A stretch of DNA of 64,000 nucleotides from Clostridia bacterium. GTDB lineage: Bacteria > Bacillota > Clostridia > Oscillospirales > CAG-272. A program made the translations under genes and the position numbers. The DNA is taken from contig JAFWYJ010000009.1 of NCBI GenBank assembly GCA_017517745.1, positions 3,467 to 67,466 of the forward strand, in the 5' to 3' direction. Below the pieces are notes generated by a model, which was not told the origin of the DNA, did not search any database, and worked only from the letters and a program-made list of their open reading frames with translations. Below, piece by piece: positions 1-64,000 of this stretch; positions within the stretch are counted from its first letter, which is position 1, and every line of letters begins with the position of its first letter.

Positions 1-1087
1 GGGGAGGTACAACGAAAATCCCTTTTTGTTTGAAACGCGATTGATTCACAAAATGGGTGTCGAGACTTATCACGGGTACAAAACGATCTGTTGGACCGAG
101 CGCTACCGTGACAGCGACGGCAGAACTCGCACGCGTACCAGAACCCAGACGCTCCACGCGACGGTGGTCAAGCCCAAGCCCTTCTACCATACGCAGGTGC
201 TTTTGAATTACTGCGCACAGGGCGCGCCAGATCTTTCCTTTACCCGCGATGCCACGCATTTGGAGCAGAAGAGCGAAAAGGAGATCGAGAAATACGTCAA
301 AAAGGGCGAGAAAAAGCTCAAAAAGAAGACCGACAAGGCACTGCGCGAAAACGATGATTTCGTGAGCATGTCCAACACCGACTTCGAGGTGCTGTTCGAC
401 GCGCTCGACCGCACGGACGAGGTGCAGTTCCGAACGCTTTTCACTCCCTTGGCACAGACCAACATGGTGGATCTGATCCGTTCGACGGTCGGCTATGGAG
501 ACGATTTCCATTTCATCAAGGAAAAGCGAACCAACCGCATCGTCGCGCAGCACAGTCAGGGAAGGGAGATCAATCTGACTCCGTCAGCTTATACATCCTA
601 CGCCTTTGACGTCATTCAAAACAATTTCATCACCAAAAATACCGCTTTTTTCAAAGCCGTGTATTTTGATTTTGCGCCGATCTGGGCAATTCCCGTTTAT
701 CAGGAACGCCCTGTGCATTCGCTTGATCCCATCCCCGACTACGCGCAGAAATATGCTTGCAAGGAATGTGAGGCGTTGGCGCACGCGGTCAGCCGCGAGC
801 ACGTGGTGCATCCGGCGACAAAGACACAGGCAATTCTGAAAGCCTCTTTCGTAGGTACTCAAAATGCGCTCGACGAAGTTTCGGTCGAGGCGTTTTCCTA
901 TGACATCGCCAAGCGACTTGACGTCGTTCCGATGCTCGGCGGGGACGGACGCATACACGGTGTTCCGGTTCCGTGGGACGATTATCTCCCGCTGACTGCC
1001 ACCAATCGCTTCTTCGTCGGCACGGAGGACGCCGTGGGCAAGGGAAGCGTTCTTGCACGGCGAAGCAATTTGTGTATCATTCATTAA
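1..1087 (+). CDS. hypothetical protein, probably 5'-truncated by the window edge
   Basis: Frame 2 is open from base 2, with no stop before the TTG at 26. The stop is at 1085-1087. The 353+ aa have coding-like composition. lemA follows 31 nt downstream with its own RBS. I recognise no named motif. Confidence 0.5.
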   Translation, partial: GRYNENPFLFETRLIHKMGVETYHGYKTICWTERYRDSDGRTRTRTRTQTLHATVVKPKPFYHTQVLLNYCAQGAPDLSFTRDATHLEQKSEKEIEKYVKKGEKKLKKKTDKALRENDDFVSMSNTDFEVLFDALDRTDEVQFRTLFTPLAQTNMVDLIRSTVGYGDDFHFIKEKRTNRIVAQHSQGREINLTPSAYTSYAFDVIQNNFITKNTAFFKAVYFDFAPIWAIPVYQERPVHSLDPIPDYAQKYACKECEALAHAVSREHVVHPATKTQAILKASFVGTQNALDEVSVEAFSYDIAKRLDVVPMLGGDGRIHGVPVPWDDYLPLTATNRFFVGTEDAVGKGSVLARRSNLCIIH

Positions 1088-1118
1088 AAAAGATCATTAC
1101 AGAAAAGGAGTAACAGAA

Positions 1119-1787
1119 ATGGCAAATCAATTGGACGAACTCAATCCCGAAATCAGAGAAGAAGGTCTGGACACCAACGTCATCGTCAAAAAGCTGCCCG
1201 CGGAGGTGGGCGTCGGCTCGAAAATTTTTGAGATTCTTTTGTGGGTATGCGGAATCATTCCCGGCGTGATCTTTCTGTTCATGAAGATCAGCGCGCAGAA
1301 GCATTTCGATCAGCTTCAACAGAAGATTCAGAGAAACGCGTCGCAGATCGACAACTATCTGGAGCAGCGCGTGATGGTTTTGCAGAACTGTGCGCGTTTG
1401 TTGGATAAGGCGATCGATCTGGACAAGAGTACCTTTGAAAACATCGCGAAATACAGATCCGGCAACGTGGCTGACTCCGACGAGGCGCGCAACGCGATCG
1501 GTGGTCAGATCGACACGATCTCCAAGAACATCAACATCGCCGTCGAGAACTATCCCGACCTTGCAGCGCACAGAGAAATTGCCGATGCGATGCAGCAGAA
1601 TATGTATCTGCAGAGAGAGATCACCGCGGCAAGAGAACTCTACAACGATACGGTCAACGAGTGGAACAAGGACATTTTTGCATGGCCCACGAAGAAGATC
1701 GTGGCGGCAAAGAACGGATATACCACCAGAATCCCGTTCGTCGCTTCCAAGGAGATCAAGGAAAAGGCAAAGGGCGTCTTCTTCTGA
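1119..1787 (+). CDS. lemA: LemA family protein
   Basis: ATG at 1119 is preceded by AAAGGAG (1104-1110). It has one N-terminal TM helix (IFEILLWVCGIIPGVIFLF). The C-terminal LemA-type motif is ELYNDTVNEWNKDIFAWPTKKIVA. Confidence 0.85.
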   Translation: MANQLDELNPEIREEGLDTNVIVKKLPAEVGVGSKIFEILLWVCGIIPGVIFLFMKISAQKHFDQLQQKIQRNASQIDNYLEQRVMVLQNCARLLDKAIDLDKSTFENIAKYRSGNVADSDEARNAIGGQIDTISKNINIAVENYPDLAAHREIADAMQQNMYLQREITAARELYNDTVNEWNKDIFAWPTKKIVAAKNGYTTRIPFVASKEIKEKAKGVFF

Positions 1788-1846
1788 GCCCGCAAGACAA
1801 AATGAAGAGGAGAGGATTTTTCAAAATCCTCTCCTTTCTTTTTTGA

Positions 1847-2125
1847 TTATTCATTGCCGAATTTCATGATTTCAATGGCAATTCTTGCACCCAGCCGAAA
1901 CGCATATACGAATATTTCGCGCTCGTTGATATCTGCCAATTCCGCATAACAGTCATCGAATTTTTCAAGCGTTTCTTTTTGCTCCTCCGTGAGCGTTTGG
2001 CGCAGATTGTCGTGGTGATCCGCAACGTATTTCATCAGTTCTTTGGTTTCTTTGGTTATCTTCCGAGATTCGGTGTTCAGACCAATGTTGCCGTACCATA
2101 TTTCTTCAAGTATGCTTCTCATCAT
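1847..2125 (-). CDS. small conserved hypothetical protein (92 aa), lower GC than neighbours
   Basis: Intact ORF MMRSILEEIWYGNIG...LTEEQKETLEKFDDCYAEL, helical and charged. An RBS (GGAGGA, as tcctcc on the + strand) lies just upstream of the start. It resembles small uncharacterised Firmicute proteins, and I cannot name the family with certainty. Confidence 0.5.
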   Translation of the reverse strand: MMRSILEEIWYGNIGLNTESRKITKETKELMKYVADHHDNLRQTLTEEQKETLEKFDDCYAELADINEREIFVYAFRLGARIAIEIMKFGNE

Positions 2126-2415
2126 AATCCTCCAATGTTATTTTTTAGATGTTTTTTTCGGTAAAGCAATTATATCACTTCTCTATTCGTTATGTTGAGT
2201 TTTATCTCAAAATGTGATATGCCTTTTGAAAAAAAGGTTCAGCCCTTTTTGATTTTTTTCAAAATTTGACAGAAAGATATTTTTTCTTCGAAAAAGGCAA
2301 GGAGTTCACATAAAGTTCATACAAATGGATTTTTTTTGTGGTATAATGAGCACAGAAATTCCGATTTCATTATGTAATAATGAAGACGGAACGTTTATCT
2401 TCATGGAGGTTTCAA

Positions 2416-3888
2416 ATGAAAGAGCTGAAAATGCTTGCCATCGACCTTGGCGCATCCAGCGGACGCGGCATTGTCGGTTGCTTTGACGGCGAAAAGATCA
2501 CCTTGCGTGAAAATCACCGTTTTTCCAATGATCCCGTGATCGTGAACGGCAGAATGTATTGGGACATTCTGCGGATTTTCCACGAGATCAAGCAGTCGAT
2601 CACCAAGACTGTGCTCGAGGGAGACGACGTTTCCACCATCGGCATTGATACGTGGGGCGTCGACTATGCGTTGCTTGACAAAAACGGCAGAATGCTTGCC
2701 AATCCCGTGCATTACCGCGACACCAGAACAGACGGCATCATCGAGGAGGTCGCCAAGTCGCTTCCGCTTTCCGAGCTTTATGCCAAGTGCGGATTGCAGT
2801 GCATCAAATTCAACACCATTTTCCAGCTCGCGGCAGACAAGGCGGATGATCCCGAAATTTTCGAGCGCGCTGACCGTATGCTGAACATTCCCGACCTGCT
2901 CAACTATTTCCTGACCGGAAACAAGGCGAACGAATATACCATTCTCTCGACCGGCGGATTCCTTGACGCGGTCACGCGTGATTACGCTTTTGAATTGACC
3001 GATAAACTCGGCATTCCGCGCTCGCTCTTCGGCAAGGTGGTGAAGCCCGGCAACCGCGTGGGCAAGCTTTTGCCGCAGGTGCTTGAGGAGACCGGAAAGA
3101 CCGATGCCGAGGTCATCAACGTGGCGTCTCACGATACCGCAAGTGCGGTTCTCGCCGTGCCGACGCAGGAGGATGATTTCATTTTCATCAGCAGCGGAAC
3201 CTGGTCCTTGATGGGAACCGAGCTCAAGCAGCCGCTCATCAACGATCTCTCCGAGAAGCTCAATTTCGCAAACGAGGGCGGTGTTGACGGCACGATCCGC
3301 TTCCTCAAGAACATCATGGGACTCTGGCTCATTCAAGAGTCCAGACGTCAGTGGAGACGCGAGGGTAACGAATACAGCTTCGCACAGATGGAAACGTGGG
3401 CGAAGGAAAGCAGACCCTTCCGCAGCTTCATCAATCCCGACGATGCTTCCTTCGCAACGCCCGGCAACATGCCCGAGCGCATCCGCGAATATTGCCGCCG
3501 CACCGGACAGCCGGTACCCGAGACCGTGGGCGAGGTCGTCAGATGTATCTACGAAAGCTTGGCTCTCAAGTACAGATATACCGTCGAGTCGATCAACCGC
3601 CTGATGGGCAAGGATGCAAAGGTCATTCACGTGGTCGGCGGAGGCACGAAGGATAAGTTCCTGTCTCAGATGACTGCCGATGCTTGCGGAATTCCCGTCG
3701 CGGCAGGACCCGAAGAGGCAACCGCCGTCGGAAACCTGATGATGCAGGCAATCGCTTGCGGTGCAGTTGCCGACGTCAAGGAGGCTCGCCGCATCATCGC
3801 CGCGTCCTTTGAACTCAAGAAGTATGAGCCCACTCCCGAAAGAACGGCTTGGGATGAGGCTTACGCCCGTTTTTGTGCATTAAACTGA
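2416..3888 (+). CDS. rhaB: rhamnulokinase-like FGGY carbohydrate kinase
   Basis: ATG at 2416 follows GGAGG (2405-2409). Motifs are AIDLGASSGRG, IGIDTWGVDYALLD, HYRDTRT, ASHDTASAV and GTWSLMG. The layout is collinear with E. coli RhaB. No rhaA or rhaD is adjacent. Confidence 0.8.
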   Translation: MKELKMLAIDLGASSGRGIVGCFDGEKITLRENHRFSNDPVIVNGRMYWDILRIFHEIKQSITKTVLEGDDVSTIGIDTWGVDYALLDKNGRMLANPVHYRDTRTDGIIEEVAKSLPLSELYAKCGLQCIKFNTIFQLAADKADDPEIFERADRMLNIPDLLNYFLTGNKANEYTILSTGGFLDAVTRDYAFELTDKLGIPRSLFGKVVKPGNRVGKLLPQVLEETGKTDAEVINVASHDTASAVLAVPTQEDDFIFISSGTWSLMGTELKQPLINDLSEKLNFANEGGVDGTIRFLKNIMGLWLIQESRRQWRREGNEYSFAQMETWAKESRPFRSFINPDDASFATPGNMPERIREYCRRTGQPVPETVGEVVRCIYESLALKYRYTVESINRLMGKDAKVIHVVGGGTKDKFLSQMTADACGIPVAAGPEEATAVGNLMMQAIACGAVADVKEARRIIAASFELKKYEPTPERTAWDEAYARFCALN

Positions 3889-3971
3889 CGAAAAATTACC
3901 CGTCGGGTCGGCATGGCGCAAGTTTTGCCGATAATTGGGGACTATAAAAAGAAAAATTTTGGAGGCTTATG

Positions 3972-5123
3972 ATGAAGGACAATCATTACGGAGAAATTGC
4001 GGTAATCGCGATGAGAGGCTGCGAACAGTTTACGGAGCAGGTCGATTACTATTTGAAGGATTGGCGCAAGCGCAGCGGAAACAATCAGACGTTTATTATT
4101 TCTGCCGATTGCCCCAGATTCGGTTCGGGTGAGGGTAAAGCGATCATTCACGAATCGATGAGAGGCAAGGATGTTTACATTATTTGCGACACCTTTAACT
4201 ACGGTGTTACTTACAAGATGTACGGCATGACCGTGCCGATGAGTCCCGACGATCACTTTGCCGATCTGAAGCGCGTGATCGCGGCGATCGGAGGCAAGGC
4301 TCGCAGAATCACGGTCATCATGCCCATGCTCTACGAGGGCAGACAGCACAAGCGTTCGGGCCGCGAGTCTCTGGACTGCGCGACGATGCTGCAGGAGCTG
4401 GTCTCGATGGGCGTTTCCAACATTCTCACCTTCGACGCACATGACTCCCGCATCTGCAACGCGATTCCGCTTGCAGGATTTGATAACGTCCGTCCCGCAT
4501 ACCAGATGATCAAGGCACTGGTTCGCGCCGTTCCCGACGTGCAGATCGACAAGGATCACATGGCAATCATTTCTCCCGATGAGGGCGCAATGGGCCGTTG
4601 CATGTATTACAGCTCGGTTCTCGGTCTTGACATCGGTATGTTCTACAAGAGAAGAAACTATTCGATCGTCATCAACGGCAAGAATCCCATCGAGGCACAC
4701 GAATATCTCGGTCAGGATTTGCACGGCAAGGATGCGATCGTTGTTGACGACATGATCTCTTCCGGCGAATCCATGCTCGACGTGTGCAAGCAGCTCAAGG
4801 AAAAGGGCGCCAACCGCGTCTTCTGCTTCGCAACCTTCGCGCTCTTCACCGATGGCTTCGACAAGTTTGATGCGGCATTCCGCGAGGGCGTTCTCGACCG
4901 TGTGCTGTCCACAAACCTCATCTACCGTCGTCCCGAGCTCCTCAAGAAGCCTTGGTTCGTCGAGGTCAACATGTGCAAGTACGTGGCATATCTGATCGAT
5001 ACGCTCAACGATGACGATACCATCAGCTCGCTCCTCAATCCCGTCAAGAGAATTCAGGCTTTGATGGACAAGCACCGCAGTGAGCTTGCATCGCAGATGA
5101 AAATGAACTTTGACGAGAAATAA
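3972..5123 (+). CDS. prs: ribose-phosphate pyrophosphokinase (long form)
   Basis: PRPP-binding loop AIVVDDMISSGES, plus RITVIMPMLYEGRQHKR and ILTFDAHD. The start is ambiguous between ATG 3969 and 3972. I prefer 3972 for its spacing to GGAGG at 3961-3965. Confidence 0.8.
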   Translation: MKDNHYGEIAVIAMRGCEQFTEQVDYYLKDWRKRSGNNQTFIISADCPRFGSGEGKAIIHESMRGKDVYIICDTFNYGVTYKMYGMTVPMSPDDHFADLKRVIAAIGGKARRITVIMPMLYEGRQHKRSGRESLDCATMLQELVSMGVSNILTFDAHDSRICNAIPLAGFDNVRPAYQMIKALVRAVPDVQIDKDHMAIISPDEGAMGRCMYYSSVLGLDIGMFYKRRNYSIVINGKNPIEAHEYLGQDLHGKDAIVVDDMISSGESMLDVCKQLKEKGANRVFCFATFALFTDGFDKFDAAFREGVLDRVLSTNLIYRRPELLKKPWFVEVNMCKYVAYLIDTLNDDDTISSLLNPVKRIQALMDKHRSELASQMKMNFDEK

Positions 5124-5295
5124 GCTCCTGTTTTAAAAGATTTCAACCAAATGCTCCCGAATCGGGAAAACCGTTGCAAAAAGCGTTTGCATTCGATTTT
5201 TTCGAGAAGGGAGCATTTTTTGGATTTCAAAACCTTGGCATGACCGAAAAGAGAGAGAAAAAAAACTCTTTTTCGGCTTTTTCTCTGAGAAACGG

Positions 5296-5324
5296 TTGCA
5301 TTTTTTCAGAATATGTGTTAAAAT
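5296..5324 (+). promoter_or_regulatory. sigma-A-like promoter for the glycan operon
   Basis: TTGCAT (5296-5301), 17-nt spacer, TAAAAT (5319-5324), with TG two nt upstream of the -10. Confidence 0.5.
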
Positions 5325-5408
5325 AATATAAGCTATGCTTATCGATAAAAATCCAGATGATTTCAAAAAACAGATAGAAAGAAAACAAGCGAGAGGGGAA
5401 TCAAGGAA

Positions 5409-6878
5409 ATGCAAGAAAATAAAAGTTATCTACTTTCCGGATTGGAAAAAATCATTGATTTTGTGATCAATTTTATCATTGCATATCTCTTCCTTTGGGT
5501 TGCGAAGATTTTGTATCCGCAACAGATCACGGTCAAAAACGTGCGGATGTTTCTCATCATTTGCGTGCTCTGCCTGGTGACGCTGTTTTTCTACAATTAC
5601 TACCATGCCTATCTTCCCATGCGTACGCGCAAGCCGATCTTTTTCATCAGCCGTATTTTCTTTGTGAATCTCGCGGTTTTCGGCGTTTCAACGGCGGTGG
5701 TGGTGATTTTGCCGCAGGTTGAGGTTCGCCCCGCGCTGACCTGGCTCGCTTTGACGATGGGCGTCAGTTTTCTCGTTCTGTGCGCGAAAAAGCTTGCCAT
5801 GATCTCTGCTCTCTATAATTTGCGCACCAACCGACGTAACATCAAGTATATTTTGCTTGTGACCGACAGCCAGGAAATGGCGGATGCCTATATGGAGGAG
5901 ATCCTTGAGAACCCGCATTTCGGTTATTCCGTGATCGGCTACGTCGGAAATCTCAACGTCATCGGACTTCCGCATCTCGGCACAACGGGCGATCTTGACC
6001 GTATTCTCAAGGAATACCGTCCGGATGAGGTGGTTTTGGCGTTTGATACCGTCAGAAAAAAGCTGATCTCCAAGTATATCACCATTTGCAACAACAACTG
6101 TGCCAAGATCATGGTCGTTCCCGCCGTCTGCGGCTATTTCCGTTCCCCCCGACAGGTCACCGAGCTTGGAAATCTGCCAATCATTGACATTCGAAGCACG
6201 CCTTTGGACAGTGCGGCAAATCAATTTTCCAAGCGGCTTTTGGATATCGTCGGCTCGCTCATTTTGATCATTGTCACCTCGCCTTTGATGCTGATAACGG
6301 CAATCGGCGTGAAGCTGTCTTCTCCCGGACCGATCCTGTTCCGTCAAACGCGTGTGGGGAAGAACAACCGTGAATTCACGATGTATAAGTTTCGCTCCAT
6401 GCGTGTCAATGACTCCGAGCAGACCGGATGGTCGACCGAGGAGGATCCGCGAAAGACGCGATTCGGCGCGTTTATTCGCAAGTTTGCGCTCGACGAGCTT
6501 CCGCAGTTTTTCAACGTGCTCAAAGGAGATATGAGTCTGGTGGGACCTCGCCCCGAGGTGCCGTTTTACGTCGAAAAATTCAGAAAAGAAGTTCCGTTGT
6601 ATATGCTCAAGCACACCCTGCGTCCCGGCATCACGGGACTTGCGCAGATCAAAGGCTTGCGCGGAGATACCTCGATCCAGGCGCGCATTGACGAGGACAT
6701 CAGCTATATTGAAAACTGGAGCTTCTGGGGCGATATTCGCATCCTTCTTTTGACACCGTTCTGCGCGGTCAATCGTCACGAGAAATATGCCGAGCAGGAT
6801 GCAAAGCAAAAACAGAAAGAAGAACGCCGCGGCTCGCGTCCGCAAACCAAGGAGGAGCACGATGACGAAGAGATCTAA
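5409..6878 (+). CDS. polyprenyl-phosphate sugar phosphotransferase (WbaP/EpsB-type priming glycosyltransferase)
   Basis: Multi-TM N-terminus. The C-terminal bacterial sugar-transferase domain reads [22 protein letters not shown]...[24 protein letters not shown]...[22 protein letters not shown]. Confidence 0.85.
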
Positions 6879-7962
6879 GTTGCTCTACGTCGCCTCCACA
6901 GCATCTCATTTGAAGCGGTTTCACACGCCTTATCTCGAGGCACTCGCAAAGGATGCCGAGGTGCGGACGATGGCAACGGGGGAGAGCGTTGATTTTTCCA
7001 TTCCGTTTGACAAGCATTTTTTCAGCGTTTCCAACCTTTTGAATATTTTCAGGATCCGAAAAATTTTGAAGCGCGAGCGCTTTGATTCGGTGGTGCTCAA
7101 CACCACGCTTGCCGCTTTTTTGGTGCGGTGTGCCATGATCGGGATGCGCCGCCGACCTTACGTACTCAACGTGGTGCATGGTTATCTCTTTTCCAAGAAA
7201 CCGCGCGGACTGAAGGATCGCGTGATGCTTTGGTGCGAAAAGTTTTTGTGGCGAAAGACCGATGAGATCGCCGTGATGAATGCCGAGGATCTTGAGATCG
7301 CTCGCGAAAAACGTCTGTGCCGCGGAAGGGTTACCTTTATGCACGGTATGGGTGTGGACGGTTTTTCGGAAATTCCCGTTCCGGACGCGGATTTGCGCGC
7401 AAAATTTGCGGAGAAGGACGAGCTCCTTTGCATTTTCGTGGGAGAATTGAGTGCGCGAAAAAACCAGATCTTTTTGATTCGCGCCCTCAAACGCCTGCGC
7501 GACGCGGGAATTCCCGCCAAGCTGTTGCTGGTCGGCGAGGGTGCCGAGCGAAAAAAATTTGAAAAGGAAATTTCGAGACTTTCGCTGGAAAATGCCGTGT
7601 TTTTGACGGGAAATTGCGAGCCTGTGACGCCTTATCTTGCCATTTCCGATCTTTACGTTTCCGCAAGCCGCTCCGAGGGGCTTCCGTTTAATATCATGGA
7701 GGCAATGGCGTGCGGATTGCCGATCTTGGCGTCGGCAACCAAGGGGCAGACCGATCTTTTGGAAAAAACCGAGGCGCGTCTGTATCCGCTTGATGACGCG
7801 GATGCCTTTTGTTCTGCTCTGCATGAAGCGGTCGCACCCAAGGATCTCGGTGTCGCCGCATGTACCTATCCTTCTTTGGAAACATATCGCTTATCCGCGG
7901 TATTCGACGAAAACAAGAAGCTGCTTTCTGCTTCTCTCGATCAGGAAAGGAATCGCTCATGA
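6862..7962 (+). CDS. glycosyltransferase family 4 (GT-B fold)
   Basis: ATG at 6862 follows AAGGAGG (6849-6855) and overlaps the upstream stop. The N-terminus [13 protein letters not shown] is typical. The C-terminal motif is SRSEGLPFNIMEAMACGLPILAS. Confidence 0.8.
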   Translation: MTKRSKLLYVASTASHLKRFHTPYLEALAKDAEVRTMATGESVDFSIPFDKHFFSVSNLLNIFRIRKILKRERFDSVVLNTTLAAFLVRCAMIGMRRRPYVLNVVHGYLFSKKPRGLKDRVMLWCEKFLWRKTDEIAVMNAEDLEIAREKRLCRGRVTFMHGMGVDGFSEIPVPDADLRAKFAEKDELLCIFVGELSARKNQIFLIRALKRLRDAGIPAKLLLVGEGAERKKFEKEISRLSLENAVFLTGNCEPVTPYLAISDLYVSASRSEGLPFNIMEAMACGLPILASATKGQTDLLEKTEARLYPLDDADAFCSALHEAVAPKDLGVAACTYPSLETYRLSAVFDENKKLLSASLDQERNRS

Positions 7963-9326
7963 CCGATTGCAAATCCTTATTTCGCAGCTTTTACGGCGGC
8001 GTTTATTATCCGATCTTGGTGATCTGTCTGGCATTTTTGGGACACTTCACGGGCTTTGATTTTGCTTTCATTGCGCTGATCCTGCTCTCCCTTGTTCCCG
8101 CGTTTTGGCTCTGTGAGGATGCTCGATTTGCGGTCATGCCGATTCTGAGCGTGGTTTTTACGGTTTCGGTCAAGGATTACAAATCCTACGATACGGGCTA
8201 CGAACGCTTTTTGAATCCAGAGGTGCTGATTCTTTTTGCGATGGTTGCGCTTTTGTTGATTCCTTCGCTGGTTTTATTTTTGGTGCGCCGCCGAAAGGAA
8301 TGCAACCGACTTTCTCCGACGGGGATCTGGCGCGGTTGCGCCTTGCTGGGAGCGAGTATGCTCTTCAGTGGGGCATTCAGTGCCAATTATGATTGGAAAA
8401 ATCCGCTTTTTGCAGTGCTGTTTTCGGTGGCGTTGCTCGCGGTCTACTTTTTGTTTGCTTTCTATATGCGCCATGATCGCTCGGCGGTAGATTACATGAT
8501 GTACTGCTTTTTGTTGGCGGGGATTTTGATCTGCGCGGAGCTGATCGCGGCGTATTTCACCAACGTTCGGTTCGTTGACGGGGAGATCGACAAGGGAAGC
8601 GTTGTGCTCGGATGGGGCATTTGGACGGCGATCGGCGGTATGCTTGCCTTTTTGATGCCTGCATGTTTCTATTTTGCCGCTTCTCACAAGCGCGGTTGGA
8701 TCGCATTCGGAATCGGACTTTTGGAATTTGTCTGCATTTTTCTCTCGCAAAGCCGCGGCGCTCTGCTCATTGGAGCGTTGGACTTTGGGCTGTGTATGCT
8801 CTATCTTTTGTTCAAAGGAAAGAACCGCAAACAAAACCGCATTTTCATTCTGTCCTTGGCTGTGGTTGGCGCGGTTGGATGCATTTTTCTTCGGGACAAA
8901 ATATTCACCGTTTTGCAAAATTTCCAAAGCATGGGACTTGCCGACAACGGCAGATTTGAGATCTGGAACATCGGATGGCGGAATTTTCTCAAATATCCCG
9001 TGTTTGGATCGGGTTTTTATGATTCTTTTGTCGATCCCGCCTTTGAACATTCGATTGATCCGTATTTGTATCACAACACCGTCATTCAGATGCTCGGTGC
9101 CTGCGGCTTGGTCGGCTTCTGTGCCTATTTTTATCACCGTTTGCAGACCGTTCGTTTGGTTTGCAAAAAGCCGAATCCCTGCAAGATCTTTTTGGGGATC
9201 GCGCTGTTGAGCTTTTTGCTGTTCAATTTGCTGGACGTGTTGTTTTTCAAGTTTTATCCGAGCTTTTTCTACGCGCTCATGCTGCTATGCATGGAAAAAA
9301 GCGAGATTTCGTCTGAAAAAACCTAA
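7959..9326 (+). CDS. O-antigen ligase / Wzy-like polymerase family membrane protein
   Basis: ATGA start/stop overlap with the GT4 gene. The protein is polytopic, with a Wzy_C-type loop FLSQSRGALLIGAL. Confidence 0.7.
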   Translation: MTDCKSLFRSFYGGVYYPILVICLAFLGHFTGFDFAFIALILLSLVPAFWLCEDARFAVMPILSVVFTVSVKDYKSYDTGYERFLNPEVLILFAMVALLLIPSLVLFLVRRRKECNRLSPTGIWRGCALLGASMLFSGAFSANYDWKNPLFAVLFSVALLAVYFLFAFYMRHDRSAVDYMMYCFLLAGILICAELIAAYFTNVRFVDGEIDKGSVVLGWGIWTAIGGMLAFLMPACFYFAASHKRGWIAFGIGLLEFVCIFLSQSRGALLIGALDFGLCMLYLLFKGKNRKQNRIFILSLAVVGAVGCIFLRDKIFTVLQNFQSMGLADNGRFEIWNIGWRNFLKYPVFGSGFYDSFVDPAFEHSIDPYLYHNTVIQMLGACGLVGFCAYFYHRLQTVRLVCKKPNPCKIFLGIALLSFLLFNLLDVLFFKFYPSFFYALMLLCMEKSEISSEKT

Positions 9327-9342
9327 AAAGGAGATTGATATT

Positions 9343-10398
9343 ATGGACATTTCAAAGATCGACCGCAATTTTGCGCTTCCGGGACAGATCGAGCGCGACG
9401 ACGTGGTTTGGTATGATGCCGCAGAAGCCCCGTTCGTCATTTACGGCGCAACACAGACCAATCCCTACGCGCGCATGCCCAAGGAGATAGCGGAAAAGGT
9501 CAACGCGGGCGTCGCGCAGCTCTATGCAAACACTGCGGGTGTGCGCGCACGCTTTTGCACCGATTCTCCCTTCGTTGCCATTCGCGCCGAGTGGGACGCT
9601 TGGACGAAATTTGCTCACATGACGGCCGTGGGCGTCTGCGGCTTCGATCTGTATGCGGTTTGTGACGCCACGCATTGCCAAAGATATCTGCACACCTTCA
9701 TGCCATCCTCGTCTGGCAGTCAGAACGGCTTTGAGGGCTTGATGCCGGTCAAGGGCGAAATGAGCGATTACGTGCTGAATTTCCCGCTTTATAACAACGT
9801 CGACAAGCTTTATATCGGGGTGAAAGAGGGAAGTCGCTTTGAAGCCCCGATGGAATATTCCAATTCCTTACCTGCCGTGTTCTACGGCTCGTCGATCACG
9901 CAGGGCGGATGCGCCTCGCGCCCGGGTAATTGCTATCAAAACCATCTTTCTCGCGCCTTTGACATCGACTACGTCAACCTCGGCTTTTCGGGAAGCGGTC
10001 GCGGCGAGGATACGATCATCGAATATCTCGCGGGCTTGGAAATGTCGGCGTTCGTCTCGGATTACGATCACAACTCACCCTCTCCCGAGCATTTGGAACA
10101 AACGCACGAAAAGCTCTATCGCGCCGTGCGTGAAAAGCATCCCGACGTGCCGTACATCATGCTTTCGCGTCCCGACTACAGAGGCCGCGAGGAGGACGAT
10201 CGACGCCGCGCAGTGATCATGAAAACCTATCAAAATGCGATCGCAGCAGGAGATCGGAACGTCTATTTCGTTGACGGAGCTTCGATCTTCGCGGGAGATG
10301 CCTCGGACGCCTGCACGGTGGACGGAACACACCCCAACGATCTCGGATTTTACCGTTTCTTCAAGGCGCTGCAGCCGATTTTTGAGAAAATTTATTAA
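9343..10398 (+). CDS. SGNH/GDSL-family hydrolase
   Basis: Block I is FYGSSITQGGCAS, block III is GFSGSGRGE, and block V is DGTHPNDLGF. It is the last gene of the glycan operon. Confidence 0.75.
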   Translation: MDISKIDRNFALPGQIERDDVVWYDAAEAPFVIYGATQTNPYARMPKEIAEKVNAGVAQLYANTAGVRARFCTDSPFVAIRAEWDAWTKFAHMTAVGVCGFDLYAVCDATHCQRYLHTFMPSSSGSQNGFEGLMPVKGEMSDYVLNFPLYNNVDKLYIGVKEGSRFEAPMEYSNSLPAVFYGSSITQGGCASRPGNCYQNHLSRAFDIDYVNLGFSGSGRGEDTIIEYLAGLEMSAFVSDYDHNSPSPEHLEQTHEKLYRAVREKHPDVPYIMLSRPDYRGREEDDRRRAVIMKTYQNAIAAGDRNVYFVDGASIFAGDASDACTVDGTHPNDLGFYRFFKALQPIFEKIY

Positions 10399-10454
10399 AA
10401 AAAGTCCCTCTCAAGGGGTGACTTCCATAAAGCAGATTTACCTGCCGAAAAACA

Positions 10455-10490
10455 AAAAGGAGTACGGACGATTTGTTCGTACTCCTTTTC
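10455..10490 (+). terminator. rho-independent terminator of the glycan operon
   Basis: Stem GGAGTACG / CGTACTCC with an 11-nt loop, followed by TTTT. Confidence 0.6.
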
Positions 10491-10540
10491 ATACGCCTTG
10501 CCTTGCAAGGTATAGTGAGGTGTACTGTCGGGGAGGAAGA

Positions 10541-10661
10541 GCCTCCCTTGTGTAAAGGGAGGTGGCTTGCGAAGCAAGACGGAGGGATTGTAAAAGCAAA
10601 AATTTCATCGTAAAACAATCCCTCAGCCGCCTAACGGCGCCAGCTCTCCCAAAGGGAGAGC
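10541..10661. repeat. multi-hairpin palindromic repeat element, copy A
   Basis: GCCTCCCTTGTGTAAAGGGAGGTGGC...GACGGAGGGATTGTAAAAG...AAAACAATCCCTCAG...CAGCTCTCCCAAAGGGAGAGC. It shares its conserved cores with copy B at 40549-40672. Confidence 0.75.
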
Positions 10662-10744
10662 ATTTCTTGAAGTTCTTAACGAAATGACATTGCTCACGAG
10701 GGATTTTTCTTTATCTGAGGCGGCAGATTCATCAGAATCAAAGT

Positions 10745-11173
10745 TCACGCCGTATAATCCTGAATGAGTGACATCAATTCGCGCCACGAGCCAACCGTGA
10801 TGCCGACGCTCAATGCCTCGCGATCGGCGGGCGGAAGAGAATCGACCGACACCTCCAGCAAGCGCACGAGATAGCCGTCCGAAGTGAAAACGCCGATTTT
10901 TCCGTTGGCTTCCTTCAGACAAAAGGCTTCGGTGGGCGGGGGAGTCTGTGCGGACGAGTCTCCCATCGTAGGGAGCGAGTCGGAATCCGGTTGCTCCGTA
11001 TTGATATTTGCCAAACAAGCGCGTAACTCCTCGACCAACGCGTCGGTACTCTCCTTGAGAGCCGCGCTTTCGTCAACGGCGTTCCGCAGAGCGGTCAGTG
11101 AAGTGATCGAAAAGACCAGACAAACCAACAAAATCAAGGCACAGATTGCGGTCAAAATTTTTGAAGCATCCAT
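10745..11173 (-). CDS. membrane-anchored hypothetical protein (possible BofC-like C-terminal domain)
   Basis: The likely start MDASKILTAICALILLVCLVF forms a signal-anchor. The C-terminus is CLKEANGKIGVFTSDGYLVRLLEVSVDSLPPADREALSVGITVGSWRELMSLIQDY. It is divergent from the PBP1A gene. The domain call is tentative. Confidence 0.5.
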   Translation of the reverse strand: MDASKILTAICALILLVCLVFSITSLTALRNAVDESAALKESTDALVEELRACLANINTEQPDSDSLPTMGDSSAQTPPPTEAFCLKEANGKIGVFTSDGYLVRLLEVSVDSLPPADREALSVGITVGSWRELMSLIQDYTA

Positions 11174-11268
11174 AGTTTTGTTCCTCTCACATTTTTTTGC
11201 AGATTGGGTAATGATAGTTTTTCCTCGCCTTCTGTTTATATGCATGCTTGTGTGGAATAATAAGAAAA

Positions 11269-13695
11269 ATGGAGGTGGAAGCATTGAAAAAAAGGAGAAA
11301 AAAACTCCGAAGAGGTGTTTTTTGGAGAATTGCGACCTTCCTTTTTTTATTTTTTACGGTGGCTGTCATCGCGGGTGGCGTATGGCTCGCCGCATCCTTT
11401 GAACAAAAACTTCCCGATGATTTTTTTTGTCTGACGGCAAAAGGGGAGTCTCCCCGCTTTTTTGTCTATCATTTCGAGGACCGCGCCAACCGCATCGGTG
11501 AGGCGGAGGAGCTTTCCGCCGGAGGATTTGCGCAACAGGAGCGCGCTTGGGTGGCATATCCCGACCTCCCCCAGCATCTGATCGATGCATTTGTGTCGAT
11601 CGAGGACAAGCGGTTTTATCGGCACAACGGTGTGGATTGGTATCGCACGCTTGCGGCAAGCTCCAATCATCTGCTTGGCGGAGAACGGCGCTTCGGTGCC
11701 TCCACGATCACACAGCAGGTGGTCAAAAACGTCACGGGAAACAACGATGCCACCGTCAAGCGTAAGATTCAGGAAATCTTTTATGCGCTTGATCTTGAGC
11801 GGCAACTCGATAAAACACAGATTTTGGAAATCTATCTCAACGTCATTCCTTTTTCCGATAACTGTGACGGTATCGCGGCGGCTGCATCACACTATTTTTC
11901 CAAGACACCGCAGGAATTGACGGTTGCCGAATCTGCGACGATCGCCGCCATCACCAACAGCCCGACCTACTACAACCCAATCCGAAATCCCGAACACAAT
12001 CTCCAAAGACGCAATCTCATTCTTTCCGAAATGTACGCGCAGGGCGCGCTGAGTGAGAGTGCGTATCAAAGCGCGATCGCCGCGCCGTTGGGGCTGAATT
12101 TGGATCGGGAGAATGGGGAAGAGGGCATCAATTCGTGGTATATCGACATGGTGATCGAGGACGTGATCAACGATCTCGTCGCGCAGTACGGGATGACACG
12201 GGGCGCGGCATCCAATCTTGTCTATTCGGGCGGTTTGCGGATCGACGTGGCAATGGACGAAGAGATTCAATCCTTGGTCGAGGAATATTACCGCACCGCC
12301 ATCCGTCTGCCAACCAACCAAAACGGTGTCAGAGCGCAATCGGCGCTCATCGTGATGGATGCCGCCACGGGAGACATCCTCGGCGTTGCGGGCGCTGCCG
12401 GAGAGAAACGTGGCAACCGCGTGCAGAATTTCGCCACACAAACCAAGCGTCCGCCGGGTTCCGCGATCAAGCCGATCACGGTCTACGCCCCCGCGCTTGA
12501 GGCAAAACTGATCGATTGGGCGAGCGTCTACGATGACGTACCCGTCAATTTCGGAACGGGCGGAAGACTTCCGTGGCCCAAAAACGCCACCAACGTCTAC
12601 CGAGGACTCACCAACATCGCCTATGCCGTGGCACACTCCACCAATACCGTTCCCGTGCGGATTTTGGACGAGCTGGGCTTGGAGCACGCCTTTCGGAGCG
12701 CCAAAGAGCGGTTTCACCTCGAAAGTTTGGTTGATGCCGACCGCGACGTCGCCGCGCTGGCTCTCGGACAGTTGAATTTTGGTGTGACGTTGCGCGAGAT
12801 GACGGCGGCATACACCGTCTTTGCTGATGCGGGGATTTATCATCCTTGGCGATCTTATTATCGCGTGCTGGATTCCGACGGCGTCGTTTTGCTGGCGTGT
12901 CCCGATCGCGCCGACAGCGTGATGTCGACAGAAAATGCCGCGATCATGACCAAGCTTTTGCAGGGTGTGGTCGAGAGCGGAACCTCGTCTTCAATTACGC
13001 TCAACCGCATGGTCGAATGTGCGGGAAAGACGGGAACCACCAACCGCGATGGTGACCGATGGTTTGTCGGTTACACTCCCGACATGATTTGCGGCGTTTG
13101 GTGCGGTTACGAATTTCCCGAACCGCTGGAGGGGCGCAATCTTTGCACCGAGACCTGGAACCGCGTCATGAAGCGTATCGTTGAGAAAAAAGGGGGAAGA
13201 GAACACTTTGACGTTCCCTCGTCGATTGTGCGCGTCAGCTATTGCAAGGACAGCGGCAAGCTTCTCACCGATGCCTGCGAAGCCGATCCGCGCGGCAGCC
13301 GCACCGAGATCGGATGGTTTTTGGCGGATGACGTACCGAGGGATTTTTGCGACTGTCACGTGCTTTGCGACTATGACCGCGAGCACGGCGGCGTCTGTCA
13401 CGGCTACTGCCCGGAGGAATCGTGCGGGCAGGTGGGGCTGATCCGCGTCAATCGGCATTTTCCGATGCAGATCTACGTCAGCGACGCGCAATACGTCTAT
13501 GACGGAGATCCGGTTCAATACAGCCCCAACGAAAATCCCAACCAAGCTTATTATCAAAGTGCGAAAGAGGGCTGTTGCGGCATTTCGCACGCCGCCAAAC
13601 AATATAACCGCTCCTGTACGGAGCATCTGACACCTCCCCCCACAAAGGATTGGGAGTATCTCTTTCCCAAACTCCTGCCCACCGAACAGGAATAA
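11269..13695 (+). CDS. penicillin-binding protein 1A (bifunctional transglycosylase/transpeptidase)
   Basis: GT51 motifs are SIEDKRFYRHNGVD and GASTITQQ. Transpeptidase motifs are SAIKP (SxxK), HSTN and KTGTT. The start is uncertain because the RBS is weak. Confidence 0.9.
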   Translation: MEVEALKKRRKKLRRGVFWRIATFLFLFFTVAVIAGGVWLAASFEQKLPDDFFCLTAKGESPRFFVYHFEDRANRIGEAEELSAGGFAQQERAWVAYPDLPQHLIDAFVSIEDKRFYRHNGVDWYRTLAASSNHLLGGERRFGASTITQQVVKNVTGNNDATVKRKIQEIFYALDLERQLDKTQILEIYLNVIPFSDNCDGIAAAASHYFSKTPQELTVAESATIAAITNSPTYYNPIRNPEHNLQRRNLILSEMYAQGALSESAYQSAIAAPLGLNLDRENGEEGINSWYIDMVIEDVINDLVAQYGMTRGAASNLVYSGGLRIDVAMDEEIQSLVEEYYRTAIRLPTNQNGVRAQSALIVMDAATGDILGVAGAAGEKRGNRVQNFATQTKRPPGSAIKPITVYAPALEAKLIDWASVYDDVPVNFGTGGRLPWPKNATNVYRGLTNIAYAVAHSTNTVPVRILDELGLEHAFRSAKERFHLESLVDADRDVAALALGQLNFGVTLREMTAAYTVFADAGIYHPWRSYYRVLDSDGVVLLACPDRADSVMSTENAAIMTKLLQGVVESGTSSSITLNRMVECAGKTGTTNRDGDRWFVGYTPDMICGVWCGYEFPEPLEGRNLCTETWNRVMKRIVEKKGGREHFDVPSSIVRVSYCKDSGKLLTDACEADPRGSRTEIGWFLADDVPRDFCDCHVLCDYDREHGGVCHGYCPEESCGQVGLIRVNRHFPMQIYVSDAQYVYDGDPVQYSPNENPNQAYYQSAKEGCCGISHAAKQYNRSCTEHLTPPPTKDWEYLFPKLLPTEQE

Positions 13696-13743
13696 TCCGC
13701 GCCTCCGTCTCATAGAGTGAGAACAGGGAGAGGTGCGAAAAAA

Positions 13744-13769
13744 CAGCACCTCGCGGGAGGTGCTGTTTT
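13744..13769 (+). terminator. rho-independent terminator after PBP1A
   Basis: CAGCACCTC-GCGG-GAGGTGCTG followed by TTTT. Confidence 0.65.
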
Positions 13770-13791
13770 GCATAAGAGAAAATACGGGAAA

Positions 13792-14301
13792 ATGACGGTG
13801 AGCGCATGGCTGAACTCCGAAATGGAGCAGTCCAATCCCATCGTGATGGTGGTGATCGGCGTGCTTTTGACGATCGTCGCGTTGCTTGTGCGCGCGGGGG
13901 TGGGAAGTCCCTATGAAACCATTCACGCCATGGGGATCGCCGAGATCATTCCGCCGGTTTGGATCATGACGCTCTTGTGGACGCTTTCTTTTTTGATCGT
14001 GGGATGCGCCGCGGGATTTGTGCTTGCTTTTCGCACTTGCGGACGTGACACCGAAAAGTATCGCGGCGGAATGTTCTTCGTTTTGCTGGCGGTCCTGGAG
14101 ATCTGCTGGTATCCGCTTTTCTTCGGCGCACACCTTGTTTTTTTGAGCGCGCTTGCCTCGATCCTCATCCTCTGCCTGGCGCTCACGGTGACCTTTTCGT
14201 TTTACCGCGTCACAAAATTCGCGGGAATGCTGCTTTTGTTGCACGACGTTTGGCTGGTCTATATGCTCATTCTCAATTTCGCCGTCCTGTTTCGGGCGTG
14301 A
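13792..14301 (+). CDS. TspO/MBR-like membrane protein
   Basis: Five hydrophobic helices. TspO-like motifs are IPPVWIMTLLWTLSFLIVGCA and CWYPLFFGA. The start was chosen downstream of the terminator hairpin. Confidence 0.55.
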   Translation: MTVSAWLNSEMEQSNPIVMVVIGVLLTIVALLVRAGVGSPYETIHAMGIAEIIPPVWIMTLLWTLSFLIVGCAAGFVLAFRTCGRDTEKYRGGMFFVLLAVLEICWYPLFFGAHLVFLSALASILILCLALTVTFSFYRVTKFAGMLLLLHDVWLVYMLILNFAVLFRA

Positions 14302-14345
14302 AAAAAGGGCTGCCTCAAGCAATGAGGCAGCCCAACTTTTTTTGA
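14301..14345. terminator. bidirectional terminator between the TspO-like gene and nadE
   Basis: GGGCTGCCTCA-AGCAA-TGAGGCAGCCC, flanked by an A-run upstream and a T-run downstream. Confidence 0.7.
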
Positions 14346-14359
14346 TTTTTTCGGAAGGA

Positions 14360-16291
14360 TTACAGTTCGTCAATCTCCGCCAGCCAGAGGGCGGAGCAGG
14401 CGTCGGAGGGCATACACCACGCGCCGCGAGGTGAGAGCGAGACCGAGCCGACCGCGGGGCCGTCCGGCGAGCAGGAACGCTTGAATTGCTGCGCGAAGAA
14501 TCTGCGGAAGAATACGCGAAGCCATTTTTTCAGCGTTTCGTCATCGTAGACGTCGCCCAAGGCGTGCTTCGCCATGCGATAAAGCTTTGCGGGCGAGAAG
14601 CCGTAGCGCAGCGCATAGTAGAGATAGAAATCGTGAATTTCGTAAGGTCCGACCAGATCCTCGGTCTTTTGCGCGATTTCGCCGTTTTCATTGGCGGGAA
14701 GCAGCTCGGGAGAGACGGGAGTGCCGAGAACGTCACGAAGGGCGGCGGCGATCTTGTTTTTGCCATCGGCATCGTAAAGATCGGCGCAGTGGGAAACGAG
14801 GTGGCGGACAAGCGTTTTGGGGATCGAGGCATTGACGCCGTACATCGACATATGGTCGCCGTTGTAGGTTGCCCAGCCGAGCGCCAGCTCGGAGAGGTCA
14901 CCCGTACCGATCACCATACCGCCGCAATCGTTTGCGACGTCCATCAAAACCTGTGTGCGCTCACGCGCCTGTGCGTTTTCGTAGGTCACGTCACGCTGTT
15001 CGGGATCGTGTCCGATGTCACGGAAATGCAGATTGACCGCGTCGAAAATATCCACGCAGCGGAAATCCACACCAAGCTCCTCGCAAAGCACGGTGGCGTT
15101 GGTTTTGGTACGCTTGGTCGTGCCGAAGCAGGGCATGGTGACCGCGATGATATCCGTTCTCGGACGTCTGAGCGCATCCATCGCGCGGACCATCACAAGG
15201 AGTGCCAGCGTCGAATCCAATCCACCGGAGATGCCGAGGACGATCTTTTTTGCAAAGGCACGCTCAATTCTTGCCTTGAGACCCTCGGTTTGGATCGCGA
15301 GAATGCGATCGCAACGGCGGATTCGCTCGTCACGGTCAGCCGGGAGGAAGGGCGAGGGGGCAATGCTTCTTGTCAGGGTTGTTTCGGAGAGTGTAAACGA
15401 GAAACAATCCAAATGAGTTCTCATCTCGCAAGGCGTCGCGGGTGCGCGGCGGCGCTCACCAAGCACAAGATCGAGATCGATCTCACTTACCACCATGGAA
15501 TCGGCAGTGTCAAACGGCGCTTTTTCGGCAAGCAGCTTACCGTTTTCACAGATCATGGAGTGACCGCCGAACACCGTGTCGGTGGTCGACTCTCCTGTGC
15601 CGGCGTTGGCGTAAAGATATCCGCAAACCGTGCGTGCCGATTGCGAAAGAACCATCGCGCGTCGAAATTCCTCGCGTCCGACACGCTCGGCATCGGCAGC
15701 GGGAGCGCAGATCAGCGTCGCACCTTCCGCAGTGTACGCGACAGAGGGCGGGTTGGGAAGCATGCATTCGCTTCCGAATTCCACGGCAATGCGCAGAGAA
15801 TCCATATTTTCGCAGGCAAAGATCATGTGAGTGCCAAAAGAAACCTCCATATCGCCAAGGCTCAACGTGTCTCCCAAAAACAATGCATCCGGAACGGCGA
15901 AGTAACGTGCCTCGGAGGAATCCTTGGCGTTTTGCAAATGGGTTTTGGGAACGATGCCCAAAATCTCGCCCCCGCAACAGACAGCCGCGCAATTATAAAG
16001 CTTTCCGTTGTAAGCGAGCGGCAATCCCACAACAGAGAGCAACTCCAGGTCGGCGGTCTTGGAAAGATAGTGCATCAGTGCTTCCTTTGCGCCTCTGATC
16101 AGCGTTTCGGAAAAAAACAGATCGCCGCAGGTGTATCCCGTCAGGGAAAGCTCCGGGAAAACCAGCACGCGCACGCCGCGCTTGTCGGCATCCTTTGCGA
16201 TGCGGATCAGCTCATTCGCGCAAAAAGCGGGATCGGCAATGCGCACGTCGGGACTTGCGACGGCGACCTTCAAAAAACCGTGTTTCATCAT
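14360..16291 (-). CDS. nadE: glutamine-dependent NAD+ synthetase
   Basis: N-terminal CN-hydrolase domain (VLVFPELSLTGY) and C-terminal NAD synthetase domain with the PP-loop GISGGLDST. Confidence 0.9.
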   Translation of the reverse strand: MMKHGFLKVAVASPDVRIADPAFCANELIRIAKDADKRGVRVLVFPELSLTGYTCGDLFFSETLIRGAKEALMHYLSKTADLELLSVVGLPLAYNGKLYNCAAVCCGGEILGIVPKTHLQNAKDSSEARYFAVPDALFLGDTLSLGDMEVSFGTHMIFACENMDSLRIAVEFGSECMLPNPPSVAYTAEGATLICAPAADAERVGREEFRRAMVLSQSARTVCGYLYANAGTGESTTDTVFGGHSMICENGKLLAEKAPFDTADSMVVSEIDLDLVLGERRRAPATPCEMRTHLDCFSFTLSETTLTRSIAPSPFLPADRDERIRRCDRILAIQTEGLKARIERAFAKKIVLGISGGLDSTLALLVMVRAMDALRRPRTDIIAVTMPCFGTTKRTKTNATVLCEELGVDFRCVDIFDAVNLHFRDIGHDPEQRDVTYENAQARERTQVLMDVANDCGGMVIGTGDLSELALGWATYNGDHMSMYGVNASIPKTLVRHLVSHCADLYDADGKNKIAAALRDVLGTPVSPELLPANENGEIAQKTEDLVGPYEIHDFYLYYALRYGFSPAKLYRMAKHALGDVYDDETLKKWLRVFFRRFFAQQFKRSCSPDGPAVGSVSLSPRGAWCMPSDACSALWLAEIDEL

Positions 16292-16520
16292 TTCATCGTC
16301 CTTTCTTTCAAAGGAATGGTATTTTTTACTATTATACCGAATTTTTTTTGCAAATACAAGAGTTTTTTGAATTTTTTTGCTTCGCGAGCATATTTTTGCA
16401 TGGAATTTTCTTGGTAAACCCGCTGCTCTTTTGGAAAAAACAACTCACGGTTGATTGCATTCTACGGAAAAGTATGGTATAATGAATTATTAAGAAGATT
16501 ACGGAAAGGAACTGAACGTT

Positions 16521-17480
16521 ATGTCGGATAAGATCACAATTTCCTGTCAGGCACTTACACAAAAGCTTTGTGAGAACGTCGGACGGGTTCTGCTTGGAAA
16601 AGAGGAGACCGTGAAGCTCGTTGTGTGCGCAATGCTTTGCGGCGGTCACGTGCTTCTGGAAGACGTTCCCGGCACCGGAAAAACCAGCCTTGCACGCGCG
16701 CTTGCCGCTTCTCTTGAGGCATCCAACAAGCGAATCCAATTCACCCCCGACCTCCTTCCCTCGGACGTGACGGGTATTCATTTTTATCAGCAGAACGAGG
16801 GAAAATTCATTCTGCGCAAGGGTCCGATCTTTGCCAACGTCGTGCTTGCCGACGAGATCAACCGCGCCACCCCGCGCACACAGTCGGCACTTCTTGAGTG
16901 TATGGAGGAAAAGCAGGTCACCATTGACGGCGAGACGCTTCCCATGGAGAAGGTGTTTTTGGTGCTTGCGACGATGAACCCGATCGAATTTCAGGGCACG
17001 TTCCCGCTCCCTGAGGCGCAGATCGACCGTTTCTTTATGAAGCTTCACCCGGGTTATCCCACCGAGGCAGACGAGCAGCGCATCGTTGAAAACACCTGCA
17101 CGGGCAAGAGAGCCGAGACGCTTTCCTCGGTTGCGACCGTCGAGGAGGTGTTGGCGGCACGCGCCGAGATCGAAAAGGTGTATATCAGCGAACCGATCCG
17201 CAACTACATTGTCCGCTTGGTTCGCGCCACACGCGACAGCGACAAGGTCAAGCTCGGCGTCAGCCCCCGCGGTACGGTCGCCATGACGCAGGCGGCGCGC
17301 GCTTGGGCGGCAATGCACGGACGCGACTACGTGTTGCCCGATGACGTCAACGCTTTGGCAGTTCCGATTCTGTCGCACCGCATCATTTCACAGGCACAGA
17401 ACAGCATTCGTCTGACACAATCCAACGAGGCGATCATCGAGTATCTGCTCACGAAGATCCCCGCACCGTTGGAAAAATAA
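16521..17480 (+). CDS. MoxR-family AAA+ ATPase
   Basis: Walker A is PGTGKTS, Walker B/sensor region is LADEINRATPRTQSALLECMEE, and the length is about 320 aa. Confidence 0.9.
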   Translation: MSDKITISCQALTQKLCENVGRVLLGKEETVKLVVCAMLCGGHVLLEDVPGTGKTSLARALAASLEASNKRIQFTPDLLPSDVTGIHFYQQNEGKFILRKGPIFANVVLADEINRATPRTQSALLECMEEKQVTIDGETLPMEKVFLVLATMNPIEFQGTFPLPEAQIDRFFMKLHPGYPTEADEQRIVENTCTGKRAETLSSVATVEEVLAARAEIEKVYISEPIRNYIVRLVRATRDSDKVKLGVSPRGTVAMTQAARAWAAMHGRDYVLPDDVNALAVPILSHRIISQAQNSIRLTQSNEAIIEYLLTKIPAPLEK

Positions 17481-17517
17481 TATAAAAAACGAATTTTTGC
17501 GGAAGGGAGGTGCTCCG

Positions 17518-18771
17518 ATGGGAGAGGCGTTTGCCGGTTTGTTGGTGCTCGCGTTTGCGCTCGCGGTGACGATCTCGTATATGGCGGAGAGATATTACAG
17601 CCGAAAGCATCGGTTTGATGCGGTGACGTACGACGTCAAACTCAGCTGTGACGAGCTGTTTGAAGGCGAATATTTTTATCTGATCCAGACCTTGACCAAC
17701 ACGGGAGAGGTCGCGATTCCCATGCTTAAATCGGAGGTGCTTCTGCCCGAGGGATTGCAGTTCGTTTTGCCGAATACATCTTCGCTCCATTCTTTGAAGG
17801 ATGATTGTCGACAATCGGTGGAGAGCATTTTTACGATTCCCGTCGGAAGCTCGGTCACACGTCGTTGGAGAATCATCGCAAACAAGCGCGGCGTTTACAG
17901 CACCGAGGACATTTCCATGATCACCGTTGGAAACGATCTCTTCGGAACTTCTGCTTTTTCGGTTAAAATGAAGACGGCGGAGGGCGTGGGCGACCGCGTC
18001 GTAGTGCTTCCGTGCGCATCCGAGAGCATTGAGGATATTGCGCTCAACGCCGCCTATTCGGGCATTCGATCGGCTCCGCGCGGTGTGATCTCGGATCCGA
18101 TGTCGGTCTGCGGCGTACGCGCTTATCATCCCGACGATCCGATGAACCGCATTGATTGGAAGCAGACTGCACGCATGGGACGTCTGATGGTACGCGAGCA
18201 GGAATACCAGATCCGCGACAGCTTCAATCTACTCCTGAATATGCAATCGCTTCTGATCGAGAAGAATTTTCCACAGATCAGTGCGCCGTCCTATATCGAG
18301 GATGCCATCGGCATCTGCGCCTCGCTCCTCGATTCCGCAATCGCCAACGATTCTCCGATCTTCATGGTGGCAAACGCGCCGCCAACGGGGAAGGGAGATT
18401 GTCTTTTGGCGGGAGATGCGGTGGGCGAGCAGCTTTTTTGCAGTGACGAATATCGCCGTCACGACGAGGTGATGTTGGCTTACCGCATGCTCGCCTTTCT
18501 TCCCATGCAGATCTCGATTCCAATCGAGAAGGTCATGGATGACATCGTTTCGCGCCCCGAGCTCTACGCGCGCGGCGGACATCTTGTGATGGTTACGGCG
18601 TATCTCGACGAGCGGATGCTCCAATTCCATCGCATCATGCAAGAAAGAGGTTACAAGGTGATCTTTTTCGTGCTTTCCACGGGACACAATCTCATGGAGG
18701 TTCCACCCGATATGGACGTTTATTACCGTCCGTGCAGTCTTGGAAAGAGAGGGACCGTCTATGCAGTCTGA
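17518..18771 (+). CDS. DUF58 domain protein
   Basis: ATG follows GGGAGG. The DUF58 signature is VRAYHPDDPMNRIDWKQTARMGRLMVREQE. It lies immediately downstream of moxR. Confidence 0.85.
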   Translation: MGEAFAGLLVLAFALAVTISYMAERYYSRKHRFDAVTYDVKLSCDELFEGEYFYLIQTLTNTGEVAIPMLKSEVLLPEGLQFVLPNTSSLHSLKDDCRQSVESIFTIPVGSSVTRRWRIIANKRGVYSTEDISMITVGNDLFGTSAFSVKMKTAEGVGDRVVVLPCASESIEDIALNAAYSGIRSAPRGVISDPMSVCGVRAYHPDDPMNRIDWKQTARMGRLMVREQEYQIRDSFNLLLNMQSLLIEKNFPQISAPSYIEDAIGICASLLDSAIANDSPIFMVANAPPTGKGDCLLAGDAVGEQLFCSDEYRRHDEVMLAYRMLAFLPMQISIPIEKVMDDIVSRPELYARGGHLVMVTAYLDERMLQFHRIMQERGYKVIFFVLSTGHNLMEVPPDMDVYYRPCSLGKRGTVYAV

Positions 18772-20143
18772 TATGAAACGTCTCCTCTCCTTCTACAAGC
18801 TCGTCTCGGTTGTCGGTGTTTGTGCGGTCATCGCACCCGCGTTCTATTTTTTGACACTCTCGATTTTCCAAGAAAAATTGACTCTCCTTCTGACTCTTTT
18901 GCTCTTTCCCGCAACGGTGTCTGCGGGCTATCTTTGCCAATGGCTTTTGCTTGGCAAGCAGGAACGGCTGAAAAAGCAGACCGTCGTCGACTTCAATTTC
19001 GAGCAAAAGATCACGATTCCCAAAAAGCAGCGACGATTGGCGGCACTCTTGTCAATTGTGGTGGGCGCCTTGCTCGGTTGGCTCTCCTCGCTCCCGCTTT
19101 CGGGACTTGCATGGGAGGAGTTGGAAGCCCTCATGGCTGTGTATTGCGCGGCGTGCGCTTATATCGGTGTCAGACTTTGCCGAGCCAGCTTCAATCAGCT
19201 CCTCGGAATCCGTTCCATGATCGAATGCTTTGCGGCGTTTGCATTGTACGCGCTCTTGGGATCCTATCTCGTTTTTTTCGCACTCGCGCTCTACTCACTC
19301 TGTCTCCTGATTGAATTGAATCAAGAGTCGGTGTTGCAAAACGCCAGGACCTCCGACACGTGCCGCATCACCCCCGACATCCTTCGCACGGGAATTGGGT
19401 TGGTGTTTCATGCATGGGGAAGGGCTTTTCTGCTTGCACTCGGATTATTGTCGATTTACACCACGATCGGAACCTCGTTCTATTTTCTGATCGGCGTCAC
19501 GCGCTTTCGTCTCCAAATGTCAGAGGGGACGCTTTCGGATTTTGAAATCATCTTTTATGACATCCCCTCACGCCTTCCCGTGCTCAATTGCATCTTGTTT
19601 ATGCTGGGAATCGCGATCTTCATCTTTGCCATCGTTTTGTTGCTTGGCAGAAGACGGCAGGTGGGAACGGTCATGCTCTCCGCTTGGCGGTCTTGGCTGA
19701 ATACGCTGTCAGTCTTTTTGAAGAAATTGCTCTTTGGCTATCACTATCGGAAAAAGGAAAAGGCGATCCCTGCCGTACCCTTGACCGAAAATTATATCGA
19801 TACCGTCGAGAAGATCAATCGTCCCGTGCGGCGGCGCGCTCTGAATTATCCCTCTTTTTTGCGGCGTCTGCGATCGCTTGACGGTGCAGAAGCGCGCTTT
19901 GCTTACGCTTATCGCACGGTGATCGCTTTCATGGTGCAAAAGGAGATCGGCGTGGAGGCGCATCACACACCGACCGAGGCAGCGGCGATCATCGACCGCA
20001 AGACCAACTACCGAGAAATCGGTGAGCTGACCTCTCTCTTTACACAGATGACCTATGCCAAGGATCGCCAAATCGAGGGGGAAACGCTGAAGCGTGCCAC
20101 CGATGCCTGCTGTTCGATTCTGGAGCGGATCATCAGCACGTAA
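18761..20143 (+). CDS. polytopic membrane protein with a C-terminal DUF4129-like domain
   Basis: It overlaps the DUF58 stop. It has multiple TM helices. The C-terminus HHTPTEAAAIIDRKTNYREIGELTSLFTQMTYAKD is typical of DUF4129. I saw no transglutaminase Cys-His-Asp core. Confidence 0.6.
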   Translation: MQSDMKRLLSFYKLVSVVGVCAVIAPAFYFLTLSIFQEKLTLLLTLLLFPATVSAGYLCQWLLLGKQERLKKQTVVDFNFEQKITIPKKQRRLAALLSIVVGALLGWLSSLPLSGLAWEELEALMAVYCAACAYIGVRLCRASFNQLLGIRSMIECFAAFALYALLGSYLVFFALALYSLCLLIELNQESVLQNARTSDTCRITPDILRTGIGLVFHAWGRAFLLALGLLSIYTTIGTSFYFLIGVTRFRLQMSEGTLSDFEIIFYDIPSRLPVLNCILFMLGIAIFIFAIVLLLGRRRQVGTVMLSAWRSWLNTLSVFLKKLLFGYHYRKKEKAIPAVPLTENYIDTVEKINRPVRRRALNYPSFLRRLRSLDGAEARFAYAYRTVIAFMVQKEIGVEAHHTPTEAAAIIDRKTNYREIGELTSLFTQMTYAKDRQIEGETLKRATDACCSILERIIST

Positions 20144-20152
20144 AAAACAAAA

Positions 20153-20187
20153 AAGAGGTGCTGCGCTCATCATGCGTAACACCTCTT
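20153..20187. terminator. bidirectional terminator (DUF4129 gene / acyl carrier protein gene)
   Basis: AAGAGGTG...CACCTCTT outer stem between convergent genes, with an A-run on the left and a T-rich right flank. Confidence 0.55.
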
Positions 20188-20202
20188 CGTATTTATGTTC
20201 TT

Positions 20203-20427
20203 TTACTGCTTCTTTTCCAGGAAAGCAACCACGTCTCCGATGGTGACGAAGCCCTGAATGTCGTCGTCCTGAATTTCGATGCCAAAGCGCTCCTCGCACA
20301 TCATGACGAGATCTGCAAGCTCGATGGAATTGATGCCCAAATCGTTTGCAAGTTCAGCCTCGGGGGTGATTTCGTCGGGATCCAACTGCAGCTCCTCGAC
20401 CAAAAGCTTTTTCAGCGTTTCAAACAT
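20203..20427 (-). CDS. acpP: acyl carrier protein (stand-alone)
   Basis: 74 aa starting MFETLKKLLVEELQLD. The phosphopantetheine-site region is LGINSIELADLVMMCEERFGIEI. The RBS is GGAGGAT, read on the - strand. Confidence 0.85.
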   Translation of the reverse strand: MFETLKKLLVEELQLDPDEITPEAELANDLGINSIELADLVMMCEERFGIEIQDDDIQGFVTIGDVVAFLEKKQ

Positions 20428-20484
20428 GCTAAAATATCCTCCAATTTTGTAATTGTGATGCCGAAGTTCGGCACATACACATAT

Positions 20485-20513
20485 ATTATACACGATGATC
20501 CATGGTTTGTCAA
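20485..20513 (-). promoter_or_regulatory. consensus sigma-A promoter of the ACP gene
   Basis: On the - strand: TTGACA (20513-20508), 17-nt spacer, TATAAT (20490-20485). The perfect palindrome TGCCGAAnTTCGGCA (20459-20473) lies just downstream. Confidence 0.6.
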
Positions 20514-20592
20514 GTAAAATTTATACATCTATGTATGTTTTTGCGTATTTTTGCGCATTGCGTATGAAAAATATCAAGAAAGGAGACCAAGG

Positions 20593-22533
20593 ATGCAAAT
20601 TTTTCGCAATCGCCCCTTGGCACTTGCGGCGTGTCTGAGTGCCGTGCTTGCCGCCTTGATTTCGGAATGGGACAGCCGCTCAAAGTTGCTTCTCGGCGGA
20701 TTGATCCTCCTGGGCTTGACGGTTGCCGTTGTCGTGCGGATCCGCAAGGGATTTTCCTACCGTTGTCTCGTTTGCACCCTTTGTCTGTCTGCGCTTTTTC
20801 TATCGCTTTTGTCCTCCTTCTTGTTTTTCAATGTTTCCTATCAAAAGTATCAAGCTCTCAATGGCAAGGAATGCCGAGCGGAGGGCTACGTTCTCGAGCG
20901 CATCGATTCGACTGCCTTTTCCACCTTGCTTCGCGTGAAGCTGACCGAACTCAATGGGGAAGCGGTCTCGGACCGTGCCGTCATAGAGTGTGAATACGCC
21001 ACGGCATTGCAGGTGGGCGATGGGTTTCGGCTTTCGGGAACCGCGCGGGAATTTGTCACCGATCAATCAATCGACGAAAAAACATTCTATCTTTCCGAGG
21101 GCTGCATGACGGTCATCGTTTGTCAGAGCGCCGAGGATTGTGAAGCCTTGGGGACGCATCGGGGAGAGGTTTCGGTCATGGCGTCGCGTCTGCAGACAGC
21201 ACTTGGCTACCGCCTGCAATCGGCGGTCGGTGAGGACGGTGCAGGCTTGTCGGCGGCGCTTTTGCTGGGCGACCGATCCTATCTTTCGGCAGACAATATA
21301 CTGAGCTTCCGACGCGCCGGTGTTTCTCACCTTTTGGCGTTGAGCGGTCTGCACGTGTCAATTCTGATCGCGTTCGCTGAGTTTCTGTTGCGACTTTTTT
21401 GCGTTCCCAAGCGGGCACGGGCTTTTGCCGTTCCGCTGTTTGCGCTCGGATACGTGGCAGTGACGGGTTTTGCGCTTTCGACTTGGCGCGCAGTGTTAAT
21501 GTTGAGTGTGCTCTATCTCGGCTTTTTGCTCCGTCGAAGCTATGATTCCTTCACGGCTCTTTGCACCGTGTTGGCGGCCATTCTGATCGTCACGCCATAC
21601 GCCGTCCTCGACCTCTCGCTTTGGCTTTCCTTCTTGGCGGCGGGTGCGATCGTGATCTTCAATCCCGCGTTGCAGAGACTTTTTGAGAGAATTGCCGAAA
21701 AGAAACCGAACAAACTTCTTTTCATGCTCTTCAAAGCCGTGTTTGGGGCGCTTTTCATCGGCGTTGTGACCAACCTCGCCCTTCTTCTCATCAGCGCCGT
21801 CTGTTTTGGTGAGATCTCGTTGCTCTCCATTCCCGTCACAATGCTTTTGTCTTTGCCGGTTACGCTTCTCATTTGGTGCGATGCGATCGCGCTTTGTTTC
21901 CCGGGACTTTTCCCGGTGACGCGTCTTTGCGCACTTTTGGAGAGATTGATTCTCGGCGTTTGCCGAAGGGCATCGCGGATGCGGCATATCATGCTGCCCA
22001 CCGTGAGCAATCTCACGCTGCTTTTGATCGCGGCACTGACACTTGCACTGATCCTTTTCGCGGTTTGCCGTATCAAGCGTCGACGCAATCTGCTGATTCT
22101 TCCCATCCTGTGCGCGTCGGTTTTGATTTCCTCTTTGGCAAACACCCATCTGCCTCGAAACGCTGATTGGAAATCCACCGTGATCACCTCCAAATTGGGG
22201 GAGGTGAGGCTCTATACGCGTCACGGCACTGCGGTCGTGATCAACGATACGACGCGCGCGGTTTCTCTGTCGTATGAGATCAAACAGACAACGGTTGCCT
22301 GCTCGTGCGGAGGGATCGAAGATCTGGTTTTCCCTCGTTATTATAATCAGGGAACCTATTTCATCTCCGACCTTTCTTCCCGAATCCTTGTTCGCAAGCT
22401 CCATTTGCCGATCCCGTCGGATGCGCGGGAGGAGGCGATTGCAAAAAGACTGACCGAGGAGGCGGAGCTGCACGGGATCGAGGTTTTCTTTGACGCCGAG
22501 GAATATCTTTTGCAATATGATTCGGGAGCTTGA
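20593..22533 (+). CDS. comEC: ComEC/Rec2 family competence membrane protein (no C-terminal metallo-beta-lactamase domain evident)
   Basis: ATG follows AAAGGAG. The competence-domain motif is LLLGDRSYLSADNILSFRRAGVSHLLALSGLHVS. The protein is polytopic. Confidence 0.8.
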   Translation: MQIFRNRPLALAACLSAVLAALISEWDSRSKLLLGGLILLGLTVAVVVRIRKGFSYRCLVCTLCLSALFLSLLSSFLFFNVSYQKYQALNGKECRAEGYVLERIDSTAFSTLLRVKLTELNGEAVSDRAVIECEYATALQVGDGFRLSGTAREFVTDQSIDEKTFYLSEGCMTVIVCQSAEDCEALGTHRGEVSVMASRLQTALGYRLQSAVGEDGAGLSAALLLGDRSYLSADNILSFRRAGVSHLLALSGLHVSILIAFAEFLLRLFCVPKRARAFAVPLFALGYVAVTGFALSTWRAVLMLSVLYLGFLLRRSYDSFTALCTVLAAILIVTPYAVLDLSLWLSFLAAGAIVIFNPALQRLFERIAEKKPNKLLFMLFKAVFGALFIGVVTNLALLLISAVCFGEISLLSIPVTMLLSLPVTLLIWCDAIALCFPGLFPVTRLCALLERLILGVCRRASRMRHIMLPTVSNLTLLLIAALTLALILFAVCRIKRRRNLLILPILCASVLISSLANTHLPRNADWKSTVITSKLGEVRLYTRHGTAVVINDTTRAVSLSYEIKQTTVACSCGGIEDLVFPRYYNQGTYFISDLSSRILVRKLHLPIPSDAREEAIAKRLTEEAELHGIEVFFDAEEYLLQYDSGA

Positions 22534-22664
22534 TCGCCCGAAACACGCTTCGACAAAAAAAGTCGTTTTTCCTGTATCGGAAGACGGCTTTTTTTCATAC
22601 GCTGTTATTGTGAAAGCCACACCGCAAAACGCGGCAGCTTCGGAAGAGAGGAGAGTGCAGGGAG

Positions 22665-23555
22665 ATGAAGGAAAAAACAACTCTTGCGGTTTTGGGGGGC
22701 GATCAAAGACAAATCGTGATGGCGCGAGTTCTTGCGGAGTACGGATATCCCACCAAGGTGTGGGGATTGGGCAGATGTCGGCAGGAGATCGGGGACGCGA
22801 AATATTGTGAATCCTGGGAAAACGCGATTCTGGATGCCGATGCCGTGATCCTTCCGTTGCCCGCCTCGGCGGACGGCGTGCGGATTCATTGTCCGTTGCA
22901 CGATCATGACGTGTTTTTGCGAGTGACCACGTTGCTCGATGCCATTGCGGGCAGGCGTTTGTTCGGAGGCAGGATCGTTGAGTCGATCCGCAGAATCGCC
23001 GAGCAAAAGAGCGTGGAGTGGGTTGATTATTATGAGTCTGAGATTCTACAGCTGAAAAATGCGCTTCCCACCGCAGAGGGCGCGATTGCCATCGCCATGC
23101 AAGAGCTTCCCGTGACGATTGCGGGGGTATCCGCCGCCGTGATCGGATATGGCAGGATCGCTTCCTTGCTTGCGCAAAAATTGCATGCCTTGGGAGCGCA
23201 GGTGACGGTGTACGCCCGCCGCACCGAGCAGTTGACACAAGCTTCGCTTCATCATCACAAGGTGCAAAAATTGACCTTGCCCGATGGAGAATCGGCACTG
23301 AGCTGTTTGTCGGATGACTGCCGTGTGGTGTTCAATACCGTACCGCATCGGTTGATCACACGTGAGGTCTTGAAAAAAATTCCGCACCGATGCGTTTTGA
23401 TCGATTTGGCGTCAGCACCCGGCGGAATCGATCATGCGGCGGCTCAGGAATTGAATATTCGCAGCGTGTGGGGAACCGCCTTGCCCGGCAAATGCACGCC
23501 GGAGAGCGCGGGGCGTTATATCGCCGAGACGCTCGCCCAAATGCTGGAAAGCTGA
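22665..23555 (+). CDS. dpaA: dipicolinate synthase subunit A
   Basis: N-terminus MKEKTTLAVLGGDQRQ, a Rossmann motif AAVIGYGRIA, and direct adjacency to dpaB. Confidence 0.85.
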   Translation: MKEKTTLAVLGGDQRQIVMARVLAEYGYPTKVWGLGRCRQEIGDAKYCESWENAILDADAVILPLPASADGVRIHCPLHDHDVFLRVTTLLDAIAGRRLFGGRIVESIRRIAEQKSVEWVDYYESEILQLKNALPTAEGAIAIAMQELPVTIAGVSAAVIGYGRIASLLAQKLHALGAQVTVYARRTEQLTQASLHHHKVQKLTLPDGESALSCLSDDCRVVFNTVPHRLITREVLKKIPHRCVLIDLASAPGGIDHAAAQELNIRSVWGTALPGKCTPESAGRYIAETLAQMLES

Positions 23556-23592
23556 CGGGGCAGGCGAACTTGATCGGAGAGGAGGGATTTTT

Positions 23593-24153
23593 ATGTTGGG
23601 ATATGCCTTCTGCGGCTCCTTTTGCACGCATGCACGTGCTTTGAGGGAGCTGCGGAATTTGATTGACGCGGGTTATGAGATTCAACCCATTTTCAGTGAA
23701 ACGGTCAGCCGTACGGATACCCGCTTCGGAAAAGCGTCTGCTTTGCGCTCCGAGGTCGAGGGACTTTGCTCGCATCTCCCCATTGACACGGTGGTTGATG
23801 CCGAGCCGCTCGGACCGAGCATGCCGCTTGACGCGCTGATCATCAGTCCGTGTACCGGAAACACCTTGGCAAAGATCGCCAACGGTATTACCGATACCGC
23901 AGTCTGCATGGCGGCAAAGGCGCATCTGCGCAGTGACCGCCCTTTGGTGATCTCGCTGGCATCGAACGATGCACTTTCGGCAAATTTGAAGAATATCGCG
24001 ACGCTGCTTTCGCGAAAGCAGGTCTATTTCGTTCCCATGGAGCAGGACGATCCCGAAAAGAAGCCGCATTCCTTGGTGGCTGATTTTTCGCTTTTGGTTC
24101 CCACGCTTCACGCCGCCTTTGAGGGCAGACAGTTTCGCAAGCTTTTCCTCTGA
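23593..24153 (+). CDS. dpaB: dipicolinate synthase subunit B (flavoprotein family)
   Basis: GYAFCGSFCT...PIFSE...ISPCTGNTLAKIANGITDT, 186 aa. Confidence 0.9.
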   Translation: MLGYAFCGSFCTHARALRELRNLIDAGYEIQPIFSETVSRTDTRFGKASALRSEVEGLCSHLPIDTVVDAEPLGPSMPLDALIISPCTGNTLAKIANGITDTAVCMAAKAHLRSDRPLVISLASNDALSANLKNIATLLSRKQVYFVPMEQDDPEKKPHSLVADFSLLVPTLHAAFEGRQFRKLFL

Positions 24154-24175
24154 GTGGCGAGATGACGGTTTCCGA

Positions 24176-24241
24176 CGTCGATTTCAAGGTTTTCCGCAGG
24201 CTTTTTGGGGCGAGCCTCATGCCTTGAAATCGACGCTTTTT
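24176..24241 (+). terminator. terminator after dpaB
   Basis: Perfect 14-bp arms CGTCGATTTCAAGG (24176-24189) / CCTTGAAATCGACG (24222-24235) with an inner AGGCT/AGCCT stem, then CTTTTT. The right arm overlaps the 3' end of spoVB. Confidence 0.55.
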
Positions 24242-25815
24242 GCCGAAACGGGTGAGTCCTGTTGTGCAGTGGGCTTTTGAAACAGCGTTTTGAACCATTC
24301 AAGGTCCTCGCGGTCAATGCTTTTGGTAAAGAGCAGGAGCAGAACGTAAAGCGCCAAGGTCCAAAAGCAATGCAGGAAAATGGAGAGGGCGGGGGAAGAC
24401 ACCGAAAAGCCGGTGAGTTCCAACAGGATCCGTGTCATGCAGGTCGCGCCCACAATACACAACAGAGGTTGATACACCCATTTGAGAAGGCGTACTTTGG
24501 TCGAACTGACCGTCAAAAGATGATGGATGCTCAAAACCGTGTTGAAAAGCTCCGAGAAATAGATGGTGATCAGATATCCCGTAATGCCGTATTTCGGAAT
24601 CAAAAACCGGACCAAAATCACCGAAATGAGCGCGTCGAGGATGTTGATCTTCATCGAAAAGACCTGCTCGCCAAGCCCCTTCATCATGGCGTCGGTGGCG
24701 GTGTCCACGTACATGATCGGGATGAGGGGGGCCAGCAGACGAATATAGCGTCCCGTGTCGGTTGCGGGATAAAGTGCCTCTCCGATCTCTCCCGAGAAGC
24801 AGATGAGAATGCCGGCGATACCGATCGAAAACATCAGCGAGAGAGACCAGACGCGGGAGATCATATAATTGATTCGCAGACGGCAATTTTGCACGTGACA
24901 TTCGGCAAGCTCGGGAACGAGGAGTCCCGAAAAGGAGGAGATCAGTGCGGCGGGGTAGAGTACGACGGGGATCGCCATCCCTTGAATGCACCCGTATGCC
25001 GCCAAGGATGCGGCATGACTGCTGCCGCTGTTTCGCAAGCCCTCGGGAATCAGAATGTGTTCGAGCGTGATCAATCCCGATCTCACGTATGCCGTCAGCG
25101 CGATCGGAAGTGCGATTTTCATCAGCTTTCGTCCCTCGTTTGCCGATGATCCGGCGCGTCTGTCGGGAAAGTGCAGATTTCGGTCGATCAGATAGAGCAA
25201 CAATTCAAAGAGAAAAGAGAGGATTTCCGCCAAAGCACCGCCCAGCACCAGCGCGCAGCAGGTTTCTTCGATGCCGCCCGGAGCCACCACACCCAAAAGA
25301 TACATCGTAGCTCCGATTTTGACCGCCTGCTCAAAGACCTGCACCGCCGCGTTTTTGTAAGCGCGGCGCACGGCGGTGAAATAGCCTCCGAGCGCCGAGG
25401 AGATCGCGATGGCGGGCAACGTCATCCCAAAGAGGCGCAGAGAAGAGACGGTGCGTGCGTCCTTGAGCCAACGAATTCCGATGGGCTCGGCAAAGGAAAA
25501 GAGCAGAAGCGCCGATCCAAAGCCGAAAACAAGGGCATAAACCACGGCGCGCCGCATGGCGGTGCCGATGCGGTGCTCTTCGTTTCGTCCCATTGCCTCA
25601 ACCACAACGTGTGTCACACCCAAATGGATTCCCGAGGTTGCGAGTGTCAGGGAGAAGCCGTAGACGCCCGACATCAGGGAAAAGAGCCCCATTGCCTCGG
25701 CACCGACGCGATTGGAAACGTAAACTTGAAAGGAAACCCCAACGGTTCGCATCAAAAGCGTTGCCGCTGTCAAGAGCATGGCGTTCCAAAAAACTTGCCT
25801 TGCATGCTTTTTCAT
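24217..25815 (-). CDS. spoVB: stage V sporulation protein B (MOP-superfamily flippase)
   Basis: Start MKKHARQVFWNAMLLTAATLLMRTVGVSFQVYVSNRVGAEAMGLF. About 14 TM helices and about 530 aa. Confidence 0.8.
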   Translation of the reverse strand: MKKHARQVFWNAMLLTAATLLMRTVGVSFQVYVSNRVGAEAMGLFSLMSGVYGFSLTLATSGIHLGVTHVVVEAMGRNEEHRIGTAMRRAVVYALVFGFGSALLLFSFAEPIGIRWLKDARTVSSLRLFGMTLPAIAISSALGGYFTAVRRAYKNAAVQVFEQAVKIGATMYLLGVVAPGGIEETCCALVLGGALAEILSFLFELLLYLIDRNLHFPDRRAGSSANEGRKLMKIALPIALTAYVRSGLITLEHILIPEGLRNSGSSHAASLAAYGCIQGMAIPVVLYPAALISSFSGLLVPELAECHVQNCRLRINYMISRVWSLSLMFSIGIAGILICFSGEIGEALYPATDTGRYIRLLAPLIPIMYVDTATDAMMKGLGEQVFSMKINILDALISVILVRFLIPKYGITGYLITIYFSELFNTVLSIHHLLTVSSTKVRLLKWVYQPLLCIVGATCMTRILLELTGFSVSSPALSIFLHCFWTLALYVLLLLFTKSIDREDLEWFKTLFQKPTAQQDSPVSAKSVDFKA

Positions 25816-25993
25816 TGTCACCCGTCCTTTCGGCAAGATCTGATATCATATCCACTTTATGCAAAATCGTAAAAAAATATTTTTGATCCGCTCAAAAGAA
25901 TATGCAAATCGGATATTGACAAATCGAGCGGTTTATTATATCATATTATAGTCATAAACGAATCGAAAAAACATGAGAAAAGAGGAGAGAACA

Positions 25994-26179
25994 ATGGTCA
26001 TTCATGTGTGTGAGCTTTGCGGATACGAGTATATTCCCGCCAATGGAGATATTGACGGAGGAATTGAGGAAAACACCGATTTTGAGGATCTGCCGGAAAG
26101 TTGGGTATGCCCCCTGTGCGGTGCATCCAAGGAGGACTTTATCGAAGAGATCGTCGATGATGATGACGTCGACGCGTAA
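25994..26179 (+). CDS. rubredoxin
   Basis: CELCGY...CPLCG double CxxC motif, 61 aa, acidic tail, RBS AGAGGAG. Confidence 0.9.
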
Positions 26180-26187
26180 ATGCTTTT

Positions 26188-26214
26188 GCGGAAGAGCGAT
26201 CTTCCGCTTTTTTT
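26188..26214 (+). terminator. rho-independent terminator after rubredoxin
   Basis: GCGGAAG-AGCGAT-CTTCCGC followed by TTTTTTT. Confidence 0.7.
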
Positions 26215-26314
26215 ATGCTCATTTTGATGGAAATACGCTGCTTTTGATTGACTTTTGCGACAAAATGTGGTAAACTATATTTATAAAAGCAATCTGCCCG
26301 AAAGGAATCAGAAG

Positions 26315-28840
26315 ATGAAGAAAAAATTACTCGCCGTGGACGGCAACAGTATTCTCAACCGCGCGTTTTACGGAATTCGCCCCCTGACCACCAAGGACGG
26401 CTTTTCCACCAACGCGCTTTACGGCATGGTGACGATGATCAGCCGTCAGACCGAGACGCTGTCTCCCGACTTTTGCGCCGTGGCGTTTGACCTCAAGGCA
26501 CCCACCTTCCGTCACGGAATGTACGATGCCTACAAAGCAGGCCGCCGTCCGATGCCCGAGGAGCTTGCGATGCAGCTGCCCGTGGCAAAGGAATTGATGA
26601 CGGCGATGGGTTACACCGTGCTGGAGATGGAGGGCTACGAGGCGGATGACATTCTCGGTACGCTTGCCGCAATGTGTGAGGACGCCGACTGCGAGGCGTA
26701 TCTTCTGACCGGTGACCGTGACGCGCTGCAGTTGATCAGCGACCGTGTCCACGTTCTGCTTGCCACCAACACCGAGACGGTCGATATGAACGAAGACCGC
26801 TTTTTTGAAAAATACGGTGTCAAATCCTCTCAGTTCGTCGACGTCAAGGCATTGATGGGCGACAGCTCCGACAACATTCCGGGCGTTCCCGGCATCGGAG
26901 AAAAGACTGCTCTGAAGCTGATTTCCGAATACGGAAGCCTCGACGGCGTCTACGAAGCGTTGCCGACTGCCAAACACACTCCCTCTCTCAGAACCAAATT
27001 GGAGACGGGACGGGAAAGTGCCTATCTTTCGCAAAAACTCGCGAAGATCTTTTGCGAAGTACCTCTTCCCACGGGGCTTGAGGGGATCGCTTACCAAGGG
27101 CTTCACCGTGCCGATGCGCGCAGACTCTTCCTGCGCTTGGAGTTTTCGGCGTTCATCAAACGCTTTGGGCTGAATGAAACCGACGAAGCCGAGGCAAAGA
27201 CGCTGACGGCATCGGTTGAGACCGAGCGCGCGGACGTCGCGGACTTGACGGCTTTTTTGGAGGGAAAGCAGACGCTTGCTCTTGACCTTGACGGTGAGAA
27301 ACTCCTTCTTGGTGACGGCACGCGAATCCTTTGCGCCGAGAGCAAGATCGATGAGATTTTGCCGCTTTTGCTGGGAAAACGCTTGGTTTGCTATGATGTG
27401 AAAACACTTTACAAGCAATGCAGAGAACCTCTTTTGCGAAAGCTTGATCTGTATGACCTGATGCTGGGAGCCTATCTCGTCAACTCCTCCAAGGGGAACT
27501 ACGAGCTTCCCACCCTGATCTCGGACTATCTCGGAGAGCTTTCCAACGACGAATCTCCTCGGATCTGCTATTATTTGCGACTCTACGAGCCGATCCGCAA
27601 AAGGGTAGAGGAGAGCGGACAGGCAGATCTGCTTCGTGACTTGGAAATGCCGCTTGCCGCAGTGCTGGCGGATATGGAGTGCGTCGGTTTCCGCGTCGAC
27701 CGCGAGGGGCTTGCCAATTATGGAGAGCAGCTCGGCGAGGTCGCGAAAATTCTGGAGGGGCAGATCTATTTCCACGCGGGCAAGGAATTCAACGTCAATT
27801 CCCCCAAGCAGCTCGGAGAGGTACTCTTTGAAACGCTCGGACTTCCGCACGCCAAAAAGACGAAAACGGGATACTCGACCAACGCGGAAATTCTCGAAAA
27901 GCTGCGTCCCGCGCATCCCATCATCGACGATATCCTCGACTACCGTCAGCTCACCAAGCTCAAGAGCACCTACACCGACGGACTTTTGAAGGTGGCGGAC
28001 GAGGGCGGACGCGTGCACACCAATTTCAAACAGACGGGAACGGCAACGGGACGTCTTTCCTCGACCGAGCCGAATCTGCAAAATATTCCCGTGCGCACCG
28101 AGCAGGGACGCGAGCTTCGCCGCTTCTTCCTGCCGGAGAGCCGTGATTACGTCATCATCGACGCCGACTATTCGCAGATCGAACTCAGACTTCTGGCGCA
28201 TATTTCAGAGGATGCCAACATGATCGCCGCCTTCCGTGAGGGCGTCGATATTCACACCTCGACCGCGGCAACCGTTTTCGGTGTTCCGACCGCCGCCGTC
28301 TCGCCCGAGATGAGAAAAAAGGCAAAGGCGGTCAATTTCGGAATCCTTTACGGCATCGGCGCGTTCTCGCTTTCCGACGATCTCGGCGTTTCGCGTGCCG
28401 AGGCGCAGGCGTTCATCGACCGCTATCTGGCGAGCTATCCCGCCATTGATGCCTATCTCAAGGACGTCATTCAAACGGGCTATGAGAACGGCTACGTGAC
28501 CACGCTCTTCGGTCGTCGCCGCTATATTCCCGAGCTGTTGGGAACGAACAAAATGCAACAAAAGTTCGGTGAGCGCGTGGCGATGAACAGCCCGATCCAG
28601 GGCACCGCCGCCGACGTCATCAAGCTTGCCATGGTGCGTGTGGACCAAAGGCTGAAGGCAAGCGGCATTGACGCGCGTCTGATCTTGCAGGTGCACGACG
28701 AGCTTTTGATCGAAGCGCATCGCTCCTGTGCCGAGCAGGCGAAAACGATCCTCAAGGAGGAGATGGAGCATGCCGTCAACTATCGCGTGCCGCTGGACGT
28801 TGACATTCATATTGGAAATACGTGGTTCGAGGCGAAATGA
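26315..28840 (+). CDS. polA: DNA polymerase I
   Basis: 5'-nuclease N-terminus LLAVDGNSILNRAFYG. Polymerase motif A is DADYSQIELRLLAH, motif B is RKKAKAVNFGILYG, and motif C is LQVHDELLIE. Confidence 0.95.
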   Translation: MKKKLLAVDGNSILNRAFYGIRPLTTKDGFSTNALYGMVTMISRQTETLSPDFCAVAFDLKAPTFRHGMYDAYKAGRRPMPEELAMQLPVAKELMTAMGYTVLEMEGYEADDILGTLAAMCEDADCEAYLLTGDRDALQLISDRVHVLLATNTETVDMNEDRFFEKYGVKSSQFVDVKALMGDSSDNIPGVPGIGEKTALKLISEYGSLDGVYEALPTAKHTPSLRTKLETGRESAYLSQKLAKIFCEVPLPTGLEGIAYQGLHRADARRLFLRLEFSAFIKRFGLNETDEAEAKTLTASVETERADVADLTAFLEGKQTLALDLDGEKLLLGDGTRILCAESKIDEILPLLLGKRLVCYDVKTLYKQCREPLLRKLDLYDLMLGAYLVNSSKGNYELPTLISDYLGELSNDESPRICYYLRLYEPIRKRVEESGQADLLRDLEMPLAAVLADMECVGFRVDREGLANYGEQLGEVAKILEGQIYFHAGKEFNVNSPKQLGEVLFETLGLPHAKKTKTGYSTNAEILEKLRPAHPIIDDILDYRQLTKLKSTYTDGLLKVADEGGRVHTNFKQTGTATGRLSSTEPNLQNIPVRTEQGRELRRFFLPESRDYVIIDADYSQIELRLLAHISEDANMIAAFREGVDIHTSTAATVFGVPTAAVSPEMRKKAKAVNFGILYGIGAFSLSDDLGVSRAEAQAFIDRYLASYPAIDAYLKDVIQTGYENGYVTTLFGRRRYIPELLGTNKMQQKFGERVAMNSPIQGTAADVIKLAMVRVDQRLKASGIDARLILQVHDELLIEAHRSCAEQAKTILKEEMEHAVNYRVPLDVDIHIGNTWFEAK

Positions 28841-29008
28841 TTCACAGGTCAACGCAGTTATATTTTCTCCTAAATATTTTATAGATTTTTCGCTGAAAAT
28901 GCATTATAATGGATCGCAATGCATGCCCATGGGTTGAAAAATGCCGAATCGAAGAAAACTCGTGGGGGATGACGAACAAAACGTAAAATATACTCGGAGG
29001 ATTGAAAA

Positions 29009-30613
29009 ATGAAAAATTTCAAAATGTTTGGTGTGATGATCGACATGTCACGCTGTGCCGTGATGAGCGTAGAAGGGCTCAAGCGTTTTTTGTCATTGCT
29101 CAAAAAAATGGGATACAATTGTGTCATGCTTTACACCGAGGATACCTACGAGGTCGACGGCGAGCCTTATTTCGGATATATGCGCGGCAGATACACCAAG
29201 GAGGAATTGAAGGAGATTGATGCCTTCACCGCATCGATCGGAATGGAGCTGATCCCGTGCATTCAGACTCTGGCGCACGTTGCTGCGATTTTCCGCTGGG
29301 GTACGTACGGCAATTATCCGAGGGACTGCGATGATATTCTGCTGACCGACGATGAGCGTACCTACGAGCTGATCGAGCGTATGTTCGCAACCCTTTCCGA
29401 ATGCATTTCCTCGCGCCGCATCCATGTTGGGATGGACGAGGCGCATATGCTGGGACGCGGAAAGCACCTGGATATCCACGGCTATGAAACGACCAACTCG
29501 ATCATGAAGCGCCATCTTGCGCGTGTTTGTGAGATCGCAAAAAAATACGGTTACGAGGTCATGCTCTGGTCGGATATGTTCTTCCGTCCTTGGAACAACG
29601 GAAAATATACGATTCCCAAGCGCGAGGTGCCCCGGGAGGTCATTGAGTCCTTGCCCCAGCAGGTCATTCCCGTTTATTGGGACTACTATCGAACCGATGA
29701 AGCGATCTACAGCGATATGATCGAAAATCACAAACAGCTTTCCAAGAACACCTGGTTTGCGGGAGGCGCGTGGTGCTGGTCCGGGATGATCCCATTCAAT
29801 CGGTTCACGCTGGAATCCATGATCCCCGCACTCAAGGCCTGCAAAAAGCACGGCATCAAAAATGTGATCATGACGATGTGGGGAGACGATGGTGGGGAAT
29901 GTTCGCATTTTTCGCAACTGCCATCGCTGTTCTATCTTGCCGAATACGCCCAAGGCAACACCGATGAAGCCCTCATCAAGAAAAAGTTCAAACGCTTGAT
30001 CGGGATAGATTACGATGAATTTATGTCGATCGATTCTCCCAACGATGTGATGGAATATATGGGACGCCCCCGCAATCCCTCAAAATACATGCTCTATTCG
30101 GACTATTTCAACGGCTTTTTGGACTATACGGTTTCCGATGGCATCGGAGAGAAATACGCGGTGTGTGCCGAAAAATTACACGCGACCGCGAAAAAGAGCC
30201 GCCGCTACGGATACGTGTTTGACAGTGCGGCAAAGCTGTGCGACGTTCTGACGGTCAAGTATGAGCTTGGTGTTCGCACGCGTCGGGCGTATGAAGCCAA
30301 GGACGTGGAAATGCTTCGCTCTCTGGCCGAGAACGAATATGTGAAGGTTGCCAAGCTGATCGATATTTACGCGAGATCCTTTGAGCGGCAATGGTTTGTC
30401 GACAACAAGCCTTATGGATTTGACATAGAGGACATCAGGCTCGGAGGACTCATTCGCCGTACCGATGCCTGCCGCCGCCGCATTCTTGATTACGTCAACG
30501 GTAGGATTGACCGTATCGTTGAATTGGAGGAGAAGCTGCTTCCGTACGGAGAAAAGGGAGAGACCATTGGCTTTAACAACGCGCTTTCTTCCGCCACGGG
30601 CAACTTTTGGTAA
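29009..30613 (+). CDS. glycoside hydrolase family 20 protein (beta-N-acetylhexosaminidase-like), paralogue 1
   Basis: There is no signal peptide. The TIM-barrel catalytic region ends in RIHVGMDEAH (the GH20 D-E pair). RBS is GGAGGA. Confidence 0.75.
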   Translation: MKNFKMFGVMIDMSRCAVMSVEGLKRFLSLLKKMGYNCVMLYTEDTYEVDGEPYFGYMRGRYTKEELKEIDAFTASIGMELIPCIQTLAHVAAIFRWGTYGNYPRDCDDILLTDDERTYELIERMFATLSECISSRRIHVGMDEAHMLGRGKHLDIHGYETTNSIMKRHLARVCEIAKKYGYEVMLWSDMFFRPWNNGKYTIPKREVPREVIESLPQQVIPVYWDYYRTDEAIYSDMIENHKQLSKNTWFAGGAWCWSGMIPFNRFTLESMIPALKACKKHGIKNVIMTMWGDDGGECSHFSQLPSLFYLAEYAQGNTDEALIKKKFKRLIGIDYDEFMSIDSPNDVMEYMGRPRNPSKYMLYSDYFNGFLDYTVSDGIGEKYAVCAEKLHATAKKSRRYGYVFDSAAKLCDVLTVKYELGVRTRRAYEAKDVEMLRSLAENEYVKVAKLIDIYARSFERQWFVDNKPYGFDIEDIRLGGLIRRTDACRRRILDYVNGRIDRIVELEEKLLPYGEKGETIGFNNALSSATGNFW

Positions 30614-30861
30614 AAAACGTTATGTCTTGAACTCATACAAACGCTGATTTTTTCGGGAGACCTTGTGCGGACGGTCGACGTTCCCGATTTCACCTGCTGT
30701 TTGATTCTGCTGAAGAAACAGTAAAAGCGGAATCACGAACCGCAAAACCAAGAAGATCGGATGCGTCATTTCAGGCGATGAGCTTTGTGACGTGTCCGAT
30801 TTTTGTGTTTGAAAAAGGAGATATCCTGATTGCAAGAAATGAAATCCAAAGCGATATATCG

Positions 30862-30890
30862 TTGACAAATGCGCATGAATATGATATAAT
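30862..30890 (+). promoter_or_regulatory. consensus sigma-A promoter of GH20 paralogue 2
   Basis: TTGACA (30862-30867), 17-nt spacer, TATAAT (30885-30890). Confidence 0.6.
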
Positions 30891-30944
30891 AGGCAAAAAG
30901 ATCCGAATGGAGAAGATTGACAAAAATATTTGGAGGCGCGAAAA

Positions 30945-32558
30945 ATGAAAAACTTCAAAACCTTCGGCGTGATGATCGACATGTCCCGCAACGCCGTGAT
31001 GAGCATGGATGGACTCAAACGATTTTTGCCCCTGCTCAAGAAAATGGGATACAACTGTGTGATGCTTTACACCGAGGATACCTACGAGGTCGACGGTGAG
31101 CCCTATTTCGGCTATCTGCGTGGAAGATATACCAAGGCTGAGATGAAGGAGCTGGATGCCTTTGCCGCCTCTCTCGGCATGAAGATGATCCCCTGCATCC
31201 AGACGCTGGCGCATCTCAATGCGATCTTCCATTGGAGACCGGTTGCCGATTTCCCGAAGGACTGCAACGATATTCTGATGACCGACGACGAGCGCACCTA
31301 CGAGCTGATCGATCATATGTTCGCAACGCTTTCCGAGTGCTTTTCCTCGCGTCTGATCCACATCGGAATGGACGAGGCACATATGCTCGGACGCGGAAAG
31401 CATCTCGACCGCTTCGGCTATGAGAACGCAAACTCGATCATGAAGCGTCATTTGGCGCGCGTTTGTGAGATCGCGAAGAAATACGACTACGAGGTCATGC
31501 TCTGGTCGGATATGTTCTTCCGTCCCTGGAACAACGGAAAATATATGATCCCCAAGTGCGAAATGCCGAAGGAGATCGTCGAGTCCTTGCCCGAGAAGGT
31601 GATTCCGGTTTATTGGGATTACTATCAGACGAACGAGCAGGCATACAGCGATATGATCGAAAACCACAGACAGCTTTCCAAGGAGGTCTGGTTTGCGGGC
31701 GGCTCCTGGAGCTGGCACGGTATGATCCCGTTCAACCGCTTCACGCTCGAATCGATGATTCCCGCCATCGATGCTTGCAAAAAGCATAAGGTGAAAAACG
31801 TGGTCATGACGATGTGGGGCGACGACGGTGCCGAGTGCTCGCATTTCTCGCAATTGCCGTCTCTGTTCTATCTCGCCGAATATGCCAAGGGCAACACCGA
31901 CGAGAGCTTGATCAAGGCAAAATTCAAGCGCATGATCGGCATTGATTTCGATGAGTTCATGGCGATCGATCATCCCAACGACGTCGTCAAATATGAGGGC
32001 CAGCCGCGCAATCCCTCCAAATATATGCTCTATTCCGATTATTTCAACGGATTTTTGGACTATACGGTCAGCGAGGGGGGCGGAAAGACCTATGAATCGT
32101 TTGCAGAGCAGCTGCACGCGACCGCCAAGAAGAGCCGCCGCTATGGATATGTCTTTGACACCGCAGCCAAGTTGTGTGATGTTCTGGCGGTGAAATACGA
32201 GCTGGGTGTCCGCACGCGTCGGGCATACGACGCGGGAGACAGGGAAGCGCTTCGCGGCCTTGCAGAGAACGAATACACGCGTCTGATCAAGCTGATCGGC
32301 ATTTACGCAAGAGCCTTTGAGCGTCAGTGGTTTGCCGACAACAAGCCGCACGGCTTTGACGTACAGGACAACCGTTTGGGCGGACTGATCCATCGCACCG
32401 ACGCATGCCGTCGCAGACTGTTGGATTACGTCAACGGAAAAATCGATCGCATTGACGAGCTGGAGGAGAAGCTGCTGCCGTTCTATGAAGCGGGCAAGTC
32501 GGTTTCGATCGTCAGCGCACAGTTTGCATCCACGGTCAACGTGACCTTCCACGGCTAA
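30945..32558 (+). CDS. glycoside hydrolase family 20 protein, paralogue 2
   Basis: Collinear with paralogue 1 over its full length, at roughly three quarters or more identity by eye. Catalytic region is LIHIGMDEAH. Confidence 0.75.
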   Translation: MKNFKTFGVMIDMSRNAVMSMDGLKRFLPLLKKMGYNCVMLYTEDTYEVDGEPYFGYLRGRYTKAEMKELDAFAASLGMKMIPCIQTLAHLNAIFHWRPVADFPKDCNDILMTDDERTYELIDHMFATLSECFSSRLIHIGMDEAHMLGRGKHLDRFGYENANSIMKRHLARVCEIAKKYDYEVMLWSDMFFRPWNNGKYMIPKCEMPKEIVESLPEKVIPVYWDYYQTNEQAYSDMIENHRQLSKEVWFAGGSWSWHGMIPFNRFTLESMIPAIDACKKHKVKNVVMTMWGDDGAECSHFSQLPSLFYLAEYAKGNTDESLIKAKFKRMIGIDFDEFMAIDHPNDVVKYEGQPRNPSKYMLYSDYFNGFLDYTVSEGGGKTYESFAEQLHATAKKSRRYGYVFDTAAKLCDVLAVKYELGVRTRRAYDAGDREALRGLAENEYTRLIKLIGIYARAFERQWFADNKPHGFDVQDNRLGGLIHRTDACRRRLLDYVNGKIDRIDELEEKLLPFYEAGKSVSIVSAQFASTVNVTFHG

Positions 32559-32566
32559 ACAGAACG

Positions 32567-32602
32567 AAAAGAGCGACAGACGAATTCGTCTGTCGCTCTT
32601 TT
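32567..32602. terminator. bidirectional terminator (GH20-2 / yfcE)
   Basis: Perfect 16-bp arms AAAAGAGCGACAGACG / CGTCTGTCGCTCTTTT with loop AATT. Confidence 0.8.
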
Positions 32603-32604
32603 GA

Positions 32605-33147
32605 TCATAGATTTTCCGTCCGATAAGGCGTTCCGTCAAGGTCCTTCCACGTCAGCGTGCGATCCTCCAAAATCAAGTAAGAATGGGGAGAATCCTCCTT
32701 CGGGATCGACACCGATCCGGGGTTGATATAGGTGTAGGTTTCATAGGGGGTAAATTTCGGCACGTGCGTATGTCCGCAGAGCAGAACGTCGCCGCCTGCG
32801 AGCGGCGGGGGATTGTCCGCACCAAAGAGATGTCCGTGTGTTGCAAAGATGCGCAAGCCGTTGACGTCCAGCCATGCATAGTCGGCAAGCACGGGGAATT
32901 TCAAAACCATCTGATCGACCTCAGCTTCGCAGTTTCCGCGCACGCACAACAATGATGGCGCAATCGCGTTGAGAAGCTCGATCACGCGTTTTGGAGCATA
33001 CTCCGTGGGAAGATCGTTGCGCGGTCCGTGATAGAGCAGATCTCCCAGCAGCAGGAAGCGATCGGGGGCTTCGGTGCGGTAGGCTTCGAGAAGCCGCTCG
33101 CAGAAGAATGCCGAGCCGTGAATGTCGGAGGCGATCATCAGTTTCAT
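32605..33147 (-). CDS. yfcE: YfcE-family metallophosphoesterase (phosphodiesterase)
   Basis: Motifs are MIASDIHGS, LLGDLLYHGPRN, RGNCE, ATHGH and CGHTH. 180 aa. Confidence 0.85.
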   Translation of the reverse strand: MKLMIASDIHGSAFFCERLLEAYRTEAPDRFLLLGDLLYHGPRNDLPTEYAPKRVIELLNAIAPSLLCVRGNCEAEVDQMVLKFPVLADYAWLDVNGLRIFATHGHLFGADNPPPLAGGDVLLCGHTHVPKFTPYETYTYINPGSVSIPKEDSPHSYLILEDRTLTWKDLDGTPYRTENL

Positions 33148-33181
33148 GGGAATTCGTCCTTTCGTTACTTTTGCTATTTAT

Positions 33182-33210
33182 ATTATATAGATATTCTGAT
33201 CTTTTGTCAA
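33182..33210 (-). promoter_or_regulatory. consensus sigma-A promoter of yfcE
   Basis: On the - strand: TTGACA (33210-33205), 17-nt spacer, TATAAT (33187-33182). Confidence 0.55.
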
Positions 33211-33230
33211 GAATTTTTCATCAAAGCATA

Positions 33231-33267
33231 TTGACAAATTCAATGTGTTGGCGTATAATTGTATACA
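33231..33267 (+). promoter_or_regulatory. consensus sigma-A promoter with adjacent GT..AC palindrome (candidate GntR operator)
   Basis: TTGACA (33231-33236), 17-nt spacer, TATAAT (33254-33259), followed immediately by TGTATACA (33260-33267). Confidence 0.55.
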
Positions 33268-33296
33268 TTATCAAAGAAGCATCGGAGGAACGAGAA

Positions 33297-34673
33297 ATGT
33301 TAGAAATTTCTTCCAAAACCAACCTGTTAGAGCAAAAAAGCTATAAGTATTCGTTGCAGGACGTTTCGGAGCCGAATCTGTACCGCGACGTTTATCCTTA
33401 TACCGACGTGCCGCGCATCGCGTTCAACCATCGCCGCGTGCCGATCGGAATGCCCGAGGATATCTGGATCACCGACACCTCCTTCCGTGACGGACAGCAG
33501 TCGGTCGAGCCCTATACCGTCAAGCAGATCGTCGATCTCTTCAAGCTGATGTCGCGCTTGGGCGGTCCTTACGGCATCATTCGTCAGACCGAATTTTTCG
33601 TATATAGCCAAAAGGACAGGGAAGCGGTGGCGCAGTGCCAGGATCTCGGCTTGAAATTCCCCGAGATCACCACTTGGATCCGCGCGAGCAAGGAGGACTT
33701 CAAGCTGGTTCGCGACCTCGGCATCCGCGAGACGGGTATTCTGGTCTCCTGCAGTGACTATCACATCTTCAAAAAGATGAAAATGACGAGAAAGCAGTGC
33801 ATGGAGTATTATCTTGCCACGGTTGCAGAGGCATTTGAAGCGGGCGTCATGCCGCGTTGCCACCTGGAGGACATCACGCGTGCCGATTTCTACGGCTTCG
33901 TCGTGCCGTTTGTCAACGAACTGATGAAGATGTCGGCGGATGCCAAGATCCCGGTGCGTATTCGTGCCTGTGACACGATGGGCTACGGTGTTCCGTACCC
34001 CGAGGTCGCCATTCCGCGAAGCGTTCCCGGCATCATTTACGGTCTGCAGCACTATTCCGACGTTCCCAGTGAAATGCTGGAGTGGCACGGACACAACGAC
34101 TTCTACAAGGCGGTCACCAACGCGACCACCGCATGGCTCTACGGCGCTTGCGGCGTCAACTGCTCGCTCCTGGGCATCGGTGAGCGCACGGGTAACGTGC
34201 CGCTGGAGGCGATGGTCTTCGAGTATGCGGGCATCCGCGGCTCTCTTGACGGCATGGATACCACCGCGATCACCGAAATCGCGGATTACTTCAAATATGA
34301 GATGGGATACAACATCCCGCCCATGACGCCCTTCGTCGGAAAGAGCTTCAACGTCACTCGCGCGGGCATTCATGCCGACGGACTGCTCAAGGACGAGGAG
34401 ATCTATAATATCTTTGACACCAAAAAGATTCTCAACCGTGCGGCGTCGGTGTTGCTCGGAAAGACCTCCGGACTTGCGGGAATTGCCTATTGGATCAACG
34501 AAAACTACCGTCTGTCGCCGGACGAAGCGGTTGACAAGAGAGATCCGTTGGTCATCTCGCTCAAGGAGTGGATCGACAAGGAATATGAGGGCGGCAGACA
34601 GACCTCGCTCTCGGTTGGCGAAATCGAGGAAAAGATCGAAGAGCTTTCCGGAAATCGCTTTTCAAGACTTTGA
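33297..34673 (+). CDS. homocitrate/isopropylmalate-synthase-family enzyme, candidate Re-citrate synthase
   Basis: ATG at 33297 follows GGAGGA. It has the DRE-TIM metallolyase motif ITDTSFRDGQQS and is 458 aa. It is the first gene of an operon with aconitase and isocitrate dehydrogenase. The 560-aa ORF in the track is an upstream overextension. Confidence 0.65.
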   Translation: MLEISSKTNLLEQKSYKYSLQDVSEPNLYRDVYPYTDVPRIAFNHRRVPIGMPEDIWITDTSFRDGQQSVEPYTVKQIVDLFKLMSRLGGPYGIIRQTEFFVYSQKDREAVAQCQDLGLKFPEITTWIRASKEDFKLVRDLGIRETGILVSCSDYHIFKKMKMTRKQCMEYYLATVAEAFEAGVMPRCHLEDITRADFYGFVVPFVNELMKMSADAKIPVRIRACDTMGYGVPYPEVAIPRSVPGIIYGLQHYSDVPSEMLEWHGHNDFYKAVTNATTAWLYGACGVNCSLLGIGERTGNVPLEAMVFEYAGIRGSLDGMDTTAITEIADYFKYEMGYNIPPMTPFVGKSFNVTRAGIHADGLLKDEEIYNIFDTKKILNRAASVLLGKTSGLAGIAYWINENYRLSPDEAVDKRDPLVISLKEWIDKEYEGGRQTSLSVGEIEEKIEELSGNRFSRL

Positions 34674-34696
34674 AGGAACCAAAGGAGACGGACGAA

Positions 34697-35350
34697 ATGA
34701 TTGAACATAGAACAGTATCCTTGGCGGAGCAGGTGTTTGACCGCCTGGAGACCGATATTCTTTCGGGAAAATATCAGCAGGGAGAAATTTTGACCGAGCT
34801 GAAGCTGGTTGCCGACCTCGGTGTCAGCCGTACGCCCATTCGCGAGGCGTTGCGCCGCTTGGAGCAGGAGCATATCATTGAAAACTCTTCCAAGGGGATC
34901 GTGGTGCTGGGTGTGAGCAAAAAGGATTTGGAGGATATTCTGGAGATCCGTATTCGCATCGAGGGCTTGGCGGCAGCGATGGCGGCACAGCGCATTACTG
35001 ACGAAGAGCTTGCGGAGCTGCGCGAGACGATCGAGCTGCAGGAATTTTACGTTCCCAAGCATGATGCCGATCGCATCAACGGCATGGACAGCAAATTCCA
35101 TTTGCTCATTTACCGTTTTTCGGGAAGCGTTCCGCTTTATGACACGCTGGTTCCGTTGCACAAAAAGGTGTTGAAATATCGCAAAGCATCGGTCGAAAAC
35201 GAGGTTCGCTCCACACATTCCTCGCAGGAGCATCGCGCGATCTTTGAAGCGATCGCCAAACACGACGCGCCTCTGGCAGAGGAACTGATGAGAGCGCACA
35301 TCGCAAACGCAAAGGAATATATTCAAAACAAAGACAAGGGGAACGATTGA
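34697..35350 (+). CDS. GntR-family (FadR/FCD-type) transcriptional regulator
   Basis: wHTH region LTELKLVADLGVSRTPIREALRRLEQEHII followed by a helical FCD-like C-terminus. RBS is AAAGGAG. Confidence 0.85.
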   Translation: MIEHRTVSLAEQVFDRLETDILSGKYQQGEILTELKLVADLGVSRTPIREALRRLEQEHIIENSSKGIVVLGVSKKDLEDILEIRIRIEGLAAAMAAQRITDEELAELRETIELQEFYVPKHDADRINGMDSKFHLLIYRFSGSVPLYDTLVPLHKKVLKYRKASVENEVRSTHSSQEHRAIFEAIAKHDAPLAEELMRAHIANAKEYIQNKDKGND

Positions 35351-35351
35351 C

Positions 35352-37283
35352 ATGGGACTTACCATTGCACAAAAAATCATCAAGGCGCACCTGATCGGCG
35401 GAGAAATGACGGTCGGCAGTGAGATCGCCCTGAAAATTGATCAGACGTTGACACAGGACGCCACGGGAACCATGGCGTATCTCGAATTCGAGGCCATGGG
35501 CATTGACCGCGTCCGTACCGAGCGCAGCGTGGCTTATATCGATCACAACACCCTGCAATCGGGATTTGAGAACGCCGATGACCACCGCTTCATTCAGTCG
35601 ATTGCGAAGAAGCACGGCATCTATTTTTCGCGTCCCGGCAACGGCATTTGCCATCAGGTACATCTGGAGCGCTTCGGGATTCCCGGAAAGACGCTCATCG
35701 GCTCGGACAGCCACACCCCCACGGGCGGCGGAATCGGTATGCTCGCGTTTGGCGCGGGCGGACTTGATGTCGCGGTCGCCATGGGCGGCGGCGCGTACTA
35801 TATCACCATGCCCAAGATGATCAAGGTCAACCTCACGGGCAAGCTCCGTCCCTTCGTCACCGCGAAGGACGTCAGCCTGGAGATTTTGCGGATCCTCTCG
35901 GTCAAGGGCGGCGTCGGCTCGATCATCGAGTGGGGCGGCGAGGGCATCAAGACACTCTCTGTTCCCGAGAGAGCCACCATCACCAACATGGGAACCGAGC
36001 TGGGCGCGACCACCTCGATCTTCCCGTCCGATGAGATCACGCGTGATTTCCTGCGCGCAGAGGGCAGAGAAGCCGATTTCGTGGCATTGGAAAGTGATGC
36101 CGATGCGGTTTATGACCGTGTGATCGACATCGATCTTTCGACGCTCAAGCCGCTGATCGCTTGTCCTCACAGCCCCGATAACGTGGTCACCGTCGAGAGT
36201 TTGAAGGGCACCAAAGTCGATCAGGTCTGCATCGGTTCTTGCACCAACTCCTCGCTTTTGGATATGCTCAAGGTCGCCGCTCTCCTCAAGGGCAAGACCA
36301 TCAAGCCCGAGGTCAGCCTGTCGATCTCTCCCGGATCCAAGCAGGTGCTTTCCATGCTTTCCGAGTGCGGTGCGCTCACCGACATTCTCGCAAGCGGCGC
36401 GCGTGTACTCGAATGTGCGTGCGGTCCTTGCATCGGCATGGGCTTCTCGCCCAACTCCGCGGGTGTGAGCCTCCGTACCTTCAACCGTAACTTTGAGGGC
36501 AGAAGCGGAACCGCCGATGCCAAGGTCTATCTGGTTTCTCCCGAGACGGCGGTTGCCGCCGCGCTGACGGGTGAGATCACCGACCCCATTCTCTTGGGTG
36601 AGATGCCCAAGATCGAAATGCCCAAGGCATTCCGCATCGATGACAGCGCTGTCATCGCGCCCGCGCCCGTTGAGGAGGCTAAAGATCTGGAAATTCTGCG
36701 CGGTCCCAACATCAAGAAATTCCCCGATTGCCACCCGCAAGAGGATGCGATCCGTGCTGAGCTGGTTTTGAAGGTTGGAGATAATATCACCACCGACCAC
36801 ATCATGCCCGCGGGTGCGAAGATCCTGCCTTACCGCTCCAACATTCCTTTCCTGTCGCAGTATTGCTTTGGCGTTTGCGACAAGACCTTCCCCGAAAGAG
36901 CCAAGGCGGCGGGGAAGAGCATCGTGGTTGGCGGCTCGAACTATGGACAGGGCTCCTCGCGTGAGCATGCGGCGCTCGTTCCGCTTTATCTCGGCGTGCG
37001 TGTCGTCATCACCAAGAGCTTTGCGAGAATCCACGTTGCCAATCTGATCAACGCCGGCATCATGCCTCTGACCTTTGCCGATCCCGCGGATTATGATAAG
37101 GTCAAGGAGGGCGATATGCTCTCGATCGACGGCGTCTGGGCGGGCATGGACAGCGGAAGCATGACGCTTTGCAACGAAACGACCGGCGAGAAGATCGCGC
37201 TTGTTTGCAGCTTTACCGAGCGTCAGAAGGCGATTCTGAAGGCGGGAAGCCTGCTTGCTTACACGGGAGAACAGCTCAATTGA
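35352..37283 (+). CDS. acn: aconitate hydratase (about 640-aa type)
   Basis: Fe-S ligand motifs are CIGSCTNSS and [11 protein letters not shown]. The swivel domain has [15 protein letters not shown]. It starts 2 nt after the GntR stop. Confidence 0.9.
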
Positions 37284-37305
37284 GCTTGAACAGAGGAGAA
37301 AGACC

Positions 37306-38523
37306 ATGAAAAAAATAGAAATGAAAACACCGCTGGTCGAGATGGACGGCGACGAAATGACGAGAATCCTTTGGCAGATGATCAAGGACGAGCTGCTTTT
37401 GCCGTTCGTCGATCTGAAAACCGAATATTACGATCTCGGCTTGCCCGAGAGAGAAAAGACCAAGGACCGGGTTACCTTTGATTCGGCGTATGCCACGCAG
37501 AAATACGGCGTTGCCGTCAAGTGTGCCACCATCACGCCCAACAAGCAGCGCGTGGAGGAATATAACCTCTCCGAGATGTGGAAGAGCCCCAACGGAACCA
37601 TTCGCGCCATTCTCGACGGCACTGTGTTCCGCGCGCCGATCCTCATCGACAGCATCCGTCCCGCCGTCCGCAATTGGAAAAAGCCGATCACGATCGCGCG
37701 TCACGCTTACGGAGACATCTACAAGGCAACCGAGTACCGCGTTCCCACGGAGGGCAAAGCAGAGTTGGTTTATACCGACAAGGACGGCAAGGAGACCTTC
37801 CGTCAGACGGTTTACGATTTTGAGTGTGCCGGCGTTCTGCAGGGAAGCTACAACAAGGATTCTTCGATCCGCTCCTTCGCGCACTCCTGCTTCCAATACG
37901 CACTCAACACCAAGCAGGATCTTTGGTTCTCGACCAAGGATACCATCTCCAAGCAGTACGATCAGACCTTCAAGCTGATCTTCCAGGAGATCTATGACAA
38001 CGAATACAAGGAAGCGTTCGAGAAGGCGGGAATTACCTATTTCTACACCCTGATCGACGACGCGGTCGCGCGCGTCATCCGCAGTGAGGGCGGCTTTATC
38101 TGGGCTTGCAAGAATTACGACGGCGACGTCATGAGCGACATGGTTTCTACCGCGTTCGGATCTCTTGCCATGATGACCTCGGTTCTGGTCTCTCCCGACG
38201 GAAAGTTTGAGTACGAGGCGGCACACGGCACGGTTACGCGCCACTATTACCGCTATCTCAAGGGCGAGGAGACCTCGACCAACCCCATGGCGACGATCTA
38301 CGCATGGTCGGGCGCGCTTCGCAAGAGAGGCGAGCTTGACGGGCTGGATGAGCTGGTCAACTTTGCCGATCAGCTGGAGGCGGCGTGCATCGACACCCTC
38401 AATCAGGGAGTCATGACCAAGGACCTTGTCGGACTCGTTGTGGAGGGAACCGAGACCACCTCGGTCAATTCCCGCGATTTCATCGTTGCGATCCGCAAGA
38501 ACCTCGAAAAAAGACTTGCATAA
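37306..38523 (+). CDS. icd: NADP-dependent isocitrate dehydrogenase (about 400-aa eukaryote-like subfamily)
   Basis: [26 protein letters not shown]...KCATITPN...[11 protein letters not shown]. Confidence 0.9.
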
Positions 38524-38527
38524 AAAC

Positions 38528-38574
38528 AAAAAATCCCTGACGGTTAAGGCGCGTGTTCTTAAGGACAGTTTTTG
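38528..38574. repeat. left inverted repeat bracketing the low-GC cassette
   Basis: AAAAAATCCCTGACGGTTAAGGCGCGTGTTCTTAAGGACAGTTTTTG is the imperfect reverse complement of 40709-40754. Confidence 0.75.
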
Positions 38575-38684
38575 AAATTCAATAGAATATGTCACCTACC
38601 GACAGGAAAAGGACGAAGAGATATAAAACTCCTCGTCCTCTTTTCTTTTCAGACCCTGCATTTGTAGATACAAATACTTCTATG

Positions 38685-38713
38685 TAGACTAATTCACAAT
38701 TTTATGATATAAT
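38685..38713 (+). promoter_or_regulatory. sigma-A-like promoter of the sigma-fusion gene
   Basis: TAGACT (38685-38690), 17-nt spacer, TATAAT (38708-38713). Confidence 0.45.
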
Positions 38714-38778
38714 ATTTTTAATAATCTTGTCAGCAAACTGAGAAATGCCACACTATATGGGTGAAAGGAGGCGAGAAA

Positions 38779-40443
38779 ATGCAGGAAACGAACAAAATGC
38801 GCGATCAACTAATCAACGAGTTTGCCGAGAACTATATGGAAAAGCTGTTTTATTTCTGCTTAAAAAAGACTGGTAGCCATATTGAAGCAGAAGATTTAAC
38901 GCAGGATATCGCACTTCAGATCATCACGGCTTTGAACAAAAGCACGATCCCAACGAGTTTTTCAGCGTGGGTATGGCAGATTGCGCGTAACCGTTATTCC
39001 GTATGGGCAAAAGAAAAGCATAATCGAAACGAATCGGTAACCGGTTCCGATATCGGAGATTATGAGATCGAGGACGAAAGCGAAAATATCCTTGATGAAA
39101 TGATACATACAGAGCAAATGGCTCTGCTTCGGCGGGAGCTGGCATTCATCAAAAGTGATTATCGCAATATAGTCGTTGCCTATTACATAGAGAATAAGAG
39201 CGTTCGTGACATTGCATCATCGCTGTCACTTTCCATAAGCTCGGTTCAGCAAAGACTTCACCGTGCAAGAATCATATTGAAAGAAGGTATGAATATGGCA
39301 AGAGAATTTGGAAAATTAAGCTATAATCCCGAAAATATTGCATTTTGGGTTAATGGGTTACATGGGGCAAATGGCGCACCCAGAATTTATGTTTCGCGTT
39401 CTCTCAGCAAAAACATTATGCTTGCAGCATATAGAACACCTGCAACGGCAGAAGAACTTGCAATGGAGTTGGGAGTAGCTCTTCCGTATATGGAAGAAGA
39501 ACTATCTACACTTGTAGATGCTACATTGATGAAGAAAAATGGCAATAAATACGAAACCAACATTTTTATTGTGAGTGCGGAAGCACAAGAAAAGATTTTT
39601 GCACATGTGCGTGGGATTGCTCCTGAGCTTACAAAGGCGATTATTGACACGATGGAGTATAATATTGAGTGGTCAAACAAAAATGCACCTAATTGGCATG
39701 AAGGTTATCAAAGCTATGAGGATATGAATTGGGCGCTTCTTATGATCGAAGCTGATAACGTATCTTTTGATACCCTTAAGCCTTTTAAGAAAAACGCCAA
39801 AGATGTTCCTAATATTGGTCCATGGGGACATACTATCCGTCCTAATGGTGGCGAATGGGATTTGCTTGGTATGGAAATCCATCACGGCGATGAGCCCAAA
39901 CATGTGGGTCTTAGCGGATGTGTTTCATGCCCCAACGAAAAGGATTTGCCCGAAATTATGTTCCGTCAATTCCGCTTCAAGTATTGCGGAATTGAAAATC
40001 GCACACCACCGGTTCTTACCTATGCGGACGGGCAAGCAATGGTTGCGGTTGCCGAGGGCAAGAGCGCAGATATTGATAAATCTATTCTAAACAGATTAGA
40101 ATCTTATGGATATATCAAAAAGACTGATGATGGTTATATTCCCGCCATTATGGTTATGCGCAAAAACAAATCAAGCAAAATGCCAAAGGAGATACGAGAA
40201 CAATTTGAGGCGCTTCGCCATAAAGCAACGGAAATAGCGACTCGCCACTATTTGTTCTGCCGAGAACAGATTTATAAAGAAATTCCCGAATTCTTGAAAG
40301 AGGATGAATTTCAAATCGATCACGCTTGCGTTAACATTTTTTCAATGCGCGGCGCGGTCTTGGAAGAAGCTATCAGACAAGGCTATTTAACCTTTGACAA
40401 GGATAACAACAAACAGATGTTGGGGGCTTATTTGGTAATATAA
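38779..40443 (+). CDS. ECF-type sigma-70 family factor fused to a soluble C-terminal domain of about 380 aa with unknown function
   Basis: ATG at 38779 is 7 nt after AAAGGAGG. Region 2 is EDLTQDIALQI...FSAWVWQIARNRY. Region 4 is YRNIVVAYYIENKSVRDIASSLSLSISSVQQRLHRAR. It is 554 aa with no TM segment seen. Confidence 0.8.
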   Translation: MQETNKMRDQLINEFAENYMEKLFYFCLKKTGSHIEAEDLTQDIALQIITALNKSTIPTSFSAWVWQIARNRYSVWAKEKHNRNESVTGSDIGDYEIEDESENILDEMIHTEQMALLRRELAFIKSDYRNIVVAYYIENKSVRDIASSLSLSISSVQQRLHRARIILKEGMNMAREFGKLSYNPENIAFWVNGLHGANGAPRIYVSRSLSKNIMLAAYRTPATAEELAMELGVALPYMEEELSTLVDATLMKKNGNKYETNIFIVSAEAQEKIFAHVRGIAPELTKAIIDTMEYNIEWSNKNAPNWHEGYQSYEDMNWALLMIEADNVSFDTLKPFKKNAKDVPNIGPWGHTIRPNGGEWDLLGMEIHHGDEPKHVGLSGCVSCPNEKDLPEIMFRQFRFKYCGIENRTPPVLTYADGQAMVAVAEGKSADIDKSILNRLESYGYIKKTDDGYIPAIMVMRKNKSSKMPKEIREQFEALRHKATEIATRHYLFCREQIYKEIPEFLKEDEFQIDHACVNIFSMRGAVLEEAIRQGYLTFDKDNNKQMLGAYLVI

Positions 40444-40548
40444 ATTTTATCGCCGAGGGTAACCGTTTGGTCGCTCTCGGCGGTCTCTTTTTATTTCGCA
40501 CAACCACTTCCGGTGGTGAGTAAGTGCGCACTTACAGACAAACAAAAA

Positions 40549-40672
40549 GCCTCCTTTGTGTAAAGGGAGGTGGCACGGCAACGCCGTGACGGAGGGATTG
40601 TAAAAGTTAGATTTGACCAAAAACAATCCCTCAGTCAGCTTCGCTGACAGCTCCCTTTACACAAGGGAGCCT
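40549..40672. repeat. multi-hairpin palindromic repeat element, copy B
   Basis: GCCTCCTTTGTGTAAAGGGAGGTGGCACGGCAACGCCGTGACGGAGGGATTGTAAAAG...AAAACAATCCCTCAGTCAGCTTCGCTGACAGCTCCCTTTACACAAGGGAGCCTC. The flanks CAGACAAACAA / TTGTTTGTCT extend the palindrome. Confidence 0.75.
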
Positions 40673-40708
40673 CTGGCTGTAGTTGTTTGTCTTTCTGATA
40701 TAGTGTTA

Positions 40709-40754
40709 CAAAAACTGTCCTTTAGAACCCAAAGCCTAACCGTCGGGGATTTTT
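40709..40754. repeat. right inverted repeat bracketing the low-GC cassette
   Basis: CAAAAACTGTCCTTTAGAACCCAAAGCCTAACCGTCGGGGATTTTT pairs with 38528-38574. Confidence 0.75.
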
Positions 40755-40784
40755 ATACGGTGAAAAATTTTATTCAATGAAAAG

Positions 40785-40816
40785 GGAAGGCTGCGTTCGC
40801 AAGAACGCAGCCTTCC
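40785..40816 (-). terminator. terminator of pck
   Basis: Perfect 14-bp stem GGAAGGCTGCGTTC / GAACGCAGCCTTCC with loop GCAA, followed on the - strand by CTTTTC. Confidence 0.7.
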
Positions 40817-40830
40817 AAAATCTATCAGGA

Positions 40831-42615
40831 TTATTTCTTGAGATTTGCCTCGAGAATTGCCAGCTCATCGTAAAGCTCTGCGGGAACACGCTCGCCGATC
40901 TGCTTGTAGAACGCCTTGATATTCTCAACGTCCTCCAGCCAGCTTGCGTTGTCGATCGACAGCAGCTCGCGGATGGTGTCAACGGTGACGTCCTCAAGTC
41001 CCTCGATGTTGATGTCCTCAGCCTTCGGAACAAATCCGATGGGAGTCTCAACCGCATCAACCTCACCCGCGCAACGTGCGAGGATCCACATCAGAACTCT
41101 CATGTTGTCGCCGAATCCGGGCCAGATGAAGTGACCCTCGTCATCGGTGCGGAACCAGTTGACGTGGAAGATCTTGGGAGCGTTGGGGATCTTTTTGCCC
41201 ATGTTGAGCCAGTGAGCGAAGTAGTCGCCCATGTCGTAGCCAACGAAGGGACGCATTGCCATCGGATCGCGGCGAACCACACCGACTGCACCTGCTGCGG
41301 CTGCAGTGGTCTCGGAAGCCATGATCGAGCCGACGAAGGTACCGTGCTGCCAGTTGCGGGATTCGTAAACCAGCGGAGCGGTCTTTGCGCGGCGGCCGCC
41401 AAAGATGATCGCGGTCAGCGGAACACCCTTGAGGCTGTTGAACTCAGAGGAGATGCAAGGGCAGTTGGAAGCCATTGCGGTGAAACGGGAGTTGGGGTGA
41501 GCACCCGAGGTGCCAACCTTGTCTGCCTTGTCATACTTGGTGTAATCCCACTTTTCGCCTCTCCAGTTGAGCGCGTTCTTCGGAGGATTGTTGTCCAAGC
41601 CCTCCCACCAAACCGAGTTGTTGTCGAGGTCGTGGCAAACGTTGGTGAAGATGCAGTTCTTCTTGGTGGTCATCAGAGCGTTGTAGTTGGAGTGCTCGTT
41701 GGTACCGGGAGCCACGCCGAAGAAGCCGTTCTCGGGGTTGACAGCCCACAGTCTGCCGTCCTCGCCGACACGGATCCAAGCGATGTCGTCGCCGACGGTC
41801 CAAACCTTGTATCCCGCCTTCTTGTAGATTTCGGGCGGAATGAGCATTGCGAGATTGGTCTTACCGCAAGCAGAGGGGAATGCGGCAGAAATGTACTTGA
41901 CCTCGCCCTGAGGATTCTCCAGACCGAGAATGAGCATGTGCTCAGCCATCCAGCCTTCCTTACGGCCAAGGTAGGAGGCGATGCGGAGCGCGAAGCACTT
42001 CTTGCCGAGCAGAACGTTTCCGCCGTAGCCGGAGTTGACCGACCAGATGGTGTTGTCCTCGGGGAAGTGGCAGATATATCTCTTCTCCTCGTCACACTCT
42101 GCAACGGCGTGCAGACCCTTGACGAAGTCAGCGGAGTCACCCAAAGCGTCGATGACGTTCTTGCCGACTCTGGTCATGATCAGCATGTTGAGCACGACGT
42201 AGATCGAGTCGGTCAACTCAATACCGATCTTTGCAAAATCAGATCCGACAACGCCCATGGAGTAGGGGATGACGTACATGGTCTTGCCCTGATAAGAGTT
42301 CTTGTAGAGCTTGGAGAGCTTGTCATAGCACTCCTTGGGATCCATCCAGTTGTTGATGGTTCCTGCGTCCTCCTTCGTGCGGGTGCAGATGAAGGTTCTG
42401 TTCTCCACACGTGCTACGTCATTGACAGCGGTTCTGTGCAGATAGCAGTTGGGGTAGAGCTCTGCATTCAGAGGCTCCAGCTCGCCGGTCTTGCACGCTT
42501 CTGCGCGCAGAGCCTCGGTTTGCTCCTCGCTGCCGTCAATCCAAACGATCTTGTCGGGATTGACCATTTCAGCCATTTCGTTGATCCAATTCAATACAGA
42601 CTTGTTATTGGTCAT
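40831..42615 (-). CDS. pck: phosphoenolpyruvate carboxykinase (GTP)
   Basis: Start MTNNKSVLNWINEMAEMVNPDKIVWIDGS follows AAAGGAG. The kinase-1a loop is FPSACGKTNLAML. About 594 aa. Confidence 0.9.
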   Translation of the reverse strand: MTNNKSVLNWINEMAEMVNPDKIVWIDGSEEQTEALRAEACKTGELEPLNAELYPNCYLHRTAVNDVARVENRTFICTRTKEDAGTINNWMDPKECYDKLSKLYKNSYQGKTMYVIPYSMGVVGSDFAKIGIELTDSIYVVLNMLIMTRVGKNVIDALGDSADFVKGLHAVAECDEEKRYICHFPEDNTIWSVNSGYGGNVLLGKKCFALRIASYLGRKEGWMAEHMLILGLENPQGEVKYISAAFPSACGKTNLAMLIPPEIYKKAGYKVWTVGDDIAWIRVGEDGRLWAVNPENGFFGVAPGTNEHSNYNALMTTKKNCIFTNVCHDLDNNSVWWEGLDNNPPKNALNWRGEKWDYTKYDKADKVGTSGAHPNSRFTAMASNCPCISSEFNSLKGVPLTAIIFGGRRAKTAPLVYESRNWQHGTFVGSIMASETTAAAAGAVGVVRRDPMAMRPFVGYDMGDYFAHWLNMGKKIPNAPKIFHVNWFRTDDEGHFIWPGFGDNMRVLMWILARCAGEVDAVETPIGFVPKAEDINIEGLEDVTVDTIRELLSIDNASWLEDVENIKAFYKQIGERVPAELYDELAILEANLKK

Positions 42616-42891
42616 GGGTCTTTCTCCTTTATGAATAAGTAATTTTTTATTTGTTAAAATTGAGACAAAGATGACAAGCCAACTTATCACCCATTATATA
42701 TTTTACACGCTTTTTCTTTCATTTTCAAGAGACTTTTGAAAAGGTTACGATTTGTTCATAATTTTCGACAAAAATGCAAGACTAAAATCAAAAGATGAAG
42801 GAAATCCTTCAAAAAACTTGCAAAAAAGCCTTTTCAAAACCGATGTTTTATGATATAATGAGATCAGTTGCGAAGGAAGGAGGGGACGGAT

Positions 42892-43338
42892 ATGCAAAAA
42901 TTGAACACAAAAGAAAAAGCGATCATGGATGCGATCGAGGATTCGATCGCGAAAAGCGGCTTTGCCCCGAGCGTGAGAGACCTTTGCCGGATGCTGGGGT
43001 ATCGGAGCACCTCGACGGTGCAGATGTATCTGAACCGATTGGAGGACTACGGCTATATCCGCCGTGAGGACGGCAAAAGTCGTTCGATCTCCCTTTGCCG
43101 CGAAAACGCAAGGCCTTGTCGGATTCCTTTGCTGTGTGCCGATGCACCGCTCGACGCCCCGTTGTACGAGACTTTCATTGAGAAAACACTCGATTTTTGT
43201 TATTGCGGCGACCTTCCCGTCGATGCCGAGATTTTCGCGCATCATCTGCCGTCGAAGGAGACGAACGAGGTGGCTGTCGTCCTTCGCCAAAAAGGGGAAA
43301 AAGAGTTGCGCCGGCTTGCCGTCTTCATGCTCTTTTGA
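42892..43338 (+). CDS. LexA-like repressor with intact N-terminal DNA-binding domain and degenerate/truncated S24 region
   Basis: SGFAPSVRDLCRMLGYRSTSTVQMYLNRLEDYGYIRRE aligns with the LexA wHTH. It is 148 aa. It has no Ala-Gly cleavage site, no GDSM serine motif and no catalytic Lys region. Confidence 0.7.
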   Translation: MQKLNTKEKAIMDAIEDSIAKSGFAPSVRDLCRMLGYRSTSTVQMYLNRLEDYGYIRREDGKSRSISLCRENARPCRIPLLCADAPLDAPLYETFIEKTLDFCYCGDLPVDAEIFAHHLPSKETNEVAVVLRQKGEKELRRLAVFMLF

Positions 43339-43369
43339 ACGCGAAACCTTACGTTTTTTGTGGAAAAGA

Positions 43370-43408
43370 ATGGAAATGCCGAATTTGTTTGGCGTTTCCA
43401 TTTTTTTG
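43370..43408 (+). terminator. rho-independent terminator after the LexA-like gene
   Basis: ATGGAAATGCC...GGCGTTTCCAT followed by TTTTTTT. Confidence 0.65.
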
Positions 43409-43466
43409 GTCTATACTAATAAACAGACGCTATCATCATGAAAAACGAAACGGAGGCAGAAATCAA

Positions 43467-44834
43467 ATGGGAAAATATTTTGGCACGGACGGTTTTCGCG
43501 GAGAGGCGGGCGTGACGCTGACGTCCGAGCACGCGTACAAGATCGGACGCTTTTTGGGGTGGTATTACAGCGACGGCGGACGTCACCGTGTGCGCGCCGT
43601 CATCGGAAAGGATACCAGACGCTCAAGCTATATGTTTGAATACGCCATTGTTGCGGGACTCACTGCGTCGGGCGGAGATGCCTATATGCTGCACGTCACC
43701 ACCACGCCGAGCGTCTCCTTTGCCGTGGCGGGAGACGATTTTGACTGCGGTGTGATGATCTCGGCAAGCCACAATCCTTACACTGACAACGGCATCAAGC
43801 TGGTCAACCGACATGGGGAAAAGATCGACGATTCGACCATTGAACGGATCGAGACGTATCTTGACGGACGCTTGGAGGAGTTGGGGATCTCGGGTGCCGA
43901 CATTCCCTTTGCCACAGGAGAGGAGCTTGGGCGGATCGTGGACTACGCCGCGGGCAGAAACCGTTATATCGGATATCTGATCTCGCTCTCGCGCTTTTCC
44001 TTCAAGGAGTTTCGCATCGGTCTCGATTGCGCCAACGGAAGCGCGTGGATGATCGCGAAGAGCGTGTTTGACGCGTTGGGGGCGAAGACCTATACCATCG
44101 GAACCGATCCCGATGGCTTGAACATCAACCGCAATGTTGGATCGACACATGTCGAGGTGCTTGCCGAATACGTGCGGCGAAAGCAGTTGGATCTCGGTTT
44201 TGCCTTCGACGGGGATGCCGACCGCTGCATTGCCGTCGATGAGAACGGAGAGGTTGTCAACGGAGATCACATTTTGTATATTCTGGCAACCGATTTTCGG
44301 CGGCGAGGAGAGCTTGCCAATAACACCGTGGTGACCACCGTGATGTCGAACCTCGGTCTTTATCGCGCGTTGGACACCGCGGGAATCGCCTACGAGCAGA
44401 CCACCGTGGGGGATCGTTACGTTTATGAAAATATGCAAAAGAACCGGCACTGCATCGGCGGCGAGCAATCGGGACATGTCATCCTTTCCAAATTCGCGAC
44501 CACGGGAGACGGCATTCTGACTGCCATCAAGGTCATGGAGGCACTCATTGAGAGCAAGCAAAAGCTTTCCGTGCTTGCCGCACCCGTGACCATGCTCCCG
44601 CAGGTAACGAAAAATCTGCGCGTCGCAGACAAGAGAGCCGTGCGGGAGAACGAGGCGGTTTCGCGCCGTGTCAGTGAGGTGGCACAAAGATTGGGAAAGA
44701 GCGGGCGCGTTCTTTTGCGCGAGAGCGGAACCGAGCCGGTGGTGCGCGTGATGGCAGAGGCAGAGACCGAGGAGATCTGTCGGGAATGCATTGACGAGAT
44801 CGTGGATGTCATCCGCGCGGAAGGCTTGGCTTGA
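43467..44834 (+). CDS. glmM: phosphoglucosamine mutase
   Basis: MGKYFGTDGFRG start. The phosphoserine loop is SASHNPYTDNGIK. About 455 aa. Confidence 0.9.
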   Translation: MGKYFGTDGFRGEAGVTLTSEHAYKIGRFLGWYYSDGGRHRVRAVIGKDTRRSSYMFEYAIVAGLTASGGDAYMLHVTTTPSVSFAVAGDDFDCGVMISASHNPYTDNGIKLVNRHGEKIDDSTIERIETYLDGRLEELGISGADIPFATGEELGRIVDYAAGRNRYIGYLISLSRFSFKEFRIGLDCANGSAWMIAKSVFDALGAKTYTIGTDPDGLNINRNVGSTHVEVLAEYVRRKQLDLGFAFDGDADRCIAVDENGEVVNGDHILYILATDFRRRGELANNTVVTTVMSNLGLYRALDTAGIAYEQTTVGDRYVYENMQKNRHCIGGEQSGHVILSKFATTGDGILTAIKVMEALIESKQKLSVLAAPVTMLPQVTKNLRVADKRAVRENEAVSRRVSEVAQRLGKSGRVLLRESGTEPVVRVMAEAETEEICRECIDEIVDVIRAEGLA

Positions 44835-44855
44835 CGAAAGACGGAGGGGTTGCTT

Positions 44856-45548
44856 ATGAAAGAATATGAAGCATTGAAGATCACGTCGCTCTATCGCCAT
44901 GCGGAGCACTCGTTGGCATCTCCCGTGCTTGCGCGTTTTGTCTATCCTTGGGAGGCTTTGGAGGCTCTTTCGGGGTTCCTTTTGGAGATTGGTGAAACGC
45001 TTCCCGGGGAATTGTATGAAAAGAGAGGGGAATCTGTTTGGGTGGCGAAAAGTGCCGTGGTCGCCCCCGGCGCATCGATCTTGGGGCCGTGTATCGTTGG
45101 AGAGAGGGCAGAGCTTCGCCCGGGAGCCTTTGTCAGAGGCAGCGTTCTGATCGGCGCGGACGCGGTGGTTGGCAACTCCACCGAATTGAAAAATTGTATT
45201 TTGTTTGACGGTGTGCAGGTGCCGCATTATAACTATGTGGGAGATTCGATCCTCGGCTACCGCGCACACATGGGAGCGGGCGCGATCACATCAAACGTCA
45301 AGAGTGACAAGAGCCTTGTCACGGTCGATCTTGGCGATGAGCGCGTGGAGACGCGGCGAAAAAAATGCGGCGCGATGCTGGGAGATTTCGTGGAGGTGGG
45401 ATGCAACAGCGTGCTCAATCCGGGTACCGTGATCGGCGTCTGTTCCAACGTCTACCCACTCTCTTCGGTACGAGGATTCGTTCCTGCCAACAGTATTTAC
45501 AAATCCCGCGATCAGATCGTCCGAAAGGAAACGCAAACACCGTCATAA
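44856..45548 (+). CDS. left-handed beta-helix (hexapeptide-repeat) protein, GlmU C-terminal-like acyltransferase
   Basis: Hexapeptide repeats include GASILGPCIVGERAELRPGAFVRGSVLIGADAVVGNSTELKNCILFDGVQV. It lies directly downstream of glmM. The exact substrate was not determined. Confidence 0.6.
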   Translation: MKEYEALKITSLYRHAEHSLASPVLARFVYPWEALEALSGFLLEIGETLPGELYEKRGESVWVAKSAVVAPGASILGPCIVGERAELRPGAFVRGSVLIGADAVVGNSTELKNCILFDGVQVPHYNYVGDSILGYRAHMGAGAITSNVKSDKSLVTVDLGDERVETRRKKCGAMLGDFVEVGCNSVLNPGTVIGVCSNVYPLSSVRGFVPANSIYKSRDQIVRKETQTPS

Positions 45549-45553
45549 ACCCG

Positions 45554-45582
45554 AGGGGCTGTCAATTTGACAGCCCCTTTTC
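45554..45582. terminator. bidirectional terminator (LbH gene / pstB)
   Basis: AGGGGCTGTCAA / TTGACAGCCCCT palindrome followed by TTTTC. Confidence 0.65.
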
Positions 45583-46357
45583 AACCGAATTTTCCGGTGA
45601 TATAGCGTCGCGTTCGCTCGTCTCTCGGTGCTGAGAAGAGCTGTTTGGTGTCCCCGCATTCCACCAGTTCGCCCGACAGAAAGAACGCCGTTTTGTCCGA
45701 AATTCGTGCGGCTTGCCCGAGGTTGTGCGTGACCGTTACAATGGTCGTGGTTTTGCGCAATTCCAGACAAAGTTCCTCAATTTTTTCGGTGGAGATGGGA
45801 TCGAGAGCGGCGGTAGGCTCATCCATCAAGAGGATCGAGGGCTTGACGGCAAGCGCACGGGCGATGCAAATCCGTTGCTGCTGACCTCCCGAGAGACCGA
45901 GCGCCGAGCGGTTCAGCCGATCCGCGACCTCGTCCCAGATCGCCGCGCGGCGCAAAGAATCCTCCACGATCGCGTCAAGCTCCGCGCGTTTGCGGACACC
46001 GAAGGTACGAGGTCCGTAGGCGATATTGTCATAGATGCTCATGGGGAAGGGGTTCGGCTTTTGAAAAACCATTCCCACGCTTTTTCTCAGCGCGTTGACG
46101 TCGATCTTACCGTAGATCGAAACGCCGTCAATGAGAAATTCTCCCGAAACACGGCATTTTTCAACCATATCGTTCATGCGGTTGAAGCATTTGAGCAGAG
46201 TCGATTTTCCACATCCCGACGGGCCGATAAACGCCGTCAGCGTGCGCGACGGAAGATCGATGCAAATATCCTTCAGAGCATGAAACGCGCCGTACCAAAG
46301 ATCGGCGTGACGGACACGGATGCTTTGACCGAAATGGGGGATTTCACGTGCTTTCAT
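45581..46357 (-). CDS. pstB: phosphate ABC transporter ATP-binding protein
   Basis: Walker A is GPSGCGKST, the signature is LSGGQQQR, Walker B is ILLMDEP. ATGA start/stop overlap with the permease gene. Confidence 0.9.
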
Positions 46358-48147
46358 CGTGACCGCGCCTCCTTTCCTTTCGTGCTTTTTCGTTTCAGAT
46401 GTCCAATGACTGCGCGCGCAGAGAGATTGAGACTCAGCACCAACAGGATCAAAATCACCGCTGTGGCGTAGGCTTCTTCGATATGCCACCCCTCTCCCGC
46501 CAGCTGATAGAGCGCGACGGACAGCGTTGTGCCGCTGTCAAGATAGGAGCGCGGAATTGCCGTCATGACCGATCCCATGGTCCAGAGGAAGGGTGCCGAT
46601 TCTCCGATCACGCGTCCGATTGAAAGGATTACAGCAGAAAAAATGCCGGAGAGTGCCGACGGAAGAACCAATCGCAGAATCGTGCGCACCTTTCCCGCGC
46701 CCAAAGCCAGACTCCCCTCGCGCAACCCGTCGGGAACGGCAGCAAGGCTCTCTTCTGTGGTGCGCACCACGGTGGGGAGCAGCATCAGGCTGACGGTCAG
46801 AGAACCCGCCAACACCGAGGAGGAACCGCCAAAGAGCGGAAGAAAGGCAACTACGCCGAAAAGACCGTAGACGATCGAGGGGACGCCCGCGAGGGTGTCG
46901 ATCGCACTGCGGATCAAACGGACGGCAAGGCTGTTTTTTTTCGTATATTCATGCAGAAAGACCGCGGTCATCACGCCCAAAGGGATCGCGATTCCAAGAC
47001 TCAGAAGGACTGCCATCAGCGTGGCGATAAGGGAGGGCAAAAGCGTGATCTGCGCCCCGCCGAATTCATATTTTCCAAAGAGCAGATACCGCCGTGAAAG
47101 AAGCGGCGGCAGTCCTCGGAAGAGGATAAAACCGAGAAGAAGCAGAAGGATTGTACTGCAAAAAGCCGCGGAAAGCACCGAAAGCAACCTTCCCAGTGTC
47201 GGGGTGTGCGGCAGAAGTGCCTGTCTGACGATCGGCTTTCGTACAGAAGTTTTTTTGTTCTTTTCCCGAATGGCTTTTGAGGAGCGCAAAAGAAAAAGCA
47301 GATTGATGAGAAAAACGAAAAACAACAGTACCACACCGGTCGCAACGAGAGCCCCTTCATGCACCTCGCCCGCATATCCCATCTCCATGACGATGTTGGC
47401 AGTCAGTACGCGAAAGCTGTGAAAAAGTCCTTTGGGATAGGTCGGGGAATTTCCGGCAACCATCACGATCGCCATGGTCTCTCCGAGCGCACGACCGACG
47501 CCGAGAATGAGCGAGGCGGTGATGCCCGAGCGGGCAGCGGGGATCATGATGCGAAATACGGTTTCCGCGTGCGAACATCCAAGCGCACTTGAGGCATCAT
47601 AATAGCTCTGCGGGACCGATTCGAGCGCGGATTGAGACAGCGCCGTCACCGTGGGAAGAATCATGATCCCGAGAATGAGGGAGGCGGCGAGCAAGCCGCT
47701 TCCGTTGTTGGGGGAGACGAGGGAAAGGAGCGGTAACAGAAAGGAGATCCCAAAGAATCCGTAGACCACCGAAGGGATGCCTGCCAAGAGATGAATGACC
47801 GAAGCAAAGAGCCCTTGAAGCTTTTTCGGACAAAAAAAGGTGAGAAATACCGCTGTAAAATATCCCAAAATACCGCCGATCAAGAGTGCGCCCGCCGTGG
47901 CGGCAATCGTGCCGACGATCATGGTGAAGATGCCGTAATAGCCCGACAGCGGCGCGTCATAGGTGTCATATCGGCTTGGTGACCAGACGTCACCGAAAAC
48001 AAACTCCCAGACACCGATTTTTTGGAAGGCGGGAAAGCCCTTGAAAACGAGAAAAGCAAAGATCGCGATCACCGAGGCCGCGCAAAAGAGCGCCGCACCG
48101 CCAAAGATCAGTTTGCCCAAAAATTCCTTGACTCTTACCTTGTTCAT
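46354..48147 (-). CDS. fused phosphate ABC transporter permease PstC-PstA
   Basis: 597 aa. Two permease halves, each of about 6 TM helices, are joined by a basic linker ([23 protein letters not shown]). Each half carries an EAA-like loop ([19 protein letters not shown] and [19 protein letters not shown]). Confidence 0.8.
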
Positions 48148-49064
48148 GATTCCTTCGTTCCTTGTTCAATCGCGGAAAAATACTGTGTTTTACCGCAAAA
48201 AATATCGTAAAGCTCCGCAAGACTGAGATCACTCACCGCGAAATTCGAGGGATGCACCACCACCGCGATGGCATCGAGACAGAGAAGGTGGGCATTGATC
48301 CCATCGGCTTCCACTGCCACCGAGGAAAGCCCGATGACGTTTCCCGACGTATCGTTTTCCACTGCCTTTCGCCCGACCGACGAGCCTTCCAGTTGTACGT
48401 CAAAGAGATCGTCGGGATTGACGCCGTAACACTTGGCGTAATCTCTCGCGGCGGAGAGGATCAGCTTTTCCAGCGAGGTCGAACCGCGCAGAAGAATTTT
48501 CTCTCCTGAGGGAAGAGCGGAAAGCGGGGAAAAGGCGGGAAGAGCTGACTCGCCGCGACCGGGAAGGAAGCATCCCGCCGCCTCGACGTGTGATTTGACG
48601 CTGTCGCTTTGCAGATAGCGCAGAAAATCGGCGGCACGCGCTGAGAGCGGCAGTTTTTTGGTGGTCATGATCACGTAGGGGCGTTGCAACGGATAGGATC
48701 CGTCAAGAAGGGCGGCTTCGTTCGGGAACGCGCCGTTGATCGAGAGCATGCGTACGCTCTCATTGACCGAAGAGAGCGAAAGATAGCCGATGGCGTTTCG
48801 GTCAGACGCCACCGAGGTCAAAAGCGCGCCGTTTTTGGTTTGTACCACGGCACTCGCTGTCGTGTTGTGACGGATTCTGCCGTTTTCATCGGTTTCGGCG
48901 AGAAAATGAACGCCGTCGGTCACCATGCCGTCGAATGCCTCTCGCGTGCCGCTGCCGACCTCTCGCACCACAACCGTGATCTTCTTTTCAACGTGCGAGC
49001 AAGCGACAAAGGACACCAAAAGACAGACACAAAGAAGCAAAAGAATGGATTTGCCAAATTTCAT
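48144..49064 (-). CDS. pstS: PstS-family phosphate-binding lipoprotein with permuted motif order
   Basis: The lipobox is LVSFVAC. The PstS motifs occur in the order VVVREVGSGTREAF, NAIGYLSLS, Pro/Ser/Ala linker, RGSTS, EGSSVG, LAELYDIFCGK. Confidence 0.75.
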   Translation of the reverse strand: MKFGKSILLLLCVCLLVSFVACSHVEKKITVVVREVGSGTREAFDGMVTDGVHFLAETDENGRIRHNTTASAVVQTKNGALLTSVASDRNAIGYLSLSSVNESVRMLSINGAFPNEAALLDGSYPLQRPYVIMTTKKLPLSARAADFLRYLQSDSVKSHVEAAGCFLPGRGESALPAFSPLSALPSGEKILLRGSTSLEKLILSAARDYAKCYGVNPDDLFDVQLEGSSVGRKAVENDTSGNVIGLSSVAVEADGINAHLLCLDAIAVVVHPSNFAVSDLSLAELYDIFCGKTQYFSAIEQGTKES

Positions 49065-49170
49065 TTTTTGCCTCCTTGCGTCTTTTTTCTTATTTTGAGC
49101 CGCGCGATGCCGTTTTTATGTTTGTTTTTCCGCCTAACAAAAAATGTCTTTGTTTTTTCGACTTTCCTTG

Positions 49171-49199
49171 TTGACTTTTGAAAAAAAATGTGTTATAAT
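49171..49199 (+). promoter_or_regulatory. sigma-A promoter of the pfl operon
   Basis: TTGACT (49171-49176), 17-nt spacer, TATAAT (49194-49199), with TG two nt upstream of the -10. Confidence 0.65.
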
Positions 49200-49218
49200 G
49201 TTATCGAACAAAAATCAG

Positions 49219-49291
49219 CGTTTGCATGACTGACGGATAATGCGGGTCACCGCAGGGGAATACAAACGTTATAAAGCCGACCGTCTGGGCA
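49219..49291 (+). promoter_or_regulatory. ZTP riboswitch (pfl motif) aptamer
   Basis: P1 is CGTTTGCAT / ATACAAACG. Conserved cores are GACTGACGGA, P2 GCGG-GTCA-CCGC and GGGG. After a linker comes the 3' subdomain GCCGACCGTCTGGGCA. It lies in the leader of pflB. Confidence 0.85.
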
Positions 49292-49324
49292 ATTCAGTTT
49301 ACAAAAGCTGATTTGCCTTTTTTT
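49288..49324 (+). terminator. riboswitch expression-platform terminator
   Basis: GGCAATTCAG / CTGATTTGCC stem (9 of 10 pairs) followed by TTTTTTT. The left arm overlaps the CTGGGC pseudoknot element of the aptamer. Confidence 0.75.
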
Positions 49325-49356
49325 CGTGGCAAATCAAGAGATCAGGAGGGAAAAAG

Positions 49357-51588
49357 ATGGAACACAAGAATTGGAACGGATTTCAACCCGGTGCTTGGCA
49401 GAACGAGATCAACGTGCGTGATTTCATTCAGACCAACTACCGCGAATACGTAGGAGACTCGGATTTCCTTGCAGGTGCGACCGCGCGCACCAACGCCATG
49501 ATGAAAAAACTGAACACGCTGTTCATGCTGGAGCAACAGTACGGCGGCGTGTTGGACATCGACACCGCCACGGTTTCCTCGCTGACGAGCTATTCGCCGG
49601 GATATATCGACAAGGAAAACGAGCTGATCGTGGGAATGCAGACCAACCGTCCGCTCAAGAGAGGCGTCAATCCCTTCGGCGGCATGCGCATGGTTCGACA
49701 GGCTTGCGAGGCGTACGGCTATCAGCTGAGTGACAAGGTGCAAGAGGAATTCCGCTTCCGCACCACGCACAATGACGGTGTGTTCCGCGCCTACACCGAC
49801 GAGATGCGCCTGGCAAGAAAATGCCACGTCATCACGGGACTTCCCGATGCCTACGGCAGAGGCCGCATCATCGGTGATTACCGCCGCGTGGCGCTCTACG
49901 GCGTCGACCGTCTGATCGCGGAGAAGAAAAAGGATAAGAAAGCACTTTCCGACTGCATTTTTGACGCAGATCACGTCAGACAGGACGAGGAGCTTTATCA
50001 GCAGATCACCTTCCTCGGTTACCTCAAGGAAATGGCGGAAATGTACGGTTTTGACATCTCCGAGCCTGCCAAGAACACCCAAGAGGCGATCCAATGGACC
50101 TATTTTGCCTATCTTGGCGCGATCAAGGAGCAAAACGGCGCGGCAATGTCGCTTGGACGCGTTGCCACCTTCTTTGATATTTACGTCGAGCGCGATCTTG
50201 AGAACGGCACGCTCACAGAGGAGGGTGCGCAAGAGCTGATCGACGATTTCGTCATGAAGCTTCGCATCGCACGCCATTTGCGCACACCGGAATATAACGA
50301 GCTTTTCGGCGGAGATCCCATGTGGATCACAGAGGCGGTCGGCGGCATGGGTGAGGACGGCAGAACGCTGGTCACCAAGTCGAGCTACCGTATTTTGAAC
50401 ACGCTCTACACCCTCGGATCGTCTCCCGAACCAAACCTCACCGTGCTCTGGTCAAACGCGCTGCCCAAGCCCTTCAAGCGCTTCTGTGCGAAGGTCTCGG
50501 CGGACACCGACTCGATCCAATATGAAAACGATGACGTCATGCGCCCGATCTACGGTGACGATTATGCCATCGCTTGCTGTGTTTCCGCCATGAAGATCGG
50601 CAAGCAGATGCAGTTTTTCGGTGCGCGTTGCAACCTCGCCAAGCTTTTGCTCATCGCCATCAACGGCGGCTACGATACCACCAGCGGCATCCACATCGGC
50701 CCGCAGATGTCGGTGTTGGAGGGGGACGCGCTCGACTTTGACACCGTCATGGCGCGCTATCAGATCTATATCGAGTGGCTCAGCCGTCTCTACGTCAACA
50801 CCATGAACGTCATCCATTATATGCACGATAAGTATGCCTATGAAAAGACGCAGATGGCACTCCATGACACCAACGTGGGAAGATTCATGGCATTCGGCAT
50901 CGCTGGACTTTCGGTGGTTGCCGATTCGCTCAGCGCGATCAAGTTCGCGAGCGTCCGTCCCATCAAGAACGAGAACGGATTTGTCACCGACTTTGAGACC
51001 GTGGGAGAGTTCCCGAAATTCGGAAACGACGACGACCGCGTTGACCTGATCGCCAAGGATATGACGCACCGCGTGATCACCGAGCTGCGCAAGACGCCCA
51101 CCTACCGCGGCGCGGAGCATACGCTTTCGGTCCTCACCATCACTTCCAACGTCATGTACGGCAAGCACACCGGAGCCACCCCCGACGGCAGAAAGGCGAC
51201 CGCACCCTTCGCGCCCGGCGCAAACCCCATGCACAATCGCGAGGAGAACGGCGCGCTGGCTTCCTTGAACTCGGTCGCCAAGCTCAGCTATGACGATTGC
51301 CGCGACGGCATTTCCAACACCTTCTCGATCACCCCCGAGGCACTCGGAAGAACCGAGGAGGCAAGAATCGACAACCTGGTCACGATCCTGGATGGCTATT
51401 TCGCCAAGAAGGCGCACCACATCAACGTCAACGTCCTCAATCGCGAAACGCTCAAAAAAGCATACGAAAATCCAGAGGCATATCCCAACCTCACCATTCG
51501 CGTGTCGGGTTACGCCGTGAATTTCCACAAGCTTTCCCGTGAGCAACAGCGTGAGGTCATCAGCCGCACCTTCCACGAAACGGTATGA
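49357..51588 (+). CDS. pflB: formate C-acetyltransferase (pyruvate formate-lyase)
   Basis: The glycyl-radical motif is RVSGYAVNF. The adjacent catalytic cysteines are in IACCVSAM. 743 aa. Confidence 0.95.
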
Positions 51589-52307
51589 CGGACACGGAAA
51601 GAAAGGGAAGGGTACATTCGATCCAAACCCTCGGCACGCTCGACGGACCGGGCGTCCGATTCGTGGTCTTTACCCAAGGATGCCCGCTTCGTTGCGGATG
51701 TTGCCACAATCCCGACACGTGGAAGACCGAGGGCGGCAGGGAATACCCCCCGCGTGAGCTTCTCGAGCGCGCACTGCGCTACCGTGAGTATTTCAGATCG
51801 GACGGCGGTGTGACGGTGTCGGGCGGAGAACCTCTTTTGCAAGCCGCGTTTGTGCGCGACTATTTCGCGCTTTGCCGCGAGGCGGGTTTGCACACCTGCC
51901 TGGATACCTCGGCCTGTATCCTCAACGATGAAGCGAAACATCTGCTCGAGGTCACCGATCGCGTCCTTTTGGACGTCAAATATACCGACGACGCAAGTTA
52001 CCGCGCCTACGTGGGCTGCTCCATCGACGCGCCGCTCGCGTTTCTCGGGTATCTGAACGAAAAAAAGATCCCCACGACTCTGCGGCAGGTCATCATTCCC
52101 ACGCTCAATGACAGCGAGGAGAATATCCGCGCGCTCAAAGCACTTGCCAACGCGCACAAATGCGTCGACGGCGTCGAGCTGTTGCCGTTCCGCAAGATCT
52201 GTCAGGTCAAATACGACAAAATGGGAAAAAGCTTCCGCTTTGCCGAGATCCCCGAGCCAACGGCAGAGAAGATGCAACGTCTGAACGCCGTTTTGAACGA
52301 GGCTTGA
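51585..52307 (+). CDS. pflA: pyruvate formate-lyase activating enzyme (radical SAM)
   Basis: [15 protein letters not shown] carries the CX3CX2C motif. ATGA overlap with the pflB stop. Confidence 0.9.
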
Positions 52308-52524
52308 GACTTCAGTAGAACAGAAGCGGGGTATTATGCTTGGCTTTTCAGTAGAAGAATTTGCCGCCACGCTTGGAATCGGCTATGAGATTCTGGTACG
52401 TTCAAAGGATACCCCGTGGCGTTTGTGAACGACTTGTTTTGTACCGTTTTCACCGTCATTGCACGCATTCGTTACCGTGAGACGCCGAACGCGGAGAAAG
52501 AATAAAATCAAATATTCAAACAAC

Positions 52525-52565
52525 ACAACGGGCAGAAGAGCCACAAGGCTTCTTCTGCCCGTTGT
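52525..52565. terminator. strong intergenic hairpin
   Basis: ACAACGGGCAGAAGAGCC-ACAA-GGCTTCTTCTGCCCGTTGT. The T-rich flank is clearer on the - strand, so its strand assignment is uncertain. Confidence 0.5.
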
Positions 52566-52576
52566 TGTATCACGAA

Positions 52577-52599
52577 AACCCCGCCATCGTGGCGGGGTT
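52577..52599 (-). terminator. terminator of spo0A
   Basis: AACCCCGCCA-CGA-TGGCGGGGTT followed on the - strand by TTTCG. Confidence 0.6.
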
Positions 52600-52616
52600 G
52601 AAAAAAGACTGTTTGT

Positions 52617-53396
52617 TCAATACATTTTATATTTGAGCCTGAGATTATCCGCAATCATCGCAATAAACTCAGAGTTCGTGGGCTTTCCTCTGTTGTTCTG
52701 AATGGTGTATCCGAAATAAGAATTGAGGGTATCGACGTCGCCTCTGTCCCAGGCGACCTCGATGGCGTGGCGAATGGCACGCTCGACGCGACTGGTTGTG
52801 GTCTGATACTTCTTTGCCACGGAAGGGTAGAGGACTTTAGTGACGCTGTTGATCATATCGCTGTCGCGGATCGTCAGGAGAATTGCCGTGCGGAGGTACT
52901 GATATCCTTTGATGTGGGCGGGAACACCGATCTGATGGATGATTTGCGTCACTTGTGTTTCGATGTCGGGACCTTTTTCAAGCTGCATTGCAGCGGCGGG
53001 GATATCTGCTCGGCGGTGTGTGGCGATGCTTTGAATGTGTTCGCACAGGCTGTTGATGTTGACCGGCTTGAGCAAGCAAAGCTCCGCCCCCGCCTCTGTG
53101 GCTTGAATGAAGACGTTTTGATTGGATACCGAGGAGATCACGATGAAAGCGGGGGCTTTTTCATGTCCCCAATCCATCGAACGGCAGGTGCGCAACAATC
53201 CGATCCCGTCGATCTTGGAGAGCCACACGTCGAGCAGAACGATCTCCGGGCAGGTACGCGTGATTTTTGCCAACGCGTCCTCTCCGTTGGTCGCCTCTTC
53301 GACGTTACGATAGCCCGCGCGGGAGAGACCGTCGCGAAGGGCGGATCGGCTCATCGCGTTTTCGTCTGCGATCAAAATTTTCGTGGTGTATTCCAT
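52617..53396 (-). CDS. spo0A: sporulation master regulator Spo0A
   Basis: Receiver domain ILIADENAM...[14 protein letters not shown]. The Spo0A-specific C-terminus has [35 protein letters not shown] and [13 protein letters not shown]. Confidence 0.95.
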
Positions 53397-53440
53397 AGGT
53401 AAAAAACTCCTTCCAGATTTTTCCATTTTCTTACAGGAAT

Positions 53441-53484
53441 ATTTTACCATATTTTGAAATCTTTTGCAAGTGTTTTGTTCGAGA
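53441..53484 (-). promoter_or_regulatory. sigma-A-like spo0A promoter with upstream 0A-box-like site
   Basis: On the - strand: TCTCGAA (53484-53478, 6/7 match to TGTCGAA), TTGCAA (53469-53464), 17-nt spacer, TGgTAAAAT extended -10 (53446-53441). Confidence 0.45.
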
Positions 53485-53542
53485 AAAAGTTCCCAAAATT
53501 TACAGCGTTTTAATGGTAATTTTTACCAAATTGGCAAAAATT

Positions 53543-53935
53543 TCAGTTTTTGGAGTGTTTGCAAGGTTCTTTGAAGAAATCTGTCAGATCAATTTCGTAT
53601 CTTCCGTCGCTATTCTTCGAAAAACCGATTGCCTTGACCAGTGTTTCGTTCTCACATGCGGCATCGAAAAATGCGCGGTGGACGCCGCAAAGGTCGATAA
53701 AATTCAATGCTGCGCGTCCCATGACGAACATTGGCTCAAATTCGTAAGCGTCGGGAATCGGCGCAAATCCGACGATTCTGCCGCCCGCGGCATCCATGGT
53801 GAATTGGCAAACGCCTCGCACTTCACCGTCCACCAAGGCTTTGTAAGCCAAAAGCTCGGTGTGAAATTCAATTCCGCAACGCGCGCAAAGCGCCTCTTGC
53901 TCTTGCTTGTCCTGGATCGGTAATACTTCTAACAT
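53543..53935 (-). CDS. hypothetical protein (130 aa)
   Basis: Intact ORF packed tightly between rluB and spo0A with coding-like composition. I recognise no confident motif. Confidence 0.45.
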   Translation of the reverse strand: MLEVLPIQDKQEQEALCARCGIEFHTELLAYKALVDGEVRGVCQFTMDAAGGRIVGFAPIPDAYEFEPMFVMGRAALNFIDLCGVHRAFFDAACENETLVKAIGFSKNSDGRYEIDLTDFFKEPCKHSKN

Positions 53936-53938
53936 GGT

Positions 53939-54655
53939 TCAGTTCCTTTCAGTCATTAAATATGCAACCTCTTCCTCGGTCAGCTCGCGCCATTTTCCCA
54001 AAGGGAGTGCATCGAGGGTCAAATCTCCGATCGCGACGCGTTGCAATCGGCACACCTTCAATCCGACCGATTCACACATGCGCCGAATTTGTCGGTTGCG
54101 ACCTTCGTAGAGCCGCATTTCCAGCGTATCCTCGGAAAGTCGGCGGCATTCAACCGGCAAAAGCTGATAGCCGTCCAATTCCATCGGTGCGGAGAGTGCC
54201 GAGAGATGCGTGTCGGAGGGGGCGGGGGAGAGGGTGACGTGATAGATTTTCGGGATTTCGTGTCTGGGATGTGTCAGATGATTGGCGAACGAGCCGTCAT
54301 CTGTCAGAAGCAGGAGTCCTTCCGAGTCCATATCCAACCGCCCGACGGGATAAATTCTCACCCCAACGGCTTTTGTCAGCTCGGTGACGGTTCGCCGTCC
54401 CTTTTCGTCTTTTGTTGTGGTGACGTAACCCCGAGGCTTGTTGAGCATGACGTATCGGTGGGGCTTGTCCGCGCGGGGCAGAAGTCTTCTGCCCTCGTAT
54501 TCCACAACGTCGGCTTCGGGATCGATCTTGGTGCCGAGCAGGGCGATCTCACCGTTTACGCGAACCTTACCTGCGGCAATTTCGGCTTCCGCGGCACGGC
54601 GGGAAAGCCTTCCGCAATCGGTGAAGAATTTTTGCAAGCGAACCAAATCCGCCAT
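53939..54655 (-). CDS. rluB: rRNA pseudouridine synthase (RluB/RsuA family)
   Basis: S4 domain RLQKFFTDCGRLSRRAAEAEIAAGKVRVNG. The catalytic motif is PVGRLDMDSEGLLLLTDDG. The start follows AAGGAGG. Confidence 0.85.
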   Translation of the reverse strand: MADLVRLQKFFTDCGRLSRRAAEAEIAAGKVRVNGEIALLGTKIDPEADVVEYEGRRLLPRADKPHRYVMLNKPRGYVTTTKDEKGRRTVTELTKAVGVRIYPVGRLDMDSEGLLLLTDDGSFANHLTHPRHEIPKIYHVTLSPAPSDTHLSALSAPMELDGYQLLPVECRRLSEDTLEMRLYEGRNRQIRRMCESVGLKVCRLQRVAIGDLTLDALPLGKWRELTEEEVAYLMTERN

Positions 54656-54696
54656 TGGGACACCTCCTTGATCTTGAAATGTTTGTTTATCTTGGG

Positions 54697-55857
54697 TCAA
54701 TCTTTTCCAAACAAGGCGCGAAGCCATTGCCAAAAGCCCTTTTTGATTGGCTTTGTGACCGTATTGCAGGAAAGCAGCGGTGTTTCCGCGACGCGTTCCT
54801 CGATTCCGTCACGGTTGGTGTCGCAATAAAACACAGCAACACCGAGATTTTCCCCGGCATAGACGGGGGCATAGGAGAAATGCGATGCCTCCACCACACA
54901 TCGAATGCTTCCGTGTGTGACGGGAAGCGTGATGCGCAGTTCTTCGGGATTGCAGAGCAAGACTTCCTCTTGTGTTCCGCCTACAATCGGCATTCTGTGT
55001 ATCAAAGCATCCTTTTCGGCAAGCAACACCGAGCGGTAGCGGGAAAATCCGTAATCCAGCATGGCGGTGTGATCGTTCCAATCGCTCGGCGCGTTGAGCG
55101 TAACGGCGATCAGGGTGACACCTTCTCTTTCCGCGGCGGACACCAAACAGCGACCGCTGTGCTTGGTAAAGCCGGTTTTCACACCGATGCAACCGTCGTA
55201 AAGCCGCAAGAGCTTGTTGTGATTGACCAAAAGCCGCGCGCCGTCGGTCGATGCATGAGGAATCGTTGTCTTTCGTGTCGATACGATGGTCTTCAGTCTC
55301 TCGTTTTTCATTGCATGCCGTGTGAGCAGTGCCATTTCGTATGCGGTCGAGTAATGATCCTCGTGATCAAGTCCGTGCGGATTGACGAAATGGGTATCCT
55401 TCAATCCAAGCGCGGCGACGATTTTGTTCATTTCGGCGGCGAAGGCTTCAACGCTGTCACAAAGACCGACCGCGATCGCGACGGCGGCATCGTTTGCCGA
55501 TTCCAAAAGCAGGGCATAAAGCAGTTGCTCGAGCGTCAGGGTTTCGTTTTCGGTCAAATAAACAGAAGATCCTTCAACGCCGACCGCCTCGGAGGAGACC
55601 GAAATGATGGTTTCGGGCGGTGCAAGCTCCAATGCCGTCAGGGCAGTCGCGATTTTCGTGGTGCTTGCGATCGGCAGACGCTTGTGGGCGTTCTTTTCAA
55701 ACGCGACGTTGCCGCTTTCCGCTTCCATCAGCACCGCGCTTTGCGCGGAAACGTCCGGGAGAAGCTCATCGTTTTGTGCCGTGCCTCGAATCGAGAGATG
55801 AGGCAAGAGCAGCAGGACGGCAAGCAGTAAAAGAAAACATCTTTTTTGTTTTGACAT
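54697..55857 (-). CDS. serine-type D-Ala-D-Ala carboxypeptidase (PBP5 family)
   Basis: It has a signal peptide. Motifs are SxxK (ASTTKI), SxN (ESAND) and KTG (GVKTGFT). Confidence 0.85.
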   Translation of the reverse strand: MSKQKRCFLLLLAVLLLLPHLSIRGTAQNDELLPDVSAQSAVLMEAESGNVAFEKNAHKRLPIASTTKIATALTALELAPPETIISVSSEAVGVEGSSVYLTENETLTLEQLLYALLLESANDAAVAIAVGLCDSVEAFAAEMNKIVAALGLKDTHFVNPHGLDHEDHYSTAYEMALLTRHAMKNERLKTIVSTRKTTIPHASTDGARLLVNHNKLLRLYDGCIGVKTGFTKHSGRCLVSAAEREGVTLIAVTLNAPSDWNDHTAMLDYGFSRYRSVLLAEKDALIHRMPIVGGTQEEVLLCNPEELRITLPVTHGSIRCVVEASHFSYAPVYAGENLGVAVFYCDTNRDGIEERVAETPLLSCNTVTKPIKKGFWQWLRALFGKD

Positions 55858-55866
55858 AATAATATC

Positions 55867-55910
55867 CTCCGGAAAAAATATACCCTTGCTTCATGTATAT
55901 TTTTCCGGAG
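55867..55910 (-). terminator. hairpin between ytfJ and the carboxypeptidase gene; it overlaps the latter's Shine-Dalgarno
   Basis: Arms CTCCGGAAAAAATATA (55867-55882) and TATATTTTTCCGGAG (55896-55910). The GGAG of the downstream RBS (55866-55870) lies in the stem. Confidence 0.5.
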
Positions 55911-55942
55911 TGACATTTATGCCCGACTTGGCGGAATGCGGA

Positions 55943-56413
55943 TCAATTCGTCTTCTTGGCGGATTTTTCGCGGATTCTGCGATTATATTCTTCTTCCAAT
56001 TCGTCGCTGTCCTCAACGTCTACGTCGGTGTCGGAAGAGAAGATCGCCTTGATGCGATTGATGAGATCGGGCGTTTGATCGAGGATGTTGGAGATCTGCT
56101 CAATCGGCGATTCCGGTTCCAGAAGCATGGGGAGGAAATCGACCTTTCCTGCGGGAGAGACCACCAAAAAGCCGAGCGGATTGACCGTGACTCCGGTTCC
56201 GCCGCCACCGCCGAACTTAGTGGGCGTCTTTTTGTTGGAGGGAATATCCAAGCCACCCGAGGCAAAGCCCATCGAAACCTTGGAGACGGGAATGATGACG
56301 GTGCCGGAGGGCGTTGCGATCTGTTTGCCGACAACGGTATCGGCGTCGATGATCGTGCGTACTTTATCCAAAGAACTGTTGATCAGGTCCTTGAGCGCGG
56401 ATTCTTTTTCCAT
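55943..56413 (-). CDS. ytfJ: sporulation protein YtfJ (GerW family)
   Basis: TIIDADTVVGKQIATPSGTVIIPVSKVSMGFASGG...GGGGGTGVTVNPLGFLVV. Confidence 0.85.
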   Translation of the reverse strand: MEKESALKDLINSSLDKVRTIIDADTVVGKQIATPSGTVIIPVSKVSMGFASGGLDIPSNKKTPTKFGGGGGTGVTVNPLGFLVVSPAGKVDFLPMLLEPESPIEQISNILDQTPDLINRIKAIFSSDTDVDVEDSDELEEEYNRRIREKSAKKTN

Positions 56414-56447
56414 GATGTTTCTTCCTTTCCTGTATATGAATCAAATT

Positions 56448-57167
56448 TTATTCATTGGGGGACGCGGTCTCTTCTTTTGTAAAGTCGAGGCCGGAGGCAG
56501 CGTGTGCGATCAGCATGCGAATGCCGACGATGATGCCAAAGCTGCAAATCAGATCAATATCCGCGTGACAGCGCGGGGAGAGATAGTCGGGGACGATGTC
56601 GATCTCGTCGGAGCATCGAACTTTTGAAAAATTGTGCTCCGCCCATTCCAGAAGATAGGCCGTGCTTTGCGAGATCACACCGTACAAAATGGCGGTTTTT
56701 GCCGCATCGTCGCTTCCAACCGAGATTCTCAGTCTGCGAACGCGGAGTGCGAGCTTTCCTCGCGAAAGATTCAGAATCTTTTTCAAAAGCAGAAAGACCG
56801 TCGAAATGTTTTCTCTGAGCGTGGGAGTCGTGACGGGGGCGTTGTTTTGTTCCCGTTTTTGCCTTTTTTTCAAAGCCTTACGCTTTGCTTTTTCGCGTTT
56901 TTTCATTGCCGCACGCGCCGCTTTTCTTCGTTTTCGCAACTCTCGCTTCAAGACACGGTCCGGGTGGCGGCATCGGGACAGACTTTTTGTTTTTTGCTTC
57001 TTTTTCTCATTGCTGAAAGAAATGATACGAATTCCAAGCACGGAAATGACGATCTTCACCTTTTCGCGGCTGAGAATGTGAATCTTCACGCGTCCGAAAA
57101 GCAGAAGCAGAACGATCAGAGAGAGAATGACGGCGATGATTGAGAGAACGATCACAAGTGCCGTCAC
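56448..57167 (-). CDS. DUF2953-like sporulation membrane protein (YtfI-like)
   Basis: It has an N-terminal TM helix and a highly basic central stretch. Its position immediately upstream of ytfJ matches the ytfIJ arrangement. Confidence 0.6.
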   Translation of the reverse strand: MTALVIVLSIIAVILSLIVLLLLFGRVKIHILSREKVKIVISVLGIRIISFSNEKKKQKTKSLSRCRHPDRVLKRELRKRRKAARAAMKKREKAKRKALKKRQKREQNNAPVTTPTLRENISTVFLLLKKILNLSRGKLALRVRRLRISVGSDDAAKTAILYGVISQSTAYLLEWAEHNFSKVRCSDEIDIVPDYLSPRCHADIDLICSFGIIVGIRMLIAHAASGLDFTKEETASPNE

Positions 57168-57922
57168 ACCGATCCTCCTTCATCTTCTTGCTGCGGAGCT
57201 GTGGACGGTTCCGCACCGTTTTCAAAAATCACGTCGGTTTCCTCGGTGTCAACGGGAGCCTCGTAGTCACGCGGCGTGTCGGATTCAAAGTTTTCCACAC
57301 TTTCAATCTCTTCCATCGAAAGCTGTTCACCGCCGTCGACCTCGGCTTGAGCCGCGGCGACGCTGAGGGCTTCGGTTTCGGGAAGCTCGTCGAGCGTGTT
57401 GATGCCGAACACGCGCAAAAACTTGTCGGTTGTGACGTAGAGCATCGGACGTCCGGGAGCGTCCAAGCGTCCTGCCGCCTCGATCAAGCCCTTGTCAAGC
57501 AGGGAATTGACGGCATAAGAGCTGTCGACTCCGCGAACGAGGTCAATGAAGGAGCGCGTGACGGGCTGATTGTAAGCCACCACCGCGAGTACCTCCATCG
57601 AAGATGCCGAAAGATTTCCGCCGCGGCGAATGCCGAGTGCCTCGCGGATATAGGGGGCATATTTTTCCTTGGTGGTCAGCTGACAGGTGGTTGGATACAT
57701 GAGCAGCTGAATTCCGTGGAGGGTATCTTCCTCGGCAAAGTGCTCGGACATCTGGCGAACCATCGTTTTGATATCTTTTACGGAAAGCCCCAAAATTTCG
57801 CTCAGCTTGTCATAGCGCATCGGATATCCCGCGGCAAAGAGGATCGCCTCAATCGCCTGCTCAATTTCCTGCGCCGTTGTCAACGGCTCCAACACGGGAG
57901 CGTTTTGCTTTTTATCTTCCAT
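57164..57922 (-). CDS. scpB: segregation and condensation protein B
   Basis: EAILFAAGYPM...LSASSMEVLAVVAYNQPVTRSFIDLVRGVDSSYAVNSLLDKGLIE...GRPMLYVTTDKFL, plus an acidic C-terminal tail. Confidence 0.9.
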   Translation of the reverse strand: MEDKKQNAPVLEPLTTAQEIEQAIEAILFAAGYPMRYDKLSEILGLSVKDIKTMVRQMSEHFAEEDTLHGIQLLMYPTTCQLTTKEKYAPYIREALGIRRGGNLSASSMEVLAVVAYNQPVTRSFIDLVRGVDSSYAVNSLLDKGLIEAAGRLDAPGRPMLYVTTDKFLRVFGINTLDELPETEALSVAAAQAEVDGGEQLSMEEIESVENFESDTPRDYEAPVDTEETDVIFENGAEPSTAPQQEDEGGSV

Positions 57923-57928
57923 AATATA

Positions 57929-59062
57929 TCAGTCTTGACTCCTTTCGGTCTCGGCATCCAACTTTTTTGCCTGCTTTGCCATTGTGCTGACGATTTCGTT
58001 CATGTCAAGTCCGAGATCGTCGAGAATATCCTCGTCATCCTCGGAAAGTTTGTCATCAAGCAATGCCGCCACACGCGCCTCTTCCTCCAGATCGCTGTCG
58101 TCCGCGGGAAGCAGATCCTCGGAGAGGGCAGCTTCCTTTGCAAGACGTCTTTCCTCGGCGCGGCGCGCACGCTCGATCTCGCGCAAGCGCTTTTTTTCTG
58201 CAAGCTTTTGCTCGCGGATGATGCGGCGTTGCTCGCGGTGCATCTCTGCTTTGGACGAGAGCGGGATCGGTTCGTCGGAATCGTAAACACGCGGTTTCTT
58301 TTCCGCGCCGTCTTCCTCCTCGACGGGAGGGGCATCATTGACAACGAAACGCGTACCGCTTCCGTGGATGACGGTGTAGGAATCGGGATCCTCCTCGATC
58401 AGAATTTTCCGAACCTTGATCAATTCCAAAATTCCAAGAAAAATCGCGATCAGATCGGGAAGAGAGGTGGCATCGGAAAGAAGCTCCTTCATCGAGGGAT
58501 TTCTCTTTTTGCCGATGTGGTGCAGAATTCCCACAATCTTGACCTCGACCGGAACGATCGGCTTTGCGATCATGGGCGCAAACACCTGCTTTTCTGCCTT
58601 GGGACGGCTTTCGTTTGCCGCGATGATGCGGCGTACCGCCGCGCAGAGAGAAGTTACCTGCTGATCGGCAACGTAGGTCACGTCGACGCTGATCTCATCG
58701 GTATCCTTGACCATTCGCCCGCTGTAAAGCTGATAGAGCGGTGTCATTTTTTGCACGGCAAGCTTTGCTTGCTGAAAACGCAAAAGGGCATCGGCGAGAT
58801 CTTGACGGGGATCCTTTTCATTCTCTGTTACGCGAGGCAGAAGCATGCTGCTCTTGATGCGCATCAGCTCGCTTGCCATGACGATAAACTCGCCCGCCAG
58901 CTCCATATCCATGCTTTGCGCGGCGCGGATATATTCCAGATATTGGTCGCAGATCAGCGAGATGGGGATGTCCTCGATATTCACTTTGTTTTTGTGGATC
59001 AATGAGAGCAGGAGGTCAAGAGGACCTTCAAACTGCTCGATCCGATAAGTGAGGGCTTCCAT
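57929..59062 (-). CDS. scpA: segregation and condensation protein A with a long charged C-terminal extension
   Basis: N-terminus FEGPLDLLLSLIHKNKVNIEDIPISLICDQYLEYI. The WHD ends near aa 240, followed by about 125 extra aa rich in E/K/R/D. Confidence 0.9.
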   Translation of the reverse strand: MEALTYRIEQFEGPLDLLLSLIHKNKVNIEDIPISLICDQYLEYIRAAQSMDMELAGEFIVMASELMRIKSSMLLPRVTENEKDPRQDLADALLRFQQAKLAVQKMTPLYQLYSGRMVKDTDEISVDVTYVADQQVTSLCAAVRRIIAANESRPKAEKQVFAPMIAKPIVPVEVKIVGILHHIGKKRNPSMKELLSDATSLPDLIAIFLGILELIKVRKILIEEDPDSYTVIHGSGTRFVVNDAPPVEEEDGAEKKPRVYDSDEPIPLSSKAEMHREQRRIIREQKLAEKKRLREIERARRAEERRLAKEAALSEDLLPADDSDLEEEARVAALLDDKLSEDDEDILDDLGLDMNEIVSTMAKQAKKLDAETERSQD

Positions 59063-59092
59063 GAATGGGAGTGTCCTTTCTTTTTTGTGAGA

Positions 59093-59839
59093 TTATCTGC
59101 CGAAAAGATAACGGAAAATATCCTCGGGCAGGAACCAATGACAAAAGAGTCGGTGGGTGGGAACGTAGATCAAATTTGCCAATTTTTCGGCAATCCAATA
59201 AGAGGGCGAAAAGTCAAAGAGGAAGGAGAGTGCGACGAGCGTGATCAGAATACCGTACATGATCTGCCGCTCGTAGCGCATGATCGCGAAGTAATACTTC
59301 GGCGGCAAAAAAGCAAACGCGAGTCGTGAGCCGTCGAAGGGCGGGATCGGGATCAGGTTGAACGCCATCAGCATGAAGTTGATGAGTGCGCTGATCAACG
59401 AGATCTCCTTCAGCCAATAGACGCAATTGAGCAAAAATCCTTGACCGGAGGTGATGGAGATCTCGATATAAAGTGCCGCGAAAAGCGCGCAAAAGATCGT
59501 ACTGAGAACGCCCAACACCAAATTTGCCAACGGACCCGCAACCGCGGTGATCGCCATGCCGCGCTTGGGATTACGAAAATAGCGCGTGTTGATCGGCACG
59601 GGCTTTGCCCAACCGAAGCCCACGAGAAGCATCGTCAGAAAACCGATGGGATCGAGATGCTTGAGCGGGTTGAGCGTCAGTCTTCCCAGATTGTGTGCCG
59701 TCGGATCGCCGCATTTCCACGCCGCGTATCCGTGCGCCACCTCGTGAAAGACCAGCGCGATCAGAATGACGGGGAGTGTCAGGAGGAGCGTGATGACGGT
59801 GTTTCGGAGGCTCCCCCCTTGCAGTAACGATAAGATCAT
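59093..59839 (-). CDS. site-2 protease family (M50) membrane metalloprotease
   Basis: HEVAHG zinc motif in a TM helix. The protein is polytopic and 248 aa. Confidence 0.8.
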   Translation of the reverse strand: MILSLLQGGSLRNTVITLLLTLPVILIALVFHEVAHGYAAWKCGDPTAHNLGRLTLNPLKHLDPIGFLTMLLVGFGWAKPVPINTRYFRNPKRGMAITAVAGPLANLVLGVLSTIFCALFAALYIEISITSGQGFLLNCVYWLKEISLISALINFMLMAFNLIPIPPFDGSRLAFAFLPPKYYFAIMRYERQIMYGILITLVALSFLFDFSPSYWIAEKLANLIYVPTHRLFCHWFLPEDIFRYLFGR

Positions 59840-59860
59840 TTCAAAAATCCTTTCTGTGCA

Positions 59861-60463
59861 TCAAAGCTCGGCAAATTGCAGGATTTCTTTCCAAAGTTCC
59901 TGTTTTCCCAGCGTTTTGAGCGCCGAATAAAAGAGAATCGGTGTGTCGGACGGGATGTCGGGATGACTCCGCAAAAGCTCCTCGGATTTTTTGCGCTCGG
60001 TGGCGTTGAGCTTGTCGCACTTGGTCGCCACCACCACAAAGGGGAGCGAGGACTCGCGCAGGAAGCGAAGCATCATCTCGTCGTCCGCCGTGGGACCGAC
60101 GCGGCTGTCGATCAGCTGTACCACCAGCTTCAAGAGGTCAAGATTGGGATTTTGCGTGAAATATCCGTCGGTCAGCGCCGACCATTTTGCCTTGTCCTCG
60201 GGATTGCGCTTGGCAAAGCCATAGCCTGGAAGGTCGACGAGAAAGAGCTTCTTGTCGACGTCATAGAAGTTGATCGTGATGGTCTTTCCGGGGGAGGAGC
60301 TGACGCGTGCCAGCGATTTTCGTCCGAGAAGCGAGTTGATCAGAGAGCTTTTTCCAACGTTGGAACGACCGGAAAAGGCGACCTGAACCATCGCGTCCCT
60401 CGGGAACTGCCGAGGAAGCCCCGCGCTGATGCGGAGGTTGACGTTGTTGAGATTGAGAGCCAC
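59861..60463 (-). CDS. engB: ribosome-biogenesis GTPase YihA/EngB
   Basis: G1 is GRSNVGKSSLINSL and G3 is DLPGYG. I chose the GTG start at 60463, 8 nt after AAAGGAG and downstream of the lon stop. The 240-aa ORF in the track overextends into lon. Confidence 0.85.
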   Translation of the reverse strand: MALNLNNVNLRISAGLPRQFPRDAMVQVAFSGRSNVGKSSLINSLLGRKSLARVSSSPGKTITINFYDVDKKLFLVDLPGYGFAKRNPEDKAKWSALTDGYFTQNPNLDLLKLVVQLIDSRVGPTADDEMMLRFLRESSLPFVVVATKCDKLNATERKKSEELLRSHPDIPSDTPILFYSALKTLGKQELWKEILQFAEL

Positions 60464-60485
60464 GAAAATGCTCCTTTCTGTTTGA

Positions 60486-62912
60486 TCAATCGGTGAAGCG
60501 CACCCGATTGGACGTGGGTGCGGGGACGTTGACGGGGATGTAGGGCACGGCGGAAGTTTCCTCGGCTTTTTCGGATCTTTCATCGCAGCACGAGGGAACG
60601 AGCGCCAGCTTGAGCACCTCTGCCATCTTGCGGCAGGGGATCAACTCGAGCTTTTCACGCGCCATGGGATCAAGCTCCTCAAGATCACGAAGGTTGTCCG
60701 ACGGGATGAGTACGGTCTTCGCACCCGCCTGATATGCCGCCATCGTCTTTTCCTTGAGACCGCCGATGGCAAGCACGTTGCCGCGCAGACTGATCTCGCC
60801 CGTCATGGCGACACTGCGGCGCACGGCTCTGCCGGTCAGCGCGCTGACCAGTGCCGTCACCATGGTCACACCCGCCGAGGGACCGTCCTTCGGCACTGCT
60901 CCCTCGGGGAAGTGAATGTGAATATCTTTGGTTTTGTAAAAATCGGTGGGAATACCGTATTCCGCGGCGATCGAGCGGACGTAGCTGACCGCAAGACGCG
61001 CGGATTCTTTCATCACGTCGCCCAAAGATCCCGTGGTCTCGATCTTTCCGGTACCCTCAAGCACGGCGACCTCGACCTTGAGCAGCGTACCGCCAAGCTC
61101 GGTGTATGCCAATCCGTTGACGCAGCCGATCTCGTCCTCCTCGGAGACCGATTCGGGCAGAAGCTTGCGCGCGCCGAGATAAGCGGCGACGTCAGCGGTG
61201 TCGATGACGATCTGACGGCGCTCCTCCGCAAGCATTTTTTTGCCTGCCTTACGGCAAAGCGTCGCGATCGTGCGCTCGAGATTACGAACGCCCGCCTCGC
61301 GGGTATAATAATCGATGATTTCGGTCAGCGCGCCGTCGGTGATCTTGAGTGCTCTTCTGGTCAAGCCGTGACGTTTGAGCTGCTTGGGAAGGAGGTGATC
61401 CTTCGCGATCGCCAGCTTTTCGCGCTTGGTGTAGATCGAGAGCTGAATGATCTCCATACGGTCCTGAAGCGGACGCGGGATGTTTTCCAGATTGTTCGCG
61501 GTGGCGAGGAACATGCAGTCGGAGAGATCGAAGGGAAGCTCCACAAAGTGATCGCGGAAGCTCTTGTTTTGCTCTCCGTCCAACACCTCCAGAAGTGCCG
61601 ACGTGGGATCTCCGTGAGAATCGCGCGTCAGCTTATCGATCTCGTCAAGCAGAATGAGCGGATTTTTTACGCCTGCTTGTGTCAGCGCGGTGATGATTCT
61701 GCCGGGCATCGCGCCGATGTAGGTCTTGCGGTGGCCGCGAATGTCAGCCTCGTCACGAACACCGCCGAGCGAGATCCGCACGTATTTGCGGTTCATGGCG
61801 CGTGCGATGGAGGATGCGATCGAGGTTTTGCCCACACCGGGAGGGCCTACCAAGCAGAGGATTTGATTGCGAAGCTCGGGGTTGAGCTGCTTTGCGGCGA
61901 TATATTCGACGATGCGCTCCTTGACCTTTTCCAAGCCGTTGTGGTCAACGTCAAGCACCTTTTGCACGGTGGAAAACTGTACGCGGTCCTTGGTGGTTTT
62001 TGTCCAGGGAATGTCCAGACAGGTGTCCAGATAGTTTGCGATCACGGTTGCTTCCGCCGAGCCAAAGGGGGTTTTTGAGAGACGGTCGAGCTCCTTGCGC
62101 AGCTTTGCCTCCACTTCTTTGGGAAGCTTGGCTTGCTCGATGCGCGCCGAAAATTCCTCCACATCGCCGCCCTCGCCCAGCTCCTCTTGGATCACCTTGA
62201 TCTGCTCGCGCAGATAATATTCACGCTGATTGCGATTCATCCGCGCATTGACACGGCGGCGAATGAGAGCCTCTTCTTCCAGAATTGCCGATTCGTTTTC
62301 GAGAATTTCAAGCAAAAGCTCGGCACGGCGCAAGGGATCGGTACATTCCAAGATCGCCTGCTTGTCGTGGTTGCGGATCAGGACGTTGTAGGCGATGAAG
62401 TCTGCAAGCAGTCCCGGATCGCCAATCAGCCTTGCGGCGTTGATCAGATCGTCGGATTTTGCTGGAAGAAATGCCGCGGTGTTCTCAAGTGCGCGAAGCA
62501 TCTCAAAGACACAAGCCTCTCCGCGCACACCGCCGTTTTCCTTGAGAAGAACGGTCTTGCAGATCAGGTCGGCTTCGGTGTAGGAGGCAGTGCGACGGTA
62601 TTTGATGACGGCGGCACGAACCACGCCCTCGGCAATGATGCGCGTCTGTCCTTCGGGGGTGCGGAACATCTGCTTGATCTTCGCCACCGTACCCGCGCGG
62701 TAATAGGGAAATATCTCCTCGGAGTCGTTGGCGGTCTCGTTATAGGAGACCAGGAATATAAATGAATTTCCCGCGCCCGCTGCTTTTGCCGCGTTTGCGG
62801 AATCCTCGTCGCCTGCCTCAAAGTTGACGGTGGCTGCGGGAAATGCAACCGTGCCGCGAAGCGCGATGACGGGAAGTGTGATTTCTTCTGTTTTTTCGAT
62901 ATAAGTGGACAT
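60486..62912 (-). CDS. lon: ATP-dependent Lon protease (LonA)
   Basis: LON N-domain, Walker [10 protein letters not shown], and protease serine motif DGPSAGVTM. 808 aa. Confidence 0.95.
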
Positions 62913-63172
62913 GATAGAATCCTTTCGGGAAAACGCTTGTTCTAAAAAATTGCATTGATATTATATTATAGCACAATTTTCAGAGGATTTCCATAGGTTT
63001 TCGAAAAAAACTTGCATCGAGAACAAATCTTTTTTGCGCAAAAAAACAAATTTTTTGGCGAGGGGTTATTTACTTATAAAAAAATTTGTGTTATACTATT
63101 CTCACAAGGCTGATTTGTGAGAAAAAATGCGCTCGCGACCGCGCCTTCAAATCTGAAACGACGGAGTGACTT

Positions 63173-64000
63173 ATGCAATCCCAACCCTTTCTTCTCAAAA
63201 GTGAATACACCCCAACGGGAGATCAGCCTGCCGCCATCGCACAGCTCGTAGAGGGCATCGAGGCGGGCGAGCGGATGCAGACGCTACTCGGAGTCACCGG
63301 CTCGGGCAAGACCTTCACCATGGCGAACGTGATTGCCGCGGTCAACCGTCCGACCTTGATTTTGGAGCCGAATAAAACGTTGGCGGCACAGGTCTGTTCC
63401 GAAATGCGCGAGTTTTTCCCCGACGCCGCAGTCGAATATTTCGTGTCTTATTATGACTATTACCAGCCCGAGGCGTATATTCCCGGAAAGGATATGTATA
63501 TCGAGAAGGATGCGCTGATCAACGAGGAGATCGACCGCCTTCGCCACAGTGCCACGAGCGCGTTGTTCGAGCGGCGCGACGTCATCATCGTGGCTTCGGT
63601 GTCCTGCATCTATTCCTTGGGAGATCCGAGCGAATATCAGGGCTTGGTGCTTGCCATCCGTCCCGGCTCGCAGATGAGCCGCGACATCTTCATCCGCAAG
63701 CTGGTGGCGAACAGTTACAACCGAAACGACATGTCCCTGGTCCGAGATTGCTTCCGTGTCAACGGTGACACCGTGGAGATCATTCCCGCAAACATGAACG
63801 ACAGCGCGCTTCGCGTCGAGTTTTTCGGCGACGAGATCGATCGGATTTCCGAGATCAACATCGTGACGGGAGAATTGAAAAGAGTTTTGAGCTACGCCGC
63901 GATCTATCCCGCCACTCACTATGCCGTCTCCGATGAAAAACGGGAGCAGGCACTTGCCCAAATCGAGCGTGAAATGGTGGAACGCGCTCTTTATTTCGAA
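63173..64000 (+). CDS. uvrB: excinuclease ABC subunit B (5' part, runs off the window)
   Basis: ATG at 63173 follows GGAG. Sequence is [22 protein letters not shown]...[14 protein letters not shown]...[12 protein letters not shown]. The frame is open to base 64000. Confidence 0.9.

Follow-up and report, generated by a model that had tools for sequence, protein, structure and literature searches.

A candidate mobile sigma factor cassette in a split terminator hairpin between icd and pck of a Clostridia bacterium

Introduction

The concept of the mobile insertion cassette (MIC) has been established from elements such as MIC231 of Bacillus cereus and the Tn3-type MICs of Xanthomonas (PMC4337579, PMC6542083, PMC2266710). 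MICs and MITEs are short, non-autonomous units with terminal inverted repeats (TIRs) and no transposase; in MICs there are also one or a few passenger genes that have no part in transposition. The element described here shares this organization. It spans 2172 bp (38556-40727) of the window, by which we mean the whole stretch of 64,000 nucleotides that was analysed, and lies between the genes for isocitrate dehydrogenase (icd) and GTP-dependent PEP carboxykinase (pck). Its TIRs, of about 19 bp, were conserved between copies at three sites with unrelated flanks; no transposase was encoded, and the sole ORF of more than 107 aa was that of a sigma factor, a passenger unrelated to transposition. 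No target-site duplication was found at two or more of the three sites, though it may have decayed in old copies. The element further differs from MICs and MITEs in that no cognate insertion sequence (IS) was found among the retrieved loci, viral contigs and plasmid and phage records, in its apical-loop landing sites, in its sigma factor cargo and in carrying its own insulating terminator.

A second group of relevance comprises the IS elements that insert into REP or other palindromic units, including ISPsy8, ISPa11, ISPpu9/10, ISRm22 and IS1397. ISRm22 inserts at the palindrome axis, whilst ISPa11 leaves no direct repeats (PMC1525189), and ISPpu9 moves as modules with a small-RNA gene via circles (PMC12288879). 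As at the locus described here, an extragenic palindrome is broken by these elements and its halves flank the insertion. However, the REP-targeting IS encode their own transposases (of IS3, IS110 and IS4/IS5 types), and no such ORF was present in our element; they also target one repeated REP consensus per genome, whereas the three targets identified here were unrelated and unique. What these targets had in common was limited to an A-run, a stem-loop and a T-run, and the outer arm seen in the window was found at one locus only.

The attC sites of integrons are imperfect palindromes that are recognised as folded hairpins rather than by sequence. Judged by eye, integron cassettes resemble the element in being single genes without a recombinase of their own; the abutted ends of the element also form one hairpin. 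An integron cassette has one 3' attC with R''/L''...L'/R' boxes, is usually promoterless and resides in an array next to intI/attI; by the same by-eye comparison, our element is instead solitary, with its own promoter and a repeat at either end, and neither an integrase nor an array lies nearby.

Organization of the element and its locus

A sequence-only reading of the window had proposed a low-GC, single-gene cassette wedged between icd and pck. The parts listed there, namely a promoter, one 554-aa gene and its terminator between the repeats, together with a 16-bp perfect palindrome and one copy of a multi-hairpin repeat, were all recovered at the positions given in Table 1, as was the 14-bp-stem terminator that pck keeps outside the right repeat. 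The claim that no transposase, integrase or recombinase resides inside was also upheld, given that the sole long ORF was assigned to a sigma factor by Pfam and the cassette interior held no other ORF of more than 107 aa. The outer boundary of the element ends was uncertain by about 6 nt.

Table 1. Features of the element and of the adjoining host sequences, in window coordinates
Feature	Position	Strand	Description
Left half of split icd terminator hairpin	38524..38555	+	A-run 38524-33, stem half TCCCTGACGGTTAAGGC 38534-50, loop remnant GCGTG 38551-55
Left terminal inverted repeat TTCTTAAGGACAGTTTTTG	38556..38574	+	Conserved at the left cassette end in L016/L126 and L021, outside flanks different
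Element-borne intrinsic terminator inside left end	38604..38652	+	GGACGAAGAG...CTCCTCGTCC, then T-run
Sigma-A-type promoter, predicted	38685..38713	+	TAGACT, 17-nt spacer, upstream TG, TATAAT
Cargo gene, 554-aa ECF-type sigma factor	38779..40443	+	Single long ORF
Intrinsic terminator of cargo gene	40449..40493	+	Terminator scan; fold -24.5 kcal/mol, z -5.5
Small hairpin CCAC-TTCCG-GTGG	40504-16	.	Part of element frame
16-bp perfect palindrome GTAAGTGCGCACTTAC	40520-35	.	Part of element frame
Multi-hairpin, overall palindromic repeat	40541..40687	.	Right part of frame; nhmmer matches, both strands
Right terminal inverted repeat CAAAAACTGTCCTTTAGAA	40709..40727	-	Inverted copy of 38556-74, 1 mismatch
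Right half of split host hairpin	40728..40754	+	Loop remnant CCCAAA, stem half GCCTAACCGTCGGGGA, T-run
pck terminator, intact, outside element	40785..40816	-	14-bp perfect stem, then T-run

The terminator inside the left end gave an RNA fold of -18.8 kcal/mol (z -3.7), and the same position in the copies at the two other sites, L016 (-19.2) and L021 (-26.5), also held a hairpin and U-run with different stem sequences; the structure was preserved by compensatory changes at all three sites. This terminator probably blocks transcription running on from icd, the own hairpin of which has been split. The predicted promoter gave 10 of 12 matches in a consensus scan and carries an extended -10 TG, though the scan carries little weight by itself, since five such sites were found in the region where 4.9 were expected; the site was supported by conservation, the promoter region being 90-93% conserved with L016, L021 and L126.

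At the distal end of the gene, the cargo terminator was kept at all homologous loci, including those that lack the repeats. The small hairpin and palindrome that follow it (40504..40535) were kept in L016, in L126, where the palindrome measures 18 bp, and in L021, where it has one mismatch, and were missing from the repeat-less copies, the homology of which stops at about 40484-40493; a protein-binding role for this segment is conjectural. The window held a second copy of the multi-hairpin repeat (10533-10673), three hairpins of which differed in stem sequence, and no Rfam family was matched by the frame or by this repeat at either gathering or permissive thresholds. For the right end of the element, a terminator on the minus strand was considered a weak possibility only, as its folds (-7 to -10.6 kcal/mol) were no better than those of shuffled sequences.

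The bracketing inverted repeat is composite

A repeat search of the window paired the arms 38529-38584 and 40699-40754 over 56 nt, with 79% complementarity. Gapped local alignment of this pair gave a score of 56, with 42 of 50 columns matching, whilst the best of 2000 shuffles scored 26; when 3000 pairs with the same spacing were drawn from the window, a score of 56 was reached once, presumably by the arm locus itself. The arms form a true inverted repeat, because their alignment as a direct repeat scored just 14. The proposed bracketing of the cassette by inverted repeats of about 46 bp was thus confirmed, the match of 38528-38574 with 40709-40754 being far above chance.

Each arm half was confined to its two places within the 64 kb, the left TIR occurring in the window only at its own position and, inverted, at 40709-27. 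From the alignments, the repeat of about 46 bp appears to be a composite of the 19-bp element ends on the inside and 21-bp host hairpin halves on the outside. The inner 19 bp (TTCTTAAGGACAGTTTTTG and CAAAAACTGTCCTTTAGAA) corresponded to the conserved ends of the 2172-bp element; these are interpreted as element ends since they were kept at three unrelated chromosomal sites, travelling with the cassette. The outer 21 bp, together with the A-run and T-run, corresponded to two halves of a host terminator hairpin, an assignment suggested by the finding that these sequences differ from site to site yet pair mutually, and fold once the element is removed. In the window, the left half begins 1 nt past the icd stop codon (38521-23) and is complementary to 40728-40754, with unrelated sequences in the equivalent flanks of L016 and L021, and the right half is complementary to 38528-38555 and likewise locus-specific. 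The sequence-only reading had offered either the TIRs of a non-autonomous cassette or a long hairpin split by an insertion. Both proposals were partly right, the former for the inner 19 bp or so and the latter for the outer 21 bp or so, and they apply at once rather than as alternatives.

Copies of the element at other loci

The element was identified at three independent sites: between icd and pck in the window, between a gene of 57 aa and rsmE (L015-20 and L126-128), and between pyk and a hemN-like gene (L021). The latter two sites are chromosomal, in gut Clostridia of about 41% GC, and every copy sits between convergent genes. Element lengths were 2172, 2178 and 2174 bp, respectively; the other copies were 85-88% identical to that of the window, and the three copies differed by 10-15%. 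In L016, homology to the window extended from 38558 to 40735, and in L021 it covered 38657-40536 and the two ends, with the right TIR conserved at the right end in L016, L126, L128 and L021, and the alignments lost all similarity directly outside CTWAAGGACAG...CTGTCCTTWAG. Since nearly identical cassettes interrupt terminator hairpins of unrelated sequence in two further gut bacteria, the sequence comparisons indicate that the cassette is a small mobile element, and one that lands at unusual sites.

The end motif of the element was absent from the rest of the window and from the other loci retrieved. Searches of viral contigs with a 16-mer of the end motif gave 22 single matches, none of them paired, against a rough chance expectation that was similar or higher, and plasmid and phage records contained no match to the motif. 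When the cassette DNA was compared with these records, the match was confined to 47 nt within the multi-hairpin repeat. Neither the window, the retrieved loci, the viral contigs nor the plasmid and phage records yielded a transposase or recombinase gene bounded by matching ends. The L126 copy carries a MITE-like insertion of about 390 bp within the cassette, the ends of which hold a similar motif, TTAAGGACA.

Split host hairpins and empty sites

At each site the flanks outside the element were mutually complementary, whilst those of different sites were unrelated (AAAAATCCCTGACGGTTAAGGC in the window, AAAAAGGACGAGAA in L016 and AAAAAACGCTAACC in L021). An A-run beside one stop codon marked the start of the flanks and a T-run their end, the T-run abutting the stop codon of the other gene in L016 and L021. 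When the flanks were joined in silico, hairpins of -32.9 (window), -27.3 and -24.8 kcal/mol were obtained with the junction in the apical loop. The breakpoint therefore fell within the apical loop of a hairpin with a stem of about 20 bp at 3/3 sites, and not just anywhere in the spacer.

Unoccupied sites were inspected, as the sequence-only reading had advised for icd-pck: sister species showed single contiguous hairpins, and a same-species empty site was not found. Locus L129 has the gene order of L016 without the cassette, and its 47-bp spacer is a single hairpin; a single hairpin also lies downstream of rsmE in L161. These two sister species furnished the only empty rsmE sites, the closer strains L126-128 all carrying the cassette. 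In L024, the nearest icd relative (93%), the sequence AAAAATCCGATACG-loop-CGTATCGGATTTTT follows directly after the icd stop codon, but its similarity to the outer arms in the window was no better than that of shuffled sequences, 664 of 2000 of which scored at least equally. The empty sites of sister species differ in hairpin sequence, and no empty allele with an identical hairpin was found. No orthologous empty site was available for icd-pck, since no relative in the icd genome scan has these two genes adjacent. The contiguous pre-insertion hairpin at icd-pck is predicted to be AAAAATCCC(T/C)GACGGTTA(A)GGC-loop-GCCTAACCGTCGGGGATTTTT, such that an unoccupied site would read, in order, icd stop codon, AAACAAAAAATCCC(T/C)GACGGTTA(A)GGC, a short loop, GCCTAACCGTCGGGGATTTTT and the pck terminator.

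Possible modes of insertion

We consider it probable (roughly 0.7) that a mobile cassette with conserved ends has inserted in the loop of a host terminator hairpin. Such a cassette would be a non-autonomous unit of 2172 bp composed of TIRs of about 19 bp, a left terminator that protects inwards, the promoter, sigma gene and terminator, the palindrome and the multi-hairpin repeat. Its target would have been the apical loop of a hairpin of the bidirectional-terminator type, begun 1 nt after the icd stop codon, and a recombinase supplied in trans would move it. Following insertion, the left terminator would replace the termination function that had been destroyed, and an additional sigma factor would then be expressed in the host under a promoter of housekeeping type. 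As no anti-sigma gene travels with the cassette, the C-terminal domain of this factor presumably gates its activity.

The element's own ends, when abutted, gave an A5-stem-loop-stem-T5 hairpin, and should the element excise as a circle, the junction would be expected to join AAAAACTGTCCTTWAGAA to TTCTWAAGGACAGTTTTT. The lack of a target-site duplication, the breakpoints at both palindrome tips and the hairpin formed by the abutted ends together suggest that two loops, of hairpins or cruciforms, were joined conservatively and that no DDE enzyme transposed the element with staggered cuts, a mechanism that we put forward as tentative and rather doubtful. It is unlikely, though worth stating, that a recombination system reads DNA structure and not sequence, joining the loop of the abutted-end hairpin to the loop of any bidirectional terminator with no duplication. 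With three sites only, the apparent targeting of loops could reflect survival of harmless insertions, and not the specificity of an enzyme.

Such survival is central to the alternative that the element is an ordinary MIC or large MITE moved by the DDE transposase of an IS that has the same ends and resides elsewhere in the donor genome, its position in the loop being due to selection, in that insertions located between convergent genes survive, and its duplications having since mutated away. The TIRs, missing transposase and passenger gene agree with the published definition of a mobile insertion cassette, and the TTAAGGACA-like ends of the insertion of about 390 bp in L126 hint that an IS family with ends of this kind is active in these genomes. 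With boundary offsets of 0-12 nt allowed, direct repeats of 2-9 bp were not present at two or more of the three sites; the difference of 10-15% between the copies shows that the insertions did not occur recently, and a target duplication of 2-3 bp could have been lost. This alternative nonetheless appears improbable, as no direct repeat was found for any choice of boundary at 2/3 sites, the breakpoints were in the apical loop of a hairpin with a stem of about 20 bp at all three, and a cognate IS with CTWAAGGACAGTTTTT ends was not found in the viral contigs, retrieved loci or plasmid and phage records.

Breakpoints at both palindrome centres without a duplication, and the terminator-like hairpin formed by the abutted element ends, could also have arisen by illegitimate recombination mediated by the palindromes and independent of a dedicated enzyme, in which the cruciform or hairpin tips of the host terminator and of another terminator-like palindrome, on a circular donor, are cut (e.g. 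by an SbcCD-type nuclease) and joined centre to centre. The recurrence of the same element breakpoints at three unrelated sites in different genomes, at a near-constant length of 2172-2178 bp, speaks for a defined mobile unit rather than three accidents and makes this explanation quite improbable.

Inverted repeats around a promoter-bearing segment are a hallmark of invertons in gut bacteria, and in L148/L142 another inverted repeat, of about 80 bp and unlike that of the element, surrounds a related sigma module. It is nevertheless very improbable that the repeats of the element are recombination sites which flip the sigma gene, considering that a single orientation was observed in all contigs recovered, which were few (L022 and L023 for the icd site; L015-20 and L126-128 for the rsmE site), that no invertase gene was nearby and that the locus-specific outer halves of the repeats would be left unexplained. 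Flipping would also change little, because the sigma gene has its own promoter and terminator.

Three further candidates were rejected. Guidance by a bridge RNA or guide RNA was discarded because the non-coding parts of each element resembled its own target no more closely than they did those of the other elements, with longest shared words of 7-10 nt in both cases. Cores resembling those of integron attC sites, GTTA(A)GGC / GCCTAAC, were noted by eye in the window hairpin but were in the wrong order and absent from the L016 site, and were regarded as coincidence, whilst a GTTC target of IS91 type was present at the left junction in the window only.

Composition and foreign origin

The low GC content noted earlier for the cassette was borne out by a windowed analysis, with values of 0.35-0.45 inside the cassette dipping below the 0.50-0.60 of icd and pck. 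Codon usage differed in the same manner, GC3 being 0.40 in the enclosed gene and 0.75, 0.72 and 0.73 in icd, pck and the aconitase gene, respectively, a gap of 0.33. This composition fits the GC content of about 41% of the two other host genomes, as opposed to about 53% for the genome of the window. Neither the gene at the icd locus nor pck adjoining icd was found in any of 80 genomes with a related icd, including those with 93% and 90% identity, such that the composition of the gene, its match to the hosts of about 41% GC and its absence at icd in relatives support the horizontal entry of the element into a genome of about 53% GC, as had been proposed for this regulatory cargo. The contigs that encode an identical icd protein were of the same strain, carried the cassette and broke inside the sigma gene, and an icd of 100% identity was recorded for the ENA samples ERZ28654085 and ERZ28654271; among the contigs searched, none encoded an exactly identical sigma protein.

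That the contigs with an identical icd protein all carry the cassette would suit an old resident AT-rich gene of the lineage with a chance or structural inverted repeat, an explanation rendered hardly credible by the absence of the gene beside icd in all 80 relatives, the GC3 gap, the repeat score and the presence of the same DNA at unrelated loci in other genomes.

Implications of loop insertion

If the targeting of loops is enzymatic, foreign DNA could enter genomes without damage to genes, given the convergent-gene sites and the replacement terminator brought along; gut Clostridia would then be expected to possess an undiscovered recombinase specific for hairpins or cruciforms, which could be of use as a tool for safe-harbour integration. 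Were the system indeed to read structure, every terminator between convergent genes would be a potential safe-harbour attachment site, self-insulated regulatory genes such as those for sigma factors could be delivered across genera, and the mode of recombination, akin to that of integron attC sites or acting at cruciform tips, would be one not described for terminators. Whatever the mechanism, gut bacteria that differ greatly in base composition exchange a complete one-gene regulatory unit, in which a sigma factor with its C-terminal domain is framed by a housekeeping-type promoter and a terminator, and this unit keeps recombining with copies on mobilizable elements, providing a route for the exchange of transcription programmes rather than of enzymes or resistance genes.

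The cargo sigma factor and its module

The 554-aa protein comprises sigma2 and sigma4 regions in residues 1-175, fused to a C-terminal domain of about 380 aa. Pfam Sigma70_r2 and Sigma70_r4_2 were matched above cut-offs and r3 was not, and NCBIfam TIGR02937 (cut-off 42.9) was matched with 82.5 bits. By sequence, ECF sigma factors were the only proteins matched in the PDB, and Foldseek likewise matched them to the N-terminus (top matches SigE, SigL, SigH and SigW) of the AF2 model, which had a mean pLDDT of 77. By its domain content, the cargo is thus best classified as a putative ECF (group 4) sigma factor.

The C-terminal domain matched no Pfam or NCBIfam family and gave only weak Foldseek matches to SelB winged helices; the model predicts that it holds two winged-helix-like modules. 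Its family comprised 650 clusters at 50% identity, in which it nearly always occupied residues ~170-550 of proteins of about 540 aa. This extension was far more variable than the sigma core, as in L153, with a near-identical N-terminus and an overall identity of about 50%.

The ECF41 and ECF42 factors, in which a C-terminal extension regulates sigma activity, likewise have a sigma2 and sigma4 core, a C-terminal domain and no anti-sigma neighbour, whereas the extension of the cassette sigma factor is of about 380 aa, belongs to no Pfam or NCBIfam family and has the two predicted winged-helix modules. No anti-sigma gene is adjacent in this single-gene cassette, nor was an autoregulated promoter of ECF type found, the upstream site being of sigma-A type; such a neighbour or promoter is not universal among ECF groups with C-terminal extensions. 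Comparison with the anti-phage defence families of PADLOC gave insignificant matches only.

The promoter, gene and terminator (38685-40493) also occur as a module without the repeats, in mobilizable elements (encoding a relaxase, TnpV or RepA_N) and in arrays of sigma paralogues. Positions 39300-40400 of the window were 97-100% identical to such repeat-less copies of the module and positions 38700-39300 only 76-89% identical, indicating recent recombination with copies borne by mobile elements. A stretch of 38 nt from the promoter region also recurs in L001, where it precedes a paralogous sigma gene.

The inverted repeat between icd and pck

Aligned locally with gaps, the left arm and the reverse-complemented right arm matched in 42 of 50 columns and scored 56, relative to at most 26 in 2000 alignments of shuffled arms and 14 for the two arms in direct orientation. 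Within the 64-kb window, each arm half was confined to these two positions. The inverted repeat described in the sequence-only reading was therefore better than chance, and the promoter, single gene, gene terminator, palindrome, internal multi-hairpin repeat and separate pck terminator that it had claimed were all located (see table). The claimed dip in GC content was also recovered, with 0.35-0.45 between the arms and 0.50-0.60 in the flanking genes (300-nt windows), and the GC3 of the enclosed gene was 0.40, compared with 0.75 for icd, 0.72 for pck and 0.73 for aconitase. A second sharp dip lies just upstream of pck, adjoined by an open reading frame.

Features of the window and of related loci (window coordinates unless a locus is named)
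Feature	Position	Strand	Remark
Multi-hairpin repeat, second copy	10533-10673		follows the terminator of an unrelated gene
Isocitrate dehydrogenase (icd)	37306-38523	+	left flanking gene
Inverted-repeat arms	38529-38584 / 40699-40754		79% complementary over 56 nt
Terminator	38603-38650		AAAAGGACGAAGAG...CTCCTCGTCC
Promoter-like site	38685-38713		sigma-A-like
Cargo gene	38779-40443		554 aa
Terminator of cargo gene	40449-40493		
Palindrome	40520-40535		16 bp
Multi-hairpin repeat, cassette copy	40541-40687		
Terminator of pck	40785-40816		
GTP-dependent PEP carboxykinase (pck)	40831-42690	-	right flanking gene
Second GC dip	42550-42850		down to 0.31
Open reading frame	42745-43401	-	218 aa; no Pfam match
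ZMP/ZTP riboswitch (pfl motif)	49216-49297	+	62.3 bits; gathering score 39
Tandem sigma paralogues	L001 6001-9418; L162 1721-5101		followed by two or three Xre-type HTH genes
MITE-like insertion	L126 4470-4860		~390 bp; sequence given on the minus strand
Inverted repeat around related sigma module	L148 4483-4560 / 6832-6910		~80 bp; also in L142
Split host hairpin	L016 5748-5762 / 7969-7983		AAAAAGGACGAGAA...TTCTCGTCC
Match to the multi-hairpin repeat in a GC-rich hairpin field	L163 1490-1550		Vescimonas fastidiosa pMM35_01

The repeat had been read either as the terminal inverted repeats of a mobile cassette or as a host hairpin split by an insertion, and left-end and right-end alignments of three housekeeping sites (the window, L016 at rsmE and L021 at pyk) supported a part of each, namely conserved element ends and locus-specific split hairpins. 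On the left, similarity was kept inward of CTWAAGGACAGTTTTTG, and on the right, inward of CAAAAACTGTCCTTWAG(AA); none extended outside those points. The element measured 2172 bp in the window and 2178 and 2174 bp at the other two sites, with boundaries uncertain by about 6 nt. The outside flanks differed from site to site, yet left and right were complementary at all three: AAAAAATCCCTGACGGTTAAGGC and GCCTAACCGTCGGGGATTTTT in the window, AAAAAGGACGAGAA..AGCGT and ACGCT..TTCTCGTCCTTTTT in L016, and AAAAAACGCTAACC.ATATGC and GCATA.GGTTAGCGTTTTTT in L021. In each pair an A-run comes directly 3' of one stop codon and a T-run closes the far end; in L016 and L021 this T-run lies immediately against the convergent gene's stop codon. 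After deletion of the element in silico, the joined flanks folded into one hairpin per site (-32.9, -27.3 and -24.8 kcal/mol), and all three hairpins had the junction in the apical loop. As judged from these alignments, the ~46-bp repeat is a composite of inner element ends and outer host-hairpin halves.

Cassette-free sites in related genomes

The relative L129 (RsmE 84% identical) has the gene order of L016 without the cassette, and its 47-bp spacer between rsmE and the 57-aa gene is one contiguous hairpin, GAAAAAACGCGCC-CAC-GGCGCGTTTTTC. A single hairpin also follows rsmE in L161 (90%), and the nearest icd relative, L024 (93%), carries AAAAATCCGATACG-ATATTTC-CGTATCGGATTTTT directly 3' of the icd stop codon. 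Since these hairpins differ in sequence from the split ones, and that of L024 gave no significant alignment with the window arms, the three loci are, on sequence comparison, sister-species empty sites that display the element-free state in a different allele. An empty site of the same allele was looked for among contigs with an identical icd, relatives retrieved by icd and rsmE-site relatives, and none was found; wherever a contig encodes the identical icd protein, the cassette is present. In none of the relatives retrieved by icd does pck or the sigma gene adjoin icd.

Proposed mode of movement

When abutted, the element ends formed an A5-stem-loop-stem-T5 hairpin (DNA folds of -8.5 to -14 kcal/mol, z -3.9 to -6.4) with the same architecture as the target hairpins. 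A nested pattern of outer host arms and inner element arms would arise if two palindromic sites recombined at their centres, with an enzyme supplied in trans joining the hairpin or cruciform loops conservatively. Because the nested arms are the expected product of such recombination, conservative loop recombination by a trans-acting enzyme is the mode of movement we favour from the three sites, at a probability of roughly one in four. No partner enzyme was found by searching for the end motif in the window, the other fetched loci and viral contigs, or in plasmid and phage records.

By anatomy the closest known systems are the mobile insertion cassettes, which likewise have terminal inverted repeats and a passenger gene but no transposase (e.g. 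PMC4337579, PMC6542083, PMC2266710). The element differs from these in having no known cognate IS and in lacking a target duplication: no direct repeat of 2-9 bp was present at two or more of the three sites, whichever offset of 0-12 nt was taken for the boundary. A staggered-cut DDE mechanism is less likely on this evidence, though a duplication may have decayed in copies that differ by 10-15%. In its insertion pattern the element is similar to IS elements that break REP palindromes, one of which goes in at the axis of the palindrome while another leaves no duplication (PMC1525189), but these encode transposases and target one repeated consensus, whereas the three targets of the element share architecture only. 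Modular IS110-type movement is also documented (PMC12288879). Integron cassettes have single-gene, recombinase-less, hairpin-site logic in common with the element but differ in anatomy. Testing for a guide RNA gave that explanation no support.

Predicted termination and expression after insertion

Once split, the host hairpin has lost its ability to end icd transcripts. A hairpin with a U-run lies 30 nt inside the left end of the window element (-18.8 kcal/mol, z -3.7), and in L016 and L021 a hairpin plus U-run with different stem sequences occupies the equivalent position, which points to selection for the structure; it would act as a replacement and insulating terminator. The cargo promoter is predicted to be sigma-A-type with an extended -10, and the gene has its own strong terminator, so that the element would be an expression unit complete in itself, supplying an extra sigma factor. 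A 10-nt word and a general likeness link the terminator at 38603-38650 to the split L016 host hairpin, which may be chance (by our own estimate, about 0.1 expected).

The cargo sigma factor

Residues 1-175 of the cargo protein constitute an ECF-type sigma factor, with Pfam Sigma70_r2 and r4_2 above cut-offs, 82.5 bits to TIGR02937 (cut-off 42.9), and PDB sequence and fold matches to SigW, SigE, SigH and SigL. The remaining ~380 residues had no family match in Pfam, NCBIfam, PHROG or PADLOC. In an AlphaFold model (48 homologues, mean pLDDT 77), they were predicted to form two winged-helix-like modules, each followed by long helices, for which Foldseek returned weak matches only, to SelB winged-helix repeats. 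A search of 1.84 billion cluster representatives with this C-terminal part as query matched 650 clusters, nearly all of them ~540-aa proteins matched at residues ~170-550, and the fusion is therefore a trait of the family. As the cassette carries no anti-sigma gene, sigma activity is most likely controlled by the protein's own C-terminal domain, by analogy with ECF groups bearing C-terminal extensions.

Four 377-aa proteins (P0330, P0333, P0334 and P0339), 78-83% identical to the cargo over 67-68% of its length, have no sigma Pfam domain, and similar ~360-390-aa matches occurred in the cluster search. Judged by length, the match is probably to the C-terminal part, and these may be stand-alone domains or split genes.

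Distribution and exchange

Cargo homologues of 80-97% amino acid identity are common in gut metagenomes, in varying contexts: mobilizable elements with relaxase, TnpV, ParB or RepA_N (L013, 95%; L005, 82%), sigma-paralogue arrays with Xre-type regulators (L001, 85%; L162, 97%), and single insertions between a 57-aa gene and rsmE (L015-20, 93%) or between pyk and a hemN-like gene (L021, 89%). The mobile-element and array contexts have only the promoter-gene-terminator module, about 38685-40493, in common with the window, whereas homology in the housekeeping contexts runs nearly arm to arm (38558-40735 for L016; 38657-40536 and both ends for L021). A different inverted repeat surrounds a related sigma module (82% amino acid identity) in L148, comprising a complete terminator hairpin, loop inverted, and adjacent sequence, with a further direct copy downstream; this arrangement could be invertible or recombination-prone.

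Cassette GC is ~41-43% at all sites, equal to the flanks in L016 and L021 and 12 points below the window, so the window host is a recipient. Within the window gene, 39300-40400 (coding for the C-terminal domain) shares 97-100% identity with the L013 and L130 copies, compared with 76-89% for 38700-39300 (the sigma core); against L016 these values are 92-95% and 84-92%. The L013 and L130 copies are without the element end repeats, and that of L013 adjoins relaxase and TnpV genes. From these identities, 39300-40400 is a recent recombination tract inside the cargo gene. Strains L126-128 have the same frame at rsmE with a sigma gene of 72% identity and an extra ~390-bp insertion, and promoter and terminator sequences recur from one tandem paralogue to the next in L001. 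The mosaic, this swap and the shared promoter and terminator together argue that the coding part is exchanged by recombination within a conserved frame.

The MITE-like insertion in L126 lies inside the cassette between left terminator and promoter, with inverted ends CTGACTTAATTAAAGACA and TGTCCTTAATTCAGAC that have a TTAAGGACA-like core in common with the cassette ends; the two may belong to the same transposase family.

The multi-hairpin repeat and a riboswitch

The multi-hairpin repeat is ~140 nt long and palindromic overall, and the stems of three of the five hairpins differ in sequence between its two window copies. Its right half matches the dense hairpin field of V. fastidiosa and three fecal 'Bacteriophage sp.' contigs. 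It matched no Rfam family, and its sequence suggests a family of the REP/REPIN kind in Oscillospiraceae. Of the Rfam families, the ZMP/ZTP riboswitch alone exceeded its threshold in the window.

Follow-up and report, generated by a model that had tools for sequence, protein, structure and literature searches.

A candidate self-activating ECF sigma factor with a fused double-winged-helix module in a putative mobile cassette of gut Clostridia

How can an ECF-type sigma factor be controlled when no anti-sigma gene lies beside it and its chain continues for some 370 residues behind the sigma domains? This question is raised by one gene in the window, the whole 64,000-nucleotide stretch of clostridial DNA analysed here. 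Fused extensions on ECF sigma factors are known as a route of transcription control that needs no anti-sigma factor, and they have been little studied. To our knowledge, experiments on such proteins have been made on the SnoaL and TPR types only. The original prediction, which was made from the letters of the DNA, suggested a self-contained sigma factor with a built-in module. If the gene is in addition a mobile, autoregulated cassette, its biological reading changes.

The sigma head and its fused module

The open reading frame spans 38761/38779-40443 (+), depending on the start codon chosen. ATG 38779 is the likely start because a Shine-Dalgarno sequence (AAAGGAGG) is found 7 nt 5' of it and the database homologues are 554 aa long. 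The product scores above the family thresholds for an ECF (group 4) sigma-70 factor, with 82.5 bits for TIGR02937 (sigma70-ECF) against an NCBIfam cutoff of 42.9. As originally claimed, regions 2 and 4 lie within the first ~175 residues. Both are recognised by Pfam above cutoff: region 2 at aa 17-72 (PF04542, E 7.8e-9, 35.7 bits, cutoff 24) and region 4 at aa 125-164 (PF08281, E 2.8e-9, 36.9 bits, cutoff 25.7). No Pfam match to Sigma70_r3 or r1 is found in the 554-aa protein. The 27-aa linker between the two sigma domains (aa 89-115) is acidic and modelled with low confidence, as judged by AlphaFold and charge count. Sigma-4 carries a net charge of +5. Modelled at full length by AlphaFold, it reaches moderate confidence only, and the linker behind it (aa 171-182) has a pLDDT below 50. 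The nearest solved structure in a PDB sequence search is SigW of B. subtilis (5wuq, E 2e-11), and Foldseek matches the head to SigL, SigH and SigE at ~1e-4. Membership in a named subfamily is rejected. The best NCBIfam subfamily score, TIGR02950 for SigM, is 69.4 bits against a cutoff of 148, the SigW equivalog NF007223 gives 65 against 209, and all equivalog and subfamily scores for SigW, SigM, SigX and SigV are far under the curated NCBIfam cutoffs.

The C-terminal module comprises 372 residues (aa 183-554). Predicted alone by AlphaFold, as the original prediction had proposed, it forms a single compact domain with a pLDDT of 93.5 and a pTM of 0.89. From a first beta-strand the chain runs through a winged helix (wH1, aa 208-265) and a pair of long helices (267-336) into a region of beta-sheet (352-400) with the motif RPxGGxWD; another winged helix (wH2, 415-460) and a bundle of helices (470-533) come next, and a strand ends the module. 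The two segments that had been read by eye as winged helices are thereby both predicted with high confidence, and they are related to each other as an internal repeat (hhalign, probability 82%, E 1e-5). The net charge of the module is -10, with a family median of -14. Both winged helices are neutral to acidic, and neither has a basic third helix, these helices being acidic or hydrophobic; the predicted 'recognition' helices read YMEEEL and ILNRLESY and do not look like those of DNA binders.

Pfam and NCBIfam, which find the sigma domains, give no described domain for the module in the whole protein, and neither does Pfam in 44 family tails. SnoaL, TPR and anti-sigma domains are likewise without a Pfam match in the protein and the 44 tails. 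The judgement that the extension is neither SnoaL-like nor TPR is borne out also by the predicted fold, which mixes winged helices, helices and beta-structure and is not a series of all-helical repeats. A search of the module profile against PDB sequences and a Foldseek search against PDB and BFVD return generic winged-helix similarities only. No analogue of the whole module is found by Foldseek on the predicted fold, and the profile and fold searches reveal neither a pocket for a ligand nor a sensor fold already known. The maximum Kyte-Doolittle value in a 19-residue window is 0.79 (1.57 is the family maximum), which rules out a transmembrane anchor and agrees with the soluble extension of ~380 aa first described.

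A His/Cys cluster, HHGDEPKHVGLSGCVSCP, is present at aa 368-384 as had been noticed, and it is lineage-specific. In the family H368 is mostly Tyr, H369 mostly Asp, H375 mostly Phe and C384 mostly a gap; C381 is found in 26/61 sequences, and no Cys or His is invariant across the family alignment. A zinc or redox site is rejected because this cluster is not conserved, so the cluster stands as a sequence feature and not as a conserved metal or redox site. It had also been stated that the cluster does not match the ZAS motif HxxxCxxC, and indeed the motif residues are not conserved in the family. No acidic or catalytic residue of the module is invariant; the invariant positions are Asn, Gly, Ile, Trp and Leu. 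By analogy with ECF41 and ECF42, the module is most likely a fused regulatory or sensor extension. Indirect hints at a sensory or inhibitory role are its acidity with 'recognition' helices that are not basic, the purifying selection on it, and a tail that varies more than the head.

Homologues with the same fusion are found in 616 protein clusters (E<1e-3, down to 27% identity), nearly all of them 520-560 aa long with the module beginning at aa 173-185. They belong to a large family without a name, which is present in at least 572 species genomes, all of gut Clostridia. Several paralogues and tandem arrays occur per genome, and homology along the entire module persists even in a tandem paralogue of 18% identity. 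One member belongs to a cultured organism, Ruminococcus albus 7 (WP_013483710), and CP091718.1 is another complete genome with the family. Conservation is 49% in sigma-2, 57% in sigma-4, 56% in the junction plus wH1 and 29-32% in the remainder, and the junction EGMxMAREFGKxSYxPE is among the best conserved stretches of the family. Every domain is under purifying selection (dN/dS 0.02-0.3; 0.02-0.2 in the sigma head) and no diversifying selection on the tail is seen by dN/dS. That the gene is an artefact, with two ORFs joined through a frameshift or an assembly error, has a negligible probability: the architecture recurs in hundreds of independent assemblies and clusters, and purifying selection spans the junction between head and module. 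A split form was seen only once, in L024, and has the look of a pseudogene. The artefact, which the original prediction had named as a possible refutation, is itself refuted, and the gene encodes a real ECF-type sigma factor with a large uncharacterised module permanently attached to it.

The gene is monocistronic between icd (isocitrate dehydrogenase) and pckA (GTP-PEPCK), and the absence of an adjacent anti-sigma gene is confirmed. No credible small ORF is found in the spacers around it. Neighbour clustering across 86 related loci reveals no conserved neighbour, no anti-sigma partner and no integrase; scattered XRE-HTH and ABC-transporter genes recur at no fixed position. Most family copies sit among housekeeping genes, outside defence islands, and the family is chromosomal in most loci. 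A phage-encoded sigma factor is rejected: none of 50,697 phage records matches over the full length, phrog_1740 matches the sigma head only, and the promoter pattern gives only chance hits in IMG/VR. A phage or plasmid origin is rejected as well, with one distant member only on a plasmid, pRUMAL02 of R. albus.

Promoters and cassette boundaries

Low GC content, a 56-nt inverted repeat and two promoters were recognised beyond the features of the original prediction. Their positions are collected in the table.

Table. Features of the sigma gene and its surroundings in the window. L numbers denote loci.
Feature	Position	Strand	Basis and remarks
Left half of putative split host palindrome, A-run then TCCCTGACGGTTA	38525..38546	+	Complementary to 40737-40749
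Left terminal inverted repeat TTCTTAAGGACAGTTTT	38556..38572	+	Same end in L001, L006, L036, L066, L082-86
Terminator-like hairpin and T-run, inside cassette, upstream of promoters	38604..38650	+	-18.8 kcal/mol, z -3.0; kept with compensatory changes in L001, L006, L036, L066, L085
P1, predicted sigmaA-type promoter, TAGACT-17 nt-TG-n-TATAAT (extended -10)	38685..38713	+	Consensus scan
P2, predicted family-specific ECF-type promoter, -35 TGTCAGC, AAAC...GC, -10 CACACTATAT	38728..38759	+	PWM, 47.4 bits
Sigma-factor CDS with fused C-terminal module	38779..40443	+	554 aa; ORF calling, profile and structure searches
ECF sigma head	38779..39309	+	Sigma-2 aa 1-88, acidic linker aa 89-115, sigma-4 aa 116-177
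C-terminal module	39325..40440	+	372 aa, aa 183-554; AlphaFold, hhalign internal repeat, charge
3' intrinsic terminator	40449..40493	+	-24.5 kcal/mol, z -5.5; copies in L004, L005, L035, L045, L059
Nested palindromic repeat, highly structured, MITE- or REP-like	40540..40680	.	-67.8 kcal/mol, z -7.3
Right terminal inverted repeat, TTCTAAAGGACAGTTTT on minus strand	40711..40727	-	Pairs with left end
Right half of putative split host palindrome, TAACCGTCGGGGA then T-run	40737..40754	+	Complementarity, folding

P1 matches the consensus at 10/12 positions plus the TG and is kept upstream of most family genes. A motif of the P2 type is conserved upstream of every family gene, with an A-rich tract upstream of its -35 box; no further conserved motif beyond -35, -10 and the A-tract is seen upstream of family genes. 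The -10 is CACACTATAT in the clade of this gene and CGACTATAT in deep paralogues, and divergent paralogues carry an AACC...CGACTATAT version that resembles classical ECF promoters. Promoters of ECF groups are as a rule specific to the group and usually autoregulated, with a -35 of the AAC type and a -10 of the CGT/CGA type. Five pairs of -35 box and sigma-4 helix are observed: TGTCAGC with VQQRLH, TGCACCC with VKSRLL, TGCAACC with VKSRLF, TGTAACC with VKQRLF and TGTCCCC with VKKRLY. The -35 class fits the helix class in ~60/63 sequences, the exceptions being recombinants (L001, L010 and L045), although this association may partly reflect physical linkage because the two elements are ~450 bp apart. 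The -35 box and the recognition helix of sigma-4 vary together, and P2 is therefore probably autoregulatory.

A search for such a motif upstream of the gene itself, as a sign of autoregulation, and elsewhere in the genome had been proposed. We scanned 975 kb of local sequence (~1 Mb) and the 64-kb window with the PWM and the core motif. In the 975 kb all 78/78 PWM matches lie directly upstream of family genes. No target besides the promoters of the family itself is found within +/-6-8 kb of the 86 loci or in the window.

The GC content of the gene is 0.39-0.45 versus 0.53-0.59 in its neighbours, and the 56-nt inverted repeat encloses it. Copies of the left end TTCTTAAGGACAGTTTT stand upstream of family genes in differing contexts. 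The upstream hairpin would insulate the gene against read-through from icd. The 3' terminator is 85-95% conserved even beside paralogues with diverged tails, and it is also present between tandem copies. The nested palindromic repeat is an optional passenger: it is missing from the cassettes of L009 and L050, free copies are found in L004, L013 and L050, and one arm lies at 10539-10561 of the window. Between 38556 and 40727 the sigma gene is the sole family-supported ORF. An autonomous IS or transposon is rejected, as no transposase or recombinase ORF lies between the ends and the tail has no conserved catalytic residues. An integron gene cassette is also rejected; the unit has two promoters of its own, no integrase is among the neighbour clusters, and the sole attC-like trait is the conserved 3' hairpin. 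No Rfam family is found in the cassette spacers.

Outside the inverted repeats, the outer arms have a sequence of their own at each locus, yet left and right arm complement each other in three loci (window; L082-86; L066). The site of L082 lies at CotJ-RsmE. Rejoined, they fold at -28 kcal/mol (z -7.6). The outer left arm is probably the 5' arm of an original bidirectional icd-pckA terminator, and the cassette would then sit inside a host terminator hairpin with the arms AAAAAATCCCTGACGGTTA-loop-TAACCGTCGGGGATTTTT. We infer this insertion, and no more; no empty site was recovered, with 0 hits in an exact-pattern scan of metagenome contigs. All contigs with an identical IDH or PEPCK carry the cassette or break at it, and PEPCK relatives at <=80% identity have no icd synteny. 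No direct target-site duplication is recognised.

Copies of the cassette unit in unrelated contexts show 92-94% DNA identity, and near-identical copies are found on a mobilisable element beside TnpV, relaxase, ParB, AbiH, SIR2 and SLFN-type genes. Heads are 77-88% identical where tails are 98-99% identical (dS ~1.2 versus ~0.2), and promoter plus sigma heads recombine with tails. Such free recombination argues against tight co-adaptation of head and tail, except through the conserved junction and wH1. Many family members have no inverted repeats. Judged from these comparisons, the gene apparently is a horizontally moving, low-GC, terminator-insulated cassette.

Proposed mechanism and rival readings

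The reading that we put forward, at about even probability, is an ECF sigma factor gated by its fused module, self-activating through P2 and carried in a mobile insulated cassette. The basal promoter P1 would hold expression of the sigma gene low, and the active sigma factor would drive P2, giving positive feedback. The acidic 372-aa double-winged-helix module most likely gates activity in place of a separate anti-sigma factor. It may hold sigma-2 and sigma-4 inactive until a cytoplasmic ligand or protein binds, or a productive holoenzyme may form only with its help, as in ECF41 and ECF42. The strongly conserved junction and wH1 would be the adaptor towards the sigma head, and the more variable rest of the module the input-specific part. 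The unit of terminator, P1, P2, gene and terminator would move horizontally and lodge in the loops of host terminator hairpins, and cassettes would exchange promoter plus sigma heads against tails through recombination. A wider version is possible and more doubtful. Here the family would form plug-in sigma circuits, insulated self-activating cassettes in host terminator hairpins that shuffle orthogonal promoter/sigma-4 'specificity heads' and a 'sensor tail' of the undescribed double-winged-helix type, with a trans-acting regulon or a SigN-like takeover of RNAP as output.

It is unlikely that the family is a takeover or toxic sigma factor of mobile elements like SigN, that is, a selfish or defence-type device. 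The tail would then respond to phage, to damaged DNA or to the condition of the mobile element, and feedback at P2 would raise the sigma factor to a level at which it outcompetes the housekeeping one for core RNAP. The outcome would be growth arrest or redirected transcription and not control of a classical stress regulon. A sigmaA-type plus an autoregulatory promoter is the layout reported for SigN of pBS32 (PMC6751061, PMC10601692). The copies on the mobilisable element, the terminators on both sides, the multiple paralogues and tandem arrays per genome and the restriction of P2-type promoters to family genes also suit such a device, although this restriction covers ~1 Mb of local sequence only. 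Against it stand the lack of any PADLOC defence-system match, the absence of the family from phage collections, a dN/dS of purifying and not arms-race selection, and the location of most copies among housekeeping genes instead of defence islands. We know of no long C-terminal module in SigN comparable to this one.

The double winged helix might instead be an extra DNA-binding unit that reads an upstream promoter element or acts as a tethered activator or repressor, which we consider improbable. The protein would in that case be no sensor but a sigma factor with extended promoter recognition built in. Two winged-helix folds are predicted, weak Foldseek and Pfam similarities to ArsR/SmtB, IclR, IdeR and TrmB-type regulators are seen, and the A-rich tract upstream of the P2 -35 box is conserved. 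However, comparable matches include the non-DNA-binding dimerisation winged helices of O-methyltransferases, the acidic module lacks basic third helices, no extra conserved motif accompanies the promoter, and tails vary greatly while promoters are near constant across the family. Very improbable is a role of the module in mobility of the cassette, such as that of a factor setting recombination directionality or targeting terminator hairpins, with the head serving expression control only. Such a role would explain how a cassette with no other gene occurs in many contexts with the defined ends TTCTWAAGGACAGTTTT, and weak matches to TTRAP ('transposon-transfer assisting protein') occur in 9/44 members. 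These matches are far under threshold, though, the invariant residues are not acidic or catalytic ones, many members are without inverted repeats, and the acidic surface is ill-suited to DNA binding.

Under the gated, self-activating reading, a self-contained cassette that moves horizontally would be unusual for a regulator such as an ECF sigma factor, and it raises the question of what an incoming sigma factor does in a new host. If the plug-in version is true, cassettes spread among gut Clostridia without disturbing adjoining operons. If the SigN-like takeover is true, the cassettes are selfish or defence-related elements of a new type, with a sigma factor at their core. The cassette may also add a new case to the mobile DNAs that target the hairpins of terminators. 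In any case the family adds a structurally undescribed type of extension, with more than 600 clusters, in abundant and little-studied gut and rumen Clostridia. It also offers at least five pairings of -35 box and sigma-4 helix that seem to be orthogonal in specificity, a natural set that synthetic biology could use, and R. albus 7 as a cultured carrier puts experiments within reach.

Comparison with known systems

By sequence the closest relatives are SigW, SigM and SigX of B. subtilis. These are proteins of ~160-190 aa with membrane anti-sigma factors encoded downstream, whereas here a fused module and no anti-sigma gene are found. The P2 -35 variants TGCAAC/TGTAAC, and in deep paralogues the -10 CGAC, resemble the promoters of SigW, SigM and SigX with their pattern TGxAAC...CGxx.

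Palindromes and terminators are targets of several elements, such as the IS1397/ISKpn1-type elements in REP loops, the IS1111 group and class C group II introns, and MITEs can carry passenger genes. The cassette is like them in its short terminal inverted repeats and its apparent insertion at the centre of a hairpin between A- and T-runs, and like non-autonomous elements it has no transposase inside. The likeness is one of layout.

SigN (ZpdN) of the B. subtilis plasmid pBS32 has a sigmaA-dependent and an autoregulatory promoter with positive feedback, and its intrinsic toxicity is reported to come from competition with SigA (PMC6751061, PMC10601692). A sigma factor on a mobile element and two promoters, here with predicted positive feedback, are shared. 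SigN is controlled by LexA. The family here is chromosomal in most loci and is not known to be toxic; the two are likened by layout and not by sequence.

ECF groups with fused C-terminal extensions include ECF41, ECF42, ECF56/SigG1, ECF205, 238, 263, 264, 287, 288, 294 and 295 (PMC7826278, PMC3426412). The main text of the ECF 2.0 classification (PMC7826278) describes no group with an extension like the present one. Types with a SnoaL_2-like extension (ECF41, ECF56, ECF294, ECF295, ECF205) or TPR (ECF42) are rejected for the protein and the 44 tails, and the Cys-rich type (ECF238/287/288) and ZAS are rejected on the non-conserved cluster at aa 368-384. The family shares with the extension-type ECFs the sigma-2/sigma-4 core, a soluble conserved extension, a predicted promoter motif specific to the group and the lack of a cognate anti-sigma gene, and our working model of an extension that modulates sigma activity in cis is borrowed from them. 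It differs in the extension itself, which has ~370 aa, combines two winged helices related to each other with helical and beta parts, and belongs to none of the SnoaL_2, TPR, Cys-rich, DUF1835 and transmembrane types. The family is, furthermore, confined to gut Clostridia and without a conserved neighbouring target gene, and its genes appear as mobile, terminator-insulated cassettes in which heads and tails are shuffled.

Sigma head, fused module and family

The gene is a real ORF, whose start is placed at ATG 38779 because this codon lies 7 nt past AAAGGAGG and public homologues are 554 aa long. The ECF-type sigma head expected at the N-terminus is borne out over aa 1-177 by Pfam and by NCBIfam TIGR02937 (82.5 bits, cutoff 42.9). 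All specific NCBIfam equivalogs (SigW, SigM, SigX and others) score far under their own cutoffs for this protein, and no sigma region 3 was detected in it. Among proteins of solved structure its closest relative is SigW of B. subtilis, and the significant Foldseek matches in PDB and BFVD are confined to the head (SigL, SigH and SigE, about 1e-4).

For the remaining 372 aa, nothing above threshold is found in Pfam, NCBIfam, PHROGs or PADLOC. As predicted, this extension is soluble, with no TM segment (Kyte-Doolittle 19-residue maximum 0.79), and its two winged helices, wH1 and wH2, appear with high confidence in the predicted structure. In the full-length AlphaFold model (pLDDT 87.7, pTM 0.69) sigma-2 is confident, sigma-4 less so, and linkers 89-123 and 171-182 are of low confidence. 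Modelled alone (pLDDT 93.5, pTM 0.89), the module is predicted to be a single compact, high-confidence domain running from a strand through wH1, two long helices, a beta region, wH2 and a helical bundle to a final strand. An internal duplication pairs aa 241-295 (wH1 and the next helix) with aa 436-490 (wH2 and its helix) in hhalign (probability 82%, E 1e-5). Foldseek searches with the module (PDB with the full-length and the module-alone model; BFVD) gave a best E of 0.06 and a query-normalised TM of at most 0.18; the alignments cover single winged helices only, of ArsR/SmtB, IclR, IdeR, O-methyltransferase dimerisation domains, SelB and RPC62. A profile search of PDB sequences with the module gave no match, and a Pfam scan of 44 family tails gave nothing but sub-threshold winged-helix-type matches. 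The His/Cys cluster pointed out in the original prediction is present in the sequence but is not conserved across the family, and is therefore ruled out as a ZAS-like or CorE-like metal site.

In a 61-sequence alignment, mean identity to the window protein is 49% in sigma-2, 57% in sigma-4, 56% in the junction plus wH1 (aa 173-266) and 29-32% in all regions after aa 266. The top conserved stretches include the junction EGMxMAREFGKxSYxPE and the wH1 motif NPSTAEELAxELGVALPYMEDEL; other module motifs are QxYEDxKWxLLM, TxRPxGGxWD with the invariant W360, FVGxHG and RGxVxEEALxxGYL.

A tail-only word-indexed search returned 531 proteins. In the best 120, identity is 77-100% and the length nearly always 554 aa; their sources name them just 'sigma-70 family RNA polymerase sigma factor'. 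When 1.84 billion cluster representatives were searched exhaustively with HMMER, 616 clusters matched at E<=1e-3, of which 237 reach <=1e-10 and 83 reach <=1e-30. Nearly every full-length match measures 520-560 aa and begins its module at residue 173-185, and this holds down to 27% identity. The family is present in at least 572 species genomes (one genome scanned per species). The carriers listed are essentially all gut or rumen Clostridia MAGs (Oscillospiraceae, Eubacteriales, Ruminococcus), and a distant cultured member, WP_013483710 (512 aa), lies on plasmid pRUMAL02 of Ruminococcus albus 7. With one architecture recurring through so large a family, the alternative that the fusion is an artefact is rejected with near certainty. 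Pairwise dN/dS is 0.02-0.3 in every domain, so both head and tail are under purifying selection.

Several loci hold two or three tandem paralogues; one second tandem gene has 18% tail identity yet is homologous over the entire module (hhalign probability 98.4%, E 5e-15). At many loci a very divergent second paralogue (about 18-35% identity) directly follows the main gene. These paralogues keep the sigma-plus-module architecture and have their own P1 and P2-like promoters (-10 CGACTATAT or GCACTATAA), which suggests that sigma cassettes differing in specificity come in pairs or arrays.

Coordinates of features (window positions, residues (aa) of the window protein, or positions in other compared loci, L)
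Feature	Position	Remarks
Sigma-module gene	38761/38779-40443 (+)	
Sigma70_r2 (Pfam)	aa 17-72	sigma head
Sigma70_r4_2 (Pfam)	aa 125-164	sigma head
wH1	aa 208-265	predicted
Beta region	aa 352-400	predicted
wH2	aa 415-460	predicted
Upstream terminator	38604-38650	precedes P1, P2
P1, sigmaA-like	38685-38713	TAGACT, 17 nt, TG-n-TATAAT; in most family genes, not all
P2	38728-38759	sole PWM match within the window
3' terminator, strong	40449-40493	85-95% identical even beside divergent tails; also between tandem copies
Palindromic repeat	40540-40680	about 125-140 nt; optional
Outer arms, window	38525-38546 with 40737-40754	left TCCCTGACGGTTA, right TAACCGTCGGGGA
Outer arms, L082-86	L082:7750-7776 with 9954-9985	left GGACGAGAA, right TTCTCGTCC
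Outer arms, L066	L066:5760-5787 with 7857-7885	left TCCGTACACGTA, right its complement
Divergent downstream paralogues	L003:7799-9430, L007:4755-6374, L029:7800-9476, L035:3374-5044	

Predicted promoters and putative specificity classes

Alignment of the upstream regions of 68 family genes reveals two elements, P1 and the putative ECF-type promoter P2. The latter, the conserved motif sought 5' of the gene, is present in all aligned regions at fixed spacing 5' of the Shine-Dalgarno sequence, with the consensus aAAAAnnnnTG[TC][CA][AC][GC]CAAAT..AAA..GCCACACTATATGG. Across 975 kb (both strands of 86 loci and of the window) its PWM has 78 matches scoring over 12 bits, and 78 of 78 lie directly 5' of family genes.

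The -35 heptamer classes follow the sigma-4 recognition helix, with 3 recombinant exceptions among about 63 sequences: TGTCAGC goes with S-A-VQQRLH, TGCACCC with NTVKSRLL, TGCAACC with NTVKSRLF, TGTAACC with VKQRLF and TGTCCCC with VKKRLY. Linkage adds to this association, because only about 450 bp separate P2 from sigma-4. Different classes often co-occur among the paralogues of one array. Versions with AACC...CGACTATAT or GCATTATA occur in the R. albus gene and in deep paralogues; they resemble classical ECF promoters, which have AAC at -35 and CGxx at -10. These sequence patterns would most simply be read as positive autoregulation combined with several specificity classes that are orthogonal to one another.

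In some family genes (L005:5985-6000, L006, L017, L052, L055) P2 is separated from the Shine-Dalgarno sequence by a short hairpin-like insert, AAAGC...GCTTTTC; L040 has a tandem array of CATTTCAATGAAAAGCAA units there instead. Placed after the putative transcription start and ahead of the ribosome-binding site, such an insert may modulate translation.

The cassette, its probable insertion sites and head-tail shuffling

Pfam annotation of identical proteins identifies the neighbours as isocitrate dehydrogenase (icd, +) and GTP-dependent PEP carboxykinase (pckA, -). Since these genes flank the cassette and its spacers contain no plausible small ORF, an adjacent anti-sigma gene is indeed absent. 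Upstream, the genes at 33300-38523 look like an operon covering the oxidative branch that leads from acetyl-CoA to 2-oxoglutarate (an HMGL-like enzyme of citramalate/homocitrate/Re-citrate synthase type, a GntR/FCD regulator, aconitase and isocitrate dehydrogenase); the original terminator of this operon seems to be split by the cassette. Between pckA and glmM, 42868-43338 (+) encodes a short LexA-like protein (about 148-156 aa) with the LexA DNA-binding domain only (PF01726, from an identical protein in L088) and no S24 peptidase domain.

GC content is 0.39-0.45 over 38400-40800 against 0.53-0.59 in the flanks. The cassette comprises, in order, an upstream terminator, P1 and P2, the gene, the 3' terminator and optionally a palindromic repeat; no transposase is found within it. 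Cross-locus comparison splits the 56-nt inverted repeat around the gene (38529-38584 and 40699-40754) into two layers: inner terminal repeats TTCTTAAGGACAGTTTT, common to cassettes of different genomes, and outer arms that are locus-specific yet complementary within each locus, with an A-run before and a T-run after. When an arbitrary loop connects them, the two window arms give a fold of -28 kcal/mol (z -7.6), typical of a bidirectional terminator serving the convergent genes icd and pckA. On this ground the cassette probably interrupts a host terminator hairpin at its loop, and complementary, locus-specific flanks would be the expected remnant of insertion into such loops. No empty insertion site was recovered.

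The palindromic repeat folds as a three-way palindrome (-67.8 kcal/mol, z -7.3) without a match in Rfam. It lies within the window and L082-86 cassettes, is absent inside those of L009 and L050, and has independent copies at L004:12001-12127, L013:3682-3814 and L050:5688-5818; one arm also occurs at window 10539-10561. It resembles a MITE- or REP-type element belonging to the carrier genomes.

The unit 38685-40484 recurs at 92-94% DNA identity in L002, L004 and L080 beside unrelated neighbours, and neither icd nor pckA is near any of 79 genome loci. Copies in L082-86 lie between CotJ/Mn-catalase genes and rsmE. Contigs with an identical isocitrate dehydrogenase stop 281 nt past icd, within the conserved 5' part of the cassette, as expected for an assembly-breaking repeat. 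The L080/L081 copy adjoins TnpV, an XRE regulator, a relaxase, ParB_N and AbiH, and this context is a mobilisable element. The L080 island (1-7400 and 9716-15538), where the copy has a 98% identical tail, also holds SIR2-like, SLFN/AlbA_2-HATPase and LexA-like S24 peptidase genes alongside TnpV, relaxase, ParB_N and AbiH; it is a mobilisable element with defence-type cargo.

Heads and tails are shuffled among family members. Compared with L080, L002 and L004, the window has a tail (aa 173-554) of 98-99% DNA identity, whereas identity drops to 77-88% in the promoters, sigma-2 and sigma-4, and the heads fall into a different -35/sigma-4 class. In the comparison with L003, sigma-2 has a dS of about 1.2 and the tail one of 0.15-0.3. 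Many paralogues show the converse, with promoter plus head 80-88% identical and tails at 44-50% amino-acid identity. The breakpoints fall in the conserved junction (about aa 172-187) or within wH1.

Possible roles and comparison with known systems

The best-supported reading, to which we give roughly an even chance, is that the gene encodes an autoregulated ECF-type sigma on a mobile insulated cassette, with the fused module acting in cis as regulator or sensor and substituting for an anti-sigma factor; the conserved junction and wH1 would be its adaptor and the variable rest its input part. A takeover or toxic sigma of the SigN kind, borne by mobile elements, is a less probable reading. Its promoter logic agrees with PMC6751061 and PMC10601692, and it fits the lack of a non-self target near family genes or in the window. 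Neither the surroundings of the family genes nor the rest of the window yielded a further P2-type promoter, so the regulon is not local.

That the module is an extra DNA-binding unit is improbable and is opposed by its charge. Sigma-4 has a net charge of +5; the module has -10 in the window protein (family median -14), and wH1 and wH2 are both neutral to acidic. Because the module is acidic and the third helices of its winged helices are non-basic, protein-protein contacts would be favoured over DNA binding. We give very little weight to the module having a mobility function.

A cis-acting module of this sort would belong to a known kind, the ECF sigma with a C-terminal extension and without an anti-sigma factor (PMC3426412, PMC7826278). 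None of the extension types in the main-text descriptions of ECF 2.0 (SnoaL-like, TPR, Cys-rich, DUF1835, multi-TM; PMC7826278) fits the module, and the defining features of the groups described there are lacking in the family, in keeping with the earlier impression that the extension is unlike the SnoaL-like or TPR types. Our literature search found no paper on this sigma-module family. Its most surprising aspects are the mobile-cassette biology and the modular specificity heads.

Follow-up and report, generated by a model that had tools for sequence, protein, structure and literature searches.

The window, a 64,000-nucleotide stretch of a contig from a Clostridia bacterium, carries on its minus strand an operon in which pstS heads the genes for the other components of a phosphate importer, pstC, pstA and pstB, the first two being fused into one permease gene (Table 1). 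The genes are all coupled through ATGA overlaps: the four-nucleotide overlap between pstS and the permease gene, reported in a preliminary description of this DNA, was confirmed by reading the sequence, and a second one joins the stop of pstCA to the start of pstB at 46354-46357. The fused permease matches the PstC profile TIGR02138 over aa 13-285 (402 bits) and the PstA profile TIGR00974 over aa 321-585 (376 bits), in both cases above the equivalog cut-off. A scan for promoters and terminators on the minus strand upstream of pstS returned nothing useful. The genome to which the window belongs is a 62-contig draft of 2.17 Mb that is 97% complete; a search of the whole of it found no second PstS, whether of the TIGR02136 kind or of the E. 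coli kind (TIGR00975), and a PhoU gene was likewise not found in it.

Table 1. Features of the pst operon in the window, given in window coordinates.
Feature	Position	Strand	Basis or remark
pstB ATPase, 258 aa from Met at 46357	45581..46357	-	PF00005 ABC_tran, E 1.4e-29
Fused pstC-pstA permease, 597 aa	46354..48147	-	Start overlaps pstS stop (ATGA)
pstS, circularly permuted, predicted phosphate-binding lipoprotein	48144..49064	-	306 aa plus stop; ORF and translation
Module B, aa 189-301, equivalent to the N-terminal half of canonical PstS	48162..48500	-	TIGR02136 40-157, E 4.1e-11
Linker, aa 166-188, from the old C-terminus to the old mature N-terminus	48501..48569	-	No secondary structure, dip in pLDDT
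Module A, aa 26-165, equivalent to the C-terminal half of canonical PstS	48570..48989	-	TIGR02136 161-291, E 8.6e-21
Putative signal peptide and lipobox (..VSFVAC, Cys22)	48999..49064	-	Sequence; hydrophobic helix aa 3-20 in the model
Ribosome-binding site AAGGAGG	49071..49077	-	6 nt 5' of the pstS ATG; direct sequence reading

The reading frame, strand and length of pstS, and the sequence quoted for it, are borne out as they were described before. The motifs also lie where they had been placed, except that LAELYDIFCGK occupies aa 282-292 and not 282-291, and the linker then assigned to aa 167-189 does correspond to nt 48498-48566. The protein matches the Pfam family PF12849 (PBP_like_2) with 67.6 bits, above the cut-off of 27. 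Its putative lipobox, MKFGKSILLLLCVCLLVSFVAC, has Phe instead of Leu at position -3, and the cysteine, Cys22, is invariant among 26 homologues.

The halves of this protein stand in the reverse of the usual order. Against TIGR02136, the NCBIfam PstS-family profile (ptsS_2, 295 positions), aa 26-164 align to profile positions 161-291 and aa ~189-301 to positions 40-157, and the two halves match the profile when each is scanned singly (E 8.6e-21 for aa 26-164, E 4.1e-11 for the C-terminal half), E-values that are far beyond chance. PF12849 is swapped in the same manner, with aa 26-154 aligning to 130-266 and the C-terminal half to 10-119. Once the sequence is rejoined in silico, with the C-terminal half placed ahead of the N-terminal one, it yields one collinear TIGR02136 match over positions 40-291 (E 9.1e-35), and a six-frame search of the genome finds the swapped order on the DNA as well. 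The canonical succession of blocks (GSTS, GSS and F.GK..W, then R..GSGT and AIGY) is therefore replaced by one in which Module A, with R34, S38-G39-T40 (in REVGSGT), AIGY and YPLQRP, precedes Module B, with G-S195-T196-S197, G-S228-S, S248 and the LYDIFCGK helix. The TIGR02136 score is 112.5 bits for the native sequence and 120.3 bits for the re-permuted one, so that the protein falls below the curated cut-off of 206.6 even in canonical order and belongs to a divergent subfamily.

Searches of known structures lead to the same arrangement. A PDB sequence search returned a single collinear match, 4H1X, in which aa 28-296 align to chain residues 10-261 (E 3.9e-30), while the canonical PstS structures 1TWY, 4GD5, 4Q8R and 4EXL each align as two swapped pieces. 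The 4H1X protein is PstS2, the receptor of the pneumococcal Pst2 system. An AlphaFold2 model of the window PstS, built on 26 homologues, reached a mean pLDDT of 90.6 and a pTM of 0.82 and shows the two-lobe fold of class II binding proteins. Its top Foldseek match is again 4H1X (E 1.2e-25, target TM 0.89, rmsd 2.5 A over 275 columns), whereas canonical PstS structures are matched either partially, over ~100 columns (1TWY), or over the full length in sequential alignment at an rmsd of 9-10.7 A (4GD5, 4PQJ). A whole fit to 4H1X together with a partial or poor fit to canonical PstS is the signature expected of a permutation. The preliminary description had proposed that one PstS unit is circularly permuted, as opposed to duplicated, and had pointed to profile alignment and structure prediction as ways of checking this; the profiles, the PDB match and the predicted fold all confirm the proposal. 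The flexible linker that it supposed to join the old termini is also real: residues ~165-189 of the model have no secondary structure, pLDDT falls to 77-85 there, and the length of the segment varies among homologues.

Judged by the succession of strands and helices in the model, the chain now begins and ends where canonical PstS has a loop of 4-5 residues, which connects the 'F.GK..W' helix to the 'I.VV.RE.GSGT' strand. This position of the termini would set the lipid tether on the lobe opposite to that used in canonical PstS, which is probably the sole topological consequence of the permutation.

The phosphate site can be compared with that of C. perfringens PBP-1, in which the ligands are Ser11, Thr12, Ser13, Ser41, Ser59, Arg125, Ser129, Gly130 and Thr131, and Ser59 stands in place of the Asp that forms a low-barrier hydrogen bond in E. 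coli-type proteins (PMC5381212). Through the alignment to 4GD5, Module B of the window PstS supplies S195, T196, S197, S228 and S248, which are equivalent to S11, T12, S13, S41 and S59 of PBP-1, and Module A supplies R34, S38, G39 and T40, equivalent to R125, S129, G130 and T131. The nine putative ligand residues are invariant in the 26-sequence alignment and are conserved over 134 family rows of both orders, which suggests that the window PstS binds phosphate. The clade of the window protein lacks the arginine that follows the Ser59 equivalent almost universally in the rest of the family and carries one before GSTS instead.

The chain starts directly after the lipobox cysteine with the strand and loop that contain the Arg and the Ser-Gly-Thr, a region found mid-protein in canonical PstS, and continues to the old C-terminus. 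From there, an unstructured linker of ~23 residues leads into the old N-terminal half, with GSTS, GSS and the Ser59 equivalent, and the chain ends at the site of the canonical loop of 4-5 residues. As the Venus-flytrap fold with its two lobes is kept along with all nine ligand residues, the lobes should close on phosphate and pass it to PstCA, like in any PstS. Pneumococcal Pst2 is a functional and constitutively expressed Pi transporter (PMC4913102), and this, along with the retention of the nine ligands, leads us to the view that the window gene encodes the phosphate receptor at work in its operon. Continued use of the gene had earlier been argued from its coupling to the permease gene; its status as the only PstS of the genome, the invariance of its ligand residues and its conservation in at least 80 species make a stronger case than coupling alone. 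We consider it very probable that the window PstS is the working, lipid-anchored receptor of a PstS-PstCA-PstB importer and a natural circular permutant of the S-type (serine-type, TIGR02136-like) PstS, with a probable origin in tandem duplication.

The permuted order is widespread among related bacteria. A search of 5.8 billion proteins yielded 464 homologues, and among the matches listed those that span most of the query are 50-73% identical to it and collinear over 90-100%. In a scan of species-representative genomes, query residues ~1-300 were matched in one piece at 80 loci or more, almost all of them in gut or rumen Clostridia MAGs (Christensenellales, Oscillospiraceae, Candidatus Scatosoma and Eubacteriales), and at about 65 of the 80 the next ORF, of 590-650 aa, is the same fused pstC-pstA as in the window. 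Of 200 genomes sampled evenly from the same class, ~35 have a collinear, and hence permuted, match and about twice as many have a canonical match in two pieces. The survey of homologues suggested by the preliminary description thus shows the permuted arrangement to be the norm in a large family. The window PstS is an ordinary and very probably functional member of it, and a crystal structure of this layout is already public.

The closest characterized system is that of S. pneumoniae PstS2 (SP_2084 of strain TIGR4; PDB 4H1X), which has the same permuted order and fold and is a lipoprotein that heads a pst operon, as the window PstS is predicted to be. The two proteins are only 33% identical, and the pneumococcal Pst2 system does not share the fused PstCA of the window operon. 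C. perfringens PBP-1 (4Q8R / 4GD5) belongs to the same TIGR02136-type family and has the same nine phosphate ligands, but its order is canonical (B then A), so that it aligns to the window PstS as two swapped pieces and gives a sequential Foldseek rmsd of 10.7 A. E. coli PstS (D-type, TIGR00975) plays the same role of two-lobe phosphate receptor in a PstSCAB importer; it is, however, an Asp-type protein of canonical order, longer and periplasmic instead of lipid-anchored, and its similarity to the window PstS is marginal (E 0.04).

To define the order of the halves across the family, HMMs were made for Module A (aa 26-165) and Module B (aa 186-300). An exhaustive search gave 2,325 matches at E <= 0.001, and the best 150 representatives of clusters at 50% identity were classified: 93 are A-B (permuted), 34 are B-A (canonical), and 10 are tandem proteins, comprising seven BABA, one BABABA and two ABAB. 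The tandem lipoproteins, of 527-789 aa, contain two or three complete binding units where the window PstS is a single unit, and across their internal junction they hold the permuted order. Two apparent half-trimmed forms, an 'ABA' (P0142) and a 'BAB' (P0228), were rejected, both being N-terminally cut fragments of tandems.

The linkers between tandem units, of 13-34 aa, have the same length and character as the linker of the window PstS; the median for permutants is 30 aa and the canonical B-to-A junction measures ~5 aa. In the window clade, the permutant linker aligns first to the C-terminal tail of canonical-order relatives (..YVQQ...AYTK) and then to the start of their mature chain (..GK|VVIRGSTS), and no signal-peptide sequence lies within it. 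A linker made up of the old tail and the mature N-terminus is what internal tandem duplication with loss of the outer half-units predicts. The layout most likely arose in this way, through duplication of the mature domain within the gene and subsequent loss of the outer half-units; the duplication and truncation route put forward in the preliminary description is consistent with both the tandem forms and the composition of the linker, from which we infer it. A simple model of duplication and truncation leaves the retention of the signal peptide unexplained. The signal peptide would have been kept by an in-frame deletion, assumed here, of the first half-unit behind it.

To see how often the order has changed, the modules of all proteins were arranged in one and the same order, and a maximum-likelihood tree was built from the 134 rows and 246 columns. 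In this quick tree, which has many unresolved forks and an unknown root and from whose rows 4H1X is absent, at least seven changes of order are required, four of them forced by well-supported branches. If the tree is constrained so that a single branch sets all permuted proteins apart, the log-likelihood drops by 201 units (AU p = 2e-5); the permuted proteins are thus not a single clade. The window clade (SH-aLRT 96) contains 22 permuted proteins and six of canonical order. An Arg stands before GSTS in 22 of its 28 rows, where A, S, G, V or T predominate elsewhere; after the Ser59 equivalent, Arg occurs in none of the 28, against 61 of the 69 permuted rows and 35 of the 37 canonical ones in the rest of the tree. 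At both positions 4H1X carries the signature found elsewhere, with the usual 'SR' after the Ser59 equivalent and no Arg before GSTS. The signature residues of the window clade, which do not depend on order, are common to its canonical-order members and are not shared with 4H1X-like sequences. Since the clade also holds canonical-order proteins and stands apart from the 4H1X type, its permutation may be an independent event.

The closest pair of opposite order points in the same direction. The permuted P0146 and the canonical P0150 share 57-59% identity in each of the two modules, and each precedes a fused PstCA; these permeases are 53% identical to one another and 45% to that of the window. 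As the two orders stand before related PstCAs, the change took place inside one orthologous operon lineage. By the AU test, the order of PstS changed more than once in the family. For the Clostridia lineage with fused PstCA, repeated permutation via tandem intermediates is moderately supported, and we lean towards a history in which it went in one or both directions and in which the window permutant is independent of the 4H1X type.

Three other explanations of the window gene deserve consideration. In a draft of 62 contigs, a swapped order might reflect an artefact of assembly or rearrangement, or the gene might be a decaying pseudogene. The order recurs, however, in independent assemblies, as the 464 homologues attest, as well as in at least 80 species-level genomes and in a crystallised protein, and the gene has an intact frame, invariant ligand residues and a good ribosome-binding site and encodes the sole PstS of the genome. 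Conservation and sole-copy status effectively refute this explanation, whose probability we regard as negligible. The protein could instead have kept its fold while its specificity moved to arsenate, phosphite, phosphonate or sulfate, or to a role in sensing, given that its clade lost the Arg after the Ser59 equivalent and gained one before GSTS, that S-type PstS proteins discriminate among anions less well (PMC5381212) and that the genome yielded no PhoU gene. All nine direct phosphate ligands are nevertheless conserved, the partners are PstC, PstA and PstB at the equivalog level, and the genome has no other PstS to serve the transporter, so such a shift is very unlikely.

The remaining alternative concerns the route and not the product: permutation could have occurred without a tandem intermediate, by fission of pstS and re-fusion of its halves in reverse, or by recombination between adjacent pstS paralogues. 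Such paralogues do exist, as in genome G129, where two copies are neighbours, and true half-trimmed intermediates were not found among the best 150 representatives. On the other hand, members of this same family commonly carry several domains in tandem behind a single signal peptide, and their inter-unit linker matches that of the permutants in length and make-up. No pairs of half-size pstS genes were seen among the matches, and the single-module proteins look like fragments from contig ends. We therefore consider a route without tandem forms improbable, if less so than a change of specificity, and retain internal tandem duplication as the preferred origin of the layout.

The permuted layout of PstS has been visible since a structure became public in 2012 but has apparently not been described. 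Full-text searches, including for 4H1X and SP_2084, found no published description of a PstS permutation (subscription journals lie outside their coverage), nor is one mentioned in the papers on pneumococcal Pst1 and Pst2, SAR11 PstS, C. perfringens PBP-1, Synechocystis SphX and bilobed scaffolds. For annotation, the gain is that a gene of the kind that the NCBI pipeline names 'substrate-binding domain-containing protein' in relatives is recognized as the only phosphate receptor of the organism; the generic name likely arises because a protein with its halves swapped does not reach the cut-off of TIGR02136. Biosensor engineering makes routine use of artificial permutation of binding proteins, and there natural permutants of such a well-studied fold may be useful. 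For protein evolution, the family offers tandem precursors and both orders among orthologues that are 57-59% identical. Recurrent permutation by way of tandem forms is the more interesting point here than the window gene itself: if it holds, PstS would be one of the few natural cases where one fold has been permuted several times independently, and close orthologues would allow these permutations to be set side by side with their tandem precursors.

The arginine that follows the Ser59-equivalent phosphate-ligand position ("SR", numbered after C. perfringens PBP-1) is near-universal elsewhere in the PstS module tree but is missing from all 28 rows of the clade that contains the window's protein. 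Within this clade, 22 of the 28 rows instead carry an arginine immediately preceding the GSTS ligand motif (RGSTS), and this relocation is clade-specific regardless of PstS module order. The RGSTS arginine could possibly compensate for the lost "SR" residue.

Approximately 65 of the 80 related loci contain pstS followed by the same pstC-pstA fusion as in the window, and this fusion accompanies both module orders, as illustrated by the operons L083 and L084. The gene order in the related operon L083 is pstS-pstCA-pstB-phoU. The gene that comes after pstB in the window is convergently oriented, and no PhoU domain (PF01895) was found in the whole genome of this organism, which is 97% complete. 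Divergently from pstS lies a pair of genes resembling pyruvate formate-lyase and its activating enzyme, beyond which a putative Spo0A-like response regulator gene was recognized by its motifs.

Features of the pst locus and its surroundings
Feature	Position (nt)	Strand	Basis
Arginine-relocation positions in pstS (aa 248-249; aa 193)	48317-48322; 48486-48488	(-)	clade comparison
pstCA fusion, 597 aa	46354-48147	(-)	PstC match, aa 13-285; PstA match, aa 321-585
Pyruvate formate-lyase-like gene, 743 aa, and activating-enzyme-like gene, 240 aa	49357-52307 and 52617-53450	(+) and (-)	sequence motifs
Strong promoter-like site	49171-49199		

Relatives such as the cluster representatives P0020 and P0101 are named merely "substrate-binding domain-containing protein" by NCBI, and phosphate transport system substrate-binding protein by JGI. 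The generic NCBI name likely arises because the permuted order holds the score against the PstS profile TIGR02136 (112 bits) below its cut-off (206.6 bits).

Some members of the family (P0130, P0135, P0149, P0152, P0155, P0159, P0173, P0188, P0193 and P0199) are tandem PstS lipoproteins; they are 527-789 aa long, and each carries two or three binding domains. Repeat units within a single protein are highly similar, with branch lengths of 0.02-0.2 in the tree for several of them, and this likeness suggests recent duplication or homogenisation.
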